Shown here: positions 1 through 64,000 of the stretch, in pieces
How positions within the stretch are numbered: position 1 is the stretch's first letter
Layout: each line of letters begins with the position of its first letter
The notes under the pieces: generated by a model
The model's input: only the letters and a program-made list of their open reading frames with translations
Told to the model about the DNA's origin: nothing
Databases searched by the model: none
Made by a program: the position numbers and the translations under genes
NCBI GenBank assembly: GCA_038250905.1
Contig: JBBSBV010000026.1
Location: 310-64,309 of the forward strand
Length of the DNA stretch: 64,000 nucleotides
Origin: Acidimicrobiia bacterium
GTDB taxonomy: Bacteria; Actinomycetota; Acidimicrobiia; IMCC26256; JAENVU01
Direction: 5' to 3'

Positions 1-2
1 GA

Positions 3-881
3 CAACGAGCCGGTCCCGACGCTCTTCGTGAGCGACACGGAGCGGCTCGTGCCCTGGGTCGCCGGGTTCAGGTACGCGTCGAACATCGTCACCTTCGAGA
101 CGAAGGATCCACCGTTGCCGACGTGCACCGAACCCGAGGCGCACGTCGGGCTCGAGTTGGTGTAACCCAGTTTGCTGGGCGCGCCCGCGACCACGGTGAT
201 CGACGTCGAACCGGTGAGGGCACCGGCCGTCGCCGTGAGCGTCGCGGTCGCCGCGTTGTACAGCTTGATGGAGGCCGATCCGACGCCCGAGGTGAACGAG
301 ACCGACCCGGGGTAGAGGGGTGCCTGACCCGAGTCACTATCGGCGGGGCCGGTGAAGGTGACGGTCTTCGAACCGGAGTAGCTGGTGTCGGTCGTGACCC
401 CGTCGGTGGTGGCAGTGATCGTCGCAGTGAACGCAGTGCCGGCGGTCTTGTTCCCGGCGGTGACCGAGACGATGAAGTCAGGTGGCGCCGACGTGGTCGC
501 GGAGAACCCGGACGTCTGGCCTGAACTCCAGTTGGTGCCGATCCGAGCCTCGACGGTGTAGGTGTACAGGGTCGATGCGCTCAGGCTGGTGTCGTCACAC
601 GCGAAGGTGCTGCCGCTCACCGTGCACACCGTCGCGGTGGACGGCGCGGTGCGGCGCACTACGTACTGGGTGGGGGTGGCGCTGGCTCCGCTCGGCGCGA
701 CCCACGTGATGTGGATCGACGTCGAACCGGTCTCGGTGGCAACGGTGGTCGTGGCCGGACCGATCCACAGCCCCGCGCTGTAGCCGGCGCCACTGCTGCT
801 CGGCGACCAGGACGCCGACGCGCCGACCTGCGTCAGGACGAGCACCATGACGGTGACGAAGGCGAACGCCAAGCGCCTCAT
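3..881 (-). CDS. Secreted Thr/Ser-rich surface protein with FN3-like domain and SipW-type signal peptide (runs off left edge; absent from ORF track)
   Basis: Read manually on minus strand: MRRLAFAFVTVMVLVLTQVGASASWS...SIHITWVAP...YVVRR...YTYTVEARIG; ATG overlaps upstream TGA (ATGA at 878-881); no stop before window edge. Confidence 0.8.
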   Translation of the reverse strand, partial: MRRLAFAFVTVMVLVLTQVGASASWSPSSSGAGYSAGLWIGPATTTVATETGSTSIHITWVAPSGASATPTQYVVRRTAPSTATVCTVSGSTFACDDTSLSASTLYTYTVEARIGTNWSSGQTSGFSATTSAPPDFIVSVTAGNKTAGTAFTATITATTDGVTTDTSYSGSKTVTFTGPADSDSGQAPLYPGSVSFTSGVGSASIKLYNAATATLTATAGALTGSTSITVVAGAPSKLGYTNSSPTCASGSVHVGNGGSFVSKVTMFDAYLNPATQGTSRSVSLTKSVGTGSL

Positions 882-1417
882 GCCGCGGTTCCGGAAAGCG
901 AGCGGCGACGCAGCACGATGGTCAGTCCGGCGCCGGCTGCGACGAATCCGATCAGGAACAACGACACCAGGCCGGCGCCGGCGCCCGTGAACGCAAAGCC
1001 CCCCGCCGGGGTGTTCGTGCCGCTGACGATCTCGGCGCGTGCGTCGAAGGTGAGGGGGAACATGGCGCCTTGGCAGTCGTCGGGCGCGGACACGAGCATC
1101 TGCACCCGCACGGGGACGACCGCGGTGTGGTGCGATGGGACGACGATGTCACCCGAGAAGGTGTGCGCGATGACGTTGCTCGCCGGGCACTCAGGACCGG
1201 CGTCGCCGACAACGACGGCCGCAGCGAGCACCGCGAGGTCGTATGGCTGTGGGTTGTACACCGAGACCGGCACCACGAGGTCGGCGTTCGGGTACAGGCC
1301 CCGGAAATCGGCCGTCATCACGAAATCGTGGTCGGTGGCTGCGCGCGCGGTCCCGACACCCGATGCGGTCAGCACCGCGAGCGAGAGGGCGAAGAGTGCG
1401 AACAGTCGGGTGAACAT
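878..1417 (-). CDS. TasA/camelysin-like secreted subunit with C-terminal sortase-like sorting signal
   Basis: Signal peptide; GLYPN...VYNPQPY...C...DDCQGAMFPLTF shared with neighbour; C-terminal FAFTG + hydrophobic helix + RRR. Confidence 0.7.
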   Translation of the reverse strand: MFTRLFALFALSLAVLTASGVGTARAATDHDFVMTADFRGLYPNADLVVPVSVYNPQPYDLAVLAAAVVVGDAGPECPASNVIAHTFSGDIVVPSHHTAVVPVRVQMLVSAPDDCQGAMFPLTFDARAEIVSGTNTPAGGFAFTGAGAGLVSLFLIGFVAAGAGLTIVLRRRSLSGTAA

Positions 1418-1445
1418 GGCTCGGGACCGGAGCCTGAGATGGTGA

Positions 1446-1480
1446 GCCGGTCCGCAGACGTCATGCGTCCACGGACCGGC
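1446..1480. terminator. Strong intergenic stem-loop between first and second fibre genes
   Basis: GCCGGTCCGCAGACG-TCATG-CGTCCACGGACCGGC near-perfect inverted repeat; no U-tract. Confidence 0.5.
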
Positions 1481-1511
1481 CCCCAACATCAGGACTCCGG
1501 AACGGGGTCGG

Positions 1512-2018
1512 TCAGCTACCGGCCGTGAAGGTCACGGGAATCGTGAACGTCGCGCCCTGGCAACCGGTGTCCGAGGCGTTGGACATCGCCACGCTGGGCA
1601 CCGTGAACGAGAGTGAACCGCTCGCCGGGACCACCTTGGAAACGGCGGTCGTGGTGTACGAGACGCCGGTCGTGACACACGAGACGTGGCCCGCGTCTGC
1701 CGTCGCCGCGCCGTTCGCGTTCACCGAGGTGATGGTCACCGGGAACGGGTTCGCGTTGTTCACCGTGAGGTACAGGTTCGCACCGGTGATCCCGGGGTAG
1801 AGCGCCGCGGTCGTCGTCGCGACGCTGGTGGTCAGCGCCTGCGAGGACAGCGCGGTCGCCGTACCAGTGCCGCCGCCGCCGACGGTCCACGCGGCGAACG
1901 CCGCGCTGGCACCGAGGGCTGCAGTGAGCGACAGCGCGAGGACTGCGACCTTGCGCTTGCGACTGCGACTCCGGCGCGACCCGCGACCGCTCTCGATCAT
2001 TTCCACTGAATCTGACAT
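1512..2018 (-). CDS. TasA/camelysin-like secreted protein with SipW-cognate signal peptide (putative major fibre subunit)
   Basis: RKRKVAVLALSLTAALGASAAFAAWT signal; LYPG...NNANPFPV...SC...DTGCQGATFTIPVTF; GAGGA RBS before ATG 2018; true gene is the 3' part of ORF 1512..3008. Confidence 0.75.
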   Translation of the reverse strand: MSDSVEMIESGRGSRRSRSRKRKVAVLALSLTAALGASAAFAAWTVGGGGTGTATALSSQALTTSVATTTAALYPGITGANLYLTVNNANPFPVTITSVNANGAATADAGHVSCVTTGVSYTTTAVSKVVPASGSLSFTVPSVAMSNASDTGCQGATFTIPVTFTAGS

Positions 2019-2103
2019 AACGGGGGATTCCTCATTTCTGTGAAGGCCGGAACGGGAGGGAACCGGCAAGATGAGGAGTCCTGTTCTCCTCGACGTGCGC
2101 ACG

Positions 2104-2131
2104 TCTTCGGCATAATTTGAGAAAACCTGAG
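2104..2131 (-). promoter_or_regulatory. Putative sigma28 (FliA/WhiG-like) promoter
   Basis: Minus strand TCAG-N15-GCCGAAGA upstream of fibre operon. Confidence 0.45.
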
Positions 2132-2260
2132 CGCTCCAGATCGGGAAAAACCGCTCAAGGTTCGCTCGTGGCCGCGCGTGGGCGCGTGACCCGATATACC
2201 GCCCGGAAAATCGGGGCCGATTCCGCGTCGTCGGGGCTCGGTGGCGCCGGGCCCGTCGAC

Positions 2261-2851
2261 TCAGTGCGGGAGCCGCGCGTCCGCCACCAGCCGGCCGAGC
2301 GGCGTCAGCCGGTATCCCACGAGCAGGGATTCGGTCAGGTCGAGGGCCTTGAGCTTGCGGACGTCGGCCTTGAACTCGAGTCGGGGTCGATCGAGCGTCG
2401 CGGCGAGTTCGGTCGACACCGTTTCCGGATGTTCGCCGATGAGTTCGAGCACCGCCTGGGTCCAGGGCCCGCGCTTCGATCGCGTATCCATCCGGTCGAG
2501 TCTCTCCACGACGAGTTCGACGTGCGCGTCGTCGAGCGGAACCGCGACCGGCACGGGTTCCACGTCCACGACGTGGAAGTCGATCCGGTAGAGCAACGTG
2601 TCGTCGTGGATCGGTCCGGCGTGGGCGGCGCGGTCGCGCAGGGCGTCGAGATCCGGGACGCCCGCGTCCCGCACGTCGGCATCGGTGATCGCGGCGAACG
2701 GGAGCAGCTCGATCGAGTCGACCTCGATCACCGCCGCACCGACGTTGTAGCGCCCGCCCACCTTCGCGTGCGGACGCTTCCACAGCCGGAACGTGACGGT
2801 GATGGTCCCGTCGGCAATCGCCGCGTGCGAATCGTGCGTGAACTGCATCAA
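2261..2851 (-). CDS. ASCH/PUA-like domain protein with C-terminal HTH-like region
   Basis: AIADGTITVTFRLWKRPHAKVGGRY, FKADVRKLKALDLTESL motifs. Confidence 0.7.
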   Translation of the reverse strand: MMQFTHDSHAAIADGTITVTFRLWKRPHAKVGGRYNVGAAVIEVDSIELLPFAAITDADVRDAGVPDLDALRDRAAHAGPIHDDTLLYRIDFHVVDVEPVPVAVPLDDAHVELVVERLDRMDTRSKRGPWTQAVLELIGEHPETVSTELAATLDRPRLEFKADVRKLKALDLTESLLVGYRLTPLGRLVADARLPH

Positions 2852-2868
2852 GAGCAGACGCTACGAGG

Positions 2869-3378
2869 TCAGAGATCGAGCCGCATGCAGACCCGGGTCG
2901 TGGGGTCGAGACCGTGCCCGGCTTCCTCGACCCGCAGCGCGCGGAGCGCGTCACCAAGTTCGTCGTCGGCCAAGGATCGATATCCGAGATGCGCGTACAA
3001 CGGTGCATTCCAACTCACGTCGCGGAACGTACTCAGGGTGATCGCGTCGAAACCCTGCTCGATTGCCCACACGCGCGCCTGGTCCATCAGCAGCCGGCCG
3101 ATCCCCCGCCCCTGCGCCTCGGGAACCACGCTCACCTGCTCGACGTGCGCCGCGCCACCGAGGCGGTCGACCACGATGTATCCGAGTATCCGGTCGGCAT
3201 CCTCTGCGACCCAACTCCGCCCGTCATCGGCGTAGGCACGCAACTCATCGACCGAGAACGGATCGTGGGCGGCAATGGCACCGAGACCGACGGACCGGAA
3301 CTGTTCACCCGCTTCCCGCTCGATCGATCGGAGCCGCTCGCTGTCGGCCACGATCGCGTTTCGAATGGTGACGGCCAT
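2869..3378 (-). CDS. GNAT N-acetyltransferase
   Basis: VSVVPEAQGRGIGRLL acetyl-CoA motif; WNAPLYAHLGY. Confidence 0.85.
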   Translation of the reverse strand: MAVTIRNAIVADSERLRSIEREAGEQFRSVGLGAIAAHDPFSVDELRAYADDGRSWVAEDADRILGYIVVDRLGGAAHVEQVSVVPEAQGRGIGRLLMDQARVWAIEQGFDAITLSTFRDVSWNAPLYAHLGYRSLADDELGDALRALRVEEAGHGLDPTTRVCMRLDL

Positions 3379-3486
3379 GCGGCGAGTCTCGCTGCTCGAC
3401 CCTGACCGGAGCGGGGAATTCGACGGGTGGACCCGGTCATTCGAGCCGGGGGGCGCGTTTGGCGCGCTGCTACCCTCGACGCCTTC

Positions 3487-3560
3487 GCGGGTGTAGCTCA
3501 ATGGTAGAGCCCCAGCCTTCCAAGCTGGCCATGCCGGTTCGATCCCGGTCACCCGCTCCA
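3487..3560 (+). tRNA. tRNA-Gly(TCC)
   Basis: GCGGGTG acceptor, CCAGC-CT-TCC-AA-GCTGG anticodon arm, GGTTCGATCCC, encoded CCA. Confidence 0.97.
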
Positions 3561-3648
3561 CTCTCTTTGCGCAGGTCACACCGCATGGTGCACACCTTCA
3601 CCAGCGGCCCCGATCCGACGTCGTACGACCCGGTGCGAAGATGACCGG

Positions 3649-4209
3649 GTGTCCGCGGCGACCATCGAGTTCCCCCACCTGACCCTCGACGACCTCCCAC
3701 TGATCCGCCGGTGGCTGAACATGCCGCACGTGTACGAGTGGTGGGGCGTGGCGTCGGGACCCGGGTCACTCGGCGGTCCGGGTGACGCCGCCGCCACCGA
3801 GGCGCAGGTCTACGAAAAGTACGCGCCGGGGGTCGACCCGGAAGCGGTCGGGACGCAACGGCACGTCATCACCGTCGACGCCCGTCCGGTCGGACTCATC
3901 CAGTGGTACGCGCTCGCCGACGAGGCGGCCTACGCAGCCGAGATCGGCGAGGCCGAGCCGGGCGGCGTCGGCATCGATCTCCTCATCGGCGAACCCGACC
4001 GCGTCGACCGCGGACTCGGTCCTGCGGCGCTCGATCGGTTCGTGACCGAGATCGTGTTCGCCGATCCCACGATCACCCGCGCCATCGGCGCACCGCACCC
4101 GGACAACGTGCGATCGTGCCGCGCGTTCGAGAAGGCCGGATTCGTGTTCGTGCGCGACGCGGTCGTGGCGGACTCGGGACCCGAACGGGTCCACGTACGC
4201 CGCCGCTGA
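3649..4209 (+). CDS. GNAT acetyltransferase (AAC(6')-Ib/siderophore acyltransferase-like fold)
   Basis: RWLNMPHVYEWW, GIDLLIGEP..RGLG, PHPDNVRSCRAFEKAGF. Confidence 0.8.
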   Translation: MSAATIEFPHLTLDDLPLIRRWLNMPHVYEWWGVASGPGSLGGPGDAAATEAQVYEKYAPGVDPEAVGTQRHVITVDARPVGLIQWYALADEAAYAAEIGEAEPGGVGIDLLIGEPDRVDRGLGPAALDRFVTEIVFADPTITRAIGAPHPDNVRSCRAFEKAGFVFVRDAVVADSGPERVHVRRR

Positions 4210-4269
4210 CCACACGAGTGCCCGCATGCCAGCATGTCCGAACCCGTCCGCCCGCACCGGGGGAACCGC

Positions 4270-5079
4270 ATGAAGATCGATGGATTCACCGACGGCGAAC
4301 TCGAGCGTTTCGCCGGGTTCCAACGGCTGTCCTACGAGATCCAACGATCGGTACTCGACACGATGCACGACGGCATCACCGAGCGGGAGGTCGCCCGCCA
4401 ACTCTTCCGGCGGTATCGGGACGAGGGCGTCCGGGGCTACTTCCACCTTCCCGTCGTGCTGTTCGGCGATCGCACGGCGGTCCCGGATCCCTGGACCGTG
4501 CTCGGCTTCTGGCCCACCGATCGTGCGCTCGGCCCGGGCGACGCCGTCATCGTCGACGCCTCGCCCATCTTCGGCGACTACCTCGTCGACACGTCGCAGT
4601 CCTATCGCCACGGACCGAACCCGATCCACGCCGCCATCGCGCGCGATGACCTGGCATTCCGGGCGTCGATCCTCGAAGCCGTGCGCGCCGGCGTCACCTT
4701 CCGCGAGATCGCGGTCGCTGTCGATACCGACCTCACCGCAGCGGGCTACTCGAATCGCCACGTGAAGCACCCGGGCGAGGTGCTCGGTCACCGCGTGGCC
4801 CGACTCGGGCGCGACGTCGAACCCGACGCCGACGGATTCGACCAGACGCTGATCCGCTGGTTCGTGACGGAAGTGGCGGGCGCGACGACTCCCGCCCATC
4901 CGTCACCGACCTGGAACCACCACTCCGGTTCCGACCATCCGCCGGCCGACGGACTGTGGGCCGTGGAACCACACATCGCACGCGAAGGGATCGGCGTCAA
5001 GTGGGAGGAGTTGCTCGTCGTGCGCGGGCACGAGATCCACTGGCTCGATGATGCGCCACCCCACGTGACGGCGCCCTGA
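4270..5079 (+). CDS. M24 family metallopeptidase (catalytic domain only)
   Basis: Metal ligand pattern VDAS, VDT, GHRV, AVEPH, KWEE. Confidence 0.75.
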   Translation: MKIDGFTDGELERFAGFQRLSYEIQRSVLDTMHDGITEREVARQLFRRYRDEGVRGYFHLPVVLFGDRTAVPDPWTVLGFWPTDRALGPGDAVIVDASPIFGDYLVDTSQSYRHGPNPIHAAIARDDLAFRASILEAVRAGVTFREIAVAVDTDLTAAGYSNRHVKHPGEVLGHRVARLGRDVEPDADGFDQTLIRWFVTEVAGATTPAHPSPTWNHHSGSDHPPADGLWAVEPHIAREGIGVKWEELLVVRGHEIHWLDDAPPHVTAP

Positions 5080-5140
5080 CCCAGCGTCCGCACCCTCGGC
5101 CCGGTCCGTGACCCAGCCGGAACTGCCAGACTCCGCCGTC

Positions 5141-5578
5141 ATGGAGGCCTTCGTCGTCGCACCCGCGGGGTTCCTGCTGGCGGTGCTGTGGTTCGACCTG
5201 ATGTTCGACACCCAGGTGCGTGGCGCCCATCCGGCCGCCGGCGCGGTCACCTCCATTTCGGCCTATTACCGCCGCGTCACCACCGACGCCCGGCCGATGA
5301 ACTTCGCGGTCAGCGCGGCGATGGTCGCCACGACGGCGGCCATCGTCGTGGAGATCGTGACCACGAACCCCGTGTGGCTGGGCTGGGTGTCGCTGGCCCT
5401 CGCTCTGGCACCGATGGGTCTGGCGGCCGGTCGTACGGTGCCGAACGCGAAACGGCTCGGTCAGGCCAGCGGACCCACCGAAGACCAACTCCCGCGCGCC
5501 CGCTCCGTTCTGCGTGACCACCGGTGGTGCCTCGTCTCCATCGCGCTGTTGGTCGGCATGCAACTCATCCACGCCTGA
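5141..5578 (+). CDS. Small integral membrane protein
   Basis: Four hydrophobic segments; GFLLAVLWFDLMFD and AYYRRVTT motifs. Confidence 0.7.
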   Translation: MEAFVVAPAGFLLAVLWFDLMFDTQVRGAHPAAGAVTSISAYYRRVTTDARPMNFAVSAAMVATTAAIVVEIVTTNPVWLGWVSLALALAPMGLAAGRTVPNAKRLGQASGPTEDQLPRARSVLRDHRWCLVSIALLVGMQLIHA

Positions 5579-5607
5579 CCGGATCCCGGTCGGCCGAAAG
5601 GAACGCA

Positions 5608-6456
5608 ATGGACCCGCTCGTCGCCCGTCGCACCTGGCGCACCCTCGAACCAATCCACGGCATGATCTACTTCTCGGGGGAGGCCGGCGCCGAGTACGAA
5701 GCGCTCGGGTTGTCCGGTCAGATGGGGTACTTCGCTTCCCGCGCGGCACCGATGGGTGCAGTGCCCGCCGAAGTGGTCATCGCGACCTTCTTCAACTTCC
5801 GCCCCGCACTCGTACGCGAGTCGATTCCGGCGGCCTGGCAGATCGCCACCAGGGATCAGATCCTCGCCGCTCGCGTCAGGGGCGCCGATGCCGCACTCCG
5901 GCGCACGCTGGGCGGGGCGGTGGATTCACCCGAGATGATCGAAGCCGCCGATCTCGCGCAGCGCGCCGCCCTCGTCGCGTGCGAGCACCTCGACGGTCGT
6001 CCGCTCTTCGCGGGGCACGCGTCACTCCCCTGGCCCGACCCGCCCCACCTGCGTGTCTGGCACGCCCAGACCCTCCTGCGCGAGTTCCGCGGTGACGGCC
6101 ACATCGCCGCCCTCGTCGCCGCCGGCCTCTCCGGACTCGAAGCGGCGATCACCCACGTGGCGACCGGCGACGTCCCCGGCGCGGTGATGCTCGCCACCCG
6201 CGCCTGGCCGGCCGACGAGTGGCGGGCCGGCGTCGACGGGTTGCGCGCACGCGGCCTCCTGGAACCGGGCGACGACCTGACCCTCACCGACGCCGGACGC
6301 GCGCAACGGCAATGGATCGAGGACGTCACCGACACCTCCAGCGCGGTCGCCTACGCGACCCTCGGCGAGGACGCCTGCGCCCGCCTCCGCACCCTCACCC
6401 GCCCCTGGAGCAAAGAAATCGTCGACCAGGGTTTTTTAGCCCCGCGGACGCCCTGA
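5608..6456 (+). CDS. SCO6745/SalK-like protein
   Basis: LEPIHGMIYFS, YFASRAAPMG, TFFNF, LREFRGDGH. Confidence 0.8.
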   Translation: MDPLVARRTWRTLEPIHGMIYFSGEAGAEYEALGLSGQMGYFASRAAPMGAVPAEVVIATFFNFRPALVRESIPAAWQIATRDQILAARVRGADAALRRTLGGAVDSPEMIEAADLAQRAALVACEHLDGRPLFAGHASLPWPDPPHLRVWHAQTLLREFRGDGHIAALVAAGLSGLEAAITHVATGDVPGAVMLATRAWPADEWRAGVDGLRARGLLEPGDDLTLTDAGRAQRQWIEDVTDTSSAVAYATLGEDACARLRTLTRPWSKEIVDQGFLAPRTP

Positions 6457-6492
6457 CCCTTCCCGCTCCCGCACGCATACCAACCGTTACTC

Positions 6493-6579
6493 GAGCCGGA
6501 GCTTGCGGAGGCGAGCAGTCCGGGAGCGAACCCCACGTCACGGATGACGAGGAGCAGTGTGAGCGGACGGACCGAAATG
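6493..6579 (+). repeat. Dispersed ~85-bp intergenic repeat, copy 1
   Basis: GAGCCGGAGCTTGCGGAGGCGAGCAGTCCGGGAGCGAACCCCAC...GTGAGCGGACGGACCGAAATG; matches 29811-29896, 40438-40509, 57974-58060. Confidence 0.85.
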
Positions 6580-6599
6580 ACGTGGGAGCGAACGAGCAA

Positions 6600-9110
6600 T
6601 CAAATCGGTGTGGGGGCGTACTCGTCGGGCGCTTCGCCCTCGGGGCGAGGCTTGACGAGTCCACGCGACACCCAGTTGTGCTGGTCGGCCCAGACGAGCA
6701 TCGGCGGCAGCACGACGAGTGCACTCAGTAGCGCGACCGCCACGTTGACGGCCACGATGATGCCGAAGTCCCGCAGCAGTGGCAGCGAGGATGTGGCGAT
6801 GACCGCGACCCCGGAGATGGCCGTGAGGGCGGAGACGATGAACGCGCGTCCCGTGCGCGCGGCCGCCACGTCGACCGCTTCTTTGGGACTCAACCCTCGT
6901 CGTCGTTCCTCGACGAACCGCAGCAGGATCAGCGAGGTGAACTCCGTACACGCCGCGACCACCAAGGGACCACCGACGGCCGTCATCGGGCTGAGGGTGA
7001 AGCCGGCGAAGTAGGCGAAGAGCGACGCGACACCCACCGCGATCATCACCGGCACCAACGACAGGAGCGATCGGATGACCGAACGCAGCCGGACGGTGAG
7101 GAACAGGAAGACGAAGCCGATCGAGAGGTAGGTGAGCAGAATCCGATTCGCCTCGAGGTTGTCGAGGAGCCCGACACCCACGACCGCGAGGCCGGATGGC
7201 GTGGCACGGATCCCGGCGGGCGGCTGTACGCGCTTGCGGATCTCCTTCACCACGACCGCTCGTTTCGCCAGCGATGCCGGGGTGGTCGCGAAGATCAGGT
7301 TGACCGCCTTCCCGTCCTTACTCACGGTGGAGCTGCGGATCCCCGCGGGCGCAACGTCGAAGACCCGCTTCACCTCGGCCCCGGTGGGCACCACCGGCTG
7401 GGTCCCCGGTACTTCGGTGAGGAAGCTGACGATGCTGACGATGCTCGAGGCATTGGCCAGCACCCGCTTCTGCGGGCCGATGGCCTTGGCGTCAGCCGGA
7501 CACTGCTGTCCGGCGCGCTTCGCGTCGCCGTAGCGACACAGCTGTTCGGCCGTGAAGTCGTCGACGAACTTCACGGTCTGGTTCGAGAACGCGTGGCCCG
7601 AGACCACGTACATCCCGAGCTCGCTCGAGATACCCGCCTGGTGTTCGATCTCGTGGATGTTGCGCACCGCGGTGGACGACGGGCTCACCCACGCGATGGG
7701 GTCGGTCTGGATCTCGAGTTTGTTTTCCACCAGTACCCCACCGACGAAGACGACCAGCGCGGCCCCGACGAGCACGGGCGCGACCTTCGACGACATGCCG
7801 CCGAAAAAGACGACGAGGCGACCGAGCGGGCCCTCGCGGTAGTCACGGGACTGGGTCGGTGACCGGTACTCCCGAATTCCGAGCGCCGAGAGCGTGCCCA
7901 TGATGGACACGAAACAGATCGCGGCAACGCCCACCGCGAGCAGGAGCCCGAAGCTGCGAATCATCGGCACCTTCGAGAACCGCAGGGCGGCGAAGGCGAA
8001 GATCGCGTCGAAGGTCACGACGATCAGTGCGGGTCCGAGGTTGCGGGCGGTCTCCTGGATCGGATGGGCCGAGTGGTCGATGATCACCTCCTCCTCGATC
8101 CGGGCGTGCATCTGGATCGAGTAGTCGATGCCGATCCCGAGCATCACCGGCAGGCCGCTGATGGTGACGAGCGTCAAGGGGATACCGAGATACCCGGCCA
8201 GACCGAACGCCCAGACCACACCGATCAACACGATGCCGAGTGGCAACAGCCGCCACCGGACGTTGAACAGCACCAGCAGGATCACGATCATGATCGCGAC
8301 CGCGATGCCCCCGAGCAGCAGCATTCCGCCCTTGAGGTACTTGTTGATGTCGTTGAGCAGCACCGCCGCGCCACCGGTCACGATCTTCGCGTTCGGGAAC
8401 GAGACCGGCTTCATGGTCGCGATCGTGTAATCGGCACCGCGACCTTCCTGCTCGATCGACGCGTTGCCTTGCAGTCGCGTGATGATCAACGCGTGACGCT
8501 GGTCCGGGAAGAACGGCAACAACGCCTTACGGACTTCACCCTGGTTGTCGATGAGGAGGAACTTGACCCAGTCCGGGTTCGCGAGCGTCTGATCGGCGCA
8601 CGGGACGGCGTTCACGCGTTCCAGGGTCTTGGTCGCGTCGGTGAACCGAGCTGCCTGCTCGGCCTGAGGCGCGCGGGCCTGGGCCGCGAGGATCAACTCG
8701 CCGGCGATGCTCTTCGTGGGGTCGCAGGTCTTGCTCGAGACGAGGTTGTTCGACAGCTGCAACGCGTCGACCGGCGTGATCACACCCAGGATGTCCTTGC
8801 GGTCCATCGCCAGTTGCTTGCCGATGGCCTGGAGCTTGGCGCGGTTCCGGTCGTTCAGGAGTTCGTCGACCGTGTGGCCTTTGTCCATCGAGATGACGGT
8901 GAGCATCGCCTCGCCGCCGAACAACTTCTGATACGCGACGTTGTCCTTGTAGACCTGGTCGGTCGTGTTCAGGTACGCGTCCTGGCCGGAGGTGAACTTC
9001 AGCTGCGTGATCCCGGCGCCGAGCGAGAGCGTGATCAGGAGTCCGACGATCGAAACGACACCTGCCCGCTTTCCGAGGTTGACTGCCAACCAGGACCAGA
9101 ACCGATGCAT
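6600..9110 (-). CDS. RND/MMPL family transporter (HAE3-like)
   Basis: Two repeats of 1 TM + large loop + 5 TM; GIGIDYSI motif. Confidence 0.9.
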   Translation of the reverse strand: MHRFWSWLAVNLGKRAGVVSIVGLLITLSLGAGITQLKFTSGQDAYLNTTDQVYKDNVAYQKLFGGEAMLTVISMDKGHTVDELLNDRNRAKLQAIGKQLAMDRKDILGVITPVDALQLSNNLVSSKTCDPTKSIAGELILAAQARAPQAEQAARFTDATKTLERVNAVPCADQTLANPDWVKFLLIDNQGEVRKALLPFFPDQRHALIITRLQGNASIEQEGRGADYTIATMKPVSFPNAKIVTGGAAVLLNDINKYLKGGMLLLGGIAVAIMIVILLVLFNVRWRLLPLGIVLIGVVWAFGLAGYLGIPLTLVTISGLPVMLGIGIDYSIQMHARIEEEVIIDHSAHPIQETARNLGPALIVVTFDAIFAFAALRFSKVPMIRSFGLLLAVGVAAICFVSIMGTLSALGIREYRSPTQSRDYREGPLGRLVVFFGGMSSKVAPVLVGAALVVFVGGVLVENKLEIQTDPIAWVSPSSTAVRNIHEIEHQAGISSELGMYVVSGHAFSNQTVKFVDDFTAEQLCRYGDAKRAGQQCPADAKAIGPQKRVLANASSIVSIVSFLTEVPGTQPVVPTGAEVKRVFDVAPAGIRSSTVSKDGKAVNLIFATTPASLAKRAVVVKEIRKRVQPPAGIRATPSGLAVVGVGLLDNLEANRILLTYLSIGFVFLFLTVRLRSVIRSLLSLVPVMIAVGVASLFAYFAGFTLSPMTAVGGPLVVAACTEFTSLILLRFVEERRRGLSPKEAVDVAAARTGRAFIVSALTAISGVAVIATSSLPLLRDFGIIVAVNVAVALLSALVVLPPMLVWADQHNWVSRGLVKPRPEGEAPDEYAPTPI

Positions 9111-9242
9111 TGAGCCTCCCCAGGTGAAGGCCGGAGGCTACCGGTGCCACATCTCCACCGACAGAGGCCTTGGTCCGTGCACGAACCCTCCGCTGATCGC
9201 GGGCGGCAGCCGTTACACTGCTCCTCGCCCGGAAGGACACGA

Positions 9243-9316
9243 GCGCTCGTAGCTCAGTTGGATAGAGCAGCGGACTTCTAATCCGCCGGTCGGAGGTTCG
9301 AATCCTCCCGGGCGCG
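9243..9316 (+). tRNA. tRNA-Arg(TCT)
   Basis: GCGGA-CT-TCT-AA-TCCGC anticodon arm; GGTTCGAATCC T-arm. Confidence 0.95.
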
Positions 9317-9377
9317 CGAGAGATCAGCAAGACGGGGCACCGTCGTGCGTGCTCGGTTGCTCCGGCGACCGATTCTT

Positions 9378-9455
9378 GGTGGCCGTAGCTCAGTTGGCTA
9401 GAGCGCCGGGTTGTGATCCCGGAGGTCGGGGGTTCGAAACCCCTCGGTCACCCCA
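9378..9455 (+). tRNA. tRNA-His(GTG)
   Basis: G-1 present; CCGGG-TT-GTG-AT-CCCGG; encoded CCA. Confidence 0.95.
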
Positions 9456-9590
9456 CTGTTCGCGACGCCTGGCGTCGCGCGGGCGAATGCGACGAAGAGG
9501 AAGGCCGCGAACACCGTCAGGTGATGCGCAGCCTGTAACACCGTCGCTCCACGAGTGCGCCGAGAGCGCAATGAGCGCTACGTTGCGGCC

Positions 9591-12581
9591 GTGCCGCGGT
9601 ACGACGCGTTCATCTCGTATAGCCACGCCGCGGACGGCAGGCTGGCGCCAGAACTCCAGACCGGCCTCCAGCGGTTGGCGAAACCGTGGAACCGACGGCG
9701 GGCGCTCGAGGTGTTCCGCGACCAGACCGGCCTCGCGGTCACGCCACATCTCTGGGATGAGATCGTCGACGCCCTCGACACCGCGGAATGGTTCGTGCTG
9801 CTCGCCTCCCCCGACTCAGCAGGATCCGAATGGGTCGGCAAGGAGATCACGCACTGGCTCGAACGCCCGAACGCGCGGGACCGGATCCTGCCCGTCCTCA
9901 CGGACGGCGTTTGGGACTGGGCCGAAACCGGCGGATTCACTCCGGAGTGCACCGCCGTCAATCCGGCGCTCCACGACGCGTTCACCGACGAGCCGTTCTT
10001 CCTCGATCTCACCTGGGCGAAATCGGCAGAACACCTCGATCTCGGCAATCCGCAGTTTCGCGACTCGATCGCGGCCCTGGCCGGGCAGATGCACGGCAAA
10101 TCTCCGGATGAACTCATCGGTGCCGACGTCCAACAGTTCAAGCTGGCGCGCCGGCTCCGGCGGGCTGCGGTCATCGGTCTCGCGACGCTGACCGTCGCCG
10201 CGCTCTTCGCCACCGGGATCGCCGTGAGCCAGCGCAACAAGGCCGACCGGAGCGCGGCGCAATCCCGGTCGCGGGAACTCGCGGCCCTGGCGCGCAGCAA
10301 GATCGATGACGACCCCGGGCTCGCATCGATCCTCGCCGTCGAGGCGAACTACCCGAACGGTGCAACGAAACCGATCGACGTTCCGGACGCGCGCATGACG
10401 CTCGGCGTCACACTGCGGAAACGGCAGTGGGCTGCGTTCACCCGCGTCGGTCCGCAGATCACCGCGCGGGCTACCCACATCGTCACCGAAGACTCGCGCC
10501 ACGTCGCGACGATGGACTACGGCACGTGCACGTGCCGCATTTCGTGGTGGGACGCCCACACGGGCCAACCCGTGCCGCGACCCGTTTCCGCGGCCGTGGA
10601 AAAGAGGTTGACGGAGCCCTTCGGAACCAGCACGGGCGGGGTGAGCTTCGCCAGGCAGAACCCCCCGTCCTTCGGCGACTTCCCGATCACCGTGCCGTTT
10701 ACCGTCGATCAGTCCAGCGGCATGCTCATCGGCATGGACCCGGCCACCACCGGCGATCTCGTCGTTCAGCCGGCGGCCGGCGGTCCCGTGGTGAGCCGGT
10801 TGCGCGGATCACCAGGCGCGCAGCTCGCGTTGGTGACGGCACTGCCGTCGGGTCAGGTGGTGGCGGTGAGCACGACCGGCGACTTGTACGAGTGGTCGCG
10901 CACCGCCGGCGGCGCCGCCCGGCGAATCGCGTACACACCGCCCGTCGGGAACACCGTGCAGTCGATCGCGCCGGCAGCAGACAATCGGATCGTCGTCGAA
11001 TCCGTCGCCGTGCCCACGGGGTACCGGACGCTCCCGTGCGCGCGCGTCTGCATCGACAATTCGACCGTGACGTCCGACGTGCCGCCATTCTCCTTCCTCG
11101 GATCCCAGATCACCGCACCCCACGCCGACGTAATCGACATCAGCGACGCGTCACAGCCGAAGGTGGTCCGGACGTTCACCGACGCCGCGGTGACCGTGCC
11201 GGGGAGCGACGCGGTCTCTCCGGCGTCGACTTCGGTGCACCGGTACCTCGCGGCCCGTTCTATCGGGCAGGACGCGTTCGGCGACGCCGAGGTCGACGTG
11301 TGGGACATCGATGCCGGGCGACTCATCGCGGCCATTCCCCGTCTCCGACCGACCGACCTCCGGTGGCTCGACCCGACGACCCTCGCCGTCGTCTCGGCAC
11401 GCGGCGTCGAGAACCTCCGGCTCAATGTGCCGCCAGTCCTCGATACCACCACCGTGGACCTCGCTCGGTCCACCACCGGCGACATCACCGCGATCCTGCC
11501 CTCCACCCCCGCCGCCACTCCGGCGCGGTACGAGCCATCCGGCTCGGGGCGGCCCGCCCGCCTCGTCCCCGAGGTCGATCCCGCGACGCTGACCTATGGC
11601 GGCAGCTCTCCCGGTCGCCTCTCGCTCAGTCCCGACGGCCGGGTCGGGAGCTTCGTCCTCGACAAGGCCGTGGACCCGGTCACCGGGTCCAACGGATGCG
11701 TGTCCATCGGCGCGTACTGCGCCCCGCCGTCGTCGGTGCAGGTCGAGAAGCTCGTGGGCCACACCAAGGTGGCGTCGTTCCCGGGCGGGACGACGGCCGC
11801 ATTCGACCCGACGGGTCGGTGGCTGGCTGTCGGAAGGCACCACGACATCCAGATTGCCGACACCCGAACGTGGCACGTCGCGCAAACGCGGAACATCCCC
11901 GACATCCTGCCGAACCAGATCGTGTGGGCGCCTGACGGCGCCGACCTCTTCGTCCGCGGCCAGGATGCCAGCCAGACCTTCCTCACCGTCTCCGTCAACC
12001 GCGCGACCGGTCGGTCCCGGGCTTTCCCCACCGCGGGAGACGGCGTGGGACTCGCGGTGTCGCCCGACGGTCGCACGATCGCCACCACCGGGGACGGTGG
12101 GACGGTCACGTTGTGGGCGCGCACCGGATCGAGCGTCGGCCGCGTCCCGCTGTCGACGTTCACCGCCGATGCCGGATCGATCAGTGGCCTGGCGTTCAGC
12201 CCCGATGGCGCGCGGCTGGTCACGAGTGGTGAGACGACGACCGCCATGTGGGACCTCTCGGACCGGACCAACCCCGCGAGGCTCGACGTCCTCACCAAGC
12301 TCCCCGCGCTGGCTCGGGTCCACGAACGCTCGACCACGGGAGATGCTGCTCGCGCTCGATGGGGACTGGTCGCGTTCAACCCCAACGGTCGATCACTCCT
12401 CCTGGCCGGACCCACGGGCGTGGTCGAGCTCGCCGACTTCGACCCTGCACTCGCGTGCTCGCTCGCGACCCCCGCCGACCTCGCCGCCGCCGAACGGGCG
12501 CTGCGGGCGGCATCGGCGTGCACGCGCGTGCCCGAGCTGCGACGAGCGCGACACGCCAGGGCCGGACCCAGGCAGACCTGA
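9591..12581 (+). CDS. TIR domain - transmembrane helix - WD40/beta-propeller protein
   Basis: YDAFISYSH...EVFRD...LASPDSAGSEWVGKEI (TIR); TM AAVIGLATLTVAALFATGIAV; repeats LAFSPDG/AFDPTG/VWD; TACGTT-N6-GTG supports start 9591. Confidence 0.85.
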   Translation: MPRYDAFISYSHAADGRLAPELQTGLQRLAKPWNRRRALEVFRDQTGLAVTPHLWDEIVDALDTAEWFVLLASPDSAGSEWVGKEITHWLERPNARDRILPVLTDGVWDWAETGGFTPECTAVNPALHDAFTDEPFFLDLTWAKSAEHLDLGNPQFRDSIAALAGQMHGKSPDELIGADVQQFKLARRLRRAAVIGLATLTVAALFATGIAVSQRNKADRSAAQSRSRELAALARSKIDDDPGLASILAVEANYPNGATKPIDVPDARMTLGVTLRKRQWAAFTRVGPQITARATHIVTEDSRHVATMDYGTCTCRISWWDAHTGQPVPRPVSAAVEKRLTEPFGTSTGGVSFARQNPPSFGDFPITVPFTVDQSSGMLIGMDPATTGDLVVQPAAGGPVVSRLRGSPGAQLALVTALPSGQVVAVSTTGDLYEWSRTAGGAARRIAYTPPVGNTVQSIAPAADNRIVVESVAVPTGYRTLPCARVCIDNSTVTSDVPPFSFLGSQITAPHADVIDISDASQPKVVRTFTDAAVTVPGSDAVSPASTSVHRYLAARSIGQDAFGDAEVDVWDIDAGRLIAAIPRLRPTDLRWLDPTTLAVVSARGVENLRLNVPPVLDTTTVDLARSTTGDITAILPSTPAATPARYEPSGSGRPARLVPEVDPATLTYGGSSPGRLSLSPDGRVGSFVLDKAVDPVTGSNGCVSIGAYCAPPSSVQVEKLVGHTKVASFPGGTTAAFDPTGRWLAVGRHHDIQIADTRTWHVAQTRNIPDILPNQIVWAPDGADLFVRGQDASQTFLTVSVNRATGRSRAFPTAGDGVGLAVSPDGRTIATTGDGGTVTLWARTGSSVGRVPLSTFTADAGSISGLAFSPDGARLVTSGETTTAMWDLSDRTNPARLDVLTKLPALARVHERSTTGDAARARWGLVAFNPNGRSLLLAGPTGVVELADFDPALACSLATPADLAAAERALRAASACTRVPELRRARHARAGPRQT

Positions 12582-12607
12582 CACCCGTTCCACTAGCTTC
12601 ACCGGCC

Positions 12608-14155
12608 ATGCAGGGTGACGGCCCGACCACGGAAATCACCGACATCGGTAAATCGCTCGCAAACGGCACCCCCGACCAGATCAATCACGCGGTCGACCAG
12701 CTCCTCGCTCGCTTGCGCCGCGACGGCGACGCCGCCGAGGCGATCGCAGCCGGCGAAGCGCTCCAGTCCGCTCGCCGCTTCGATGCCCTTCTCAAGCTGG
12801 CGGACGCGGCGGCGCGCATCGCAGGTCCCGAGCAGTCGGCCGAGCTGTGGCTGCTCGCGATCACGGGACTGATCGAGCTGGAGGCATCGCTCACCGCCGA
12901 GCGGCTCGTCAAGTCGCTCCTCGCCGAGCCGGCCATGACGCCGTTCCGCCCGCGGTTGCTCGCACGGCTGGGCCGCATCAAGAAGGACCAGTACGTCGAT
13001 TCCGGTGAACCCGCCGCGCTCGAGCAAGCGATCGACGCCTACGTCGACGCCTACACCGCCGGCGCCGACCCGTTGTGGGTCGGCGTCAACGCCGTCGCAC
13101 TCCGGGCGCTCGCCACACGTCGGGGCTTCCCGGCCGACCACGCGGCGCCGGTACCGTTGGAGCACCTCTTCGAGCTCGCGACCTCGGCGCCGATGCCCCG
13201 GCCGGCATGGTCCATCACGACCGAGCTCGAGCTCCGCATGGCGCGGGGCGAGCCGGCCGCCGCCCTGGGGCCTCTCCTGGTCCAGCTGTTCGGCGCGCCC
13301 GATGCCACCGGTTTCGTCTACGCGAGCCTCGCCCGCCAGCTCGCCGAAATCTGGGAGCTCGATGCGGCCGATCCGCTCATGGTGATGCTCGGCGAGAAGA
13401 CGCTCGCCAGCGGCCAGGGTGAGGTGAAGCTCCCGACCACCGCCGCGGACTACGAGAGCCTCTTCGGGGCGGAGACGCCGATCGGGATCGAGAACTACCT
13501 GAAGGGCGCCGGCTGCGCCTGTGCGGTCGGCGCATTGCTGCATCCGAGCCGGGGCCTTCGGGGCACGGTGTTCGCCGTGGAGGGCGCCAACCTGCACTCG
13601 TCGCTCGCCGGTCGCGTCGTCTTGATCACGAACGAGCACGTGGTTCCCGACCCCGAACACCACGACGCACCCGGAGCCGACGAGCTGACGGCGCACTTCG
13701 TCGCGGCCAAGATCGGGCCCAACGAAGCGCTGAGCGAGTTGTCGTTCGGCGCGCTGCGCACGATCTGGCAGTCGCCGCGCGAGAAGCTCGACGTGAGCTT
13801 GCTGATTTCGGACGATCCCGCGGTCGCGCAGTTGAGCGGTCTCGCCCCGCCTGAGCCCGGCAAGCTACCCGAGGTGTTCCCCGGCGCGTTCGTGTATGTG
13901 ATCGGACACCCGAGCGGCGGCGATCTGGCGCTCTCGATACGCGGCAACGACCTGATCGAGATCGCTGACGACAACATCCGCATCCACTACAAAGCGCCCA
14001 CCCAGCCGGGGAGTTCGGGCAGCCCGGTCTTCAACGAGTCGTGGGAACTGATCGGCGTGCACCACATGGGCGCCCCGACGTGCCCGCCCGGGAACGAAGG
14101 CATCGCACTCCAGGCCATCCGCGCCGAACTCGTGGCGCGACCACCGAAGCTGTGA
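12608..14155 (+). CDS. Helical-repeat (DUF4071/TRAF-binding-like) domain + trypsin-like serine protease
   Basis: Triad TNEHV / KLDVS / TQPGSSGSP; LIGVHH; N-terminal LGRIKKD...AIDAY...WVGVNA; TAGCTT -10 just upstream of ATG. Confidence 0.85.
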   Translation: MQGDGPTTEITDIGKSLANGTPDQINHAVDQLLARLRRDGDAAEAIAAGEALQSARRFDALLKLADAAARIAGPEQSAELWLLAITGLIELEASLTAERLVKSLLAEPAMTPFRPRLLARLGRIKKDQYVDSGEPAALEQAIDAYVDAYTAGADPLWVGVNAVALRALATRRGFPADHAAPVPLEHLFELATSAPMPRPAWSITTELELRMARGEPAAALGPLLVQLFGAPDATGFVYASLARQLAEIWELDAADPLMVMLGEKTLASGQGEVKLPTTAADYESLFGAETPIGIENYLKGAGCACAVGALLHPSRGLRGTVFAVEGANLHSSLAGRVVLITNEHVVPDPEHHDAPGADELTAHFVAAKIGPNEALSELSFGALRTIWQSPREKLDVSLLISDDPAVAQLSGLAPPEPGKLPEVFPGAFVYVIGHPSGGDLALSIRGNDLIEIADDNIRIHYKAPTQPGSSGSPVFNESWELIGVHHMGAPTCPPGNEGIALQAIRAELVARPPKL

Positions 14156-14162
14156 GGTACGC

Positions 14163-16820
14163 ATGGGCATCCTGACGGACCGCAAGGTCAGCGCCGGCCG
14201 CGTGAAGGCCATCGTGTTCGGCCCGATTGGCGACGCGTTGCGCAACCACCTCGTGACCCTCGCCTACGTGGACATGGGCAAGGAGATGTCCGAGCTGCTC
14301 GGCCCCGACGACGCCAACTGGACGTGTCTCGCGGTGTGGCCCTCCTTCACCGTCGGCGAAACGATCCGCGCCACCGGCGACCCGCTCGGACTGAAGCGGA
14401 TGCTGGGCCGCGCGCAGAGCGACCCGTTGGGTCTCGCTCGCGAGAAGGCCACCGGGCGCCTCCTGCGCGGCCGCACCTCGGACGGTCGGGTATTGAACCG
14501 CAGCCTCGCGGCCGGCAACCGCGGCGTGTTCTTCGAGATCGGACTCTGCTGGGCCGACTTCCTCGCGACGTTCGCGCACAAGACCCTCACCGACGCCGAG
14601 GAGCTCTCCGAGTTCCAGAAGTTCGCCGAACGCATCGACCGGGTTCCGCTGCCGCCGGGCAAGCTGTGGCCGGACGGCAACCGTGAGCAGCTCAAGAAGG
14701 GCTTCGCGGCGTACCTCGAGGCGATGAGCTGTACCGATCCGAAACGCAAGGCCGAGCTGATCCTGCTCGGCAACATCTGCATGGGCGACCACGAACAGCG
14801 CCGGCTCCAGGGGTGGCTCGACCTCTCACTCCTCGAACCCATACGTATCGTGGCCAAGCCGATCCGCAACCTCGGTGCGGGTCGATTCGTGGGCCGCGTC
14901 GAGACTGCCTGGTCGCTTGTGATGACGCGCAAGGTGTTCGTCGTGAAGATGGACAAGGAGACCATCCGTGTCGGTCGTCCCGTGGCACTGACCGCCGGTC
15001 AGTACCCCGCACCGCTCGACACGCTCGACGCGCCCGAGGCGGTCGCGGAATACCTGCGTGTCGTGAATGCCGGAGGTGGCGCCGCGACCGGAGCGCACCA
15101 CTGGAACGACTTCCCCGACCGGATGAGCTTCATCGCGTCGCTGTTCCGTGCCAAGCAGCGGTCGGGCCTCGTCGGCATCAGCCCGTACACCCCCGAACAG
15201 GAAGCGCAGATCTGGGCCGAGGCCGCGGCGGTCGAAGCCAAGGACGCGGCGTTCTTCGAAGAGTTCGAAGGCGCACTCTTGTTCCCCAAGGCCGAGACAT
15301 CGCCCTGGTCGATCGAGGTCATGCAGGACCTCGTCGTGCGACTCGACGCCGGGCGGCGACGGTGCGACCCACCGATCGACGATGCGATCGAACAGTTCTA
15401 CCGAGGCACGGGAATCCCTCGTACCGATCGGCACTTCACCGACGTGTTGATGGCGATCGCGGATCCGAGTAGCCAACCGGACAACCCCGTGACCGCGTTC
15501 CTCCACGAGGCACCGGTGCTGCCGAAGTGGGCCGACCTCGAACGGATCAAGCGCGCGCAGGCCTTCTTCCAGACGTTCCGGCCGTCGATCCACGCATCGC
15601 TCTTCTTCGGATCGATGTTCCTCGGCTACGCGGCGGGCAACGGAGTGCAGGTGCTCGCGTTGGTGAGCGATCTCACGAACTCACCGGAGCGACGCATCTG
15701 GGAATCGACCCGGTTCGTCGAGGACATCTGCACCACGCCGTTCTGGGAGCAAGACAGCGCCGGGTGGAAGTCGTTGCGGGGCGTGCGGGTGTACCACGGC
15801 TCGATGCGGGCGATGATCGAGTCCGGCAGCCAGCACATCAAGCCGATCGCCGAGTACCCCACCGATCGCGTGTGGGATGCCGCCTGGGGCCGGCCGATCA
15901 ATCAGGAAGACATGTTCGGCTACTGCCTCACGATGGCGGTGCCCACGATCGAGAACCTCGATCGAATGGGTGCGGCGATCGATCCCGAGCAAGCCCTCGA
16001 CTGGTTGCATCTCTGGAACGTGATCGGCGTCCTGATGGGCGTCGAGGAGTCCTGGGTCATCAGCCCGCTCGACCCGACCCGGGACTTGTCGCTCGAAGAG
16101 GCTCGGTGCGCGCTCGACATCATCCTGACCCGCAACGTGAAACCCACCCCGCAGGGGCGCCAACTCACGCAGACGCTGCTCGAGCAGATCGGCTGGTTTC
16201 CCGGCCCGCTCCAGCGGGTCGCGCGCACGTTCATCCGTTCGTCCATCGGCGATCGCAACGCCGACATGCTCGGCGTCCCCCAGCGCGGACTGCTCGAGCC
16301 CGCGTTGTCGGGCATGCAGAACGTGTTCCGCACATTGCGTCAGAACGGCGCCTACTCGGCCGGGTCCCGGAAACTCACCGAGTGGCTCGGCAGCGAGTTC
16401 CTCGACTGGTGGCATCAGCAGTACAAGGACACGCCACCGTACCGGCAGGGCGGTACCGCGGCCATCGCGGCGCGCGCCCCCGATCCGAGCACGCGCGCAC
16501 CGCGCCAGATCTCGATCACGATCGACTCGACCGGCGAGCTCCCGCCCGAGGTCACCGCCGCCATCTCGGCCGTCAAGGACGTCGACGTGGTCCAACAGCC
16601 GCAGACCAACTTCTACGAGAGCCTCGACATGCAGACACTGCTGAAGGGCACCGTGCTCCCAGGCCCTGCGGTGGGTGCCCTGGTCAGCGCCGTCGTCGCG
16701 TCCACCAAGGGGGTCGCCTCGGTGCGCCAGGTGACGCTCACGATCGACGGGCGCGACGTCGCGCTCACGACGCTGTCCGACGAAGAAGTGAACCTACTGC
16801 TCCCCGAACTGACCGCGTAG
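14163..16820 (+). CDS. Fusion: uncharacterised N-terminal domain + MpaB/Lcp (DUF2236)-like heme oxygenase domain + small C-terminal domain
   Basis: RRIWEST, VRVYHGSMR (RxxH), WGRPINQEDM, WLHLWNVIGVLMGV typical of MpaB/Lcp family; GAGG RBS, 7 nt after protease stop. Confidence 0.8.
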   Translation: MGILTDRKVSAGRVKAIVFGPIGDALRNHLVTLAYVDMGKEMSELLGPDDANWTCLAVWPSFTVGETIRATGDPLGLKRMLGRAQSDPLGLAREKATGRLLRGRTSDGRVLNRSLAAGNRGVFFEIGLCWADFLATFAHKTLTDAEELSEFQKFAERIDRVPLPPGKLWPDGNREQLKKGFAAYLEAMSCTDPKRKAELILLGNICMGDHEQRRLQGWLDLSLLEPIRIVAKPIRNLGAGRFVGRVETAWSLVMTRKVFVVKMDKETIRVGRPVALTAGQYPAPLDTLDAPEAVAEYLRVVNAGGGAATGAHHWNDFPDRMSFIASLFRAKQRSGLVGISPYTPEQEAQIWAEAAAVEAKDAAFFEEFEGALLFPKAETSPWSIEVMQDLVVRLDAGRRRCDPPIDDAIEQFYRGTGIPRTDRHFTDVLMAIADPSSQPDNPVTAFLHEAPVLPKWADLERIKRAQAFFQTFRPSIHASLFFGSMFLGYAAGNGVQVLALVSDLTNSPERRIWESTRFVEDICTTPFWEQDSAGWKSLRGVRVYHGSMRAMIESGSQHIKPIAEYPTDRVWDAAWGRPINQEDMFGYCLTMAVPTIENLDRMGAAIDPEQALDWLHLWNVIGVLMGVEESWVISPLDPTRDLSLEEARCALDIILTRNVKPTPQGRQLTQTLLEQIGWFPGPLQRVARTFIRSSIGDRNADMLGVPQRGLLEPALSGMQNVFRTLRQNGAYSAGSRKLTEWLGSEFLDWWHQQYKDTPPYRQGGTAAIAARAPDPSTRAPRQISITIDSTGELPPEVTAAISAVKDVDVVQQPQTNFYESLDMQTLLKGTVLPGPAVGALVSAVVASTKGVASVRQVTLTIDGRDVALTTLSDEEVNLLLPELTA

Positions 16821-16831
16821 GTCGCACACGC

Positions 16832-19531
16832 TCACCCGGCGATCGCGATCGCCAATCGGTCGCGGGCAGTCCGCATCGCTTCCGCCTGGTCGAGACCCTC
16901 CGCCCGGTCTTCCCAACGTCGCATCTGATCCTCGCCGACACTCAGGCGGAGCTTGTCGAACGCGGCGGCGAGATCCTCGGTATCGGCGGGCAAGAGCGGC
17001 AGCGCAAACTCCGCCGCCGACGCCGCATGGTTCAGTACGACGGCGGTCTCGAAGTCGCCGGCATCGGCAAGGCACAGCGCGGCCTGGCGCAAGGCCGACC
17101 AGAGGTGCGACCGATGCCCTGCTCGCTCCCACGTATCGAGCAGCGCGAGCACCATCGTCATCGCGTCGCGCAGGGATCCGTGACGGCGGCGGACCGATGC
17201 CAGGCGCGTCGTGCACAATGCTTCGATCCAGTGATTCTCCACCGAGCGGGCTCGGGCAAGACTGTCGTCGAACAGTGCCTCCGCGTACTCGACGTCAACG
17301 AGTTCGGTGGCAACCGCCCGGCCGAACAGTGCCCACGCGATCGTGGACGGATTCTCCGATTCGCGCGCACTGGCAACCGCCCGGTTCGCGAGATCGAGCG
17401 CCGCCGCGCCGCGCCCGGCGAAGCTGCGACCCAGCGACCGTACGACGTCGACGTTCGTCTGCCAATACGGGTTGGCCGAGTCGCTCGACAGCTCGATGAC
17501 CTCCGCCATCACGGAGCGCACGTCTGACACGGCTCCGCCGTACTCCGCCGAGTTCAGGAGTGCGAGACGAGCGGGGAGGGACCGCGGCGCACCCAGTACC
17601 CGTTCCAGGCGCAGCGACTCCGATGCGAACTGCTCCGCCTTCAGCGGGCTCTCGCGAATCCAGCCCCCCAACGCCACGATCCCGAGCACCATTGCCCGGT
17701 CGGGGTTGTCCGGCGCCGCGGCGACACACGCCGCCTCGCCCCAGTCGAAGATCTCCGACCGCATCCGCATGAACGCGTAGTCCCAGAGCGAGGCAACAAT
17801 CCGCAACGCGGCATCGGCATCGCCGGCGTTGATCGCTCGCGCGTGGGCCGTCCGAAGATTGTCGAAGTCGAGCTCGATCTGCACGACGCATCGTGCCTCG
17901 TCCGGGCCGCGGAGCGAGGTGCCCGCGGCTTCCGCCACGCCCACGTAGTGGCGCACGAACCCGGCGTGCACGGTTGCCCGGTCGGATGCGTCGAGGCGTG
18001 CATCCGCATAGGCGCGGACCGGCTCGAGCAGGCGGAAGCGCGTCCGTTCTCGCCGAGTCTCCGACGTGAGGAGCGACCGATCGACCAGGCCGCGCAGGAG
18101 TTCCAGTACCCGGGAACTGTCGAGATGCGGCGACACGACCGCCGCGAACGCGGCGCGGTCGAACGAACCGGGCAGGACTGAGCACCGGACGAAGGCCTCA
18201 CGGAGCATCGGCTCGAGGCGATTGAAGGTGAGATCGAGTGCGTCTTCGACCGAGCGGTGCCGGGTGAGGCCGCGGCTCGACGTCGGCAGGTCACCGGCCC
18301 GGACGGCTTCGAGAATGTCGGCGAGTGACAGCGACGACGCATTCGACGCTGCGACTTCGATCGCCAACGGCACTCCGGCCACCGCCCGACATACGTCGCG
18401 CGCCAGCGCTCGCGTGCGCGCATCATCGACCAGGTCGGCACCCGCGGCTCGAGCGCGCTCGATGAACAGCTCGACACTGTCGTCGGCGGCGACCTCGGCG
18501 CGCAACGGCTGCAACATCGTCACGTGCTCGCCGGGCACGCCCAGAGGCTCGCGACTGGTTGCCAACAGGTGGCAGCGCGGCGCGTCCAGGGATACCGCGA
18601 GTGCGAGTTCGGCCACCGATTCCGTCGCTTCCTCGCAGTTGTCGAGGATGAGCAACAGCTCCCTGTCGCGCAGCCATTCGACCACGCTCTCCTCGGCGCT
18701 GCGCAGGGTCCTCCGTTCGACGCCGAGCGCCTTCCCGAGGGCCACACCCACCTGCGACGCCAGAACACCGGAGAACTCGCACATCACCACGCCGTCGGCG
18801 AACCGGTCTTGGACACCTGACGCCGCCTCCACCGCCAGGCGGGTCTTTCCGACCCCGGCCAGACCGACCAACGTGACCAACCGATGCGTGAGCAGTTGCT
18901 CGCGGAGACGCTCGACCTCGGCGGTCCGCCCGACGAAGCTCGTGAGCGATCGCGGGATGGTGGGAACCGCCCGGGTTGCGCCCCGCACCTCGTGGAGGTG
19001 GTCGGGAAGACCCTCGGCCAGCACCGTGTAGACCCGAACCGGCTCGGCAACGTCGCGGAGGTGATGCATCCCCAGATCGAGGAACTCGACTCGCTCCGTC
19101 ATGCTCCGTCCGGCCTCGGACTCCGCAATGCCGGATACGACGATCTGGCCACCGTGGGCCAACGTGTGCAGTCGAGCGGTCGCGTTGAGGGCCCAACCGA
19201 AGAACTCGCCGTCGCGTTCGATGACGTCGCCCGAGTGCACGCCCATGCGTACCAGCAAGGCACCCAGACCCGAAAAGTCGGCGGCCGCGAGCGCCCGCTG
19301 CGCAGCGAGCGCGGCGTCGACCGCCGCGCCTGCGCCGGAGAACACGGCGACGATCCCGTCGCCGGTGTGCTTCACGATGTGTCCACCGACCCCGGTGATG
19401 GCGGTGCGCAACAGGAGGTCGTGCTGTTCGAGTGCGGCCAGCATCGCGTCCGGGAACTGGTCCCACAGGCGCGTGCTCGATTCGATGTCCGTGAAGAGGA
19501 ACGTCCGACGAACAGTCGCTGACGACGGCAT
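16832..19531 (-). CDS. Class III adenylate/guanylate cyclase + STAND (NB-ARC-like) ATPase + TPR-like region
   Basis: FLFTDIESST, KHTGDG, RMGVHSG, LNATARL; Walker A GLAGVGKT; Walker B LLILDNCE; ATSREPL; GVPLAIE. Confidence 0.9.
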   Translation of the reverse strand: MPSSATVRRTFLFTDIESSTRLWDQFPDAMLAALEQHDLLLRTAITGVGGHIVKHTGDGIVAVFSGAGAAVDAALAAQRALAAADFSGLGALLVRMGVHSGDVIERDGEFFGWALNATARLHTLAHGGQIVVSGIAESEAGRSMTERVEFLDLGMHHLRDVAEPVRVYTVLAEGLPDHLHEVRGATRAVPTIPRSLTSFVGRTAEVERLREQLLTHRLVTLVGLAGVGKTRLAVEAASGVQDRFADGVVMCEFSGVLASQVGVALGKALGVERRTLRSAEESVVEWLRDRELLLILDNCEEATESVAELALAVSLDAPRCHLLATSREPLGVPGEHVTMLQPLRAEVAADDSVELFIERARAAGADLVDDARTRALARDVCRAVAGVPLAIEVAASNASSLSLADILEAVRAGDLPTSSRGLTRHRSVEDALDLTFNRLEPMLREAFVRCSVLPGSFDRAAFAAVVSPHLDSSRVLELLRGLVDRSLLTSETRRERTRFRLLEPVRAYADARLDASDRATVHAGFVRHYVGVAEAAGTSLRGPDEARCVVQIELDFDNLRTAHARAINAGDADAALRIVASLWDYAFMRMRSEIFDWGEAACVAAAPDNPDRAMVLGIVALGGWIRESPLKAEQFASESLRLERVLGAPRSLPARLALLNSAEYGGAVSDVRSVMAEVIELSSDSANPYWQTNVDVVRSLGRSFAGRGAAALDLANRAVASARESENPSTIAWALFGRAVATELVDVEYAEALFDDSLARARSVENHWIEALCTTRLASVRRRHGSLRDAMTMVLALLDTWERAGHRSHLWSALRQAALCLADAGDFETAVVLNHAASAAEFALPLLPADTEDLAAAFDKLRLSVGEDQMRRWEDRAEGLDQAEAMRTARDRLAIAIAG

Positions 19532-19588
19532 CGCCGGGGACAGTAGCGCCCGCCCCTGGTACCGGCCTAATACGGCATTCGAACGAGC

Positions 19589-20482
19589 TCAGGCGAGCAG
19601 GGCGGCCAGCGCGACGTCGAGGGTCGGGTGGACGAACGTGTACCCGGACGCGTCGAGTGCCGCGGGCATCACCCGGGCACCCTCCACCAGGAGGTGCTGC
19701 ACCAGCTCGGCGCCATAGACGAGTTTCAGCGGGAGCAGCGGGGTCGGCAACTTGGTCGGCCGGTGGAGAACCTGTCCGAGTGCGTGCGTGAACTCGAGGT
19801 TCGTGACCGGTGCGGGCGCAGTCGCGTTCACCGGTCCCGAGAGGTCGGCGGTGTCGATGGCATGGAGGATCGCGCCGACCTCGTCGGCCAGGGAGATCCA
19901 GCTCATGTATTGACGGCCGCTGGCGATCCGGCCACCGAGACCGAGCTTGAACGGCGTGAGCATGCGGTCCAGGGCACCGCCGTCGGCGCTGAGCACGATC
20001 CCGGTCCGCAGATGCACCGTGCGGATGCCTGCCTCCGAGGCGGCGGCGGTCGCCGCCTCCCACGCGAGGCACACGTTGACGAGGAAGTCGTCGGTCGGCC
20101 CCGGGCCACTCGCTTCGGTGAGCCGCTCGTCACCCCGGTCGCCGTACCAGCCGACGGCACTTCCCGACACCAACACCGACGGCCGGCGTTCCAGTCCGGC
20201 GAGAGTCCCGGCGAGGAGTTCGGTTCCCCGCACGCGACTGTCACGGATCTTGCGCTTCTGTTCGTCGGTCCACTTCTTCTCGCCGATGCCCTCCCCGGCG
20301 AGATGCACCACGGCGTCGAAGCCTTCGAACCCCGCGGAGTCGATGGTCCCGGCCGCCGGATCCCACCGCAGCCCGAGTCCGTTTCCCCGTACGACGGGCA
20401 CGACCCGGTCGCCGCGCTCGTGGAGCGCATTGGCGAGGGCGGTGCCGATCAACCCACTCGATCCGGTGATTGCTACGTCCAT
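19589..20482 (-). CDS. TIGR01777/YfcH-like NAD-dependent epimerase
   Basis: ITGSSGLIG, HLAGEGI, SGSAVGWYG, GLGGRIASGRQYMSWI. Confidence 0.9.
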   Translation of the reverse strand: MDVAITGSSGLIGTALANALHERGDRVVPVVRGNGLGLRWDPAAGTIDSAGFEGFDAVVHLAGEGIGEKKWTDEQKRKIRDSRVRGTELLAGTLAGLERRPSVLVSGSAVGWYGDRGDERLTEASGPGPTDDFLVNVCLAWEAATAAASEAGIRTVHLRTGIVLSADGGALDRMLTPFKLGLGGRIASGRQYMSWISLADEVGAILHAIDTADLSGPVNATAPAPVTNLEFTHALGQVLHRPTKLPTPLLPLKLVYGAELVQHLLVEGARVMPAALDASGYTFVHPTLDVALAALLA

Positions 20483-20562
20483 GACCCCTCCCTCGGTGGC
20501 AGCACGGTATGACCGGGACAACGGTTGGTAGGCATCGAGGTGGACTCCGCTAGATTCATCCC

Positions 20563-20639
20563 GCGCCGCTAGCTCAACTGGTTAGAGCAACAGACTCTTA
20601 ATCTGTAGGTTCTGGGTTCGAGTCCCAGGCGGCGTACCA
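20563..20639 (+). tRNA. tRNA-Lys(CTT)
   Basis: ACAGA-CT-CTT-AA-TCTGT; GGTTCGAGTCC; CCA. Confidence 0.96.
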
Positions 20640-20784
20640 CGCAACTCCCCGAACCCCACGCGATCGAGCCAACGCTCTCGCGGCGATGGTGCTTCCTGTT
20701 TGTCTGATTCGAGTAGAATCAACCGCTTCGGGCGCCGAAATTCGCGCGGCAATCGGGACACGGGTCGGGAACGGGAGCACCACC

Positions 20785-22104
20785 ATGCACGGCAATCGTC
20801 GCGCTCGGACGACCATCGCGGCCGTTGCCGTGGCCGGCACGGCCGGCGCCCTGCTCATCGGCGCCGGAACCGCGGGCGCAGCCACGGCGCTCTACGTCGA
20901 CCGGGCCAACCCTGCGTGTTCGGACTCCGGTGCGGGGAGCGCGAGCCAACCGTTCTGCACGATCGTGAAGGCCGGCAAGACCGCCAAGGCGGACGCCACG
21001 GTGTCCGTCGCGAGCGGCACGTACGGCGGCGACGTCGCGGTCACCAACTCGGGCACGGCCGGCGCGCCGATCACGTTCACCGCGGCGCCCGGAGCCTCGG
21101 TGGTGATCCAGGGCGGGGCGAACGCATTCAAGGTGTCGGGCAAGAACTACGTGACCATCACCGGCTTCACCGTCACCAACACGACTGGGTACGGCATCTA
21201 CGCCACCAACGCCTCCCACCTCGAGATCGCGAACAACCGCGTCACCCTCGCGGGCAAGCCCGTATCCGGGAGCAGCAAGCCCGGCATCAAGCTCTCGGGC
21301 GTGACCGCCTCCACGATCTCGGGCAACCAGACCGACCACAACAGCGACGCCGGCATCTACGCGTCGGGCAACTCCAACGGCAACGTGTTCAGCCACAACA
21401 CGTCGTTCGCGAACGCGTGTGGATACGTCCGGGCCGCCGCCGGGATCGACCTGCGTGGCAGCACCGGCAACGTCCTCGACGGCAACGTGGTCCACGACAA
21501 CGAGGACTCGGGCCTCAACATCTGGTCGACCGCCACCGGCACGCTGGCCACGAACAACGTCACCTACGACAACGGCGATCACGGGATCGACGTCCACAAC
21601 TCGACCGGCGCCCGGATCATCGCGAACACGGTCGTGGGTAACTACGACTCCGGCATCGAGTTCACCGGCTCACCGTCGGGGACCACGGCCAACAACGTGA
21701 GTGCCGACAACGGCGTCGCGAGCGTGCGGACCCGAGGCCAGATCCGGGTGGACTCCGCCTCGCTGTCCGGCATCTCGGTGAGCTTCGACCTGGTCCACAT
21801 GAGCGCGCCGGGCACGATGATCGACTGGGCCGGCAAGATCTACAGCTCCTTGGGCGCGTTCCGCGCCGCGACCGGCCAGGAGAGCAACGGGATCGAGGCC
21901 GATCCCGGATTCCGGGACCGCGCCGCGGCCGACTTCCACCTGACCGCGGGTTCGGCGGCGATCGACGCAGCCAACTCGGGTGTCGCCGGCGCGCCGAGCT
22001 CCGATTTCGACGGCGCCGCCCGGGTCGACGACCCGAATGTCGCCAACACGGGGAGCGGACCCCGCCCGTACGACGATCGCGGTGCGTTCGAGTTCCTCGG
22101 CTGA
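20785..22104 (+). CDS. Secreted right-handed parallel beta-helix protein (pectin lyase-like)
   Basis: Signal peptide; CSDSGAGSASQPFCTI; Asn-ladder repeats; C-terminal DFHLTAGSAAIDA...DRGAFEF. Confidence 0.85.
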   Translation: MHGNRRARTTIAAVAVAGTAGALLIGAGTAGAATALYVDRANPACSDSGAGSASQPFCTIVKAGKTAKADATVSVASGTYGGDVAVTNSGTAGAPITFTAAPGASVVIQGGANAFKVSGKNYVTITGFTVTNTTGYGIYATNASHLEIANNRVTLAGKPVSGSSKPGIKLSGVTASTISGNQTDHNSDAGIYASGNSNGNVFSHNTSFANACGYVRAAAGIDLRGSTGNVLDGNVVHDNEDSGLNIWSTATGTLATNNVTYDNGDHGIDVHNSTGARIIANTVVGNYDSGIEFTGSPSGTTANNVSADNGVASVRTRGQIRVDSASLSGISVSFDLVHMSAPGTMIDWAGKIYSSLGAFRAATGQESNGIEADPGFRDRAAADFHLTAGSAAIDAANSGVAGAPSSDFDGAARVDDPNVANTGSGPRPYDDRGAFEFLG

Positions 22105-22149
22105 CCGTCGCCACTTCCCCGTGGTCTCCGCGTGGGCCATGCTCGCGTC

Positions 22150-23037
22150 ATGCGACTCGGCGTGTGCATCGTTCCCACCGATCCGTGGCCGACCGCCGTG
22201 GCGCAGGCGCGTCACGTCGAGGCGTTGGGCTTCGAGCATCTCTGGACGTACGACCACCTCTCGTGGCAGCACTACCGCGACGAACCGTGGTTCGCGGCGC
22301 TCCCCTGGCTCACCGGGTTGGCGGGGGTCACGAACCGGATCCGACTCGGCACGCTCGTCTGCTCTCCCAACTTCCGCGAACCGCTCACCCTCGCCAAGGA
22401 CGCAATCGCGCTCGACCACGTGTCGGGTGGCCGGTTCGTCCTCGGCGTCGGGGCAGGCGGCGTGGGCTCGGACGCCACCGTCTATGGAACCGAAGTCCTC
22501 CCACCGGCCGCGCGGGCCGCTCGATTCGCCGAGATGGTCGAAGCCCTCGACGGCCTCCTGGGCCACGCCGAGTACTCGTTCGCCGGTGACTACTTCCGGA
22601 TCGCGGACGCCCGGACTCGACCGGGTTCCCTCCAGCAACCACGGCTGCCGCTCGCGGTCGCCGCGTCCGGACCCAAGGCGCTGGCGCTCGCGGCTCGTTT
22701 CGGTGACGCCTGGATCACGATCGGCGACCCCTGGCACGACGGCAGCCGCGCCGGCACCGAGCGCGCGGTCCGTGACCAGCTCAGCCGACTCGAGGACGCG
22801 TGTGTGGCGATCGGGCGTGACCCCGGGGAGATCGATCGCGTGATGCTCGCCGGTGCCGACGACGACCGTCCGCTCGCGAGCCTCGACCGGTTCGACGAGT
22901 TCGCCGGCCGGTACCGCGAACTCGGCATCACCGATCTCGTGGTCCATCACCCCCGCGCCGAGGACGAACACTGGAACGACCCCCCGGAGATGCTCGACGC
23001 GGTCGCCACCCGCATCCCGGCTCTGCGCGGCGACTGA
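22150..23037 (+). CDS. LLM class flavin-dependent oxidoreductase
   Basis: HLWTYDH, IRLGTLV..PNFR, LDHVSGGRFVLGVGAG. Confidence 0.9.
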   Translation: MRLGVCIVPTDPWPTAVAQARHVEALGFEHLWTYDHLSWQHYRDEPWFAALPWLTGLAGVTNRIRLGTLVCSPNFREPLTLAKDAIALDHVSGGRFVLGVGAGGVGSDATVYGTEVLPPAARAARFAEMVEALDGLLGHAEYSFAGDYFRIADARTRPGSLQQPRLPLAVAASGPKALALAARFGDAWITIGDPWHDGSRAGTERAVRDQLSRLEDACVAIGRDPGEIDRVMLAGADDDRPLASLDRFDEFAGRYRELGITDLVVHHPRAEDEHWNDPPEMLDAVATRIPALRGD

Positions 23038-23039
23038 CC

Positions 23040-24086
23040 TCAGACGCTCGGGTCGAGCACCACCTTGCCGACACCGTCGGCACGCGAGTGGAAGAGCCGG
23101 TACGCATCGTCGCCCTTACTCAGGGGCAGATGGTGGGTGACCACGACCTCGGGGCGGAGCCGGCCGGACTGGGTGAGTGTGAGCAGCGCGGGCAGTTCGC
23201 GCTGCACCGAGCAGAGACCGATGCTGAACTCGAGCTCGTTGAACTGCGCGAGCGCCATGTGCATCGGGAACGCCGAGTTCTGGTTGACCCCGACGACCGA
23301 CACGCGCGCGCCGCGGGCCGCGATCTTCGTCGCGAGATCGATCGTGGCATCGGCACCCACCGCTTCGAGGACGACATCGGCACCGCGACCGTTGGTGAGT
23401 TCCCGCACGGTGACGCGCGGATCCCCGGCGACCGGTTCGGCGCCGAGCGCAGCCGCTGCGTCACGACGGGACTCGACCAGATCGATCGCGAGCACTCGAC
23501 CCGCGCCCATGATCTGGGCCGCCAACACCGCCATGATGCCGACCGGGCCGAGGCCGACGACCGCGACGACGTCGCCCGGAACGATGCGCGCCCGGCGGGC
23601 GCCGTACCAGGCCGTCGGCGCATTGTCGGTGAGCACGAGCGCGGCGTCGTCGCTGACCCCATCCGGGATCGCGACGAGGTTGCCGTCCGCGCACGGGACG
23701 GCGACGAACTCGGCCTGGCTCCCCGGGAGCAGGGCGCCGAGGCCGTAACAGCCACTCCGACCCCGCTCGCAGCCGAGGACGTACCCGGCGCGACACGGTG
23801 GACAGGAGTTGCAGCCGACGGACGCCGAGACCAGGACCCGGTCACCGACACCGAACCGCCGGACCGCGGCCCCGACCGCCACCACCTCGCCGACCGACTC
23901 GTGCCCGACGCAGAACCCGAGGTCCGGGCTGAACCCGTGTCCCTCGTAGATGTGGAGGTCGCTCCCGCAGATCCCACAGGCGCGGATCGCGACGATCGCG
24001 CTCTCGTCGTCGAAGAGGTCGGGATCGGGAATCGACTCGACGCGCACGTCGAAGGGCCCGTGGTAGGTCAGCGCTCGCATCGTCAC
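23040..24086 (-). CDS. Zinc-dependent alcohol dehydrogenase (MDR)
   Basis: CGICGSDLH, GHE..G, C-x2-C-x2-C-x7-C, GLGPVG. Confidence 0.92.
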   Translation of the reverse strand: MTMRALTYHGPFDVRVESIPDPDLFDDESAIVAIRACGICGSDLHIYEGHGFSPDLGFCVGHESVGEVVAVGAAVRRFGVGDRVLVSASVGCNSCPPCRAGYVLGCERGRSGCYGLGALLPGSQAEFVAVPCADGNLVAIPDGVSDDAALVLTDNAPTAWYGARRARIVPGDVVAVVGLGPVGIMAVLAAQIMGAGRVLAIDLVESRRDAAAALGAEPVAGDPRVTVRELTNGRGADVVLEAVGADATIDLATKIAARGARVSVVGVNQNSAFPMHMALAQFNELEFSIGLCSVQRELPALLTLTQSGRLRPEVVVTHHLPLSKGDDAYRLFHSRADGVGKVVLDPSV

Positions 24087-24245
24087 TTCTTAGTACGAGG
24101 GTCGATCCTGGTCCGGTTCGCGCAGTTTCCGCTGGGCCGTTTGAACCTTTGTCCCCTGCCGACCGCGAAGAGCGGGCCGATCGATCAAACCCACCACGTT
24201 CCGTGACGATACCGAAGCATCACCATCGTCACCTCGTGAGGAACC

Positions 24246-25415
24246 ATGACCCGTCGCCTGCACCGCGTGCGCACCGCCGCCACCGGCGCGCTGCTGGTCG
24301 TTGTCGTCAGCGCCTGTGGTCTCGCACGCCCGCCGATCAGCCCGGCGGCGAGTTCCCCTCCGGACCGTCCCATCTCCTCGGACGGTGCCGTCGCACCGGG
24401 CGGGCCGACCGAAGCGGCACGCCGAGCAGGGTTCAACCCCGGCTCCGGGATCCTGTGGATGGACGACGCCGACCGTCAGCGTGAACTCGACGCGATGGTC
24501 GCCACCGGCGCCCGGTGGATCGCGCTCGACTTCGACTGGAACTCGATCCAGGGGGACGGCCCCGACAGTTTCCGCTGGGACCGCTCGACCGACACGGTGG
24601 TCGGCGAGGCCCACGCCCGAGGTCTCCGGATCATCGGCACCCTCGCGTACAGCCCGCCCTGGGCCCGCCGCGCGCAGTGCGCGGACACCAGCCACTGCCT
24701 CCCGACCGACCCCGACGCCTACGCCCGCTTCGCCCGGGCCGCGGCCGAGCGGTACGGCCCGACCAGCGGCGACCCCGCGCTGCGGAACTCCGTCCGGGTC
24801 TGGCAGATCTGGAACGAAGCCAACCACTACCCGTTCGTGCAACCGACCGTCGACGTCCCGGGCTACACGCTCATGCTGCGACGAGCGTACGCGGCCATCA
24901 AACTCGGTGACTCCGGGGCGACCGTGCTCGCCGGTGCCACCGCGCCCGCCGGAGACGACCCGAGCGGCCGCGACGTGGCGCCGGTGACGTTCCTCCGCGG
25001 CATCTACGCCAACGGCGGCGGCAACTCGTTCGACGCGTTCGCGCACCACCCGTACTCGTTCCCCGAGAGCCCGCTCACGGTGGCACCGTGGAACGCCTTC
25101 GGCCAGACCCGAGACCTGCACGACGTGATGGTCGAAAACGGCGACAGCGCGAAGAAGGTGTGGGGCACCGAAGCCGGCGCGGGTACCGGTACGGATGCCA
25201 AGGCGGTCAGCGCGACTCGACAGTCCCAGTTGCTGCGCGAGTACTACACCGGGTGGAACCACGAGTTCCGGAGCTTCACCGGCCCGCTGCTGTGGTTCAC
25301 CGTGCGGGACGAGGGCACCGACCCCGCCAGCCTCTACGAGAACTTCGGAATTCTGCGCCACGACTTCCGGGCGAAGCCGGCGCGCGACGTGTTCGTCTCC
25401 ATGCTCCGGGCCTGA
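24246..25415 (+). CDS. Clan-A glycoside hydrolase (GH5/GH39-like) lipoprotein
   Basis: Lipobox-like VSAC; QIWNEAN acid/base; HHPY; WGTEAG nucleophile. Confidence 0.85.
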   Translation: MTRRLHRVRTAATGALLVVVVSACGLARPPISPAASSPPDRPISSDGAVAPGGPTEAARRAGFNPGSGILWMDDADRQRELDAMVATGARWIALDFDWNSIQGDGPDSFRWDRSTDTVVGEAHARGLRIIGTLAYSPPWARRAQCADTSHCLPTDPDAYARFARAAAERYGPTSGDPALRNSVRVWQIWNEANHYPFVQPTVDVPGYTLMLRRAYAAIKLGDSGATVLAGATAPAGDDPSGRDVAPVTFLRGIYANGGGNSFDAFAHHPYSFPESPLTVAPWNAFGQTRDLHDVMVENGDSAKKVWGTEAGAGTGTDAKAVSATRQSQLLREYYTGWNHEFRSFTGPLLWFTVRDEGTDPASLYENFGILRHDFRAKPARDVFVSMLRA

Positions 25416-25462
25416 CCGATCGGTCACACCCGCGCCGGACACCTTCGGTAGGGTCCGACGCC

Positions 25463-26260
25463 ATGGACGCACCGCCGCCAAACCCGAGCGCACCGTTGGA
25501 TCCGTTGGCCTCGTTCCGACTCGACGGCCAGGTCGCCGTCGTCACCGGCGCGAGTGCGGGGCTCGGCGCGCGATTCGCGCGCGTGCTCGACGCCGCCGGC
25601 GCGCGGGTGGTGGTCACGGCGCGCCGGGCCGACCGCCTCGACGAACTCGCGGCCGACCTCACCGATCCGGTGGTGCTCCCGGGAGACATCACCGACCCGG
25701 CCTGGCGGGCGTCGCTGATCGCGACCGTGACCGAACGGGCCGGGCGTATCGACGTGCTGGTGAACAACGCTGGGCGCAGCGAGCCCATGCGGGCTTTCGA
25801 CGAGTCCGTCGACCACTTCCGGGACACGCTCGAGCTGAACCTCGTCGCCCCGTTTGCGATCGCCCAGGCCGCCGCCGCGGCCATGGCGGCCCAGGAAATC
25901 GAGGGCAGCATCGTCAACGTGTCCTCGATCTACGCCCTCGTCGGCATCGGCCGGATCCCGGAGGCCGGCTACTCGGCGTCGAAGGGCGGGCTCACCAGCC
26001 TGACCCGGGAACTCGCGAGCCAGTGGTCGCGGCGCAACATCCGGGTGAATGCGCTCGCCCCGGGCTGGTTTCCCAGTGAGATGACCACCGAGATGTTCAC
26101 CGACGCCCGGCTCGCCGACTGGATCACCGAGAAGACTCCGCTCCGACGGCCCGGCCGGCCCGAGGAGCTCGATGGCGCGCTGCTCTTCCTGGCGAGTGGT
26201 GCGAGCAGCTACATCACCGGGCAGACCCTGGCGGTCGACGGGGGTTGGACCGCCATCTGA
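25463..26260 (+). CDS. SDR family oxidoreductase
   Basis: TGASAGLG, NNAG, YSASK. Confidence 0.92.
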   Translation: MDAPPPNPSAPLDPLASFRLDGQVAVVTGASAGLGARFARVLDAAGARVVVTARRADRLDELAADLTDPVVLPGDITDPAWRASLIATVTERAGRIDVLVNNAGRSEPMRAFDESVDHFRDTLELNLVAPFAIAQAAAAAMAAQEIEGSIVNVSSIYALVGIGRIPEAGYSASKGGLTSLTRELASQWSRRNIRVNALAPGWFPSEMTTEMFTDARLADWITEKTPLRRPGRPEELDGALLFLASGASSYITGQTLAVDGGWTAI

Positions 26261-26273
26261 CCCCTCCCGGGGC

Positions 26274-26300
26274 TCAAGATCGTGCGAATCCGGTCGATGT
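26274..26300 (+). promoter_or_regulatory. Putative sigma28-like promoter
   Basis: TCAA-N15-GTCGATGT, 7 nt before in-frame GTG 26308. Confidence 0.45.
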
Positions 26301-26307
26301 CTCTTCC

Positions 26308-29300
26308 GTGGAAGACGGCTCGAGGAGCGAGCACGCGCCCAGCGCGGACCGGTCGCTACTCGGCCTGATGCTGGAACACGCGACCGACGGCATCTGCCTC
26401 GTGTCGCGCGAGGGCACGGTCCTGGCCACCACTCCCGCGATCGAGCGGATGATCGGTGCCGCCCCGGGCACGATGCGCGGGATGAGCGGCCTCGAACTGC
26501 TACACGAGGACGACGTCCTGCCCGCGCTGGACCGGCTGAACCGGATCGGTGAGGACGTCCCCGAGGACTACCGCACGTACCGCTTCAAACATCGAGAAGG
26601 CCACTACATCACCGTCGAGTTGGTGGCGACCGAGAACCCCGAACCGATCGCCGAGGCGCCGACCGGCTCGCTCGTCCTCACGGTGCGGGACATCACCGAA
26701 TGGCACGAGACCCAGCTCGAACTCGCCCAGAGCCAGATCCGCCGCGATCTCGTCGCCACCATCGCGTCCAGCTTCGTGGACGCACTCGACACCGAGATCG
26801 ACGCCACCCTCACCAAGACGCTCGAACGCCTCGGCCATCACCTGGGCGCCGACCGTGCGTACGTGTTCCGCAGCTCTCCGGACGGCACGTCGATGCACCG
26901 CACCCATCGTTGGTCCCGTCCGGGCCACGGATTCATCGTCGACCTGTTGGTGGACATCCCGACCGATGCCTTCCGGCCCTGGCGTGAGCGTCTGCTCGCG
27001 AACCAGACGATCGTCATCGACGACCGGACCCAGCCCGACTCCCCCGACCGCGAAGTCGAGTTGACCGGCGGCGCGGGGATCACCGCGCTCGTCGCAGTCC
27101 CGCTCGTGCGGGAGGGAGCTTCGGTCGGGTTCATCGGTCTCGACGTGATCGACCGCAGCTACACGTGGAACCGCGATGACGCGCTGGTGCTGCGGGTCAT
27201 CTCGGACATCATCGGGTCCGCCCTCGCGCGCCGGGACGCCGGCGAGAGGTCGCGCCTCGCGGAGACCCGCTTCCGCGCCATGGTCGAGCACTCCTCCGAC
27301 GCGCTCATCGTCATCGACCGCGATGCCCGGATCAATCACATGCCGATCGGAGCAAACCTCTTCGGCTACGCGCCCACGGATCTCTACGCGACCAACGCCC
27401 TCGAACTCGTCCATCCCGACGACCTCGAGTTCGCGGCGACCGAAATGATCAAGGCCGTCGAGGATCCCTCCTATCACGCGCTGAACGCGATGCGGATCCG
27501 GCACGCCGACGGCCACTGGGTGCCGATCGAACTCGTTGCCTCGAGCCACTTCGACGAGCCGGCGATCGACGGCGTGATCATGAACGTCCGCGACGTCACC
27601 GACCGCCGGTTGGTGGAGAGCCAGCTCCACGACAGCGAGGAGAGGATGCGCGGGTTGGTGGAGAATCTCCCCGGCGCCGTGTTCCGCTGCGCCGCGTCGC
27701 CGCCGTTCGACGACGAGTACGTGAGCGAGGCGATCGAGGGGCTCACCGGCTACGCCGCCACCGAGTTCGTGTCCGGTGCCGTCTCGTACGATTCCCTCAT
27801 CGAGCCGTCGCACCGCGCGTCGAGCGACATCGAGATCGCCCGGGCGAAGCAACGGGTCGGCGATCGGCAATACGTGGTCGAGTACCCGATCCAGCACCGC
27901 GACGGTTCTGTGCGTTGGCTCTCGGAGCACGGGCGCGTCATCGATGGCCGACCGGGCGAGGAAGAGATGCTCGAAGGGTTCATCTTCGACATCACCTCTC
28001 GCGTGGAAGCCATCAACGAGACCAGGGACAGCGAGACCAAACTCACCCACCTCATCGCCAACATCCCGGGCACCGTGTTCCGCTCGGAGGCGACCCCGCC
28101 CTATCGGGACATCTTCGTCAGTGATGCCATCGAGGAACTCACCGGCTACTCCCCGACTGCGTTCGTCGCGGGCCAACTCGACTTCTACGATCTGATCGTC
28201 GCCGACCAACGGGGCAACGTCGACGAGGCGATCGCCCGCAGCGCCCAGCACGGAAACGCGTATTCGGCCGAGTACCAGTTCCGCCACCGCGACGGTTCGC
28301 TGCGTTGGGTCGAAGAACGCGGTCAGGTGGCGATCGATCCCGACGGGACCACATGGATCGACGGCACCATGTTCGACCTCACCGAGCGCAAGGTGCTCGA
28401 GAACCGCCTCGAACACGACGCCGCCCACGACCCGCTCACCGGGCTCCCGAACCGCAATCTCCTGATCCGCCACCTCGAGGCGACCGTGATGCGCGGGCAC
28501 CGCACCGGGACGCTGACCGCGGCACTCTTCGTCGACCTCGACCGGTTCAAGCTCGTCAACGACGCACTCGGCCACACTGCCGGTGACGAGTTGCTGGTCC
28601 ACTTCAGCCGCCGACTCCTGAGCGTGCTGCGAGCATCGGATCTCGCGGCGCGCACCGGCGGTGACGAGTTCGTGATCGTCTGTTCCGACCTCGCCGATGC
28701 GGCCGAGGCCGAGGCGGTCGCCGACCGTGTGGCCGGGCTGCTCAGCAACCCGTTCACGATCCAGGGCCGCAGTGTGTTCGTGAGTGCCAGTGTGGGAATC
28801 GCACTCGCCGACCGCCACGACAGCTCGGCCAGCGACCTCCTCCGCAACGCCGACACCGCGGCGTACCGGGCCAAGGAACGGGGCCGCAACCGGTACGAAC
28901 TCTTCGACGACGCGTTGCGGGCCGCGACCGCGGCCGCGCTCGAAGTCGAAACCGACCTGCACCGCGCGCTCGACGACCACCAGTTGTTCCTCCGCTACCA
29001 GCCCGTCGTCGACCTCGAGCACGGCAGCATGGTGGGGGCCGAGGGCCTCGTCCGGTGGCAACACCCGCAACGAGGGCTCCTGACCCCCGACGAGTTCCTG
29101 GTTGCAGCCGAGGTGTCCGGACTCGTCGTCGCCCTCGGTCGCGAGGTCCTCGAACTCGGTGTGGGCGCCATGCGCGACGTCGACGAGGACCGCCTCCCCA
29201 CGTTGGCGATCAACCTCTCACCGCGGGAACTCGCCCAACCGGACCTGATCGAACGGGTCCGGACGACGCTCGCCGACCACGGCGTGAAACCGTCCCGCCT

Positions 29301-29718
29301 GTGCATCGAGATCACCGAAAGTGCCGTCCTCGACGAGGTCGAATCGGCCATCGCGACACTCAACGCCCTGCGCGACATCGGAGTCCGGCTGGCCATCGAC
29401 GACTTCGGCACCGGCTACTCGTCGCTCAGCTACCTCCGCCGACTCCCCGTCGACATCGTGAAGATCGACCGGTCCTTCGTCGCCGAACTCGGCGCGGACG
29501 GCGCCAACGTCACCATCGTCGCCGGGATCATCGGCCTCGCCCGGGGCCTCGGCCTCTCCGTCGTCGCCGAAGGCATCGAGACCGTTCGGCAACTCCAGGT
29601 ACTCCGAGAACTGGGATGCACGCTCGGTCAGGGCTTCCTGTTCTCGGCCCCGGTCGCACTCGACGACCTCCTCGGCATCGATTCCGACCGGTGGTCCACC
29701 GGCCACGTGCGACACTGA
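26308..29718 (+). CDS. PAS-GAF-PAS-PAS-PAS-GGDEF-EAL c-di-GMP cyclase/phosphodiesterase
   Basis: HPDD/RHRDG PAS-PAC motifs; HDPLTGLPNR; RASD I-site + GGDEF; EGL, DDFGTGYSS, VVAEGIET; start uncertain. Confidence 0.93.
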   Translation: MEDGSRSEHAPSADRSLLGLMLEHATDGICLVSREGTVLATTPAIERMIGAAPGTMRGMSGLELLHEDDVLPALDRLNRIGEDVPEDYRTYRFKHREGHYITVELVATENPEPIAEAPTGSLVLTVRDITEWHETQLELAQSQIRRDLVATIASSFVDALDTEIDATLTKTLERLGHHLGADRAYVFRSSPDGTSMHRTHRWSRPGHGFIVDLLVDIPTDAFRPWRERLLANQTIVIDDRTQPDSPDREVELTGGAGITALVAVPLVREGASVGFIGLDVIDRSYTWNRDDALVLRVISDIIGSALARRDAGERSRLAETRFRAMVEHSSDALIVIDRDARINHMPIGANLFGYAPTDLYATNALELVHPDDLEFAATEMIKAVEDPSYHALNAMRIRHADGHWVPIELVASSHFDEPAIDGVIMNVRDVTDRRLVESQLHDSEERMRGLVENLPGAVFRCAASPPFDDEYVSEAIEGLTGYAATEFVSGAVSYDSLIEPSHRASSDIEIARAKQRVGDRQYVVEYPIQHRDGSVRWLSEHGRVIDGRPGEEEMLEGFIFDITSRVEAINETRDSETKLTHLIANIPGTVFRSEATPPYRDIFVSDAIEELTGYSPTAFVAGQLDFYDLIVADQRGNVDEAIARSAQHGNAYSAEYQFRHRDGSLRWVEERGQVAIDPDGTTWIDGTMFDLTERKVLENRLEHDAAHDPLTGLPNRNLLIRHLEATVMRGHRTGTLTAALFVDLDRFKLVNDALGHTAGDELLVHFSRRLLSVLRASDLAARTGGDEFVIVCSDLADAAEAEAVADRVAGLLSNPFTIQGRSVFVSASVGIALADRHDSSASDLLRNADTAAYRAKERGRNRYELFDDALRAATAAALEVETDLHRALDDHQLFLRYQPVVDLEHGSMVGAEGLVRWQHPQRGLLTPDEFLVAAEVSGLVVALGREVLELGVGAMRDVDEDRLPTLAINLSPRELAQPDLIERVRTTLADHGVKPSRLCIEITESAVLDEVESAIATLNALRDIGVRLAIDDFGTGYSSLSYLRRLPVDIVKIDRSFVAELGADGANVTIVAGIIGLARGLGLSVVAEGIETVRQLQVLRELGCTLGQGFLFSAPVALDDLLGIDSDRWSTGHVRH

Positions 29719-29724
29719 CCCCAC

Positions 29725-29805
29725 GCGAGCGTGGCGGAACGGCATACGCGCCGGGTTTAGGTCCCGGTCCCTTCGGGGGTGAGGGTTCGACTCCCTCCGC
29801 TCGCA
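29725..29805 (+). tRNA. tRNA-Leu(TAG)
   Basis: CCGGG-TT-TAG-GT-CCCGG; long variable arm CCCTTCGGGG; GGTTCGACTCC. Confidence 0.95.
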
Positions 29806-29810
29806 CTCGA

Positions 29811-29896
29811 CATTTCGGCCCGTACGCTCACGCTCCTGATGGACGGCGGTGACGTGGGGTTCGCTCCCGGGCTGCTCGCTCCGCAGGCTCCGCTCG
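29811..29896 (-). repeat. Dispersed repeat, copy 2
   Basis: Reverse complement GAGCGGAGCCTGCGGAGCGAGCAGCCCGGGAGCGAACCCCACGTCAC...GTGAGCGTACGGGCCGAAATG. Confidence 0.85.
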
Positions 29897-29941
29897 GGTG
29901 CGGCTTGAGGGCGGCGGGGCTGCTTCGCCCCGCGTTCGGTC

Positions 29942-30307
29942 TTACTTCTTCTTCTTCTTCTTCTTGCCGCTCTTGCCGCCGGGCTTGCGGACGAAGCGGC
30001 GCTTGGCGTTCTTCTTGTCGAACTCGGCCAGGATGTCGGGGGCCGCGGAGTTGATGATGTCCTCGGCGGCATCGAGCAGCGCGGCGACGTCCTCACCCTG
30101 GGGCTCGGACTCCGGGACCGTTCCTGCGGCCGCGCCGAGACTCCCGTACTGCCAGCCGACGTCGATCATCCGCCGCGAGAAGCTCGGACAGTCGGCCGGG
30201 CACTTCCACGGCGCCTCGGGCGCGAGGTCGAGCTGACACTTCCGGACCGTTTCCCCTGACGGGTAGGTCCGGGATTCGTAATGGCGGCAGTCGGTACGCA
30301 TCGGCAC
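29942..30307 (-). CDS. Small Cys-rich hypothetical protein with basic tail
   Basis: DCRHY...KC...WKCPADC; KKKKKKK C-terminus; good codon bias. Confidence 0.75.
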   Translation of the reverse strand: MPMRTDCRHYESRTYPSGETVRKCQLDLAPEAPWKCPADCPSFSRRMIDVGWQYGSLGAAAGTVPESEPQGEDVAALLDAAEDIINSAAPDILAEFDKKNAKRRFVRKPGGKSGKKKKKKK

Positions 30308-30344
30308 CGCGCCATCCTGGCAGATCGACCCCGGGTGGGTGCGC

Positions 30345-30902
30345 TCACCCCAGCCATTCGGGTGCCCGCTCCAGCAGGTAGCGGCTCACCACCAGGCACC
30401 GGTCGAGCGTCTCGCAGGGAACCTCTTCACCGTCGCGGATGCGCAGCAGGGAGACCCGCTGGTGACCCACCACCCGCAGGCTCGTCTCGGGCGCATCGGT
30501 CACCGACGGGTACGAGTCGATCGCCGAGACCTCGAGGGGAAGATCCCGACCCCCGACCGCGGCGAGATCGGTCGCCAGCACGAGCAGATCCGGCGCGTGG
30601 GGAAGCGGTGGCAACGCCCAGGTGAACGTCAGCGGGAGGTGGAACTCGTCGGGTGGGTCGGTGATGCCGTCGCCCTCGATCACCGCATCCTCGAAGCCGA
30701 GCAGCACACGCGGATCGATCTCGAGCGACAGGTAGAGGTCGACCGGGCCGTCACACCCCTCCTCGGGATGCAGATCGACTTCCCAGTTCTGGCGCAGTGA
30801 ATAGCTCTCGACGAAGTGCCGCTCGTCGTGCACGTGGAATCCGTGCTCGACTGCGTGGTCCTTGAGGTCGGCGACGAATCCGGCCAGGTCGATGACCGCC
30901 AC
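30345..30902 (-). CDS. Acidic hypothetical protein
   Basis: MAVIDLAGFVADLKDHAVEHGFHVHDERHF; starts 2 nt after esterase stop. Confidence 0.75.
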   Translation of the reverse strand: MAVIDLAGFVADLKDHAVEHGFHVHDERHFVESYSLRQNWEVDLHPEEGCDGPVDLYLSLEIDPRVLLGFEDAVIEGDGITDPPDEFHLPLTFTWALPPLPHAPDLLVLATDLAAVGGRDLPLEVSAIDSYPSVTDAPETSLRVVGHQRVSLLRIRDGEEVPCETLDRCLVVSRYLLERAPEWLG

Positions 30903-30904
30903 GG

Positions 30905-31828
30905 CTACCCCACCGCCGATCGGACTGCGGCCACCGCATCGTCGAACGCGACCTGCGCGGCGTCGATCATGCTGCCCATCGAGAAGAACCCGTGGAACAG
31001 GCCGGCGTACATGTGGTCGGCGACGACCGTGCCGGCGGCCCGCATCGCGGCGACGTACGCGAGTCCCTGATCGCGCAGCGGGTCGTACTCCGCGGTGACC
31101 ACGAACGCGGGCGGGAGTCCGCCGAGGTCCGGGTTGTGTAGGGGCGACACCGCCGGATCCCCACCAACGGCCGCGTCGGTGAGATAGAGGTCGTAGAACC
31201 ACTGCATCGATGCACGGGTGAGGTAATAGCCCACCGCATTGTCCTCCATCGATACCGAGGTGAACTCGTGGTCGGTCACCGGGTACACGAGCAACTGGAA
31301 CGCGATCGCCGGACCGTCCACCCGCGCCTGCTGGGCGACGACCGCGGCGAGGTTGCCGCCGGAACTGTCACCGGCGACGACGAGCCGCCCCGGATCGCCA
31401 CCGATCGCGGCCGCGTGGTCCCCGACCCATCGCGTCGCGGCGACGGCATCTTCGACCGCGGCCGGGTACCGGTGCTCGGGCGCGAGGCGATAGTCGACCG
31501 ACACGACGACGGCACCCACGCCGTCGGCCAGGCCGCGGCAGATGCCGTCGTGGGTCGTCAACGATCCGAGCACCCAACCGCCGCCGTGGAAATAGACGAT
31601 GACCGGAAGGTCCGACGCGCTCGCGGGCCGGTAGATCCGCACCGGGATGTCCCCCGCCGGGCCGGGAATCGTCCGGTCGATGACACCGGCGATCTCGATG
31701 CTCGACGCGATCGCGGCACTGTCCATCAGCGCGCGCATGGTCACCGGATCGGTGCCCGGCCCGAGATCGCCGAAGCCGGACGCGACGACGAGGTCGATGA
31801 TCGCCTTCGCTTGTGGATCGAGCGGCAC
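30905..31828 (-). CDS. Alpha/beta hydrolase, HSL-family esterase
   Basis: HGGG, GDSSGG, DPLRD, HGF. Confidence 0.92.
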   Translation of the reverse strand: MPLDPQAKAIIDLVVASGFGDLGPGTDPVTMRALMDSAAIASSIEIAGVIDRTIPGPAGDIPVRIYRPASASDLPVIVYFHGGGWVLGSLTTHDGICRGLADGVGAVVVSVDYRLAPEHRYPAAVEDAVAATRWVGDHAAAIGGDPGRLVVAGDSSGGNLAAVVAQQARVDGPAIAFQLLVYPVTDHEFTSVSMEDNAVGYYLTRASMQWFYDLYLTDAAVGGDPAVSPLHNPDLGGLPPAFVVTAEYDPLRDQGLAYVAAMRAAGTVVADHMYAGLFHGFFSMGSMIDAAQVAFDDAVAAVRSAVG

Positions 31829-31831
31829 GGG

Positions 31832-32458
31832 CTACTCCTGGGTACGGGTCGATGAAGCCTCGCGCACCTGCGTTGCGAGGGCGCGCAGGGCGCGACCACG
31901 GTGCGAGATCTGCTGCTTCTCGGCCAGGCTCATCTCGGCGAAGGTCCGTCCCCGCCCACCGGCCGGCACGAAGACCGAGTCGTACCCGAAGCCGCCCGAC
32001 CCGCGCGGCGCCTCGGCGATCACACCCTCGGCCACGCCTTCGGCCACCACCTCGGTCCCGTCGGGCCTCACCAGCACGACCACGGTGCGGAAGCGCGCGG
32101 TCCGCGCGTTCCGGCGGGCCTCGGCCATCTCCCGGATCAGCTTCTCGACGTTCTCCGCGTAGGTGGCGTCCGGCCCGGCGTACCGGGCGCTGAAGATCCC
32201 CGGTGCGCCACCGAGCGAGTCGACCTCGAGGCCGGTGTCGTCGGCGACGGCGGCCCAGCCGGTCGCGGCCAGCAATGCCGCGGCCTTGAGCCGCGCGTTC
32301 TCGACGAGCGTCGTGCCCGTCTCCTCGACATCGGGCACCGAAGCGGGACGCGGCACCAGAATGAAACCCGACCCGGTGAGCGCATCGCTGATCTCGCGGG
32401 CCTTGTCCGGATTGGCGCTCGCCACCACCAGCCGCTCCGAGTTGCCGGGGTCGGTCAC
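31832..32458 (-). CDS. rdgB: Non-canonical purine NTP pyrophosphatase (RdgB/HAM1)
   Basis: [30 protein letters not shown]. Confidence 0.95.
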
Positions 32459-33192
32459 CGGGGGCTGGGTGGGACCGACAGCAACTCGCGCTGCAGGTCG
32501 AAGATCTGGCTGATCCCCGACTCGGCGAGTCCGAGCAGCGCGTCGAGTTCGTCCCGGCTGAACACGGCCCCTTCGGCGGTGCCCTGCAGTTCGATGAAGC
32601 CACCGGATCCGGTCATCACGACGTTCATGTCGACGTCGGCGGTGGAGTCCTCGACGTAGTCGAGGTCGAGGCTGGGGAGTGCTCCGACCACGCCGACCGA
32701 GATCGCAGCGCAGTAGTCCTGCATCGGGTGTGCCGGCAGCTTGCGCGCGGCCACCAACCGCGAGAACGCGTCGTGCAATGCGAGGAACCCGCCACAGATC
32801 GACGCGGTACGCGTGCCGCCGTCGGCCTGGAGCGCGTCGCAGTCGACCGTGATCTGCACGTCGGGCAGCATCGAGAGGTCGGTGACGGCGCGGAGCGACC
32901 GGCCGATCAGCCGCTGGATCTCCTGCGTCCGGCCGCTCTGCTTGCCCTTGGCCGCCTCGCGGTTGACCCGCTCGGGGGTGGAGCCCGGCAGCATGGAGTA
33001 CTCGGCCGTCACCCAGCCCTTACCGGTGTTACGGAGCCACGGCGGCACCCGCTCCTCCACCGACGCGGTGCAGAGGACCCGGGTGCGACCGAACTCGACG
33101 AGCACCGATCCCATCGCCAACTCGGTGAAGTCGCGCGTGAACGTGAGAGGACGGAGCTCATCGGGCTCGCGCCCGTCGTGACGAATACCCAT
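32455..33192 (-). CDS. rph: Ribonuclease PH
   Basis: [35 protein letters not shown]. Confidence 0.97.
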
Positions 33193-33219
33193 CGGTGCCT
33201 TTCGGTGCGCGGGAGGCGC

Positions 33220-33948
33220 TTAGATCGTGACGGTGAAATCGACCGCGGCCAGCGCGACCGACGCGCCGAACGCTTCGGATCCTTCCTCAATGACCATCGT
33301 CGGGTCGACCTGAGGCCACAGATGGGTCAGGACCAGCCGCTCGGCCCGCGCGTCACGTGCCGCGGTACCGGCCTGCTGCCCGGAGAGGTGGATCGGGGAT
33401 CGGCGATCGGAATGCACGTACGACGCCTCCGACAACACGAGGTTCGCACCCGGCGCGAATGCATCGACCGACCACTCGGGCCCGGTGTCCGACGTGTAGA
33501 CGAGTCGGCGCGCGGCTGCGGAGGTGAGTTCGACCGCATACGTGGGGGGCGGGTGGTCGGTGCGTGAGAACGCGAGCGAGATCCCGCCGACCGTTGCGGT
33601 GGAACCGTCGTCGATCGAATGCCAGTCGAAGGTCTCGCCCCATTCGACCAAGGTGCCCAGCCGCTCCTCCGCACCCGCCGGCGCGTAGAGCGGCACTCCG
33701 GTGCGCTCCAGGCCGTAACGCAGGAGCACGTGGAGCCCATAGATGTCGACACAGTGGTCCGGGTGCTCGTGGGTGATCACGATCGCAGTGAGGTCCGCCG
33801 GGTCGACGTGGCGCTGCAGGTTCACGAAGCTGCCGTTGCCGCAGTCCATCCAGATCGTCGTCGCGCCGTCACGCACGAGGTAGCCCGAGCACGCGCCGGC
33901 CGCCGGCGCGCCGTAGGAACCGCTACAACCGAGCACGGTCAGCTCCAT
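33220..33948 (-). CDS. MBL-fold metallo-hydrolase (Rv1339-like)
   Basis: LTVLGCSGS, THEHPDH, YTSDTG, LTHLWP. Confidence 0.9.
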   Translation of the reverse strand: MELTVLGCSGSYGAPAAGACSGYLVRDGATTIWMDCGNGSFVNLQRHVDPADLTAIVITHEHPDHCVDIYGLHVLLRYGLERTGVPLYAPAGAEERLGTLVEWGETFDWHSIDDGSTATVGGISLAFSRTDHPPPTYAVELTSAAARRLVYTSDTGPEWSVDAFAPGANLVLSEASYVHSDRRSPIHLSGQQAGTAARDARAERLVLTHLWPQVDPTMVIEEGSEAFGASVALAAVDFTVTI

Positions 33949-34748
33949 TGCCACGCCTCCGCGCTCACGACCTCAGGGCCGAGGAACCGGCTCCCGAGCG
34001 TCTGGAATCGGCCGGGATCACCCGACGTGATGAACCGCCGCGCCACGGCGTCGGGTCCGGGATCCGGGCGGCCGGCACCGAGCATCCGCCGGGCCGCGAA
34101 CGCGGTCTCGTCGGCGCTCGACACCAGGACGACCTCGGGACCCATGACGTCGGCGATGGTGCGCGCGAGCAGCGGGTAGTGGGTGCATCCGAGGATCAGG
34201 GTGTCGACCCCGGCGCGGCGGACCGGTTCCAGCAGCCGTTCCGCGAGGACATGCACCTGATCCGAGTCGACATCGCCCGACTCCACGAACTCGACGAAGC
34301 CCGGACAGGCGGCGCAGGTGAGTTCGACCCCCGCGCCCGCCGCCGCGCGTTGGTACGCACCGCTCGCGACGGTGCCGACGGTGCCGATGACACCGACCCT
34401 CCCGCTCGTGGTGACCGCCGCCGCGGCCCGCACCCCGGGTTCGACGACGCCGATCACCGGGATCTCGTACCGCGCGCCGAGGGCGTCGAGCGCGACCGAG
34501 GTGGCGCTGTTGCACGCGACGACGATCAGCGCGACGTCGTGGTCGACGAGGAGGTCGGCGATCTCGAGTGAGTACTTCAGGACTTCGTCCGCGGGCTTGG
34601 GCCCGTACGGGAACCGCCCCGTGTCGCCGAAGTAGATCGTGGGGGTGGCCGGGAGCAGGTCGATGAGCGCACGCAGCACCGTGAGACCGCCCAACCCGGA
34701 ATCGAAGACCCCGATCGGCCGCACCGGGCCCGCGGGCGTGGACGTCAT
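33939..34748 (-). CDS. murI: Glutamate racemase
   Basis: FDSGLGG, PYG, ACNS, LGCTHY. Confidence 0.96.
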   Translation of the reverse strand: MTSTPAGPVRPIGVFDSGLGGLTVLRALIDLLPATPTIYFGDTGRFPYGPKPADEVLKYSLEIADLLVDHDVALIVVACNSATSVALDALGARYEIPVIGVVEPGVRAAAAVTTSGRVGVIGTVGTVASGAYQRAAAGAGVELTCAACPGFVEFVESGDVDSDQVHVLAERLLEPVRRAGVDTLILGCTHYPLLARTIADVMGPEVVLVSSADETAFAARRMLGAGRPDPGPDAVARRFITSGDPGRFQTLGSRFLGPEVVSAEAWQWS

Positions 34749-34758
34749 CGTTTGCACG

Positions 34759-35721
34759 CTACCGGCCGGTTGCCGCGCGCCCGAGCCGATCGGCCACCGC
34801 GACACCGATTCCGTCGAGTTCCGGCTGCACCGCCAACACCACATCCATGCCCAGATCATCGGCGCTCCGCAGGGCCGAATAGAGGATCTGCGCGTAATGA
34901 TCGGGCGATCCCACCGTGGCCAAGGTCACAACCCCGACGCGCGATTCGGAGGTCCCGACGCCGCGCTCGGCGATGATCCCGACGCGGTCGCCGGCCTCCA
35001 CGAGTGCCGTCGCGCGGGCGTCGATCTCGTTCGCCGGGACCACCTCGACCCGAGCTGCCGGCGCGTAGTGCGACGGGAGCGTGCCGGGCGCGCGGGTGGA
35101 ACCTCCGAGGACCACCTCGGTCTCGAGGAGTCCGCCGATCATGCCGGCGGTGATCGCGCCCGGTCGCAGGACGCGAATGGTGTCGGAGGTGCAGTCGACG
35201 ATGGTCGACTCGACCCCGACTCCACAGGCGCCGCCATCGACGACGCCGGCGATCTCGGCGCCGAACTCGGCGCGCACGGCCTCGGCGGTCGTCGGGCTCA
35301 CCCGCCCGAAGCGGTTGGCCGACGGTGCGGCCACGCCCCCTCCGAACCGTTCGAGCAGGGCGAGTGCGACCGGATGATCGGGCACGCGCAGTCCCACCGT
35401 GTCCAGCCCGCCGGTCGCGACACGCGAGACACGCGGTGATGCGGCCACGACGACGGTGAGCGGTCCCGGCCACCATTCCGCCACCAACCGGCGCGCCGCG
35501 CCGGAGACGTCGACCGCCCAATCGTCGAGGACCGCATCGCGGCCGAGATGAACGATCACCGGATGACCGGGCGGGCGCCCCTTGGCGGCGTACAGCGATC
35601 GCACCGCGTCGGCATTCGACGCGTCGGCACCGAGTCCGTAGACGGTCTCGGTCGGGAACCCGACGAGCGCACCGGCGGCCAGATGACGAACCGCGGCCTC
35701 CAGATCGAGCAACGGCGTCAC
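34759..35721 (-). CDS. sua5: L-threonylcarbamoyladenylate synthase (Sua5 type)
   Basis: FPTETVYGLG, KGRP, PSANRFG, HYAP + C-terminal SUA5 domain. Confidence 0.93.
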   Translation of the reverse strand: MTPLLDLEAAVRHLAAGALVGFPTETVYGLGADASNADAVRSLYAAKGRPPGHPVIVHLGRDAVLDDWAVDVSGAARRLVAEWWPGPLTVVVAASPRVSRVATGGLDTVGLRVPDHPVALALLERFGGGVAAPSANRFGRVSPTTAEAVRAEFGAEIAGVVDGGACGVGVESTIVDCTSDTIRVLRPGAITAGMIGGLLETEVVLGGSTRAPGTLPSHYAPAARVEVVPANEIDARATALVEAGDRVGIIAERGVGTSESRVGVVTLATVGSPDHYAQILYSALRSADDLGMDVVLAVQPELDGIGVAVADRLGRAATGR

Positions 35722-36653
35722 CAGTAATTGATGCGGCTGGCGCGTTCCTCGACCACGTCGAGGTCGTCCGTCCAGGCGCCCGACGACAAGTACTTCCAAC
35801 CGCCGTCGGGCAGGAGCGTCACGATGGTGCCCGCTTCCATGCGGGCGGCGACCTTCGCCGCACCGGCCACCGCCGCGCCCGACGAGATGCCCGCGAACAC
35901 ACCGCACTCGTCGAGGAGTCGGCGGGTCCACTCGATCGACTCGCGGTTGCGCACGATCGTCTTCCGGTCGAGGATTTCCGCGTCGAAGATCGGGGGCACG
36001 AACCCGTCGTCGAGGCTCCGCAGGCCCTGGACCAGCTCACCGGCCGGCGGTTCGACCGCGACGATCTGCACGTCGGGCTTGTGTTCCCGGAGGTAGCGAC
36101 CCACTCCCATGAGCGTGCCGCTCGTCCCGAGGCCCGCGACGAACACGTCGACCTCGGGACAGTCGGCCCAGATCTCGGGGCCGGTGCCCTCGTAATGCGC
36201 GAGCGGGTTCGCCGGGTTGCCGTACTGGTAGAGGAAGGCGTACTCGGGATCGGCCGCGGCGATCTCCTGCGCCCGCCGGATCGCGCCGTTGCTGCCCTCC
36301 GCGCCCGGGCTCAGCGTGACCTCGGCGCCGAAGATCTCGAGCAGCTGGCGCCGTTCGATACTCACGTTGTCGGGCATCACGATCCGCAGCTTGTACCCGC
36401 GCAACTTGGCGACCAGTGCGAGCCCGATCCCGGTGTTGCCGGACGAGGGTTCGAGGATCGTGGCACCGGGGTGCAACACGCCGTCGCGCTCGCCCATCTC
36501 CACCATCTTGCGGGCGATGCGATCTTTCGCGCTGCCGCCCGGGTTCTGGCCCTCGAGCTTGGCGTAGATCTTGACGTCCGGGTTCGGACTGAGCGCGTGG
36601 ATGCCGACGAGCGGGGTGTTGCCGATCAGGTCGAGGATGCTCTCGTGGCGCAC
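35718..36653 (-). CDS. cysM: PLP-dependent cysteine synthase (CysM type)
   Basis: GNTPL, NPGGSAKDR, SSGNTG, GLGTSGT, KYLS; next to cysO and mec. Confidence 0.9.
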   Translation of the reverse strand: MRHESILDLIGNTPLVGIHALSPNPDVKIYAKLEGQNPGGSAKDRIARKMVEMGERDGVLHPGATILEPSSGNTGIGLALVAKLRGYKLRIVMPDNVSIERRQLLEIFGAEVTLSPGAEGSNGAIRRAQEIAAADPEYAFLYQYGNPANPLAHYEGTGPEIWADCPEVDVFVAGLGTSGTLMGVGRYLREHKPDVQIVAVEPPAGELVQGLRSLDDGFVPPIFDAEILDRKTIVRNRESIEWTRRLLDECGVFAGISSGAAVAGAAKVAARMEAGTIVTLLPDGGWKYLSSGAWTDDLDVVEERASRINYW

Positions 36654-36669
36654 GACGGCGAGTGGAGCG

Positions 36670-36945
36670 CTACCCGCCGGCGACGGCGGGAAGGATCGAC
36701 ACGACGTCGCGGTCGGTGACCGGGGTCGCCAGCTTGTCGAGGTAGCGGATGTCGTCGTCGTTGACGTACACGTTGACGAACTTGTGCAGGACGCCCTCGC
36801 CGTCGACCAACTGGTTGGCCAATCCCGGGTGTTCCGCGGTGAGTGCCGCGAACACCTCGCCCACGGTGGTGCCGTCGGCGTGCACGGATGCGGCGCCGTC
36901 GGCGTGGACGCGCAGCAGGGTGGGGAGACGAACTTCGACAGCCAT
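36670..36945 (-). CDS. cysO: Ubiquitin-like sulfur carrier (CysO/MoaD family)
   Basis: FVNVYVNDDDIR, C-terminal PAVAGG. Confidence 0.88.
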   Translation of the reverse strand: MAVEVRLPTLLRVHADGAASVHADGTTVGEVFAALTAEHPGLANQLVDGEGVLHKFVNVYVNDDDIRYLDKLATPVTDRDVVSILPAVAGG

Positions 36946-36956
36946 CATGTCAGCCT

Positions 36957-36983
36957 ATAACTCCGACTGGAGAGGTCATCATT
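36957..36983. promoter_or_regulatory. Possible Rrf2 (CymR/IscR-like) operator upstream of cysO
   Basis: ATAACTCCGACT-GGAGA-GGTCATCATT imperfect palindrome adjacent to TAGGCT -10. Confidence 0.35.
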
Positions 36984-37038
36984 CCGCGGCGCGGCGTGAC
37001 CTGCGCCACGCTGAGGGCCGGTGGAGCGTCGAGGCCGG

Positions 37039-37485
37039 TTAGGGCATCGACACGACCTGGCATTCGCCGACGACTCCATCGCGGATCCGGTAGGCGCGCA
37101 GCATCGGTGACTCGTCACGCAGCGACACGATCACGTAGATCCACATCGGATCCACCGCGCTCCGGACGTCGGTCGGCGACGGGTACGGATCGGTGTGCGT
37201 GTGCGAATGCCAGACGCCGATGATCTCGTCGCCCCGGGCCTCGGCATCCCGGCTCGCTCGCAGGTAGTCGCGGCCGTCGACCGTGTACGTGCGAGCGGAC
37301 GCGTCCGCGTTGACTGCGGGGTAGACCTCGCTGACATGACCGGTCGCCTCTCGCGCGCCCCGGACCTCGCCCACGGGACCGGCCAGGAGCCCGCACGCCT
37401 CGTCGGGCAGTCCCTCGTAGCAGTGGCCGACGATCCGCTCGTACTGGCTCGCGGAGAGCCGGAGCACCGGTGGGGCGAAGGTCAT
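37039..37485 (-). CDS. mec: JAB/M67 metallopeptidase (Mec)
   Basis: EACGLL, HSHTHTDPYPSPTD. Confidence 0.9.
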   Translation of the reverse strand: MTFAPPVLRLSASQYERIVGHCYEGLPDEACGLLAGPVGEVRGAREATGHVSEVYPAVNADASARTYTVDGRDYLRASRDAEARGDEIIGVWHSHTHTDPYPSPTDVRSAVDPMWIYVIVSLRDESPMLRAYRIRDGVVGECQVVSMP

Positions 37486-39773
37486 GGCCGGGTGGCGGCG
37501 ATCGCGTTCCAGACGCGCTGCGCCGAGACCGGCATGTCGATGTGACGCACTCCGAGGTACGAAACCGCGTCGATCACGGCGTTGTGCACCGCCGGCGTGG
37601 AGCCGATGGTGCCCGATTCCCCGATCCCTTTCGCGCCGAGCGGGTTGAGCGGGGTCGCGGTCTCGGTGTTCGACACCTCGAAGTTCGGCAACTCCGCGGC
37701 GCTGGGAATCGCGTAGTCCATCAGGTTGCCGGTGAGCGGGTTGCCGTCGTCGTCGTACGCGATCCCCTCCCACAACGCCTGCGCGGAGCCCTGGGCGATC
37801 CCGCCGTGCTGCTGACCGGCCACCAGGAGCGGGTTGAGGATGCGCCCGCAATCGTCGACGGCAACGTGGCGGATGTGTTCGACCTGGCCGGTTTCGGTGT
37901 CGACCTCGACGACGGCGATGTGCGCGCCGAACGGGTACGACGCCTCGCCCTGGTTGAAGTCGAGGGCGTGGGCCAGGGTCGGTTCCATGCCCTCGGGCAG
38001 CTTCGCCGGGTCCTTCGCCGCGGTGGCGAGTTCGGCCCAGCTGAGCGCCGAGGACGGCACCCCGGCGACACCGAGCCCGGAACCTTCCATCAGGACGATG
38101 TCGTCCGCGTTGGCCTCGAGGAGATGCGCCGCCAGCGTCTTCGCCTTGGCCAGCACCTCCTCGCTCGCCTTGTACAGCGCGCTGCCACCGATCTGGAGCG
38201 ACCGGGAACCCATCGTCCCCGACCCGCGCGGGACCTTCGCGGTGTCGGACTGCACGAGCGTGACCTGGTCCATGGGAATACCGAGCAACTCCTGCACGAT
38301 CATCGAGAACGACGTCTCGTGGCCCTGGCCGTGGGCGGAGGTGCCGACCGTCGCAGTGACCGAGCCGTCGTCGTTGATCTCGATCGCGCCGTACTCCTGG
38401 AACAGCCCGCCGGCGGTGACCTCGACGTAGGTGGAGACCCCGATCCCGAGTTGCTTGACCGCACCACTGGCCCGCCGGGCCGCCTGCTCGGCCCGCAGCT
38501 CGTCGTAGCCCGCCACCCGGCACACCTCGTCGAGCGCCTTGGCGTACTCACCGACGTCGTAGTTGGCACCGGTCACGGTGGTGAGCGGGAACGCTTCGGG
38601 CGGAATCAGGTTGCGTCGTCGGATCTCGACCGGGTCGATGTCGAGCTCGTCGGCGGCGATGTCGATGATGCGCTCGAGCATCGCGGTCGCCTCGGGTCGC
38701 CCGGCTCCGCGGTATGCCGCAGTCGTGGTCGTGTTGGTCGCGGCGCTCCAGGAGTTGAGTTCCACCTTCGGGATCGAATACACGCCCTGGGCGAGCAGGT
38801 GGGTGAAGTACACGAGGAACGCGCCCATCGCGGGATAGGCGCCGCTGTCCTGGAAGACCTTGGCCCGGAGCCCGACGATCGTGCCGTCCCGTTTGAGTCC
38901 CATCTCCACGTGCTGGATCTGGGCCCGCCCGTGGGTCATCGAGAGCATGTTCTCGGAGCGGGTCTCGGTCCACTTCACCGGCCGACCCAGGGCGAGTGCG
39001 GCCTTCACTGCGATCGCGTACTCCACGTACATGTCCATCTTGGCGCCGAACCCGCCGCCGACCGCAGGCGCGATGACCCGGACCTGCTCGGGCGGGAGAC
39101 CGGCGGCCGCCGCGATGCTGCCGTGCACGCTGTTGGGCGCCTGCGTGGGGAGCCGCACGAGCAGTCCGCCGTCCACGTGGGTGATCAGGATGCCGTTCGG
39201 CTCCATCGGCACCGCCGCCAGACGTTGGTTCACGAACCGCTCGGAGACGACGACGTCGGCACCGTCGAAGATCTCCGGGTCGGTCCCGCGTTCGAAGGCG
39301 ATGGCGAGATTCGAACCGTGCTCCTCGAAGAGCAGCGGGGCATCGTGGGCGAGCGCCGCTTCCGCGTCGACGACGACCGGCAGCGGGTCGTAATCCACGA
39401 TGACCTGCTCGGCGGCGTCGACGGCCTGGGCCCGGGTCTCGGCCACCAGCGCGGCGACGATGTCACCGACGAAGCGCACCCGGTCGGTCGCGAGCGGGGG
39501 CCGGTTGAACGCCGGTGGGAGCATGACGAACCCCTGGATGGTGTCCATCGGGAAGTTGGCCGCGGTGTAGACCCCGAGCACGCCCGGCATCGTCTCGGCG
39601 TCGGTGATGTCGATCGACTCGACGGTCGCGTGCGCGATGGTCGACCGCACGAACACGATGTGTCCCAGGCCGTCGATCGCGACGTCGTCGTAGTACTCGA
39701 CCCGGCCTTCGAGGATCGCGGGGTCCTCGCGGCGGAGCACCGCGTTACCGAGAATCGAACCGGATGCGGCCAT
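37482..39773 (-). CDS. Xanthine dehydrogenase family molybdopterin subunit (form II CoxL-like)
   Basis: GGGFG, AYRGAGRPE, HGQGHET, MGSRS, GAKGIGE. Confidence 0.92.
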   Translation of the reverse strand: MAASGSILGNAVLRREDPAILEGRVEYYDDVAIDGLGHIVFVRSTIAHATVESIDITDAETMPGVLGVYTAANFPMDTIQGFVMLPPAFNRPPLATDRVRFVGDIVAALVAETRAQAVDAAEQVIVDYDPLPVVVDAEAALAHDAPLLFEEHGSNLAIAFERGTDPEIFDGADVVVSERFVNQRLAAVPMEPNGILITHVDGGLLVRLPTQAPNSVHGSIAAAAGLPPEQVRVIAPAVGGGFGAKMDMYVEYAIAVKAALALGRPVKWTETRSENMLSMTHGRAQIQHVEMGLKRDGTIVGLRAKVFQDSGAYPAMGAFLVYFTHLLAQGVYSIPKVELNSWSAATNTTTTAAYRGAGRPEATAMLERIIDIAADELDIDPVEIRRRNLIPPEAFPLTTVTGANYDVGEYAKALDEVCRVAGYDELRAEQAARRASGAVKQLGIGVSTYVEVTAGGLFQEYGAIEINDDGSVTATVGTSAHGQGHETSFSMIVQELLGIPMDQVTLVQSDTAKVPRGSGTMGSRSLQIGGSALYKASEEVLAKAKTLAAHLLEANADDIVLMEGSGLGVAGVPSSALSWAELATAAKDPAKLPEGMEPTLAHALDFNQGEASYPFGAHIAVVEVDTETGQVEHIRHVAVDDCGRILNPLLVAGQQHGGIAQGSAQALWEGIAYDDDGNPLTGNLMDYAIPSAAELPNFEVSNTETATPLNPLGAKGIGESGTIGSTPAVHNAVIDAVSYLGVRHIDMPVSAQRVWNAIAATRP

Positions 39774-39818
39774 CAATCTGTCCTTCGGTACGGGCATCGC
39801 CGGAGTGGTCGGCGCAAT

Positions 39819-40391
39819 CTAACCGCCGGGTCGGTACGGTTCGGGTGGACCCACCAAGGTGGTTTCCGGACCCGGACGGTCCATGAACCGGGCGACGTCC
39901 GCCATGATCTCCGCCCGACCCGCGTCGGAATCGAAGAACCGCGTGTCGAAGTCGACGCGCGTCGCGAACCCCAGTTGCGCGATCCCGTCGATCTCCGGCG
40001 TCGCGGGCGTCAACGTCGCGGTCACGACGCACTGTCGGTACTCCACCAGGCCCACGTGGCGGCGCAGCGCCAACGGACCGTGTCGATCCCGCCAGTGGTC
40101 GACGAACTCGGCGTGACTCGTTCCCGGTCGGCGGCGCATCAGCGAGATCATCGCCACGGCCGGCGGCGCGGCGGGTTCGAGCAGCACGCGTTCGTCCACG
40201 GTCCAGGCCATCACCGGCGCGCCGAGGGTCGACCACGCGATCGCGGGTGCCGGTCCGGACCCGCCGACGACAACATCGAAGGGATTCCCCCGTGAATACG
40301 GCCCCTGATCATCGAGCCGACGCCGCACCAACCCCGAGGTTGCACCGACCGCGTCCAAATCCGGGCCCCACACCACCGCCACCCACGCCAC
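39819..40391 (-). CDS. EthD domain protein
   Basis: RRRPGTSHAEFVDHWRDRHGPL, DGIAQLGF. Confidence 0.8.
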   Translation of the reverse strand: MAWVAVVWGPDLDAVGATSGLVRRRLDDQGPYSRGNPFDVVVGGSGPAPAIAWSTLGAPVMAWTVDERVLLEPAAPPAVAMISLMRRRPGTSHAEFVDHWRDRHGPLALRRHVGLVEYRQCVVTATLTPATPEIDGIAQLGFATRVDFDTRFFDSDAGRAEIMADVARFMDRPGPETTLVGPPEPYRPGG

Positions 40392-40437
40392 CCGGCGAAG
40401 TTATCCTGCGGATTGCGCCGCGCGGCCTGAACCAGCC

Positions 40438-40509
40438 CCGAGCGGAGCGAGCAGCCCGGGAGCGAACCTCGGTCCGGCAGAACGACGGAGTGTGAGTGGA
40501 CGGGCCATG
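40438..40509 (+). repeat. Dispersed repeat, copy 3 (shorter)
   Basis: GAGCGGAGCGAGCAGCCCGGGAGCGAACC...GTGTGAGTGGACGGGCCATG; ends in start codon of next gene. Confidence 0.75.
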
Positions 40510-41388
40510 AAGACGCATCCAGTCATCATCGAGGCCGCGCTCAACGGGATCACGAGCCGCGGCCGCAACGCGCGGGTACCCGTGCACCCCGACGAACTCG
40601 CCGTCGACGCGATCGCCTGCATCGATGCCGGCGCCACGATCGTCCACACCCACGCCCACAACCTCGGCGCCCCGGTGGAGGACCTCGTCGCGGCGTATGC
40701 AGCGGCGTACGAACCGGTCCTCGCCGCGCGACCGGGGACGATCCTCTACCCCACCACCGGCCTCGGCACGACGTCCGCGCAGCGCTACCACCACGTGAAC
40801 GAACTCGCGAGCAGTGGTCTCATCCGGGCGTCGTTCGTCGACCCGGGTTCGGTCAACCTCGGGGGTACCGGCGCCGACGGCCTGCCGCCCGCGATCGAGT
40901 ACGTGTACACCAACACCTTCGTCGACATCCGCTACGGGTTCGACCTGTGCGTCCGCCACGGCCTCGGGCCGAGCATCGCGATCTTCGAACCGGGCTTCCT
41001 CCAGGTGGTCCTCGCCTACCACGAGGCCGGTGCGCTCCCGCCCGGGACACTCGTCAAGCTCTACTTCGCGGCGGGCGGCTACCTCACCAGGGGGCGGCCG
41101 CTCTGGGGCGTGCCACCGATCCCCGAAGGCCTCGACCTCTACCTGGCAATGCTCGGCGACTCGGGTATCCCGTGGGCGATCGCGATCGTGGGCGGGGACG
41201 CGTTGGCGCACCCACTGACCCGGACCGCGCTGGAACGGGGGGCGCATCTCCGGATCGGGCTCGAAGACGATGCCGACGGTCCGGCCAACCCCGAGATGGT
41301 CACGGCCGCGGCCCGGCTCTGCCACGAGGCCGGACGCGAGGTCGCGTCCCTCACCCAGACCGAAGCACTGCTCGGCTTCCCGACCTGA
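40507..41388 (+). CDS. Beta-keto acid cleavage enzyme (3-keto-5-aminohexanoate cleavage family)
   Basis: IIEAALNG, AGATIVHTH, HLRIGLED. Confidence 0.88.
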   Translation: MKTHPVIIEAALNGITSRGRNARVPVHPDELAVDAIACIDAGATIVHTHAHNLGAPVEDLVAAYAAAYEPVLAARPGTILYPTTGLGTTSAQRYHHVNELASSGLIRASFVDPGSVNLGGTGADGLPPAIEYVYTNTFVDIRYGFDLCVRHGLGPSIAIFEPGFLQVVLAYHEAGALPPGTLVKLYFAAGGYLTRGRPLWGVPPIPEGLDLYLAMLGDSGIPWAIAIVGGDALAHPLTRTALERGAHLRIGLEDDADGPANPEMVTAAARLCHEAGREVASLTQTEALLGFPT

Positions 41389-41394
41389 TGCGCG

Positions 41395-42198
41395 TCAGGG
41401 CGCGGCGATGCGGTGCTCGATCGCACCGATGCCGTCGATCTCGACCCGCACGGTGTCGCCGATCGCGAGGTAGCGCGGTGGCGACATGGCGTGCCCGACG
41501 CCCGGTGGCGTGCCGGTGAACACCACGTCGCCCGGATCGAGGGTGATCGCCTCGGTGATGAACGCGATGATCCGCGCGACCGAGAACACCATGCTCGCCG
41601 TGGTGTCCGACTGTCGGATCTCACCGTTGACGAGGGCCCGGATGCCGAGTTGCTGCGGGTCGGGGATCTCGTCGGCGGTCACGATCCAGGGCCCGATCGG
41701 CGCGAAGGAGTCGAGCGACTTGCCGCGGAGCCACTGCGTGTCGCCGAACTGCAGGTCGCGGGCCGAGACGTCGTTGCCGCAGGTGTAGCCCAGAACCACG
41801 TCCAGCGCGCGCGACTCGGGCACTCGTGCTGCGGTGCGGCCGATCACCGCGACCAGTTCCGCCTCGTAATCGAGGGCCTGGGTGATGGGCGGGTGGATCA
41901 CGTCGTCGCGGGGGCCCACGATCGTGTTGGCGAACTTCGCGAAGAGCTGCGGTCGGTCGGGAACCTCGGATCCGGTCTCGGCCGCGTGTTCGGCGTAGTT
42001 GCGCCCGACGCAGATCACCTTGTTGGGCTTCGGCAGCGGGGCCAACAGCGCCACCTCGGCGAGGCTCCCCACCTCCGCTCCCCGGACGACGTGCATCGGA
42101 TCGGTCCCGGCATCCCGGACGACATCGCCCTCCGCGTCTCGCTCGACGACGCCGGCGCGGATGGAGCCGTCGTCGCGACGGTACGAGACAATGCGCAT
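41395..42198 (-). CDS. Fumarylacetoacetate hydrolase family protein
   Basis: CVGRNYAEH, DYEAEL, NDVSARD, GKSLD, TGTPPGVG. Confidence 0.93.
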   Translation of the reverse strand: MRIVSYRRDDGSIRAGVVERDAEGDVVRDAGTDPMHVVRGAEVGSLAEVALLAPLPKPNKVICVGRNYAEHAAETGSEVPDRPQLFAKFANTIVGPRDDVIHPPITQALDYEAELVAVIGRTAARVPESRALDVVLGYTCGNDVSARDLQFGDTQWLRGKSLDSFAPIGPWIVTADEIPDPQQLGIRALVNGEIRQSDTTASMVFSVARIIAFITEAITLDPGDVVFTGTPPGVGHAMSPPRYLAIGDTVRVEIDGIGAIEHRIAAP

Positions 42199-42232
42199 CG
42201 GCGCAGAGTACGGCGCCCGGTAGCGTGCGGGG

Positions 42233-42694
42233 ATGCCACGGCAAGGGGACGGAACCGTCCTCACCAATCGCAAGGCCCGACACGACTACACGATCCTCGA
42301 CGTGTGGGAAGCGGGCATCGTGCTCGTCGGGTCCGAGGTCAAGTCACTCCGTGAGCATCACGCCAACCTGCAGGACGCGTACGCCCGCGTGGACGAAGGC
42401 GAGGTGTGGCTGAACGGCATGCACATCCTCCCGTACGCGTTCAGCCGGGCCGAGATCGATCCCGTGCGGCGCCGCAAGCTCCTGCTGAACGCCCACGAGA
42501 TCGACGAGATCGACCGCAAGACCAAGGAACGAGGACTCACGATCGTCCCGCTCAAGGTCTATTTCAAGGACGGGCGGGTCAAGATCGAGATCGGTCTCGC
42601 CAAGGGCAAGAAGAACTACGACAAGCGCCATGCCCTCGCCGCGCAGGATGCGAAACGCGACATGGACCGCGCGCTGCGCGGCCGGGGCGACTAG
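42233..42694 (+). CDS. smpB: SsrA-binding protein
   Basis: NRKARHDY, EAGIVLVGSEVKSLR, GKKNYDKR. Confidence 0.97.
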   Translation: MPRQGDGTVLTNRKARHDYTILDVWEAGIVLVGSEVKSLREHHANLQDAYARVDEGEVWLNGMHILPYAFSRAEIDPVRRRKLLLNAHEIDEIDRKTKERGLTIVPLKVYFKDGRVKIEIGLAKGKKNYDKRHALAAQDAKRDMDRALRGRGD

Positions 42695-43467
42695 CCGACC
42701 GGCGGCGCACCCGGCACCGACGCGGACGGTGCGATCAGCATGGGCTCGGCCGACACGAACCCGGAGCGGGCGGTCACCCGCGCGTACCGCAACTCCGCGG
42801 TGGCGGTCCGGAAGACGAACACCCCCATGAGCGCAGTCCACAGCGACACGTACGGGATACCCACGAGCGGACCGATCAGGCCGGCCGCCACCAGCGACCC
42901 ACCGAAGCATTGGCCCACGCGCGTCGCGAACACGTCGGCGCGGGTCCGGTCTTTGGTCACTGCCCAGATACCGCTCGCCAGGATGCGTCCGCCGTCGAGC
43001 GGTGCGGCCGGGATCAGGTTGAAGGTGCCGAGCACCACGTTGACGAAGGCGAGCCAGTCGAACGCCGAGACGAGCAGCGCCGATCCACCGAGGGCGTGGG
43101 CGACCCCCGACCCCGCGAAGAACCCTGCGGCCAGCAGGTAGCTCATCGCCGGGCCTGCGGCGGCGATCCGGAACTCCGCGCCCGCCGACGGCATCGCGTC
43201 CGAGAGTTGGGCGACACCGCCGAGCAGCCAGAGGGTGATTCCCCGCACGCGCATCCCGTTGCGCTCGGCCACGACCGAGTGGGCCAACTCGTGCGCCAGG
43301 AGACAGCCGAGGAAGACCACGACCGTGGGCACGACCACCGCCCAGAGCACCGCGTCGGCCACGCCGTCGGTGAGGGCGAACCCGAGCAACCCGGCGATCA
43401 CGATCACCGACCAGTGCACGGCGACCGGGATGCCGAAGATCCGACCGAGACGAAATGTGGCACGCAT
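42691..43467 (-). CDS. Site-2 protease (M50)
   Basis: HELAH, AGP, FNLIPAAPLDGG. Confidence 0.92.
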   Translation of the reverse strand: MRATFRLGRIFGIPVAVHWSVIVIAGLLGFALTDGVADAVLWAVVVPTVVVFLGCLLAHELAHSVVAERNGMRVRGITLWLLGGVAQLSDAMPSAGAEFRIAAAGPAMSYLLAAGFFAGSGVAHALGGSALLVSAFDWLAFVNVVLGTFNLIPAAPLDGGRILASGIWAVTKDRTRADVFATRVGQCFGGSLVAAGLIGPLVGIPYVSLWTALMGVFVFRTATAELRYARVTARSGFVSAEPMLIAPSASVPGAPPVG

Positions 43468-43632
43468 GGTGGCCTCCTGCGGCGTCCAACGCCGGCGGTC
43501 AGTCTCGCGTTCCCGAGCCTTCGGGGCCGCCGCGGTTCAGGACCCTCTCAGTCCAACTCCGGGAGTCGAGCCGGGAAGGCCCGAGTACAATGGTCGGGTC
43601 GACCCTGCACGCGCCGGGACGGCACTTGACAA

Positions 43633-43984
43633 GGGGGTGCGTGGCTTCGATTTCGAGGATCGAGGTGGGAGAAGCGAGCCGACGTCGTCAGATCGTCGTA
43701 AAAGAGCTGGCACAACGAATACTTGCTGAGGACAACCTCACACTCGCTGCTTAGAAATAAGTAGCGACGTTCCACCCGGCCCAGTCGCTCGGCCGGAACC
43801 GGAACGCCATCAAGAGTGACTTACCGCCGGGACGGGTCCCGTGGCCCGGCGGGACATCACAGCGGGACTGGGATCACCACACGCTGCCGGTGGGTAGTGG
43901 CGATCCGAGAACTCTCCACTGGCTGCGCTCGGAGAAGTCCCACCAACAACTTGAAAGACGGGGGTTCGACTCCCCCCACCTCCA
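43633..43984 (+). ncRNA. ssrA: tmRNA
   Basis: 5' GGGGGTG pairs with 3' CACCTCC (G3.U wobble); GGGGGTTCGACTCCCCC T-arm; tag AEDNLTLAA* at 43725-43754; near smpB. Confidence 0.93.
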
Positions 43985-43994
43985 CTGCCGCAAC

Positions 43995-44807
43995 TCAGGA
44001 CTGCGCGAGCCCTTCGCCCGTCAGGCGGTACATCGCCTCGTCGTCGGAGCTGCGCCACAGTTCGAGCATGCCGTTCCCCATGGGATCGCAGCTCGTCCGC
44101 ATCGGCCCGTCGTCCTCCGCGATGGCGTCTGCGATCTTGGCGGCGGCCCGATCGACGGGCTCGAGCATCGGGTCGGCGTGCTGCACCTTCAGCTCGCGGG
44201 AACGCACCGCCATCGCGCGGTAGTCGTCGAACTGTTCGGCCGCGAGCGGCGCGTGCGTGCCCGCGAACATGTCGGTGTCGATCGGGCCGGGGAGAATCTC
44301 GATCGAGCGGATTCCGAACCGGGCCAACTCGACGCGCAGAGTCTCGGCGATCGACGATGCCGCGGCCTTCGACGCGCGGTACTCGCCGTAGAACGGCACG
44401 ATCCCGAAGATCGAACTCGACGTGATCGTCGCGATCACGCCGGGTGCGTTCGCCTTGAGCACCGGGATCGCCGCTCGCGAGACGGCGATCACCCCGAAGA
44501 CGTTGACCTCGAACATCGCGCGCCATGAGTCGAGATCCGCGTGCTCGATCGGCACGTGGATCGATTCGGTACCGGCGTTGTTGACCAGCACCGTGAGGTC
44601 GTCCGGGATCTCGATGGTGGCCGGGTCGGTGACGTCGAGGCGCGCCACACGGATACGACCGCCGGCCTCGGCGTCGAGGCCTGCTCCGTCGTCCGGATTC
44701 CGCATCGTGGCGACGACGTCGTACCCGCGATGCGCCAGCTCGACGGCGACCGCCCGCCCGATACCCCGGCTCGCACCGGTGACGAGTGCACTCCCCCGTG
44801 GTTCCAT
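43995..44807 (-). CDS. SDR family oxidoreductase
   Basis: TGASRGIG, NNAG, YRASK. Confidence 0.9.
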   Translation of the reverse strand: MEPRGSALVTGASRGIGRAVAVELAHRGYDVVATMRNPDDGAGLDAEAGGRIRVARLDVTDPATIEIPDDLTVLVNNAGTESIHVPIEHADLDSWRAMFEVNVFGVIAVSRAAIPVLKANAPGVIATITSSSIFGIVPFYGEYRASKAAASSIAETLRVELARFGIRSIEILPGPIDTDMFAGTHAPLAAEQFDDYRAMAVRSRELKVQHADPMLEPVDRAAAKIADAIAEDDGPMRTSCDPMGNGMLELWRSSDDEAMYRLTGEGLAQS

Positions 44808-44823
44808 GGCGGGAGTCTGGCAG

Positions 44824-45726
44824 TCAGGCGCCGGTCGACGCACCGAGGATGGTCGTCCCGTCCACGTAGCCCAACTCCACCAGGCGGCTCCCGGCCCGCT
44901 CGATCGCGTCACGGAGCGGTGGGACCCGCGTCGGCGTCGAGAACCCTGGCAGCCAGTCGTCGTGGTGCGAGAGCACGACGGTGCCGGGGCGGAGCAGCCC
45001 GACCTGACGCGCCACGAACTCGGCGAGCGAACCCTGGATCGGCTCGCCGTCGAGGTTGCCCCGACCAGCGGCGGCGAGGATGGCAACGTCGGGAGTCAGC
45101 GCGTTGAGGATCCCGGTCCAGTGGCCCGACGTGTCCTGGTACAGCACCGAACCCTCGGACGTCTCGAACAGGTACAGCAGCGCGCCGCCGTCGCCGCGTG
45201 GGCTCTGCCCGGCCATCGAACCGAGGAGGTGGCCGATCGCCGGCTCCGACAGTTCGGCGGACAGGTACTTCCCGAGGTCGGCCATGCGGGACTGCTGCTC
45301 CTGCCAGGTGACGCCGAGATCACCGAGGCACACGTCATCGGACTGCGCCATCTGGGTGTGCGACCACACGCAGCTGTGCTGGCTCGGGAACACCGAAACC
45401 GTGACCGACGGCGAGAGCCGCACCGTCTCCCCGCCCGCGACGCAGATCATGCGATTGGCGGCCACCCCGGCCTGCTCCATCATCCGGATCGTCTCGTAGC
45501 TCCCGATCAGGGTGGCATCGGTGTTCGCCATGATCCGTTCCGCGCCGTAGAGATGGTCGAAGTGCGAGTGGCCGATCACGATCCAGTCGCACTCGTCGAC
45601 GTCGTCGGCCCGCAGGCCCGACCCCGCAGCACCTTCCGCCCGATCGATGTACGCGTCGAGGAAGATCGTCAGCCCGTCAACGGCCAGACGGAACGTCGCG
45701 CACCCGTACCAATCCAGTGTCGCCAT
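44824..45726 (-). CDS. MBL-fold metallo-hydrolase
   Basis: GHSHFDH, LDAYIDR, HHDDW. Confidence 0.85.
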   Translation of the reverse strand: MATLDWYGCATFRLAVDGLTIFLDAYIDRAEGAAGSGLRADDVDECDWIVIGHSHFDHLYGAERIMANTDATLIGSYETIRMMEQAGVAANRMICVAGGETVRLSPSVTVSVFPSQHSCVWSHTQMAQSDDVCLGDLGVTWQEQQSRMADLGKYLSAELSEPAIGHLLGSMAGQSPRGDGGALLYLFETSEGSVLYQDTSGHWTGILNALTPDVAILAAAGRGNLDGEPIQGSLAEFVARQVGLLRPGTVVLSHHDDWLPGFSTPTRVPPLRDAIERAGSRLVELGYVDGTTILGASTGA

Positions 45727-45738
45727 GCCCCATGGCTA

Positions 45739-46887
45739 CTACTCCTCGGCCGCGAGTTCGTCGAACCAGTTTCGGAGGAGGACCGCGGCCGGGAGGAGCG
45801 AGGCGTCGTGGTCGACATCGCCGACACAGATTGCAGTCGCGTCGCCGCCGTGGGCGCGGAAGTTCTCCTGCAACAGCCCGGCTTGCGGCGGCGTCACGTC
45901 GACGTCAGCGGCTCCGTAGTACGCACGGATCGGCGCGCGTGGCGACCAGTCCAACAAGCTGTTCTCCCGGAGCCGCCGGACGAACCAGTGATCGGTTCCC
46001 GCGTCATACGCGCCGAGGAAGTCGGGGTTGAACAGATCTCGGGGGTGACTCGGCAACGCCGCGACCGTCGCATCTCCGTCGCGCGAGCCGTCGAAGAGCG
46101 TCTCCGTCCGCGCCGCCCACTCGGGCGTGAGCACGTCCGTGACCGGTTCGCCGTACGCACGCGCGTAGGTGGTCGCGATCCACGCCAGGTAGAGACTGCA
46201 GTACACCGACTGTCCCGCGAGCGCGCCCGCCACCCCGAGACCCGCGAGGTCGACCGCGGCGGCGACGGGGGCCGACGCCGCGACGCTCAACCCCGCGATC
46301 GGAGCCCGCTCGAGCGCGCGCTGGGTCGCGAGCGTCGCGTACCCGCCTTCGGAGTAGCCGGTGAGGAACAGACGCGACGGAACCTCCACGCCGCTGTGGT
46401 CCAGCACGGTCTTCGCGGCCGCGATGAAGTCGCTGACCACGGCGGCCATGTGGTCGGCGAGGTAGTAGTCGTGCGGCTCCTTGCTCACGCCGTACCCGAG
46501 ATAGTCCGGCGCGAGGAGCAGGTAGCCGTGCCCCGCGAAGACTGCTGCGGGCAGAAGACCGTGGAACACATGCTTCGAAGATGGCGCGTTGGTCCCGAGC
46601 GACTCGGTGCCGTGCTGCCAACTCACGATGCCGCGGGCGTGCGCGCGACCGCGCGGCATCGCCAGGAGCCCGGATGCGGCGACCAATCGGCCGTCGACGG
46701 TCTTCGTGAGATACGCGAGCCGATACAGCGTGATGCCGTGCTCGGTCGGCAACTGTTTCGCAATTCCCCGGCGCCGGAACAGCACCCGCACCACGAGATT
46801 CGGGTAGCCCCCGATCCGCGCGACTGCGACGGGATCACCTGGTGCCGACCCGGCTCGAGCCGGAATCGCAAGTCGAGTCCGGGTCAC
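45739..46887 (-). CDS. Lipase/alpha-beta hydrolase (secretory lipase-like)
   Basis: WQHGT, PDYLGYG, GYSEGG, D and H triad candidates; start uncertain. Confidence 0.82.
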   Translation of the reverse strand: MTRTRLAIPARAGSAPGDPVAVARIGGYPNLVVRVLFRRRGIAKQLPTEHGITLYRLAYLTKTVDGRLVAASGLLAMPRGRAHARGIVSWQHGTESLGTNAPSSKHVFHGLLPAAVFAGHGYLLLAPDYLGYGVSKEPHDYYLADHMAAVVSDFIAAAKTVLDHSGVEVPSRLFLTGYSEGGYATLATQRALERAPIAGLSVAASAPVAAAVDLAGLGVAGALAGQSVYCSLYLAWIATTYARAYGEPVTDVLTPEWAARTETLFDGSRDGDATVAALPSHPRDLFNPDFLGAYDAGTDHWFVRRLRENSLLDWSPRAPIRAYYGAADVDVTPPQAGLLQENFRAHGGDATAICVGDVDHDASLLPAAVLLRNWFDELAAEE

Positions 46888-46916
46888 GTGCCGATTCCCT
46901 CCCGCCGTGGTGGGTG

Positions 46917-47147
46917 CTACTCGAGCTCGGCCTTGATGCGTTCGAGCGTGGTGCGCATGCCGTTGCGGTTCGTCTTCCGCTTCACGTGGCCTCGGAACTT
47001 GGTGCCGACCGCGGGACCGGTTGCGCCGTCGACCCACTCGGCCTCGAACGTCTCCGGGCTGTACCGCCCGATCTTGGTCACGTCGCTCACGAGATCCCAC
47101 ACTGCGGTGGGCGGCGCGGCGATGTGCACCGTCACCGAATCGGTCAT
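46917..47147 (-). pseudogene. SRPBCC/START protein with apparent in-frame internal deletion
   Basis: N-terminal AAPPTAVWDLVSDVT...FRGHVKR joined directly to C-terminal helix NGMRTTLERIKAELE; 76 aa. Confidence 0.65.
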
Positions 47148-47163
47148 CCGCTCGGTGACGTGA

Positions 47164-48147
47164 TCAAGCATCGACCGGCTCGAGGACGCGTGCCTTGAGG
47201 CCCATCGCCGCGAGCATCGCCCGATCGGATGCGTGGTCGGCACACGGCGTGGTGTCGGTGAGCATGATGTTGCGCTCGCTGGTGAAGATCGAGTTCGCAC
47301 CGGCGAGGAAGCACAACGCCTGATCGGAGAAGCTCATGAGGTGGCGCCCGGCCGCGATCCGCACGACCGAGGCCGGCATCAGGATCCGCGCCAGCGCGAT
47401 CATGCGCACGGTCTCGTCGGCATTGACGTCGGGCGCGTTTTCGAGCGGGGTGCCCGGTACGCGGGACAGCACGTTGATCGGCACCGAGTCGGGGTGCGGG
47501 TCGAGGGTGGCGAGTTGGTGGAGGAACGACACGCGGTCGGCGGTCGACTCGCCCATCCCGATGATCCCGCCGCAGCACACGGTGATGCTGGTCTCCCGCA
47601 CCGCGGCGATGGTGTCGAGCCGGTCCTGGTAGGTCCGCGTCGTGATGACCTGGTCGTAGAACTCGGGCGAGGTGTCGAGGTTGTGGTTGTACGCGTAGAG
47701 GCCGGCGCCCTCGAGCCGCTTCGCCTGCTCCGCGTTCATCATCCCGAGGGTCACGCACGTCTCCATGCCGAGCGCATTCACCTCTCGCACGATCTCGATG
47801 ACCCGGTCGAACTGAGCGTTGTCCTTCACGTCGCGCCACGCGGCACCCATGCAGAATCGCGTGACCCCGTTGGCCCGGGCCCGCTTGGCCGTGCGGACGA
47901 CTTCGTCCACCTGCATGAGCGGTTCCGGCTTCACCCCGCTGTCGTTGTGCACCGACTGCGAGCAGTAGCCGCAGTCCTCGGGGCACGCGCCGGTCTTGAT
48001 CGAGAGCAGTTGGTTCACGTGGATCACCGACGGGTCGTGGAACTCCCGGTGGACGGCGCCCGCGTCCCGCACCAGGTCGAGGAGCGGTTGCTCGAACAGG
48101 GTGGAGATCTCGTCGAGGGTCCAGTCGTTGCGCACTGCGGCGGTCAT
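47164..48147 (-). CDS. bioB: Biotin synthase
   Basis: IKTGACPEDCGYCSQS, RFCMGAAWR, YNHNLDTS, VPIN. Confidence 0.96.
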   Translation of the reverse strand: MTAAVRNDWTLDEISTLFEQPLLDLVRDAGAVHREFHDPSVIHVNQLLSIKTGACPEDCGYCSQSVHNDSGVKPEPLMQVDEVVRTAKRARANGVTRFCMGAAWRDVKDNAQFDRVIEIVREVNALGMETCVTLGMMNAEQAKRLEGAGLYAYNHNLDTSPEFYDQVITTRTYQDRLDTIAAVRETSITVCCGGIIGMGESTADRVSFLHQLATLDPHPDSVPINVLSRVPGTPLENAPDVNADETVRMIALARILMPASVVRIAAGRHLMSFSDQALCFLAGANSIFTSERNIMLTDTTPCADHASDRAMLAAMGLKARVLEPVDA

Positions 48148-48178
48148 GGGCGGTGACGATACAGCCGCCTGCCGACGG

Positions 48179-48625
48179 TCATGCCCCTTGGGCACCTTCG
48201 TTGGCGAGCCAGGTCCCGGACACGCGGGCCCAGAACTCGGGCTGGGGGACGAACCCGAGCGACCCGTAGAACGCCTGGGCATCGTTGGTCTGGAGCCCGA
48301 CGTGCTGGCCCGGCACCGCGGCCACCAGGCGGTCGACCATTCCGCCCCCGATGCCCTGGCGCCGGAAATCCGATCGCGTCCACACGTCGACCAGGTAGGC
48401 GTTGCAGACACCGTCGGAGAGCAGGCGCGCCATCCCGACGAGATCGTCACCGATCCACGCGAGGCAGACATATTGCGAATGCGCGAACGAGCGCCGCAGC
48501 GCTTCGGGACTCCGGCCGTTGTCGAAATCGTCGGCGGCGAGATCGGCCTTCGCCCGGACCCAGTCCACGGCGTCGATCGAGTCCGCGAAGCGCACCCGGT
48601 CGGACCTGGTCCCGTCAGTCGTCAT
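48179..48625 (-). CDS. GNAT N-acetyltransferase
   Basis: GMARLLSDG, FRRQGIG, FYGSLGF. Confidence 0.85.
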   Translation of the reverse strand: MTTDGTRSDRVRFADSIDAVDWVRAKADLAADDFDNGRSPEALRRSFAHSQYVCLAWIGDDLVGMARLLSDGVCNAYLVDVWTRSDFRRQGIGGGMVDRLVAAVPGQHVGLQTNDAQAFYGSLGFVPQPEFWARVSGTWLANEGAQGA

Positions 48626-49691
48626 CGGTCTGCTCCCGTTCTCCCCGCGCCGGGGCGGCCGCCGGTCGGCGCGCGACCCGAGCCTGACGATCGCTCCGTT
48701 TCCGTTCTTCGCGTTCGGCCTTGCGCCCCGCGTGATCGGGTTCCTTGGTGGCGCCCACGATCTCGGCCTCCAACCGCCGGTAGTTCCCGAGCCGCGCCGC
48801 GTCGAGCGTGCCCTCGGCCACCGCGGACTCGACCGCACACCCGGGCTCACCGTGGTGGGCGCAATCACGGAAGCGGCAGTTCGCGGCGAGCGCGACGACA
48901 TCCGCGAACGCGGCGTCGAGACCGTCCTCGACCGAACCCAGGCCGAGGGTGCGGACGCCGGGCGTATCGATCAGCAGCCCACCCGACGGGATCAGCACGA
49001 GTTCGCGGCTCGATGTGGTGTGCCGCCCGCGGCGGTCGTCCTCGCGGACCGCCCCGGTCGCCAGCCGCTCCTCACCGAGCAGCGCGTTGACCAGGGTCGA
49101 CTTCCCGGCACCGGACGGACCGAGCAGCACGGCGGTCCGGCACGGTTGGAGGGTCCGGGCGACCGATTCCACGCCGAGCCCGTCCGGCACCGACGTGACG
49201 ATGACCTCGACCCCGACCAACCGCTCGCGGAGTTCCTCGACGTAGCCCGCCGGCGCGAGATCGGCCTTGGTCACCACCACGACCGGCTGGGCGCCGCTCT
49301 CCCAGCCGAGGATCGTCTCGCGTTCGACCCGGGCGGCACTCGGCCGGTCCCCGGGCGCCGAGATGAGGACGACGTCCACGTTCGCGGCGAGCACCTGCGT
49401 GCGTTCGCGGTCCGCGTCGTGGCGGGTCAGCGCGGACCAGCGGGGTGCGATCGCCGCAATCGCCAGCTGGTCGGCATCGTCACGTTCCAGCGCGAGCCAG
49501 TCACCCACCGCCGGGAGTTCTGTCGCGGTGGCGATCCGATCGCCGTCCGCGGTGACCACGACGCACGAGATGCGGTCCACCCGGACGACGCGCCCCGGTG
49601 CGCGACTCGGCCCGGCGACCTCCGCGTAGGCCGCGCGCGCCCGGTCGTCCCAACCGAACGAGACCAGGGGATCAGAAACGGGTGAGCCCAT
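48615..49691 (-). CDS. rsgA: Ribosome small subunit-dependent GTPase A
   Basis: AANVD, TKAD, GPSGAGKST, GRHTT, DTPG, CRFRDCAHHGEPGC. Confidence 0.95.
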   Translation of the reverse strand: MGSPVSDPLVSFGWDDRARAAYAEVAGPSRAPGRVVRVDRISCVVVTADGDRIATATELPAVGDWLALERDDADQLAIAAIAPRWSALTRHDADRERTQVLAANVDVVLISAPGDRPSAARVERETILGWESGAQPVVVVTKADLAPAGYVEELRERLVGVEVIVTSVPDGLGVESVARTLQPCRTAVLLGPSGAGKSTLVNALLGEERLATGAVREDDRRGRHTTSSRELVLIPSGGLLIDTPGVRTLGLGSVEDGLDAAFADVVALAANCRFRDCAHHGEPGCAVESAVAEGTLDAARLGNYRRLEAEIVGATKEPDHAGRKAEREERKRSDRQARVARRPAAAPARGEREQTDDD

Positions 49692-49822
49692 CGACGCAAC
49701 GACCTGCGGGTACTCGGGGGACGGACCGGCGAGCCTAAGCGGCTGCCGCGAACGGCGGAGTTTTGCCAACCCTTGACCGCTCGGTGCACCGAATTGCCGG
49801 ACCGGTCGTCCAGACTGCGCTC

Positions 49823-50857
49823 ATGGCACGCTGGACCGCGTCGGTCGTGGTCACCGTGATGGCACTGGCAGCCTGCTCCGGCAGTTCGACCGCGGCGCCC
49901 CCGTCGTCGTCGACGCGGCCGCGCGCGTCGGTATCCCCGACCCATGCGACCACGACCACCACAGGCCCTGATCGGAGTTCGGCACCGACGCGTGTGGTGG
50001 TCGCAGCCGCGCCGTTCCAACTCCCGCGACCGTCCGCACGCGCCGTGCTCGTCGCGGACGGCGACCACCTCCTGCTCCTCGGTGGCTTCGACGGCGCGAA
50101 GCAGACCATCGGCGACATCCTCCAGATCGATCCCGCGGCGCGATCGACGCGACCCGCCGGCCGGCTGCCGACCGCGGTCCACGATGCGGCCGGCGCGCTC
50201 GTCGCCGGGCGGCCGATGGTGTTCGGGGGTGGCAACAGCACCGAGACCGCCGGGGTGCAGGCCGTGAACGCCGACGGGACCGTCGTCCTCGCCGGCACCC
50301 TGCCGATTCCCCGCTCCGACCTCGCCACCGCCACCGTCGGCACCCGTACCTTCATCGTCGGCGGCTACGACGGATCCCGCGTGCGCGCCACCACCGTCGC
50401 GACGAGCGACGGTTCCCACTTCGACGTGCTCGGCGATCTCCCGGTGCCGGTGCGCTATCCGGCAGTGGCTGCGCTCGGGTCGCTCGTCTACGCCGTGGGT
50501 GGCACCACCAACGGCAACGCGTCCGGCGCGGTCACCGCGGTCCAGGTCCTCGACACCACCACCGGTGCCGTCCGCCAGGTCGGCAACCTGCCCCAACCAC
50601 TCACCGACGCCGTGGCCGCCACCGTGCACGGCCACATCTACGTGTTCGGCGGCCAGCTCGCGGGTCGGATCTCCGACCAGGTCTGGCGCCTCGACATCGA
50701 TCTTGGTGGCGCCACCCCCGTCACCTTCACTCCGGTCGCCACACTGCCGAGTCCGGTCACGGATGCCGCGATCGCGGTCTGGCACGACGTCGCGTACCTC
50801 GTCGGCGGCGAGAGCCCGTCGATCCTGCCGACGATCACGACCCTGGAGGTCCGATGA
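49823..50857 (+). CDS. Kelch-repeat lipoprotein
   Basis: LAAC lipobox; repeated hydrophobic-GG Kelch motifs. Confidence 0.85.
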   Translation: MARWTASVVVTVMALAACSGSSTAAPPSSSTRPRASVSPTHATTTTTGPDRSSAPTRVVVAAAPFQLPRPSARAVLVADGDHLLLLGGFDGAKQTIGDILQIDPAARSTRPAGRLPTAVHDAAGALVAGRPMVFGGGNSTETAGVQAVNADGTVVLAGTLPIPRSDLATATVGTRTFIVGGYDGSRVRATTVATSDGSHFDVLGDLPVPVRYPAVAALGSLVYAVGGTTNGNASGAVTAVQVLDTTTGAVRQVGNLPQPLTDAVAATVHGHIYVFGGQLAGRISDQVWRLDIDLGGATPVTFTPVATLPSPVTDAAIAVWHDVAYLVGGESPSILPTITTLEVR

Positions 50858-52020
50858 GCCGAACCCGCACCACGAAAGTGCTGGTGGCGATCGGAGTCGT
50901 GGTGGTGGCCGGTTGCAGCAGCACCGGCAGCACGACACCGAAGGCCGCACCGCCTCGCCGCAAGTCCCCGGCCACGACGGTCACCTCGGTAGCGACCACC
51001 ACGCCACCGGCCGTCGGCCTCATGGGCGGCGGTCCGGGAGTGAACATCTACGCGGGCACCACGGCCGGACAGATGAGCCCGGCAGTGGCCGGCATCCCCA
51101 CGCGCGTCTACGTCCCCAACAGCATGTCGAACACCGTCGACGTGATCGACCCCGACACGCTGACGGTCGTCGACCATTACGCCGTCGGCAACACACCCCA
51201 ACACGTGGTGCCGAGCTACGACCTGTCCACGCTCTACGTGAACAACAACAAGGGGAACTCGCTCACGCCGATCGACCCACGTACCGGCAAGCCCGGAACC
51301 CCGATCCCGGTGGACGACCCGTACAACCTCTACTTCTCCCCCGACGGGAAGTACGCGATCGTCATGGCCGAACGCAACAGCCACGTCGACTTCCGCGATC
51401 CGGTCACATGGAAGCTCGTGAAGTCGGTTCCCGTCGCGCACAGCGGCGTGAACCACGCCGACTTCACGCCCGACGGCAAGACGATGATCGCGAGTTGCGA
51501 GTTCTCCGGTTGGCTCGTGCGGATCGACCTCCCGACGATGACGGTCACCGGTGAGCTGAACGTGGGCGGCATGCCGGTGGACGTCCGCTCGTCCCCGGAC
51601 GGCACCGTGATGTTCGTCGCCAACCAGGGTCGCAACGGGGTCTCGGTCGTCGATCCGGTCACCATGACCGAAACCGCCTTCATCCCGACCGAGCGCGGCA
51701 CCCACGGGCTCTACCCCAGCCGGGACGGGACCAAGTTGTACGCGACCAACCGGCTGGCGGGATCGATCAGCGTGATCGACTTCGCCACCCGCGCCGTGGT
51801 GGCGACCTGGCACATCGGCGGCACCCCCGACATGGGTGGCGTCAGCGCCGACGGCAGTCGGTTCTGGATCACCGGCCGGTACAGCGGAGCGGTCTACGTG
51901 GTGGACACCACGACCGGCGCGTTGGTGAAACGCATCCCGGTCGGCTCGGGACCCCACGGCCTGGCGATCTTCCCGCAGCCCGGCCGCATCAGTCTGGGCC
52001 ACACCGGCAACTACCGCTGA
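50854..52020 (+). CDS. YVTN/YncE beta-propeller lipoprotein
   Basis: VAGC lipobox; YVPN, SPDG repeats, GSGPHG; ATGA overlap with Kelch gene. Confidence 0.88.
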   Translation: MSRTRTTKVLVAIGVVVVAGCSSTGSTTPKAAPPRRKSPATTVTSVATTTPPAVGLMGGGPGVNIYAGTTAGQMSPAVAGIPTRVYVPNSMSNTVDVIDPDTLTVVDHYAVGNTPQHVVPSYDLSTLYVNNNKGNSLTPIDPRTGKPGTPIPVDDPYNLYFSPDGKYAIVMAERNSHVDFRDPVTWKLVKSVPVAHSGVNHADFTPDGKTMIASCEFSGWLVRIDLPTMTVTGELNVGGMPVDVRSSPDGTVMFVANQGRNGVSVVDPVTMTETAFIPTERGTHGLYPSRDGTKLYATNRLAGSISVIDFATRAVVATWHIGGTPDMGGVSADGSRFWITGRYSGAVYVVDTTTGALVKRIPVGSGPHGLAIFPQPGRISLGHTGNYR

Positions 52021-52100
52021 GCGCAGGCGGTCACCGCGGCCCGGCGAAACGAAGCGGCGATCCGGAGCCCGGTGACGTCGGACCCGTACGCTGAGTCGCC

Positions 52101-52718
52101 GTGAGCACCGTCGACATCGAACCGTTGCAGTTCGCACAGATCCGGGTCACGGCCGAGGTCCTCGCCCGCTCGTTCGACGACTCGCCGATCATGCGCCACC
52201 TGATCCCGCGCGATCGTGCCCGCATCGTCGGGATGCGCGCGTTCTTCATCGCCGGACTGTTGGACGCCCACAAGCACGGGGAAGCGTGGACCGCGTCGGT
52301 CGACGGCACCGTCGTCGGTGCGGCGATGTGGTTGCCTCCCGGCAGCTACCCGCCGGGCATCCGCCGCCAGGCCCGCCAGTTCGTCCACCTCGCCGCGGTG
52401 GCGCCCATCGCATTCGGATCGCTCGTCCGGTCGCTCCGATACCTCCGCAAGGTCGAATCCCTCCACCCGACCGCGCCGCACTGGTACCTCGAAACGCTCG
52501 GGGTCGATCCGGAACACCAGGGTCGCGGGTACGGGACCCGCCTGCTCGACGCGGTCCTGCCGCGCACCGACGAGGCCGGCATCCCGACCTATCTCGAGAC
52601 GGACAAGGAACGAAATCTCGCGTATTACGCCCGCCAGCGTTTCACGGAGATGGAGCAGATCTTCCCGGCCGCCGGTGCGCCTCCCACCTGGACGATGTGG
52701 CGCGAGCCCGTCGACTGA
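52101..52718 (+). CDS. GNAT N-acetyltransferase
   Basis: HWYLETLGVDPEHQGRGYG, YLET..RNL.YY. Confidence 0.88.
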   Translation: MSTVDIEPLQFAQIRVTAEVLARSFDDSPIMRHLIPRDRARIVGMRAFFIAGLLDAHKHGEAWTASVDGTVVGAAMWLPPGSYPPGIRRQARQFVHLAAVAPIAFGSLVRSLRYLRKVESLHPTAPHWYLETLGVDPEHQGRGYGTRLLDAVLPRTDEAGIPTYLETDKERNLAYYARQRFTEMEQIFPAAGAPPTWTMWREPVD

Positions 52719-52789
52719 TGCCGGCCGGAAGCGAGCCGAGGTGAGTCGTTGACCGTCAGGCGCGCGAGCGGACGGCCCATCGGGACGAA

Positions 52790-54214
52790 TCAGAATCCGG
52801 ACGCATCCCTGACCGCGTCGGGCGGTTCGATGGACAAGGACGGCGCCAGGTGCGCCCGGGCCCGCCCGCCCCGCTTGGCCTTGAACAGCGCGTCGTCCGC
52901 GGTACGGAGCGTCTCCTCGGGGTCGCCACCGGTGAAGGTCGCGGCGCCGACACTGAAGGTCACCCCCGGGTTCGCCAGGTTCCACCGGGCCGCAATGCGG
53001 TCCACGAGCACCAGCGCGTCTTCCCCGACGTCGCGCAGCACCATGACGAACTCGTCACCGCCGAGGCGGGCGACTGCATCCCCCTGGCGAACTGCGTCCG
53101 ACAGGTAGCGGGCGACGGCGCGAATGGCCGCGTCACCACCGTGGTGGCCCGCTCGCGCGTTGATGCCCCGGAGATCGTCCAGATCCACGACCGCGACCAC
53201 GTCGCGGGGCCGGAGGCTCCGCAGCAGCTCGTCGCCGAACCGGCGGTTCCCGATCCCGGTGAGTGCGTCGCGACGGTTTTCGTCGTTGAGCGCGTCCAGC
53301 GCGTCGAGATCGTCGAGTCGGTAGCCGGCCTGTTCACCGAGGATCTGGGCGAGCCGCAGCATGAACTCGTCCTGGCGCCGACGGCCGGACGTCACGACCA
53401 CGCCGCGCAAACCTCCGGCCCGACCGACGAGCGGGATCACCAACTCGACACCCGCGTCGATCGCACTCACGCTGAGACCGATGCCGGCGTCGACCGCACG
53501 GTCTTCGGGCCAACCCGCGTCGCCGGTGCTGGCGGCCAGGCGGTAGTCGGCGGCGGCCTCGAGATACACGGCCACGTTCGGGACGTGCAACAACGCCACG
53601 ACCGTATCGGCGAGCCGCTGGGCCGCCGCCTGACGGTCGGTGACGCTGCGGAGTTCGCTCGTGCCGTCGATGACGAGTCCGAGCTCGTCGCTGCGCGTCT
53701 GGTCTGCGTGCTTCACCCACGCAACGAGTTCACCGATGATCGCCGACAGGGCGACGCCGGTGACGATGGTGACGATCGACACCGGTGCGCCCTCGGCGGA
53801 GAAGACACAACAGAGCGCGGTGGCCGCAATCGGCGCCGAGACGAACGAGAACCACCGCGGTTGGGTCAGTCCGATCCATACGAACAGCAACGTGACGACG
53901 GTCGCGGTCCCCATCGCGCCGTCCGCGGTCCGCGACGACTTCGATCCGAGTTCGGACACGCACAGAATCGCGAGTCCGAGCGCCGGCAGGGCGAGCGTCG
54001 CGCGCGGATGCCAGCGCGCCCAGGGCAGCATCGGGATCACGGCGGCCGCGACGAGCGCGATGGCTCCTGCGATCAGAAGCGGCGTCGACGATCCTCCGAC
54101 CGTCGCGAACCGGTCGGCGTTGGCGAATCCGCCCAGGATCGTGATGACCCCGGCGACCGCGAACGCATAGGCCGCGTACATCGCCGCGCGTCGAGGATCG
54201 TTCGCCCAATGCAT
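52790..54214 (-). CDS. Membrane diguanylate cyclase
   Basis: About 6 TM helices; DALTGIGNRR; RQGD + GGDEF. Confidence 0.88.
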   Translation of the reverse strand: MHWANDPRRAAMYAAYAFAVAGVITILGGFANADRFATVGGSSTPLLIAGAIALVAAAVIPMLPWARWHPRATLALPALGLAILCVSELGSKSSRTADGAMGTATVVTLLFVWIGLTQPRWFSFVSAPIAATALCCVFSAEGAPVSIVTIVTGVALSAIIGELVAWVKHADQTRSDELGLVIDGTSELRSVTDRQAAAQRLADTVVALLHVPNVAVYLEAAADYRLAASTGDAGWPEDRAVDAGIGLSVSAIDAGVELVIPLVGRAGGLRGVVVTSGRRRQDEFMLRLAQILGEQAGYRLDDLDALDALNDENRRDALTGIGNRRFGDELLRSLRPRDVVAVVDLDDLRGINARAGHHGGDAAIRAVARYLSDAVRQGDAVARLGGDEFVMVLRDVGEDALVLVDRIAARWNLANPGVTFSVGAATFTGGDPEETLRTADDALFKAKRGGRARAHLAPSLSIEPPDAVRDASGF

Positions 54215-54295
54215 ACCGCCATCACATCGACGCGTCCGGGCCCGGTGTGTACCCCTTTTTCACCGGTTCGGGAGGGATGCGCCTACGGTGGCCCG

Positions 54296-54937
54296 ATGCT
54301 CGTCGAGATCTACTCCGACATCGTCTGTCCTTGGTGTTACATCGGTCAGCATCAGTTCGGCGAGGCCCTGGACCGATCGCCCTACGGGGCGGACGTCGAG
54401 ACCGTCTGGCGGGCCTTCCAACTCGACCCCCGCGCCCCCGAAACCCCGACCACGGTCTTCTCCGCCTACGCGAAGAAGTACGGGAGCGAGGACCGGGCCG
54501 AGGCGATCATCAACCGGATCACGGGCGCGGCCGCCGGGGTGGGCCTCGAGATCCGCCTGGACCAGGCCCTGCGGGTCAACACGTTCGACGCCCACCGCCT
54601 CGTCTGGTCCACCCACGAGACCGAACTCCAATGGCCGCTGGAACGGCGGCTGATGGAGGCGTACTTCGTCGAGGGCCGCAACGTCGCCGACCACGAGACC
54701 CTGATCGAGATCGCCGAGGAGATCGGCCTCGACCCGATCGAGGTCGAGCGGTTCCTCGCCGACGGCGTGGGGACCGCCGAGGTCAATGCCGAGATCGCCG
54801 GTGCCGCCGACCGCGACGTACTCGCCGTGCCGACCTTCTTCTTCGCCAGCAAGGTCGGGATACCGGGCGCGCAGGACGTCGATACCTTCGAACGCATCAT
54901 CGAACGCGCCTATCGCCGGCTCGCCACCGACGACTGA
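54296..54937 (+). CDS. DsbA/FrnE family oxidoreductase
   Basis: SDIVCPWCYIG, NTFDAHRL, AVPTF, GAQ. Confidence 0.9.
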   Translation: MLVEIYSDIVCPWCYIGQHQFGEALDRSPYGADVETVWRAFQLDPRAPETPTTVFSAYAKKYGSEDRAEAIINRITGAAAGVGLEIRLDQALRVNTFDAHRLVWSTHETELQWPLERRLMEAYFVEGRNVADHETLIEIAEEIGLDPIEVERFLADGVGTAEVNAEIAGAADRDVLAVPTFFFASKVGIPGAQDVDTFERIIERAYRRLATDD

Positions 54938-54973
54938 CGGGGCCCCGGTCGGTCGGTCAGTCGATCAGCCGGG

Positions 54974-56413
54974 TCAGCGGGCGCACGGCGCGAGGGCACC
55001 GAGGGAGGGCACCGAGAAGTCGGGCTTCGGGACCGGCGGCCCGGCTGGATCCTGCACTGCGAACGCGAACACGAAGATCAACGGATTCCGCGGCAGCGTC
55101 GGCGCCTGACAGAAGCGACTGCGGTGGTCGAGCGCGCGATTGCCGAGGTCGGTCAGTCCGGCGATGCCGTCGACCCAGCGGTACGGGTTCGGATTGCCGA
55201 CGATCGTCGAGCGGTTCCGTTCGACGATCGTGTTGGTGACCGGATGGCCGAGCACCGTGGTCCGGAAGGGAGTGCCGACGATGACCGCGTGGTGCGACGC
55301 GTCGGACCCCGCGAAATGGTTCCGGGAGACGGTCGCCCCGTCGTCCTCGACCCGCACCCCGTACGTCACCGAGTCGAAGGTGTTCCCGCGCACCACGTTG
55401 TTGGCGGCACGGTCGACCGTGATGGCCTGGATCGGGCCCGAGACGTACGGCGGGTCGCTGCAGTCCATCGGGTACACGTTCTCCCCCATCCGCGACGCGA
55501 TCCATACCCCGTCCTCGCCACCGGTGATGAGATTGCCCGAGATGATGTTGTCGTCGGCGCCGTAGCGGTGCTCGACCCACGACTGCGGGTTCTGGTGGAC
55601 GTTCTCCCCGCAGTTCGTGTACACGAACACCCCGCCGTACGAGTTGCCGACGACCCAGTTGCCGGCGATCCGGTTGTTGCGGGATCCGTCGATCGCGATG
55701 CCTTCGCGCCCGGGGCCCCAGTATCGGAACGTGACCCCGCTGAAGGAGCTGACGGTCCCATCGGGTCCGCTCTCTCGGAAACCGTTCCCGGCGACGATGT
55801 TGTGGACCGCAGTGTTGAACCGCGACCCGGAATCGAGATAGATGCCGGTGCTGCCCGAGCCCATGATGAGCAGGCGGCGCATCATGGTGCCGGTCACGTA
55901 GTCGTCCACGTACAGGCCGACCCCGGTGGAGTTCGTGAGCGTGGAGTCCTCGATGGTGACCCGGCTCAGTTGGTGGTCGTACTCGTGGCCGGCGGCGAGG
56001 GCACGGAACCCGTCGCGCCGGAGATGCACGTTGTTGAAGAACCGGTCGATGCGACAGTTGCGGATCACGACGTCGGTGAGGTCCACATCGGCCGGCGTGG
56101 CCACGACGATCCCGAGCGCACGTGTGCCCACCGCACCCTGGATGAGCGCCCCGTGGCAGTCGAGCACGACGTTCGACGCAGTGATGTCGAAGCCGCCGGT
56201 GTAGGTGCACGACGGATCGAGATCCGCACTGGCCGTCAACGTGATCCGCTCGGCCGCCCGGTCGCACGGGACCGGCGCGCCCACGGACGCAGTACTGCCC
56301 GGCGCCGACGCGGAGGCGGGCACGGCGGCCAGTGGGAACGGAGCGGCGAAACCGAGCATCACCGCCAGCGCCACCGTGATTGCGACCCGTTTCCCCACCC
56401 CGACGTTCGTCAC
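54974..56413 (-). CDS. Secreted right-handed beta-helix protein
   Basis: Signal peptide; VVLDCHGA; Asn/Gly-rich coils; start uncertain. Confidence 0.8.
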   Translation of the reverse strand: MTNVGVGKRVAITVALAVMLGFAAPFPLAAVPASASAPGSTASVGAPVPCDRAAERITLTASADLDPSCTYTGGFDITASNVVLDCHGALIQGAVGTRALGIVVATPADVDLTDVVIRNCRIDRFFNNVHLRRDGFRALAAGHEYDHQLSRVTIEDSTLTNSTGVGLYVDDYVTGTMMRRLLIMGSGSTGIYLDSGSRFNTAVHNIVAGNGFRESGPDGTVSSFSGVTFRYWGPGREGIAIDGSRNNRIAGNWVVGNSYGGVFVYTNCGENVHQNPQSWVEHRYGADDNIISGNLITGGEDGVWIASRMGENVYPMDCSDPPYVSGPIQAITVDRAANNVVRGNTFDSVTYGVRVEDDGATVSRNHFAGSDASHHAVIVGTPFRTTVLGHPVTNTIVERNRSTIVGNPNPYRWVDGIAGLTDLGNRALDHRSRFCQAPTLPRNPLIFVFAFAVQDPAGPPVPKPDFSVPSLGALAPCAR

Positions 56414-56447
56414 GCAGTGCACCGTACGCGCCGTTTGGTCGGTCGCG

Positions 56448-56915
56448 CTACGGCAGGACGGAACCGAGGTCGATGAGGAGGTGGTCGGAGACGTCACCGA
56501 TCTGCTCCACGCCCATCTCGCGCCGGGTGAAGCGCCATTCGCCGTCCACCCGGTTGAACTCGTCCCGGTAGCGGCCCGCGATGATCGGCTGGAGCGGGAC
56601 CGACGGCGTCGCCTGGAACACGACGAACGACGAGCGCGCGGTCGCGGTGTCGCCGGCTTCGTCGATGTCGACGATCACGTTGGTGGTCAGGTGACGGGTG
56701 AGCGTCGTGCCGTCGGGATGCACCTTGTTGGTGTGCCGGTACAGCCCCGCGACGGCCTCGGCCCCGACGATCGCGCCGTCCATACCCCGCGTGGTCATCT
56801 CGCCGTGCTCGAAGATCTGTCCGATGGTGGCGAAGTCGGCCCGGTCGACGCATTCGGCGTACCGGTACATGAGGGTCGTGATCGCGTGGTAGCTGGCCCA
56901 CTCCCCCGCGCTCAC
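56448..56915 (-). CDS. NTF2/SnoaL-like protein
   Basis: YRYAECVD, TRHLTTN, GRYRDEF..WRF. Confidence 0.85.
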   Translation of the reverse strand: MSAGEWASYHAITTLMYRYAECVDRADFATIGQIFEHGEMTTRGMDGAIVGAEAVAGLYRHTNKVHPDGTTLTRHLTTNVIVDIDEAGDTATARSSFVVFQATPSVPLQPIIAGRYRDEFNRVDGEWRFTRREMGVEQIGDVSDHLLIDLGSVLP

Positions 56916-56916
56916 G

Positions 56917-57885
56917 TCAGCGCGCTCCGCTCAGTTCGGCGTCGACCGGCTCCGCGTAGAACTGCGAATACCACTTCCGGAACTTGAGGATCGGCCCGTC
57001 GGTGTCGGCGAGGGCCGGGACCGGGAGGAAGATCTTGTGCTCCCAGATCGGCGTGTCCTCGACGATCTGCTTGTTGATCTCGGCCACGAACGCGTCGGCC
57101 ACGGTCGAGGTCATCGAGGCGTCGTCGAACTTCTTGACCGTGAAGCTGAATCGCACCTGGGTCGTGTTCTCGTCGATGGGTGTCGTCGCCGCCACGTTGA
57201 TCGCATCGACGATCCCCGAGAAGAACACCTTCGCCATGCCTGGGCCGTAGTTGTAGACGTCGATACGGCCGTAGGTGACGCCGCGCGGGGTCACGTAACT
57301 CTGCTTCGACAGCATCGTCGAGAACGGTCCGTTCTGCTCGTAGCTCTCCACCTCCGCGACGTCGTCGGTGCCGTGCACGTACCGGAAGTGCGCCGGGTCC
57401 ACACCGTTCTCGGCCATCTCCTGGGGCACGGTGCTGATCGTGAACGACGAGCGGTAGTAGTCGGTCCAGGCCGGGTCACCGACTTCCTCGATCACCGGGA
57501 TCTCCCACTGCGGCTCGATGCCGTCGGGGTGGCGCCACGCGAAGACCATGCCGTTGCGGACGACCACCGGGTAGTTGCGCAGCTGCGCCTTCCGGTTGGT
57601 GCGCTCCGAGTAAGGGATGTTTGTGCACGCACCGTCGCCGCCGAACTCCCACCCGTGGAAGGGGCATTCGAGCGCCGCGCCCTTGACCTTGCCGCCGACG
57701 CCGAGGTGCGCGCCGAGGTGAGGACAGAACGCATCCTGGAGATGGAACTCGCCGGACTCGTCGCGCCACAGGACGAGATCAGTGCTCCAGTAGGTGAGCG
57801 CGGTCACCTCACCCGGCGTCAACTCGTCGGCGTAGGCGACCATGAACCAGCCGAACGGGTGCGGAAACGGGAATCGACGGGTCAC
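56917..57885 (-). CDS. Rieske non-heme iron oxygenase (KshA/Neverland-like)
   Basis: CPHLG...CPFHGW; ENGVDPAHFRYVH; DTPIWEHK. Confidence 0.88.
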   Translation of the reverse strand: MTRRFPFPHPFGWFMVAYADELTPGEVTALTYWSTDLVLWRDESGEFHLQDAFCPHLGAHLGVGGKVKGAALECPFHGWEFGGDGACTNIPYSERTNRKAQLRNYPVVVRNGMVFAWRHPDGIEPQWEIPVIEEVGDPAWTDYYRSSFTISTVPQEMAENGVDPAHFRYVHGTDDVAEVESYEQNGPFSTMLSKQSYVTPRGVTYGRIDVYNYGPGMAKVFFSGIVDAINVAATTPIDENTTQVRFSFTVKKFDDASMTSTVADAFVAEINKQIVEDTPIWEHKIFLPVPALADTDGPILKFRKWYSQFYAEPVDAELSGAR

Positions 57886-57905
57886 GGGCGGGCCTCCTGC
57901 GAAAT

Positions 57906-57919
57906 GAGAACAGATTCTA
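57906..57919. promoter_or_regulatory. KstR-like palindrome upstream of Rieske gene
   Basis: GAGAACAGATTCTA vs TnnAACnnGTTnnA; overlaps minus-strand TAGAAT -10. Confidence 0.45.
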
Positions 57920-57973
57920 TTTTGTGTTCCCGTTCCCTCGCCTACTTGGCTGCCCCTTGTTTGGGCAGCACCT

Positions 57974-58060
57974 GAGCCGGAGCTTGCGGAGGCGAACAGC
58001 CCGGGAGCGAGCCCCACGGAACGCATGACGATCAGGAGTGGGAGCGGACGGGCAGAAGAT
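57974..58060 (+). repeat. Dispersed repeat, copy 4
   Basis: GAGCCGGAGCTTGCGGAGGCGAACAGCCCGGGAGCGAGCCCCAC...GTGGGAGCGGACGGGCAG. Confidence 0.85.
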
Positions 58061-58890
58061 CAGGAAAAGAGGTCTTTCCGCGGAGCATCGGTGTAGACGG
58101 GGTCGCGGCCCTGGTCGAAGGCACGGATGGCCTCGGGCAGATTTTCCGTGAACCCGAGCATGAGTTGGTTGCGGTCCTCGATCTCGATCGCCGCCTCGAG
58201 ACTCGGGTTCTCGAGGTTCACCCAGAGGATGTCCTTGGTCATGGCGAGGCCGTACGGGCTGAACTCGCACATCCGTGCCGCGATCGCGAGGGCCTCGGCC
58301 TGCACGTCGGCATCCGCGAGGACCCGTGACACCAGCCCCATGCGGTATGCCTCGTCGGCATCGATCCGCCGCCCGGTGAGCAGCATGTCGTTCGAGTGGG
58401 CGGCACCGACGAGACGAGGGAGCAACCAACTCGCCGCGAGTTCGGTGCTCGTCAGACCGTTGACGATCCCGGTCGCGTTGAACGTCGCCGATTCGGAGGC
58501 GATCCGCATCTCGGCCGCCAGCGTGAGACACATCCCGCCGCCGTACGCGGGACCGTTGACGACGCAGATGATCGGCTGAGGCATGCGCCGCATGGTGAGG
58601 ATGAGCCGCGAGTAGTACCGCATCGACCGTTGCGCGATCCGGCCGACGCTCAGCCCGTCGATGTTCGGGATGATGCCGTAGTCCTTCAGGTCGAGTCCGG
58701 AGCAGAACGCGCGGCCGGCACCCGTGAGGATCACCACGCGCGTGTCGTTGTCGTCGGCGACCCGGTTGAGCTTCTCGTCGAGCTCGATCACCAGGTCGAT
58801 CGACATCGCGTTCAACCGTTCGGGCCGGTTGAGGGTGAGCACCGTCGTGTGCGGCTGCGGCTTATCGATCAACACCAGCTGTTCGGTCAT
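58060..58890 (-). CDS. Enoyl-CoA hydratase/isomerase
   Basis: LNRPERLNA, FCSGLDL, NGPAYGGG. Confidence 0.92.
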   Translation of the reverse strand: MTEQLVLIDKPQPHTTVLTLNRPERLNAMSIDLVIELDEKLNRVADDNDTRVVILTGAGRAFCSGLDLKDYGIIPNIDGLSVGRIAQRSMRYYSRLILTMRRMPQPIICVVNGPAYGGGMCLTLAAEMRIASESATFNATGIVNGLTSTELAASWLLPRLVGAAHSNDMLLTGRRIDADEAYRMGLVSRVLADADVQAEALAIAARMCEFSPYGLAMTKDILWVNLENPSLEAAIEIEDRNQLMLGFTENLPEAIRAFDQGRDPVYTDAPRKDLFS

Positions 58891-59966
58891 GGCGCTTCGT
58901 CTAGCACCTCGGCCAGCGCGACCGCCCGGCCCGTGTCGATCGACCGGTGCGCCGCGACACCGACCGCGACCGAGAGCAGCCCGGCCCCGACGTCGACCCG
59001 GGGTGGCGTCCCCGACCGGATCGCGTCGAGGAAGTCGACGTGTTCGAGGTAGCTCGACCCGTGGTGGAAGCCGGCGTGTTCGACGCGGTCGTCGTGGACC
59101 ACCTCGTGCTGCACTCCCCTCCGCCCGCCGGCCCGCGTCCCCTGCCGGAACTCGCTTCCGGGCAAGAAGGCCTCGACCTTCCCGCGGTCGCCGACCACCG
59201 AGATCTCCTCCTGGTGTTCGGAGCCCTCGGCGAACATGCAGAGGTCGAGTGCGGCACGCGTCCCGTGCTCGTACTCGACGACGACGAACGCGTTGTCGAT
59301 GATGTCGGGGGTTTCTCCGGCGTAGCGCTCGTCTCGATGGTTGACGGCCTGGCTTCCGGACGCGAAGACGCGCACCGGTCGGTCCTGCGCGATGTGGTTC
59401 ATCAGGTCGAAGAAGTGACAGCACTTCTCCACCAAGGTGCCGCCGGTGTTGCGGTTGAAGCGGTTCCAGTCGGCCACCTTCGCCAGGAAGGGAAACCGGT
59501 GTTCGCGCACCGCAATCATCTGCACTTCCCCTACCGCACCGTCTCGCACCGCCTCGATGAGCCGCGCGACGGGTGGCATGTAGCGGTACTCGAGCCCGAC
59601 CCACACGATCGCGTCTCGCTCATGCGCCGCGGCCACGACCTCCCGGCAGTCGGCGATCGTCGTGCACATCGGCTTCTCCACCAACACCGCGAGTGGCGAT
59701 GCCAGCACGTCGCGCAGCACCGCGGCATGGGTCATGTTCGGGGTCGCCACCACCACGGCGTCGACGAGGCCCGAGTCGAGGAGTTCCCGGTGTGACGCGA
59801 ACGACGCGAGCGGATCGTCGCCGGCGGTCAGCTGCGCCCATTCGCGTGAGGGCTCGTGCGGGTCGGCGATGGCGGTGACGACCGCGCCGTCCAGGGCCTG
59901 GAGGTTGCGGAAATGTTCGAGGCCCATCATCCCGGCACCCACGATTCCGTACCGAACCTCGTCCAT
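58887..59966 (-). CDS. Gfo/Idh/MocA oxidoreductase
   Basis: GAGMMG, VEKPM, GGTLVEKCCHFFD. Confidence 0.92.
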   Translation of the reverse strand: MDEVRYGIVGAGMMGLEHFRNLQALDGAVVTAIADPHEPSREWAQLTAGDDPLASFASHRELLDSGLVDAVVVATPNMTHAAVLRDVLASPLAVLVEKPMCTTIADCREVVAAAHERDAIVWVGLEYRYMPPVARLIEAVRDGAVGEVQMIAVREHRFPFLAKVADWNRFNRNTGGTLVEKCCHFFDLMNHIAQDRPVRVFASGSQAVNHRDERYAGETPDIIDNAFVVVEYEHGTRAALDLCMFAEGSEHQEEISVVGDRGKVEAFLPGSEFRQGTRAGGRRGVQHEVVHDDRVEHAGFHHGSSYLEHVDFLDAIRSGTPPRVDVGAGLLSVAVGVAAHRSIDTGRAVALAEVLDEAP

Positions 59967-59986
59967 CGGTGCCGTAGGTTACGGCG

Positions 59987-60892
59987 ATGGAGAACCTCGT
60001 CGACGCAGGGACGCGGGAACTCGGCCGATCCGGACTGACCGTCGGTCCGCTCGCCTTCGGGTGCTGGCGCTTCACCCACGGCCACATCCGCGACGCGCGG
60101 ACCGCGTTGGACACCGCGCTCGCGTCCGGCATGCACCTCGTCGACACCGCCGACGTCTACGGCCTCGACTGGGGCGGTGCCGGGTTCGGCGCGTGCGAGG
60201 CGCTCCTCGGCCGCGTGCTGGGCGACGCCCCCGAACTCCGTGACCAGATGGTGCTGGCCACCAAGGGCGGGATCCACCCCCCGGTCCCCTACGACAGCAG
60301 CGCCGAAGGACTGCGGCGGGCGTGCGAAGCGTCGCTCCATCGCCTCGAAGTCGAGACCATCGACCTGTACCAGGTGCACCGGCCCGACCTGTTCGCCCAT
60401 CCCGAGACCGTGGCCTCCACCCTGCTCGCGCTGCGGGACGAGGGGAAGATCCGCGCCATCGGGATCTCCAACCACACCGGCGCTCAGCACGATGCCCTGC
60501 GGAGCTTCCTCGGGGACGCGCTGGCCACGTCGCAACCCGAATACCACGCCGACCACCTCGACCCGTTACGCGACGGCACGTTCGACCGCTGTGCCCGCGA
60601 TCACATGACCCCGCTCGTGTGGAGTCCCCTCGCCGGCGGTCGCCTCGTCACGGGGGACGGAATCCGGCCCGAGCTGATCGCGCTCCTCGACGACCTCGCG
60701 CAGCGGGAGACCGTGACCCGGGCCGCCGTGGCGATCGCCTTCACCCTTGCGCACCCGACCCGACCGGTCGCGATCATCGGGAGCCAAAATCCCGATCGCC
60801 TGCGCGCGGCGACCGATGCCTTGCGGGTGCACCTCGACCGGACCGACTGCTACCGCATCGTGGCGACATCAGAAGGCCACCCGCTGCCGTGA
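59987..60892 (+). CDS. Aldo/keto reductase
   Basis: DTADVYG, TKGG, IDLYQVHRPD, WSPLAGG. Confidence 0.92.
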   Translation: MENLVDAGTRELGRSGLTVGPLAFGCWRFTHGHIRDARTALDTALASGMHLVDTADVYGLDWGGAGFGACEALLGRVLGDAPELRDQMVLATKGGIHPPVPYDSSAEGLRRACEASLHRLEVETIDLYQVHRPDLFAHPETVASTLLALRDEGKIRAIGISNHTGAQHDALRSFLGDALATSQPEYHADHLDPLRDGTFDRCARDHMTPLVWSPLAGGRLVTGDGIRPELIALLDDLAQRETVTRAAVAIAFTLAHPTRPVAIIGSQNPDRLRAATDALRVHLDRTDCYRIVATSEGHPLP

Positions 60893-61986
60893 CCGCCACC
60901 CGGTCGCCACTTGCGGACGCCGAGTTCGCCTGGTTCGCGGCACTCTGCGACGACGACTACGAGTATCTCGGCGTGCCGGACCCGGGGTTGCGGGCATCGT
61001 GGGCCCACTGCGCGTCGATCGTCGAGACCGCAGAGGAACAGGGCTTCGACAACGTGCTGCTGCCGTCCGGCTACGCGCTCGGGATCGACAGCGTCGCCTT
61101 CGCAGGAGGGATCGCGCCGCGGCTGCGAGCCATGCGGCTGCTCGTCGCCGTGCGCGGTGGCGAGCTCTGGCCACCGCAACTGGCCCGCCAACTCGCCACC
61201 CTCGACCAGATGCTCCAGGGACGCCTGACCGTCAACATGATCTCGAGTGATCTGCCCGGCCAGACGCTCGATTCCGCACCCCGGTACCGACGCACGCTCG
61301 AGGTCATGCAGATCCTGCGCACGCTGCTCGACGGCGATGCGGTAGATCATCACGGTGAGTTCTACGACCTGACCGTGGATCCACCGGCGGCCGCCACGGT
61401 GTCCGGGCGCTGCCCGCCCCTCTATTTCGGGGGGCTCTCGGAACCCGCACGTGACGTCGCGGCCGCGGCCGCCGACGTGTACCTCATGTGGCCCGACACC
61501 ATGGACACGGTCGCCGCGACCATCGCCGATCTGCGGTCGCGCGCCGCCCGCCACGAGCGGACCCTGCGGTTCGGATACCGCGTGCACGTGATCGTGCGAG
61601 AAACCGAGGCCGCGGCCCGGGCCGCGGCCAACCGGCTCGTCAGTCGCCTCGACCCGGCGATCGGCGACGCGATCCGCGCCCGGTCGCTCGACGGCACCTC
61701 GGCCGGCGTGCAGCGCCAGGCCGAGTTGCGCGCCGATGCGTCCGACGACGGGTTCGTCGAGCCGAACCTGTGGACCGGGATCGGGCGCGCTCGGAGCGGA
61801 TGTGGCGCGGCGATCGTCGGCGACCCCGACCAGGTCCGGGAGAAGCTGTGCGCGTACCGCGCCCTCGGCATCGACACCTTCATCCTCTCGGGCTACCCCC
61901 ACCGCGCGGAGGCGGAGCGCTTCGGACGCCTCGTGTTGGCCGACCTCGACCGCGATCGGGACCGCGACCGGGCGGCGGCATCGTGA
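60889..61986 (+). CDS. LLM class flavin monooxygenase (SsuD-like)
   Basis: LLPSGY, LYFGGLSE, NLWTGIG, FILSGYPH; GTGA overlap. Confidence 0.88.
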   Translation: MTATRSPLADAEFAWFAALCDDDYEYLGVPDPGLRASWAHCASIVETAEEQGFDNVLLPSGYALGIDSVAFAGGIAPRLRAMRLLVAVRGGELWPPQLARQLATLDQMLQGRLTVNMISSDLPGQTLDSAPRYRRTLEVMQILRTLLDGDAVDHHGEFYDLTVDPPAAATVSGRCPPLYFGGLSEPARDVAAAAADVYLMWPDTMDTVAATIADLRSRAARHERTLRFGYRVHVIVRETEAAARAAANRLVSRLDPAIGDAIRARSLDGTSAGVQRQAELRADASDDGFVEPNLWTGIGRARSGCGAAIVGDPDQVREKLCAYRALGIDTFILSGYPHRAEAERFGRLVLADLDRDRDRDRAAAS

Positions 61987-63164
61987 GGCGGGTCGCGCTC
62001 GCCGTCATCGTCGCGTTGACCGTCGTGGGCATCAGCATTGCCGTCGCCTCGCAGAACTCGGACCGCGGCCGGAAGGACGGACGCCGCACGGCCGGCGCGC
62101 CCACATCGTCGTCGACCACATCGACGTCCACCAGCACGACCACCACGACGCTGCCGACCCCCGACTCCGACGGTGACCTCGCGCTCCTGCGCACCGTGAC
62201 CGGGGACATCTCACCGAAGAGCGTCGTCGCGTCGGGCCGCGGTCAGGTCTTCGCCGAGAACATGATGTACAAGCACACCCTCACCGTGTACGACGCGCAC
62301 GGCGACCTCGTGAAGACCATTCCCGACACGGTCGACCTTGCCGCCTTCGGGATTCCCGGCCACCCCGGCATCTCCCACGGCGCGCCGGTCGAGGTGGCGT
62401 TCAGCCCGGACGGCACGAAGGCCTACGTGTCCAACTATTCGATGTACGGATCCGGGTTCGGACCCGAGGGCAGCGACCAGTGCCGCGCCGGCGACGGCAC
62501 CGACACGAGCTTCGTCTACCGCGTCGACGTCGCGACCCTCACGGTCGATGCCGTGATCCCGGTCGGGTCGGTGCCGAAGTACGTCGCGGTCTCGCCCGAC
62601 GGCAAATACCTCGTCGTGAGCAACTGGTGCAGCTTCGCCGAGAGCATCGTCGACCTCGCGACCGACACCGAGGTCAAGCGCATCCCGCTCGGCCCGTACC
62701 CGCGCGGCGTGGTGATCACCCCCGATTCGCGCACGGCGTACGTGGCGGTCATGGGGACGACGAACATCGCGCGGATCGACCTCACCAGCTTCAACGTGTC
62801 CTGGATCTACAACGTGGGCTCGGGACCGCGTCACCTCGTGCTCTCGCCCGATGGCGCCACGCTCTACGCGACCCTCAACGGCGAAGGCCGGGTCGCGAAG
62901 ATCGATCCGGTCAACGGCGTGGTACAGACCAAGGTCAGTACCGGGCAGGCGCCGCGCAGCATGGCGATCTCGACCGACGGCAAACACCTCTACGTCGTCA
63001 ATTACGAGTCGGGCACCATGAGCAAGCTCGACGCCACCACCATGGCCAAGGTGCAGGACGTGAAGACCGGGTTCCACCCCATCGGCGTCACCTACGACCG
63101 CGCCACCGGCAACGTCTGGGTCGCCAACTACACCGGCAGCATCATGATCTTTGGCACGCCCTGA
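61983..63164 (+). CDS. YVTN/YncE beta-propeller, membrane-anchored
   Basis: N-terminal TM, Thr-rich linker, AYVSN/LYVVN repeats. Confidence 0.85.
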   Translation: MRRVALAVIVALTVVGISIAVASQNSDRGRKDGRRTAGAPTSSSTTSTSTSTTTTTLPTPDSDGDLALLRTVTGDISPKSVVASGRGQVFAENMMYKHTLTVYDAHGDLVKTIPDTVDLAAFGIPGHPGISHGAPVEVAFSPDGTKAYVSNYSMYGSGFGPEGSDQCRAGDGTDTSFVYRVDVATLTVDAVIPVGSVPKYVAVSPDGKYLVVSNWCSFAESIVDLATDTEVKRIPLGPYPRGVVITPDSRTAYVAVMGTTNIARIDLTSFNVSWIYNVGSGPRHLVLSPDGATLYATLNGEGRVAKIDPVNGVVQTKVSTGQAPRSMAISTDGKHLYVVNYESGTMSKLDATTMAKVQDVKTGFHPIGVTYDRATGNVWVANYTGSIMIFGTP

Positions 63165-63215
63165 CTGGAAGCGAGTGCACGCGGCGACATGCTCCGGGTC
63201 GTGGCCACGCACTGG

Positions 63216-64000
63216 TTATGTGATCTCGGTGCCGTCGGGCCGGTGGAGGTGGAACTGGTTGTGCTGGAACTTCGCGGTCCAGCCGGGTTGGTGCACGACG
63301 CCGTGGTGGTGGTCGCAGAGCAACACGAGGTTGTCGAGATCGGTGGGCCCTCCGTATTGCCAGTGGATGACGTGATGGGCATCACACCACCCGGTGGGTT
63401 GTCGACACCCCGGATATCGACAGCCCTGGTCCCGGACCACCAGCGCCCGGCGCATCGCCCCCGACACGGTCCGGGTGTGGCGGCCCACGTCGATCGGTAA
63501 CCCGCCCGGACCCGTCACCACCCGACTGACGGTGCAGTCACACAAGAGCCGTTCCACGTCACTGCGGTGCAGGGTCCCGGTGAAGTCACCGTCGAGGCGG
63601 CCCAACTCGTGGTTGAGCAGGGTCGGCCAGTCGATCACGACCGAACACGACGGCCGGGCGCGGGTCGGGCCTTCGGGGCCGGGACCGTTGAGGTGGGCGA
63701 GGGCGAGTTCGGCCATCCGCACCAGGGCATCGGCCCGCCGGCGCGCCGCACCGCGGCGGTCGTCGTGCGAGGGTGGGTCGGTGAGGGCGTGGATCGCGCC
63801 GACCACGATCTCCGCACCCGACGACGACAAGTTCCCGTTCAGGGCGACGCGACCGTTGAAGGCACGGGAGAGGGTGAGGCCATCATGGTCGCGGGGTTCG
63901 GTCCCGTCCCGTTGCGCACACGCCCGGAAATGGCCACACGCCCGGACCAGAGCCCCCATCGCACCGTCGCGCGCCAACTCCAAGAAGATCGCCTCCACCG
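63216..64000 (-). CDS. DUF222 + HNH endonuclease (13E12-repeat family), 5' end outside window
   Basis: RRADAL, RDQGCRYPGC, CDAHHVIHW..GG.TDLDNLVLLCDHHH. Confidence 0.88.
   Translation of the reverse strand, partial: VEAIFLELARDGAMGALVRACGHFRACAQRDGTEPRDHDGLTLSRAFNGRVALNGNLSSSGAEIVVGAIHALTDPPSHDDRRGAARRRADALVRMAELALAHLNGPGPEGPTRARPSCSVVIDWPTLLNHELGRLDGDFTGTLHRSDVERLLCDCTVSRVVTGPGGLPIDVGRHTRTVSGAMRRALVVRDQGCRYPGCRQPTGWCDAHHVIHWQYGGPTDLDNLVLLCDHHHGVVHQPGWTAKFQHNQFHLHRPDGTEIT

Follow-up and report, generated by a model that had tools for sequence, protein, structure and literature searches.

According to a preprint (10.64898/2025.12.03.692087), type IV Thoeris combines a TIR protein with a caspase-like protease, and type VII (TIR plus SLATT) and type VIII (TIR plus a TPR effector, ThsI) Thoeris signal via cADPR; its Table S1 lists 29 effector types, which may include a TPR-S-trypsin protein, and the binding of a TIR product by TPR-S is a published prediction. 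A second related theme is the latent effector that is activated by an adjacent protease, as described by Evans et al. [quoted passage not shown] The actinobacterial conflict tool-kit outlined by Kaur et al. (2020, eLife, PMC7159879; 2021, PMC8195603) includes trypsin, cNMP cyclase, TIR, SLATT, STAND, and WD40 domains; MpaB, DUF2236, and "oxygenase" are absent from the main texts of these two papers.

In the literature that we searched, no paper linked MpaB/DUF2236 to TIR, defense, or protease-effector modules. The bacterial immune effectors described to date are nucleases, NADases, pores, proteases, and lipases, and the MpaB/Lcp enzymes known to us are catabolic or biosynthetic. Here, we describe a four-gene island that joins a TIR receptor and a TPR-S protease to a predicted MpaB/Lcp-type oxygenase and a cyclase-STAND protein.

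Results

A mobile island next to tRNA-His

The host is an uncultured actinobacterium. Open reading frame calls on the 64,000-nucleotide stretch of DNA that was analyzed (the window) gave four genes, g1 to g4, at 9591-12581 (start possibly at 9555), 12608-14155, and 14163-16820 on the plus strand and 16832-19531 on the minus strand, with gaps of 26, 7, and 11 bp. ARAGORN placed tRNA-His at 9379-9455 (plus strand), 135 bp upstream of the g1 start, with tRNA-Arg (9243-9317) directly before it, and a sequence-only reading of the window had described the same packing. The tRNA-His gene is the left border of an inserted block of 10.1 kb (9456-19588), which is followed on the right by a NAD-epimerase/DUF1731 gene (19589-20521, minus strand; Pfam) and tRNA-Lys (20563-20639; ARAGORN).

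Homology to same-genus DNA stops about 25 to 30 bp past tRNA-His (query positions 1-882 of window 8600-9560), and by synteny the epimerase gene and tRNA-Lys come directly after tRNA-His in congeners. In all six same-genus genomes examined (L076-L081), the order is MMPL, tRNA-Arg, tRNA-His, 0.1 to 1.9 kb of DNA, epimerase, and tRNA-Lys, with no match to g1-g4. Since this site is without the block in 6/6 congeners, we conclude that the block is a horizontally mobile island. No deviation in GC content was seen for the island, and a search for an att-like direct repeat found none. None of eight flanking proteins of the window, nor the tRNAs, was common to the 19 genome loci compared, and a search of 400 other genomes of the class, of which 11 belong to the genus, turned up no full-length g3 orthologue.

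A TIR receptor and a TPR-S protease

The TIR-TM-WD40, trypsin, MpaB/Lcp, and cyclase-STAND assignments of the sequence-only reading all held, with Pfam matches above curated cut-offs and a transmembrane (TM) scan in agreement. The 996-aa product of g1 is a membrane receptor with a TIR_2 match at aa 7-105 (37.1 bits; cut-off, 28), a single TM helix (aa 194-212) with an Arg-rich stretch on its N-terminal side, and a WD40 match (42.7 bits; cut-off, 27) with repeats at aa ~720-940. Its predicted topology is a cytoplasmic TIR domain and an extracytoplasmic part of ~780 aa with WD40 beta-propeller repeats; a g1 homologue (locus L011) ends with a PG_binding_1 domain by Pfam, indicating that the C-terminal part is extracytoplasmic. 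The Glu of the TIR motif S-x-W-V-x-x-E is kept in 11/11 g1 homologues. This is the only TIR_2 match in the genome, and neither g1 nor g2 has a paralogue there at a tblastn E value of ≤1e-5. The PADLOC Thoeris models gave no match to g1 at E ≤ 0.01, and the ThsB_TIR model scored 19.6, under its cut-off of 21.2. Elsewhere, g1-like receptors form tandem arrays adjoining a transcription factor that combines SARP, cNMP_binding, and TPR-S domains.

[quoted passage not shown] The specificity in the earlier label "Glu-protease" is putative; behind it stand the closest solved relatives, which are V8/Spl-type (staphylococcal glutamyl endopeptidases; E about 2e-6), and a JGI label on homologues.

The combination of TPR-S with trypsin is found widely, in 233 clusters at E ≤ 0.001, and a TIR_2 match lies within 6 kb of at least 18 of the 40 TPR-S loci in our class sample, against a chance expectation of about 0.07 loci. 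TPR-S proteins adjoining TIR genes carry trypsin, cyclase, esterase, RelA-SLOG, or SARP outputs. Two genomes, G297 and G166, have TPR-S-trypsin plus TIR without g3 or g4; in G297, the pair adjoins lipase and alpha/beta-hydrolase genes.

A predicted oxygenase between a helical N-domain and a small tail

Seven base pairs downstream of g2, g3 encodes an all-helical N-domain (aa 1-370; 14163-15272) in AlphaFold2 (AF2) models, with a disordered Arg-rich loop at aa ~60-111; an MpaB/Lcp-type heme-dependent oxygenase domain assigned by Pfam, profile, and fold (aa ~445-723; 15495-16331); and a small alpha/beta tail (aa 781-885; 16503-16820). The sole Pfam family on g3 is MPAB_Lcp_cat (aa 501-708; 63.4 bits; cut-off, 23), and aa 1-400 and the last 122 aa have no Pfam family even at E ≤ 10. 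The TM scan found no signal peptide or TM helix.

The sequence-only reading had spoken of a heme oxygenase, a wording that we replace: MpaB/Lcp proteins are heme-dependent oxygenases that cleave C=C bonds, not heme oxygenases, and g3 is a predicted member of this family (PF09995). A g3 family profile matched Lcp 5o1m with an E value of 1.9e-21, and Foldseek matched g3 to 5o1l with an E value of 7e-8 and a TM-score of 0.65. His545 aligns with the His of the Lcp stretch MVHAAVRH, and the Lys of the Lcp stretch RIAKT is replaced in the alignment by Glu514; the His matched by His545 is the heme-side His of Lcp. His545 and the preceding Arg511 are invariant in 33/33 sequences.

The N-domain has no Pfam or NCBIfam model, and a profile search gave a family of 1629 representatives at E ≤ 0.001. 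Its fusion partners in other proteins are TIR, SRPBCC, kinase-STAND, MpaB, tandemly arranged cNMP-binding domains, and, as a weak match, Caroten_synth. A fold search gave no confident match; the hints were mostly isoprenoid synthase folds, with Z ≤ 5.5, which alone is below a meaningful level. The tail, with the secondary structure b-a-b-b-a-b-b-a in the AF2 model, returned weak PII-like rows in Foldseek (E, 0.2; TM-score, 0.56). A tail HMM matched 21/21 locus rows holding the g3 C terminus, 0/13 paralogue-type loci, and nothing else in the window's genome; judged by this HMM, the tail is specific to this g3 clade.

A cyclase-STAND protein whose relatives carry SARP outputs

The fourth gene runs toward g3, and the two stop codons are 11 bp apart. 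Pfam, with partial NCBIfam matches, assigns to its product a class III nucleotidyl cyclase (aa 10-181; 18989-19504, minus strand) and an NB-ARC STAND NTPase (aa 204-396; 18344-18922, minus strand); the Guanylate_cyc match covers aa 10-137 at 28.2 bits, above the curated cut-off, and NB-ARC scores 37.3 bits (cut-off, 23.5). The cyclase motifs F-T-D, G-D-G, and N-x-x-x-R and the Walker A motif G-x-G-K-[ST] are kept in 14/14 orthologues, and Walker B was seen by reading the sequence. Cyclase matches in the PDB were 3mr7 and Ma1120. The residue before G-D-G, which we take to be the base-specifying position, varies among orthologues. The cyclase and STAND parts of the earlier description were borne out; the TPR part was not recovered by Pfam, which gave no TPR family in the C-terminal 380 aa at E ≤ 0.1. 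This region of ~380 aa is presumed to be a helical-repeat (TPR) sensor on the strength of its alignment with further STAND proteins encoded in the genome. The g4 product resembles actinobacterial cyclase-ATPase-TPR regulators of the mycobacterial Rv0386 type, and the genome holds many of its cyclase and STAND paralogues.

No DNA-binding domain was found by Pfam in g1-g4, and no cNMP-binding domain was found in g1-g3 at E ≤ 0.1. None of the PADLOC system models matches the island; the weak domain matches were PycC on g4 (E, 3.6e-7; only the 73 aa from aa 7 to 79) and RT-protease (E, 2.4e-4). Together with our literature search, this agrees with the earlier remark that the pairing was not recognized from described systems.

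Tail-less N-domain-MpaB paralogues pair with SARP-output STAND proteins on contig C13 of the window's genome, where two SARP-AAA_16 proteins flank the paralogue, and at L053-L055, L058, and L063; L012 has a SARP, cyclase, and STAND triple fusion. The N-domain-MpaB gene is thus paired with a STAND protein whose predicted output is either a cyclase or a SARP DNA-binding domain.

The arrangement recurs as two modules

A lack of co-occurrence in other genomes was part of what the sequence-only reading would have taken as refuting its proposal, and co-occurrence was found. We examined 21 independent loci related to this one in other Acidimicrobiia-type metagenome-assembled genomes (MAGs). The protease gene is directly upstream of the oxygenase gene in 18 of the 20 loci that could be assessed, g4 follows the oxygenase gene stop to stop in 17/18, and 11 of the 21 have a g1-like TIR gene close by, although these counts are not independent events, as all loci come from related MAGs of one bacterial class. 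The arrangement is far beyond chance: it is found again, with gaps ranging from −22 to +55 bp, in loci that have a g3 identity of only 39 to 83%. In the 11 most divergent loci, a SLATT pore gene lies between protease and oxygenase, and in 18 deeply divergent loci g2-(SLATT)-g3 stays on a single strand with gaps close to zero. The placement and strand of g1 vary: it is divergent from g2, codirectional with g2, or past g4. The only third gene family that the loci share is a common SDR family, in 7.

L015 and L022 carry g3 (with its tail) and g4 without protease, SLATT, or TIR within 10 kb; g3 therefore does not need g2. In L016, a TIR_2+SIR2_2 protein replaces g4. The block consists of two modules that are each also found alone, the TIR/TPR-S pair and the N-domain-MpaB/STAND pair. 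The earlier proposal of one new system thus survives as a conserved, horizontally moving unit and falls as an indivisible one.

Discussion

The block unites a theme that is already known, the Thoeris-like reading of a TIR signal by TPR-S, with a separate oxygenase-STAND pair, and this conserved mobile combination has the look of a new form of immune-type signaling in bacteria. Our preferred reading, which we put at a probability of roughly 0.4, is a mobile immune (conflict)-type signaling island of two coupled modules in which the protease acts on g3 or on its partner. The island is built from immune-type parts whose catalytic residues are intact throughout, from the TIR Glu and the protease triad to the cyclase, Walker, and g3 His/Arg positions; the direction of signaling, the cleavage of g3, its substrate, and an immune purpose are what we infer.

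As we picture it, the extracytoplasmic beta-propeller of g1 would sense a cue from the envelope or from outside the cell, and the TIR domain on the cytoplasmic side would make an NAD-derived messenger, which TPR-S of g2 would read, turning on the trypsin-like domain; in the more divergent islands, the SLATT membrane-pore protein may be a second responder. The STAND switch of g4 would oligomerize in response to a trigger of its own, so that its class III cyclase domains meet and form a cyclic nucleotide. The third protein would be a cytoplasmic enzyme built of helical N-domain, heme-dependent oxygenase, and alpha/beta tail, and activated g2 may process it, for example at the disordered loop or at the linker before the tail, or may process its partner. 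The freed oxygenase might then cleave an isoprenoid lipid (for instance menaquinone or polyprenyl phosphate), and growth of the affected cell would stop. Proteolytic gating of the oxygenase is a plausible hypothesis, for which the evidence is the conserved tight adjacency of the two genes; precedents for protease-effector logic are the latent effectors of Evans et al. and the G297 pair next to lipase and alpha/beta-hydrolase genes.

A serious rival to the immune reading, doubtful as we judge it, is a regulatory, nonimmune role in envelope or lipid signaling: g3 would make or remove an isoprenoid-derived molecule, g4 would sense that molecule or g3 itself and answer with cAMP, and g1 and g2 would provide outside-in input, the receptor TIR making a messenger and the TPR-S protease then trimming a regulator or g3, so that the outcome is adaptation rather than death. 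Because relatives of both modules carry SARP outputs, this reading stays alive: the SARP-output STAND partners of the paralogues point to gene regulation, not cell death, and the triple fusion and the tandem g1-like receptors beside the SARP-containing transcription factor also speak for it. The N-domain fusions to tandem cNMP-binding, lipid-binding SRPBCC, and (weakly) Caroten_synth domains are in keeping with it, as are the isoprenoid synthase fold hints, meaningless on their own, and the many g4 paralogues, as expected for general signaling. However, an accessory insertion that is absent from 6/6 congeners and moves between unrelated contexts is more in line with conflict genes than with core regulation, SLATT pores and a TIR-SIR2 neighbor are effector-type parts, and the four genes of the window are without a DNA-binding output.

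It is also conceivable, if distinctly unlikely, that two independent systems travel together without cross-talk, one a Thoeris-like TIR and TPR-S-protease (with or without SLATT), the other the oxygenase and cyclase-STAND. The protease would then hit cellular proteins broadly, like the caspase-like effector of type IV Thoeris, which the preprint describes as cleaving proteins indiscriminately (10.64898/2025.12.03.692087). The occurrence of each module alone and the shifting position and strand of g1 are consistent with this; yet the g2-(SLATT)-g3 linkage is tighter and longer lasting than usual island shuffling, and no third family is common to the loci except the SDR family. That the genes are unrelated neighbors, adjacent by chance or shared ancestry alone, is very improbable: shared descent within one class inflates the counts, but flanks differ at every locus, congeners lack the block at the same site, and loci with as little as 39% identity still have the same order and spacing.

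A broader version of the preferred reading is a Toll-like pathway of the Acidimicrobiia, in which beta-propeller/TIR receptors would make an NAD-derived messenger for soluble TPR-S readers with interchangeable outputs (protease, cyclase, SARP, or esterase), the protease would license an immune effector of a new class, a heme-dependent oxygenase with the widespread and so far undescribed helical domain that would kill or arrest the cell by cleaving essential isoprenoid lipids, and the cyclase-STAND protein would be a second, cytoplasmic trigger; in this full form, we consider it improbable. If the immune reading is true, an oxidative lipid-cleaving enzyme joins the bacterial immune effector repertoire, an outward-looking transmembrane receptor can drive bacterial TIR signaling in the topology of animal Toll-like receptors, and a large uncharacterized domain family with connections to cNMP-binding, STAND, TIR, and lipid-binding domains is defined. 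Should the role be regulatory, the pair of N-domain-MpaB and a STAND protein with cyclase or SARP output is still an unexplored signaling unit of soil Actinomycetota.

Comparison with known systems

As in Thoeris, a TIR domain with its catalytic Glu adjoins an effector with a predicted messenger-sensing domain (TPR-S), the output is a protease, and 11 related loci have a SLATT gene within the operon. In contrast to the known ThsB proteins, which are small, soluble, and cytoplasmic, the TIR domain of g1 heads a membrane receptor of ~1000 aa with an outside beta-propeller; the g2 protease is trypsin-like, whereas that of type IV is caspase-like; and the putative signaling module of the island is coupled to an oxygenase and a cyclase-STAND protein. 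The island differs from Pycsar in that no cNMP-binding effector is present among g1-g3 (Pfam E ≤ 0.1). Its tool-kit domains are shared with the NTP-dependent conflict systems of Kaur et al., but it is without vWA-MoxR, GTPase, or effector-associated-domain pairing.

Like the protease-effector modules, the island has a sensor-fused trypsin-like protease adjoining an enzyme without an obvious housekeeping role. Unlike them, its putatively cleaved neighbor is an MpaB/Lcp-type oxygenase with an N-domain, outside the MBL, alpha/beta-hydrolase, Pepco/Trypco, and EACC1 families, and is also found without the protease. With the cyclase-ATPase-TPR and AfsR-type SARP-STAND regulators, g4 shares a cyclase, NB-ARC, and a long C-terminal region, and its relatives swap or add SARP; unlike AfsR-type and Rv0386-type regulators, it is without a DNA-binding domain, lies stop to stop with an oxygenase gene, and is on a mobile island. 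By profile and fold, g3 has the same catalytic domain as Lcp (5O1L/5O1M), MpaB, and t-anethole oxygenase (PF09995, formerly DUF2236), but it is predicted to be cytoplasmic, its oxygenase sits between a 370-aa N-domain and a PII-like tail, and its gene lies in a signaling island rather than in a catabolic cluster.

Organization and recurrence of the four-gene block

Behind genes for tRNA-Arg (window positions 9243-9317) and tRNA-His (9379-9455) lie g1 (9591-12581, plus strand; TIR_2 and WD40 by Pfam), g2 (12608-14155, plus; TPR-S and Trypsin_2), g3 (14163-16820, plus; MPAB_Lcp_cat), and g4 (16832-19531, minus; Guanylate_cyc and NB-ARC). The close packing of four long open reading frames described in the sequence-only reading was borne out, with intergenic gaps of 26, 7, and 11 bp, and in a profile check each of the named Pfam domains scored over its curated cutoff. 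That reading had also expected no match to a known defense system if the block were novel, and PADLOC gave no system-level match for g1 to g4. The window has a G+C content of about 69% and belongs to contig C26 of the source genome (4.1 Mb in 76 contigs, 88.7% complete). It also contains a tmRNA gene (43633-43985; tag peptide AEDNLTLAA) and, at 26245-29718, the gene for a 1157-aa PAS/GAF-GGDEF-EAL protein followed by tRNA-Leu; the latter gene is conserved backbone, because tRNA-Leu follows it in congeners too.

An alignment of the g3 family recovered 19 loci in species-representative genomes and 17 in metagenomes, with genes called by GC3-based ORF choice and tblastn. The g3 clade itself is present in 23 loci, 21 of them independent after removal of duplicates (L048 is a copy of L009; L007 and L023 are one locus of one MAG split over two contigs), and the related contigs are labeled, for example, as Acidimicrobiaceae, Acidimicrobiales, and Ilumatobacteraceae MAGs. 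The four genes had been proposed to form one system, and their homologues do co-occur in these loci: by tblastn, 18 of the 20 loci that could be assessed have g2 directly 5' of g3, and g4 is convergent on g3 in 17 of 18, counts that are not independent because the source bacteria, all uncultured, are related to one another. One locus was too short for the g2 count (L050), and another, with only 185 bp 3' of g3, was left out of the g4 count (L012); L015 and L022 gave no tblastn match to g2 although flanks of 10 kb were covered. The flanks of 11 of the 21 loci contain a g1-like TIR gene (of the 10 loci without one, half are short contigs), which is placed divergently from g2, co-directionally (the window and L047), or past g4. 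The 11 most divergent loci, whose g3 is 39 to 53% identical, carry a four-TM SLATT_1/DUF4231 protein between g2 and g3, and no SLATT gene is present in the 8 closer loci or the window. Spacing is tight, at -22 to +53 bp for g2-(SLATT)-g3 and -4 to +55 bp between the g3 and g4 stops. Protein clustering of the 19 genome loci yielded no further common family except a short-chain dehydrogenase in 7 loci. At L016, an 891-aa TIR_2+SIR2_2 protein occupies the place of g4 on the strand of g3 (4246-6921).

The block is a mobile island. Six same-genus genomes keep the context of the window (MMPL, tRNA-Arg, tRNA-His, epimerase, tRNA-Lys, and alcohol dehydrogenase) with only 0.1 to 1.9 kb from tRNA-His to the epimerase gene and no match to g1 to g4, and DNA homology to these congeners ends about 25 to 30 bp past tRNA-His. 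No full-length g3 orthologue was found in the 400 other genomes of the class sample, including 11 of the same genus, the best match there being 33% identical and confined to the oxygenase domain. None of eight window flank proteins was matched in the 19 genome loci, which are without tRNA genes, no integrase was found, and the island borders showed neither an att-like direct repeat nor a GC shift. Other small cargo is seen between tRNA-His and the epimerase gene in two sister genomes, namely, a DUF4386 protein in G398 (L076, 1727-3383) and an amidohydrolase in G353 (L080, 828-2724), and the site therefore acts as a variable hot spot.

Genomic linkage of a receptor-like TIR protein to a TPR-S protease

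The TPR-S domain (PF20308) was reportedly defined by Burroughs and Aravind in 2020 (J Bacteriol). It scores over cutoff in 39 of the 401 class genomes, and TIR_2 does so in 85; these tallies are lower bounds, since the six-frame PF20308 search missed the window's own g2 (41 bits by hmmscan). The TPR-S matches were grouped into 40 loci and compared by eye with the TIR_2 table. At least 18 of the 40 have a TIR_2 match within 6 kb on the same contig, where we estimate that chance would give about 0.07 loci; among the matches listed, 13 loci are without TIR_2 and 9 are not assignable (43 further TIR matches). The output joined to TIR-adjacent TPR-S is Trypsin_2 in G297 (with the TIR gene 3' and lipase and alpha/beta-hydrolase genes 5'), a cyclase in G216, an esterase in G372, and RelA_SpoT, SLOG, and RyR in G146. 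In G396 it is a SARP-type protein of 969 aa with the Pfam domains Trans_reg_C, BTAD, cNMP_binding, and TPR-S. Two to three tandem g1-like TIR-TM-propeller genes, 42 to 53% identical to g1 over aa 4-250, adjoin a protein with a SARP-like head in six genomes (loci L096-L100 and L103; G396, G288, G381, G285, G238, and G124), which suggests a receptor-to-transcription route via a TIR messenger. The available portion of a Thoeris preprint (10.64898/2025.12.03.692087) gives cADPR as the messenger of types VII (TIR plus SLATT) and VIII (TIR plus a TPR-containing effector), a caspase-like protease as the type IV effector, and a prediction by Burroughs and Aravind of this TPR's part in TIR signaling.

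A single TM helix was found in g1 at aa 194-212, flanked on its TIR side by an Arg-rich stretch; the TM scan revealed no convincing helix in g2, g3, or g4. Because a g1 homologue terminates in a peptidoglycan-binding domain, this topology puts the TIR domain in the cytoplasm and the propeller beyond the membrane. The catalytic-motif Glu of the g1 TIR domain (S-x-W-V-x-x-E) is retained in all 11 homologues, and His344, Asp395, and Ser470 of g2 are invariant across 14 of 14 orthologues. Within the source genome, g1 is the sole TIR_2 match, and g1 and g2 are both without paralogues. Pfam offered nothing useful at E<=10 for the middle parts of g1 and g2, and viral contigs gave only generic trypsin-domain matches to g2. 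Proteins combining TPR-S and Trypsin_2 are widespread and measure about 520 to 560 aa or about 899 aa. Where a source is named, they come from Mesorhizobium, from Actinomycetospora, or from MAGs of Planctomycetota, Acidobacteriota, Vicinamibacterales, and Thermodesulfobacteriota.

An Lcp-like oxygenase with a new N-terminal domain

A profile of the g3 family matches Lcp, a rubber oxygenase, with an E value of 1.9e-21. His545 of g3 aligns to the His in Lcp 'MVHAAVRH' and Arg511 to the Arg in 'RIAKT', whose Lys is replaced by Glu; all 33 sequences compared keep both g3 residues, and we take the aligned Lcp residues to be heme ligands. An AF2 model (mean pLDDT, 80) divides g3 into an N-domain (aa 1-370) that is all helical but for a disordered loop at about aa 60-111, the oxygenase domain, and a tail (aa 781-885) of b-a-b-b-a-b-b-a order. 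Foldseek matched the oxygenase domain to Lcp (E 7e-8, TM 0.65) and t-anethole oxygenase (E 0.018) and the tail to weak PII-like rows (E 0.2). Complex prediction from alignments of g2 and of the tail (aa 765-885) returned no answer, with a score of 0.00 in each of two runs, and speaks neither for nor against a contact. A strict correlation between tail and g2 was considered while L015 and L022 were read as tail-less, their tblastn alignments having ended at residues 773 and 778, and was rejected on finding that a tail HMM matches both (E 4e-23 and 7e-7). No g3 relative was found among viral contigs. At L019 and L020 (about 10980-11000), g3 spans two frames with a break near residue 330, which is either a true frameshift or a long-read MAG assembly error.

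The N-domain is without a Pfam or NCBIfam model, and neither it nor the tail matched a useful Pfam family at E<=10. A profile search found 1629 representatives of the N-domain family at E<=0.001, chiefly stand-alone proteins of 350 to 430 aa but also fusions to tandem cNMP-binding domains, kinase-STAND, SRPBCC, TIR, and, in either order, MpaB. Separate N-domain and MpaB genes adjoin co-directionally (G268:C3:1668181-1670324) and convergently (G014:C1:2678260-2680383), which supports a functional pair even without fusion. For the N-domain, Foldseek against the PDB gave a best E of only 0.37, and the ESM Atlas gave no usable match. A wide VIA-align search returned many terpene-synthase and prenyltransferase rows with a best Z of 5.5, under the tool's meaningful level for helical proteins, so that a possible isoprenoid-type fold is only a lead.

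Besides the TIR/TPR-S module, the block contains a second one, N-domain-MpaB plus STAND. Of the four genes, L015 and L022 have only g3, with its tail, and g4. In the source genome, contig C13 carries a g3 paralogue of 782 aa (L004, 5337-14648; 27% identical, without the tail) between two SARP-BTAD-AAA_16 STAND regulators. One of them lies 5' in the same orientation and the other is convergent, an arrangement that parallels g3/g4 but with DNA-binding outputs. This paralogue type occurs in 13 metagenome loci, and 5 of the 8 paralogue loci with at least 400 bp 3' have an adjoining related STAND gene, one with a cyclase head. At L012, 5' of g3, a 1157-aa protein (3957-7430) combines BTAD (SARP), a class III cyclase, and a STAND NTPase, and it bridges both output types found beside N-domain-MpaB genes. 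In g4 itself, for which NCBIfam gave only partial matches, the cyclase motifs (both metal Asp, Asn, and Arg) and Walker A are retained in 14 of 14 orthologues; the residue preceding G-D-G, presumably the base-specifying position, varies among them. Together with the conserved residues of g1 to g3, this suggests that all four proteins are active.

Proposed mechanism and alternatives

Our leading reading, to which we give a probability of roughly 0.4, is that the island has an immune-type role. The domains, conserved residues, operon-like order, mobility, and TIR/TPR-S linkage were observed here; the whole signal flow, cleavage, substrate, and purpose are inferred. The g1 protein would detect an envelope or outside cue, upon which its TIR domain would release a messenger; the messenger would be read by the TPR-S domain of g2, firing the protease, and SLATT, where present, may respond as well. 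The putative client of the protease would be g3, an oxygenase that may attack an isoprenoid lipid, and g4 would provide an additional cytoplasmic trigger with a cyclic-nucleotide output.

Several observations count against an immune-type role: the SARP outputs in relatives of both modules, the lack of a cNMP reader in the block, the absence of a PADLOC match, and the g3-g4 pairs that occur without g2. The main rival is that g1 to g4 form a regulatory lipid or envelope signaling unit; we hold this to be somewhat less likely than the immune-type role. That two independent systems are merely co-traveling seems to us improbable.

Comparison with known systems

Literature searches found nothing relevant joining MpaB to TIR, or MpaB/DUF2236 to defense or phage, and no work under the name 'Tetratricopeptide Repeats-Sensor'. 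The accessible text of Kaur et al. (PMC7159879, PMC8195603) is without MpaB, DUF2236, or 'oxygenase'; TPR-S-trypsin effectors or this architecture may already be listed in the supplements of those papers or of the Thoeris preprint. The sequence-only reading had proposed a candidate new system, and this stands in part. The arm made up of TIR, TPR-S, and SLATT is a Thoeris-type variant, for which the receptor-like TIR protein of g1 is unusual. Having g2 beside g3 matches the protease-effector scheme described by Evans et al. (PMC12642450), whereas the effector family of g3 falls outside those listed in the available part of that paper; the block brings a genuinely new domain, the N-domain, and in g3 a candidate new effector class.

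Follow-up and report, generated by a model that had tools for sequence, protein, structure and literature searches.

In bacterial gasdermins, an autoinhibited effector is released under the control of a protease. The protease-gated effectors described in 2025 are cut after Ile, Arg or Asp. The published partners of EACC1 are caspases (Kaur et al. 2020, PMC7159879; Evans et al. 2025, bioRxiv 10.1101/2025.11.14.688446), and the toxic EACC1 fragment measures 7.1 kDa (Evans et al. 2025). An alpha/beta-hydrolase of the family considered below is a protease-activated zymogen that a caspase cleaves at two places (Evans et al. 2025). V8-type enzymes need a processed N-terminus (PMC5508998), and with Gly216 the free N-terminus completes the S1 pocket.

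In the window analysed here, which is the whole 64,000-nucleotide stretch of DNA from a soil bacterium of the Acidimicrobiia, a TPR-S-trypsin-like protease is encoded directly upstream of a large multidomain partner (Table 1). The gene pair is probably a protease-substrate module, a Glu-specific form of the known protease-gated defence effectors, with cleavage predicted from sequence features. The first-pass annotation had proposed such a pair on the basis of a YESL motif shared by the protease linker and the partner tail; the Glu of both motifs proved to be conserved across relatives; a further partner site, E369, had been missed. The gene order of the whole window was confirmed, with 14 differences, on one contig from a different study's run, and it is therefore not an assembly artefact.

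Table 1. Features of the locus, in window positions
Feature	Position	Strand	Basis or remark
TIR - transmembrane segment - WD40 protein, 1008 aa	9555..12581	+	Pfam TIR_2 19-117 and WD40; TM segment read from sequence
TPR-S - trypsin-like serine protease P0001, 515 aa	12608..14155	+	Pfam TPR-S 58-165, Trypsin_2 338-484
Linker motif Y282-E283-S284-L285, predicted self-cleavage after E283	13451..13462	+	Conservation, pLDDT
Protease active site: triad H344 (13637), D395 (13790), S470 (14015); S1 T465 (14000), H485 (14060), G488 (14069)	13637..14071	+	Alignment
Partner P0002, 885 aa: N-domain + Lcp/MpaB domain + EACC1-like tail	14163..16820	+	7 nt downstream of protease
Helical N-domain, family unassigned, about residues 1-360	14163..15242	+	No Pfam match
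Partner site 1, F368-E369-G370-A371, N-domain/heme-type domain loop; predicted cut after E369	15264..15275	+	Conservation, low pLDDT
Lcp/MpaB globin-fold, heme-type domain, about residues 383-760	15309..16442	+	Pfam MPAB_Lcp_cat
EACC1-like tail, predicted beta-alpha-beta-[site]-beta-alpha-beta-beta-alpha	16500..16817	+	Remote profile similarity, model
Partner site 2, Y818-E819-S820-L821; predicted cut after E819	16614..16625	+	Conservation, low pLDDT
Convergent class III cyclase - NB-ARC (STAND) - helical-repeat protein, 899 aa	16832..19531	-	Pfam Guanylate_cyc, NB-ARC

The AlphaFold model of the protease has a mean pLDDT of 91.9, and its fold matches include DegS, Esp and V8. The six best PDB matches to the protease profile are glutamyl endopeptidases, and T465 and H485 align with the T and H of the staphylococcal glutamyl endopeptidase Esp. 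These two residues, the 190- and 213-equivalents already recognized in the first-pass annotation, are invariant together with the catalytic triad in a 76-row alignment; in a larger one, the triad, T465 and H485 are each present in 119 of 121 rows and G488 in 116. Considering these S1 residues and the Glu conserved in the linker and in neighbouring proteins, the protease is, on comparative evidence, V8-like and is predicted to cut after Glu. The statement that Thr190 and His213 define Glu specificity was too strong, however: glutamyl endopeptidases are indeed the best solved relatives, but in the Bacillus enzyme cutting after Glu persisted when His213 was mutated, and viral Gln-specific 3C proteases have S1 features in common with Glu-specific enzymes (PMC5508998). 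The protease N-terminus consists of an acidic stretch followed by the TPR-S region, which is related to the ASK1 regulatory TPRs; a signal peptide was not evident by eye.

Ahead of the catalytic domain, the linker follows the consensus [LYF]-E-[KRA]-[VI]-[FL]-G, the Glu being E in 113 of 121 protease homologues and Q in 7, and residues 281-290 have a pLDDT of 54 in the protease model. It is probable that the protease cleaves itself at this Glu. The window contains exactly two copies of the DNA word TACGAGAGCCTC, one at the linker motif and one at partner site 2; both encode YESL (residues 282-285 of the protease, 818-821 of the partner). Both copies are real, but their identity is no more than expected by chance: the two proteins have 9 four-mers in common against 9.7 +/- 3.2 after shuffling, and among random adjacent segments of the same sizes in this genome, 87% share a 12-mer and 53% a 13-mer. 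Four orthologues spell YESL with the same codons as the window, which points to codon preference. A DNA-level duplication of the motif was rejected, since 53% of random pairs share a 13-mer and the codon choice is the usual one. That the four-letter motifs co-vary was likewise rejected, as all four residues are identical in only 1 of 15 orthologous protease-partner pairs; the residue following Glu is the same in 2 of the 15. Judging from these sequence comparisons, the exact YESL identity is due to chance, but the [Y/F/L]-Glu core in linker and tail is not; across orthologues it is this Glu core that is kept (113/121 linkers, 19/19 tails), exact YESL being found in 4 of the 121 linkers.

Within the partner, the Glu of site 2 is present in all 19 locus tails, inside an otherwise variable acidic loop, and that of site 1 in 24 of the 31 rows with a tail and in 3 of the 4 without one, the latter having kept only this site. 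Of the 31 tailed rows of alignment A1, 24 have Glu at both sites, with Y/F/L preceding it at both in 22 and T preceding it at site 1 in 2; in the remaining 7, [YFL]-E is absent from both sites, and no row lacks site 2 only. The linker motif and both partner sites lie in low-confidence model loops (pLDDT below 50 at partner residues 364-368 and 816-821). Cleavage of the partner by the protease at E369 and E819 is likely. Against it stands the presence of ten [YFL]-E dipeptides in the partner, some of them conserved for structure (E125, E520). The predicted cut at E819 would free residues 820-885, a fragment of 66 aa and 6.7 kDa that agrees with the tail of about 66 aa given in the first-pass annotation and, in size, with the toxic EACC1 fragment. 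Complex predictions for protease domain and tail, run without controls, gave scores of 0.08 and 0.02, the mark being 0.32, and carry no weight for or against an interaction.

Genomic context was available for two of the seven site-less partner homologues, L013 and L016. Within 10 kb on each side, both loci lack the protease, and their partners have neither site. The protease profile finds nothing in the L013 genome, and its sole match in the L016 genome is a trypsin-nuclease fusion elsewhere. In a quick tree, the site-less rows nest within the site-bearing group, which suggests secondary loss, through one or two events: the two site-less groups are joined with a support of 42, and only one of them has genomic context. 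Site-less relatives keep the tail, which can therefore persist uncut. Site 1 is retained in tail-less relatives, and L014, the only one of these with context, has the protease as well, so that the tail does not appear to be the constant purpose of the cleavage.

Across 23 loci, the protease lies upstream of the partner in 19, and two of the other four (L007 and L023) are cut-short loci. The cyclase-STAND gene is directly downstream of the partner in 18 of the 23. A relative of the TIR-TM-WD40 protein was found within the fetched DNA at 11 of the 23, in varying orientation; the protein, whose linkage is loose, is a candidate for a sensor or a producer of the signal. Neither the PADLOC 2023 nor the NCBIfam anti-phage models matched the partner, and they gave only weak trypsin-domain matches to the protease (E 2e-4 and worse). 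On viral contigs, 15 loci were detected, all of them short matches to the protease domain only. No RNA data set was listed among the sequencing runs containing this DNA, which has no bearing on expression. Literature searches of low sensitivity found no published work on this pairing.

The N-domain of the partner has neither a Pfam nor an Atlas match, DUF2515 appearing only in two relatives (E 0.036-0.076), and it was barely tested by the fold search of the partner; elsewhere this domain also occurs in fusions with TIR and with a polyketide-cyclase domain. The heme-type domain superimposes on 5o1l with a Z of 27.2 and an rmsd of 3.8 over 339 residues. In Lcp, Glu148 is catalytic; the corresponding position in the partner is G494, Gly being the residue there in 90% or more of 35 rows. 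Partner residues R511, S515 and H545 align with Lcp Arg164, Thr168 and His198, which are named in PMC9108482.

The tail, which has 106 aa and stand-alone relatives of 103-115 aa, weakly resembles EACC1 at the profile level. A profile of 30 EACC1 sequences scored 17.7 bits on the window tail and 1.7 on its reverse, placing the YES of the tail on the G-x-M-G loop of EACC1 (hhalign P 7e-4). The hhalign probability was 26% with the 30 sequences, 0.3% with a 5-row profile and 42-70% with the stand-alone relatives, and the Atlas score of 0.81 to EACC1 is a lead only. None of the 19 tails matched PF19953 at E up to 10, nor was the family detected in the window's own genome. A search of 1.84 billion representatives with the tail profile gave 19 matches, including the repeat artefacts P0164, P0171 and P0175, with no PF19953 among the 14 new ones scanned, and an extended profile gave 8, none with a Pfam assignment. 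The best 19-residue hydropathy of the fragment helix is 1.01-1.59 for the window's clade (9 tails) versus 0.59-1.32 for the clade with SLATT genes (10 tails), the EACC1 helices having a median of 1.75 (range 0.95-2.23). The charged helix of the SLATT-bearing clade argues against a general pore, and pore formation is doubtful in half of the family; in the window's clade a pore-forming fragment is possible, if somewhat short of probable.

A second putative substrate family is an alpha/beta-hydrolase, encoded ahead of the TPR-S-trypsin at 4 loci on rhizobial plasmids; in 8 of 9 long homologues the two form a single fusion. Each of these 12 hydrolases carries [YH]-E-[SGR] near residue 64-75, in one case as AAYESL, and six hydrolases beside caspase-type proteases have no [YF]-E in the corresponding loops. 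A second hydrolase motif (x-E-R) is weaker: its P2 varies, and T-E-[RK]-G is also found in two caspase-linked controls.

In the mechanism that we propose, a signal sensed through TPR-S, perhaps a nucleotide made by the linked TIR or cyclase protein, would activate the protease, which would then cut its own linker (YE283-SLFG, after the Glu) to give a 232-aa catalytic domain with a free N-terminus. In the best supported step, the partner would be cut into an N-domain of 40.6 kDa, a 50.5 kDa piece with the heme-type domain and the first half of the tail, and the C-terminal fragment; the cut at site 1 would simultaneously uncouple the heme-type domain from the N-domain. In the final and least certain step, the apolar-helix fragment of the window's clade may behave as cleaved EACC1 does, forming an assembly in the membrane and serving as a death effector.

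The cuts at E369 and E819 might instead serve signalling rather than death, by rewiring an older heme-sensor/cyclase module in which the ferredoxin-fold interaction or oligomerisation tail, once released, alters cyclase-STAND activity. We consider this unlikely, though several features agree with it. The cyclase neighbour appears from sequence to be the oldest companion of the partner, with a match to the cyclase profile at 14 of the 20 distant N-domain/Lcp-family loci, none of which has the protease or the tail, and it is still present at the protease-less loci L013 and L016. The N-domain and Lcp domain are separate ORFs in 6 of the 11 distant loci that hold both, a natural split which a site-1 cut would copy. 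The replacement of Glu148 by Gly with retention of the heme His, the resemblance of the tail fold to ACT/ferredoxin-like domains (Z about 6) and the charged helices of the SLATT clade also fit. On the other hand, TIR, SLATT, STAND and TPR-S companions are typical of conflict systems, site 2 is placed by the profile comparison on the loop where EACC1 is cut, and the system is patchy: among 400 other genomes of the class there was no close orthologue, and among 400 genomes of the phylum no match to the protease.

It is quite improbable that the motifs serve for structure or docking, with cleavage confined to the protease itself or to other targets (the SLATT protein, for example) and the Glu motifs of the partner binding uncut. 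The linker motif is indeed family-wide whatever the neighbour, and a two-SLATT membrane effector lies between the protease and partner genes at 11 loci; yet the window's clade has kept both partner sites despite having no SLATT gene, the sites are in variable, low-confidence loops and vanish together with the protease, and a conserved aromatic-Glu loop is not apparent in the SLATT alignment. Pure coincidence between adjacent genes sharing a short word, adequate for the four-letter word and its DNA, is very improbable for the whole, as it gives no account of E819 in 19/19 tails, the paired loss in 7/31, the linkage at 19/23 loci or the hydrolase motif.

If the protease-substrate module is real, the protease-gated effectors would gain a Glu-cut class, and a Lcp/MpaB heme-type domain, so far known from oxygenases, would be placed in a conflict or stress-signalling operon. 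Substrates of TPR-S-trypsins could then be read from neighbouring genes by motif, and E283, E369 and E819 provide residue-level, cheaply testable predictions for an uncharacterised protease family. A rule is suggested in which the class of the adjacent protease sets the residue in the effector cleavage loop. More tentatively, and on balance rather less likely than not to hold in full, TPR-S-trypsins may be Glu-specific self-maturing immune proteases that took over caspase-type effectors, namely an EACC1-like pore module and an alpha/beta-hydrolase zymogen, through a change of their cleavage loops to aromatic-Glu, the Acidimicrobiia one having captured an old heme-sensor/cyclase module. On this view, one activation would give both a freed heme domain and a membrane-killing fragment, tying gas or redox sensing to cell suicide.

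Compared with known systems, the gasdermins, which had been offered as the analogue, are less close than EACC1: no sequence or fold similarity to them was found, they were not listed in fold searches of the whole 885-aa model, and their released C-terminal piece is the inhibitor, whereas the piece released here is the predicted active part. The partner has the fold (Z 27), the heme His and the Arg and Thr(Ser) residues of Lcp/MpaB oxygenases, but it has Gly in place of Glu148 and no evident secretion signal, and is flanked by two extra domains. The V8-type glutamyl endopeptidases (SspA, Esp, BIGEP; PMC5508998) have the triad, Thr190, His213 and Gly216 in common with the protease; they are secreted pre-pro-enzymes mostly matured by other proteases, whereas here the N-terminal part is a TPR-S region and the P1 Glu suggests self-maturation. 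In trypsin-MBL and trypsin-Pepco (Trypco) (Evans et al. 2025), a sensor-fused trypsin-like protease likewise activates its neighbour site-specifically, with two cuts in MBL, but these cuts follow Ile and the substrates are unrelated, P1 here being predicted as Glu. The hydrolases linked to TPR-S-trypsins resemble the caspase-linked zymogens (Evans et al. 2025) by tblastn and have motifs in two N-terminal loops, with [YH]-E and x-E-R in place of the caspase cut between R and G, the match to Arg73/Arg117 being by approximate position only. The EACC1-caspase system, which is mostly actinobacterial, differs in its protease, a caspase rather than a trypsin fold with a Glu-type S1 pocket, and in its architecture, EACC1 being a stand-alone gene upstream of the caspase-domain gene and the tail here a C-terminal fusion behind a 780-aa N-domain/heme-type protein, downstream of the trypsin gene; the tail also misses the Pfam model, its helix is charged in the SLATT clade, and the partner has the extra site E369. 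As in that system, a small alpha/beta domain lies beside a protease, and the layout predicted here would be the same, with one cut in the loop after the first beta-alpha-beta unit and a C-terminal product of roughly 7 kDa that contains a central helix.

The protease and its partner are best read as an enzyme and its substrate, with cleavage after Glu at one site in the protease's own linker (E283) and at two in partner loops around E369 (site 1) and E819 (site 2); the locus that carries them is patchy and of conflict type. The first-pass annotation had proposed such a pair from the word YESL, encoded by identical DNA in the protease linker and the partner tail. The 12-mer is present at both positions and nowhere else within the window, with a third copy elsewhere in the genome. 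The identity itself, however, is what chance would give, as the two proteins have 9 four-mers in common against 9.7 expected, and 87% of random pairs of neighbouring segments have a 12-mer in common. Nor do the two motifs co-vary in orthologous pairs: among the 15 pairs in which both are readable, the same four letters occur only in the window, and the residue following Glu is identical in 2. The feature is real, and the reason given for it was partly wrong.

Positions of the gene pair, its surroundings and the hydrolase-linked relatives of the protease
Feature	Location	Arrangement	Domains or content
Protease, 515 aa	12608-14155	same strand as partner	TPR-S, Trypsin_2
Partner, 885 aa	14163-16820	same strand as protease, gap 7 nt	MPAB_Lcp_cat
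12-mer, protease linker	13451-13462		YESL (E283)
12-mer, partner tail	16614-16625		YESL (E819)
TIR-WD40 gene		upstream of protease	
Cyclase-NB-ARC gene		downstream, convergent with pair	
Hydrolase beside TPR-S-trypsin	L130:6696-9308, L131:4720-7221, L132:4414-6921, L133:4046-6657		
Hydrolase/TPR-S-trypsin proteins, same listing	P0038, P0043, P0049, P0054, P0057, P0069, P0072, P0084		

The source genome is actinobacterial and GC-rich, the loci nearest to the window are mostly labelled Acidimicrobiia, and the whole 4.2 kb is on one contig in a sequencing run of a separate study. Close upstream of the TIR gene, ORF translations near window positions 9357-9430 and about 8520-8590 contain tRNA-like text, and the module may occupy a tRNA integration site. 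The same genome encodes a distant partner paralogue (G000:C13, about 84800-87150) without a tail or a nearby protease, whose two flanks are related large genes clustering with cyclase-STAND proteins.

The window protease was aligned with 120 listed among 233 homologues. Among these matches, the triad, Thr465 and His485 are conserved in 119/121 rows and Gly488 in 116/121, while the linker follows the consensus [LYF]-E-[KRA]-[VI]-[FL]-G, with E in 113/121 and Q in 7/121. The six best PDB matches of the protease profile are glutamyl endopeptidases, and its TPR part matches ASK1; going by its Pfam name, TPR-S may be a nucleotide sensor. Thr190 and His213 had been held to define Glu specificity; both residues are there (as Thr465 and His485), but in the passages available from PMC5508998 they do not fix specificity on their own, and in V8-type enzymes with Gly216 a free N-terminus completes the S1 pocket. 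From the conserved linker and S1 residues, the PDB matches and these passages, we infer that the protease is likely Glu-specific and that self-maturation at E283 is plausible. No match to the protease was found in 400 genomes of the phylum. In P0075, TPR-S-trypsin is fused to a papain-like domain of permuted type (C92), which may be a further cargo. Trypsin/NucA-type operons (L134:1-7879, L139:1415-3403 and L113) also carry linker Glu words such as FES, LES and ERII, which suggests that NucA-trypsin systems share the same processing code.

For the partner, the alignment comprised 35 of 40 homologues, full-length or nearly so; two fragments and three distant fusions of the N-domain were set aside. 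All 19 locus-derived tails have Glu at 819, in an acidic loop that is otherwise variable, and the stretch linking N-domain and heme-type domain contains a further motif, [YFL]-E-G, at E369. Among 31 tailed rows, Glu occupies both sites in 24 and [YFL]-E is absent from both in 7; site 1 is retained in three of four tail-less rows. In AlphaFold models, both loops and the protease linker are of low confidence. Presence of the sites goes with presence of the protease, which lies upstream in 19 of 23 loci; 2 others are cut short. Among the 23, L005 and L021 are near-copies, and L007 and L019 share a genome. L013 and L016 have neither site and no protease within 10 kb on either side; no TPR-S-trypsin was found in their genomes (completeness not given), one of which holds a trypsin-nuclease fusion elsewhere. 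In a quick tree that omitted the tail, the site-less rows (7) fall inside the group that carries the sites and represent one or two losses, so that the number of independent events is small. In three long-contig assemblies (L009, L010 and L017), frameshifts affect the partner or the protease gene, through either sequencing error or decay.

Among 400 other genomes from the class, one of them unpublished and used for no other result here, no close orthologue was found. The class search matched 23 other genomes, and wider DNA was fetched for 20 of them; neither protease nor tail occurs in any of these 20 regions, four of which are short. A cyclase-type gene occurs in 14/20, and both main domains in 11, as separate ORFs in 6 of these. 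This composition points to an older unit of N-domain and heme-type domain beside a cyclase, to which protease, sites and tail would have been added later in one lineage. In the regions themselves (L061-L080), N-domain and Lcp/MpaB domain, either fused or split, make up a broader Acidimicrobiia module that may represent an undescribed heme-sensor/cyclase pathway.

Glu148 has a functional role in latex clearing protein. The heme-type domain matches this protein with a Z of 27.2 and, of the residues named in PMC9108482, retains His198 and Arg164 and has Ser for Thr168. Glu148 is replaced by Gly. The domain is probably a heme-binding sensor, not a rubber oxygenase. No family assignment was obtained for the N-domain, which also occurs in fusions with a polyketide-cyclase (START-like) domain and with a TIR domain (P0160, P0161).

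A second neighbour of the same protease family provides an independent check. On rhizobial plasmids (4 loci fetched, two nearly identical, with pairs from Sinorhizobium and Rhizobium etli at L130 and L132), an alpha/beta-hydrolase precedes it, and 8/9 homologues longer than 800 aa are hydrolase-protease fusions. In each of the 12 trypsin-linked hydrolases, [YH]-E-[SGR] occurs around residue 64-75 (AAYESL in one) and x-E-R-[IF]-P around residue 126-145. As controls, 8 further loci were chosen from 50 matches. In the six beside caspase-type genes (two assigned by Pfam, one by record annotation and three by eye), [YF]-E is absent from the corresponding loops, which have QG, KG, RG or MG instead; the two within trypsin operons have Glu motifs. 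Only the first motif is clean, since alignment of the loops is poor and two controls show T-E-[RK]-G where the second would be.

The tail is predicted to form beta-alpha-beta, loop, beta-alpha-beta-beta-alpha, a ferredoxin-like fold in the model. Stand-alone relatives of 103-115 aa, one with PDDGYES, belong to no Pfam family, and their loop reads GYES, RSLD, RMD or HVG (P0172, P0178, P0179, P0185), a variation that perhaps tracks different proteases. The tail does not match the EACC1 Pfam model; a 30-sequence EACC1 profile gives it 17.7 bits against 1.7 for the reversed sequence, placing YES at the G-x-M-G loop, and the hhalign probability is 26% for the tail and 70% for the stand-alone relatives. 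In the window's clade its helix is apolar, in the SLATT clade charged. A tandem two-SLATT membrane protein is encoded between protease and partner in 11 loci (L008:9069-9971 and ten others), all in one clade and missing from the window's. Tail and SLATT effector may thus replace each other, or the tail may form no pore.

Literature searches, which are insensitive, found no publication on the protease class, the fusion or the double site, and the EACC1-neighbourhood supplementary figure of Evans et al. could show trypsin partners. The underlying logic is already known. In the available text of Evans et al. (2025, bioRxiv 10.1101/2025.11.14.688446), a caspase-linked alpha/beta-hydrolase is a zymogen cleaved at Arg73 and Arg117, and EACC1 cleavage yields a toxic 7.1 kDa fragment that makes liposomes leak. 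The trypsin-linked hydrolase, with Glu motifs where caspase-linked relatives have other residues, is a candidate Glu-activated version of that zymogen. The tail, a candidate member of EACC1 at most, is laid out like it, and the predicted cut at E819 would release a fragment of 6.7 kDa (computed).
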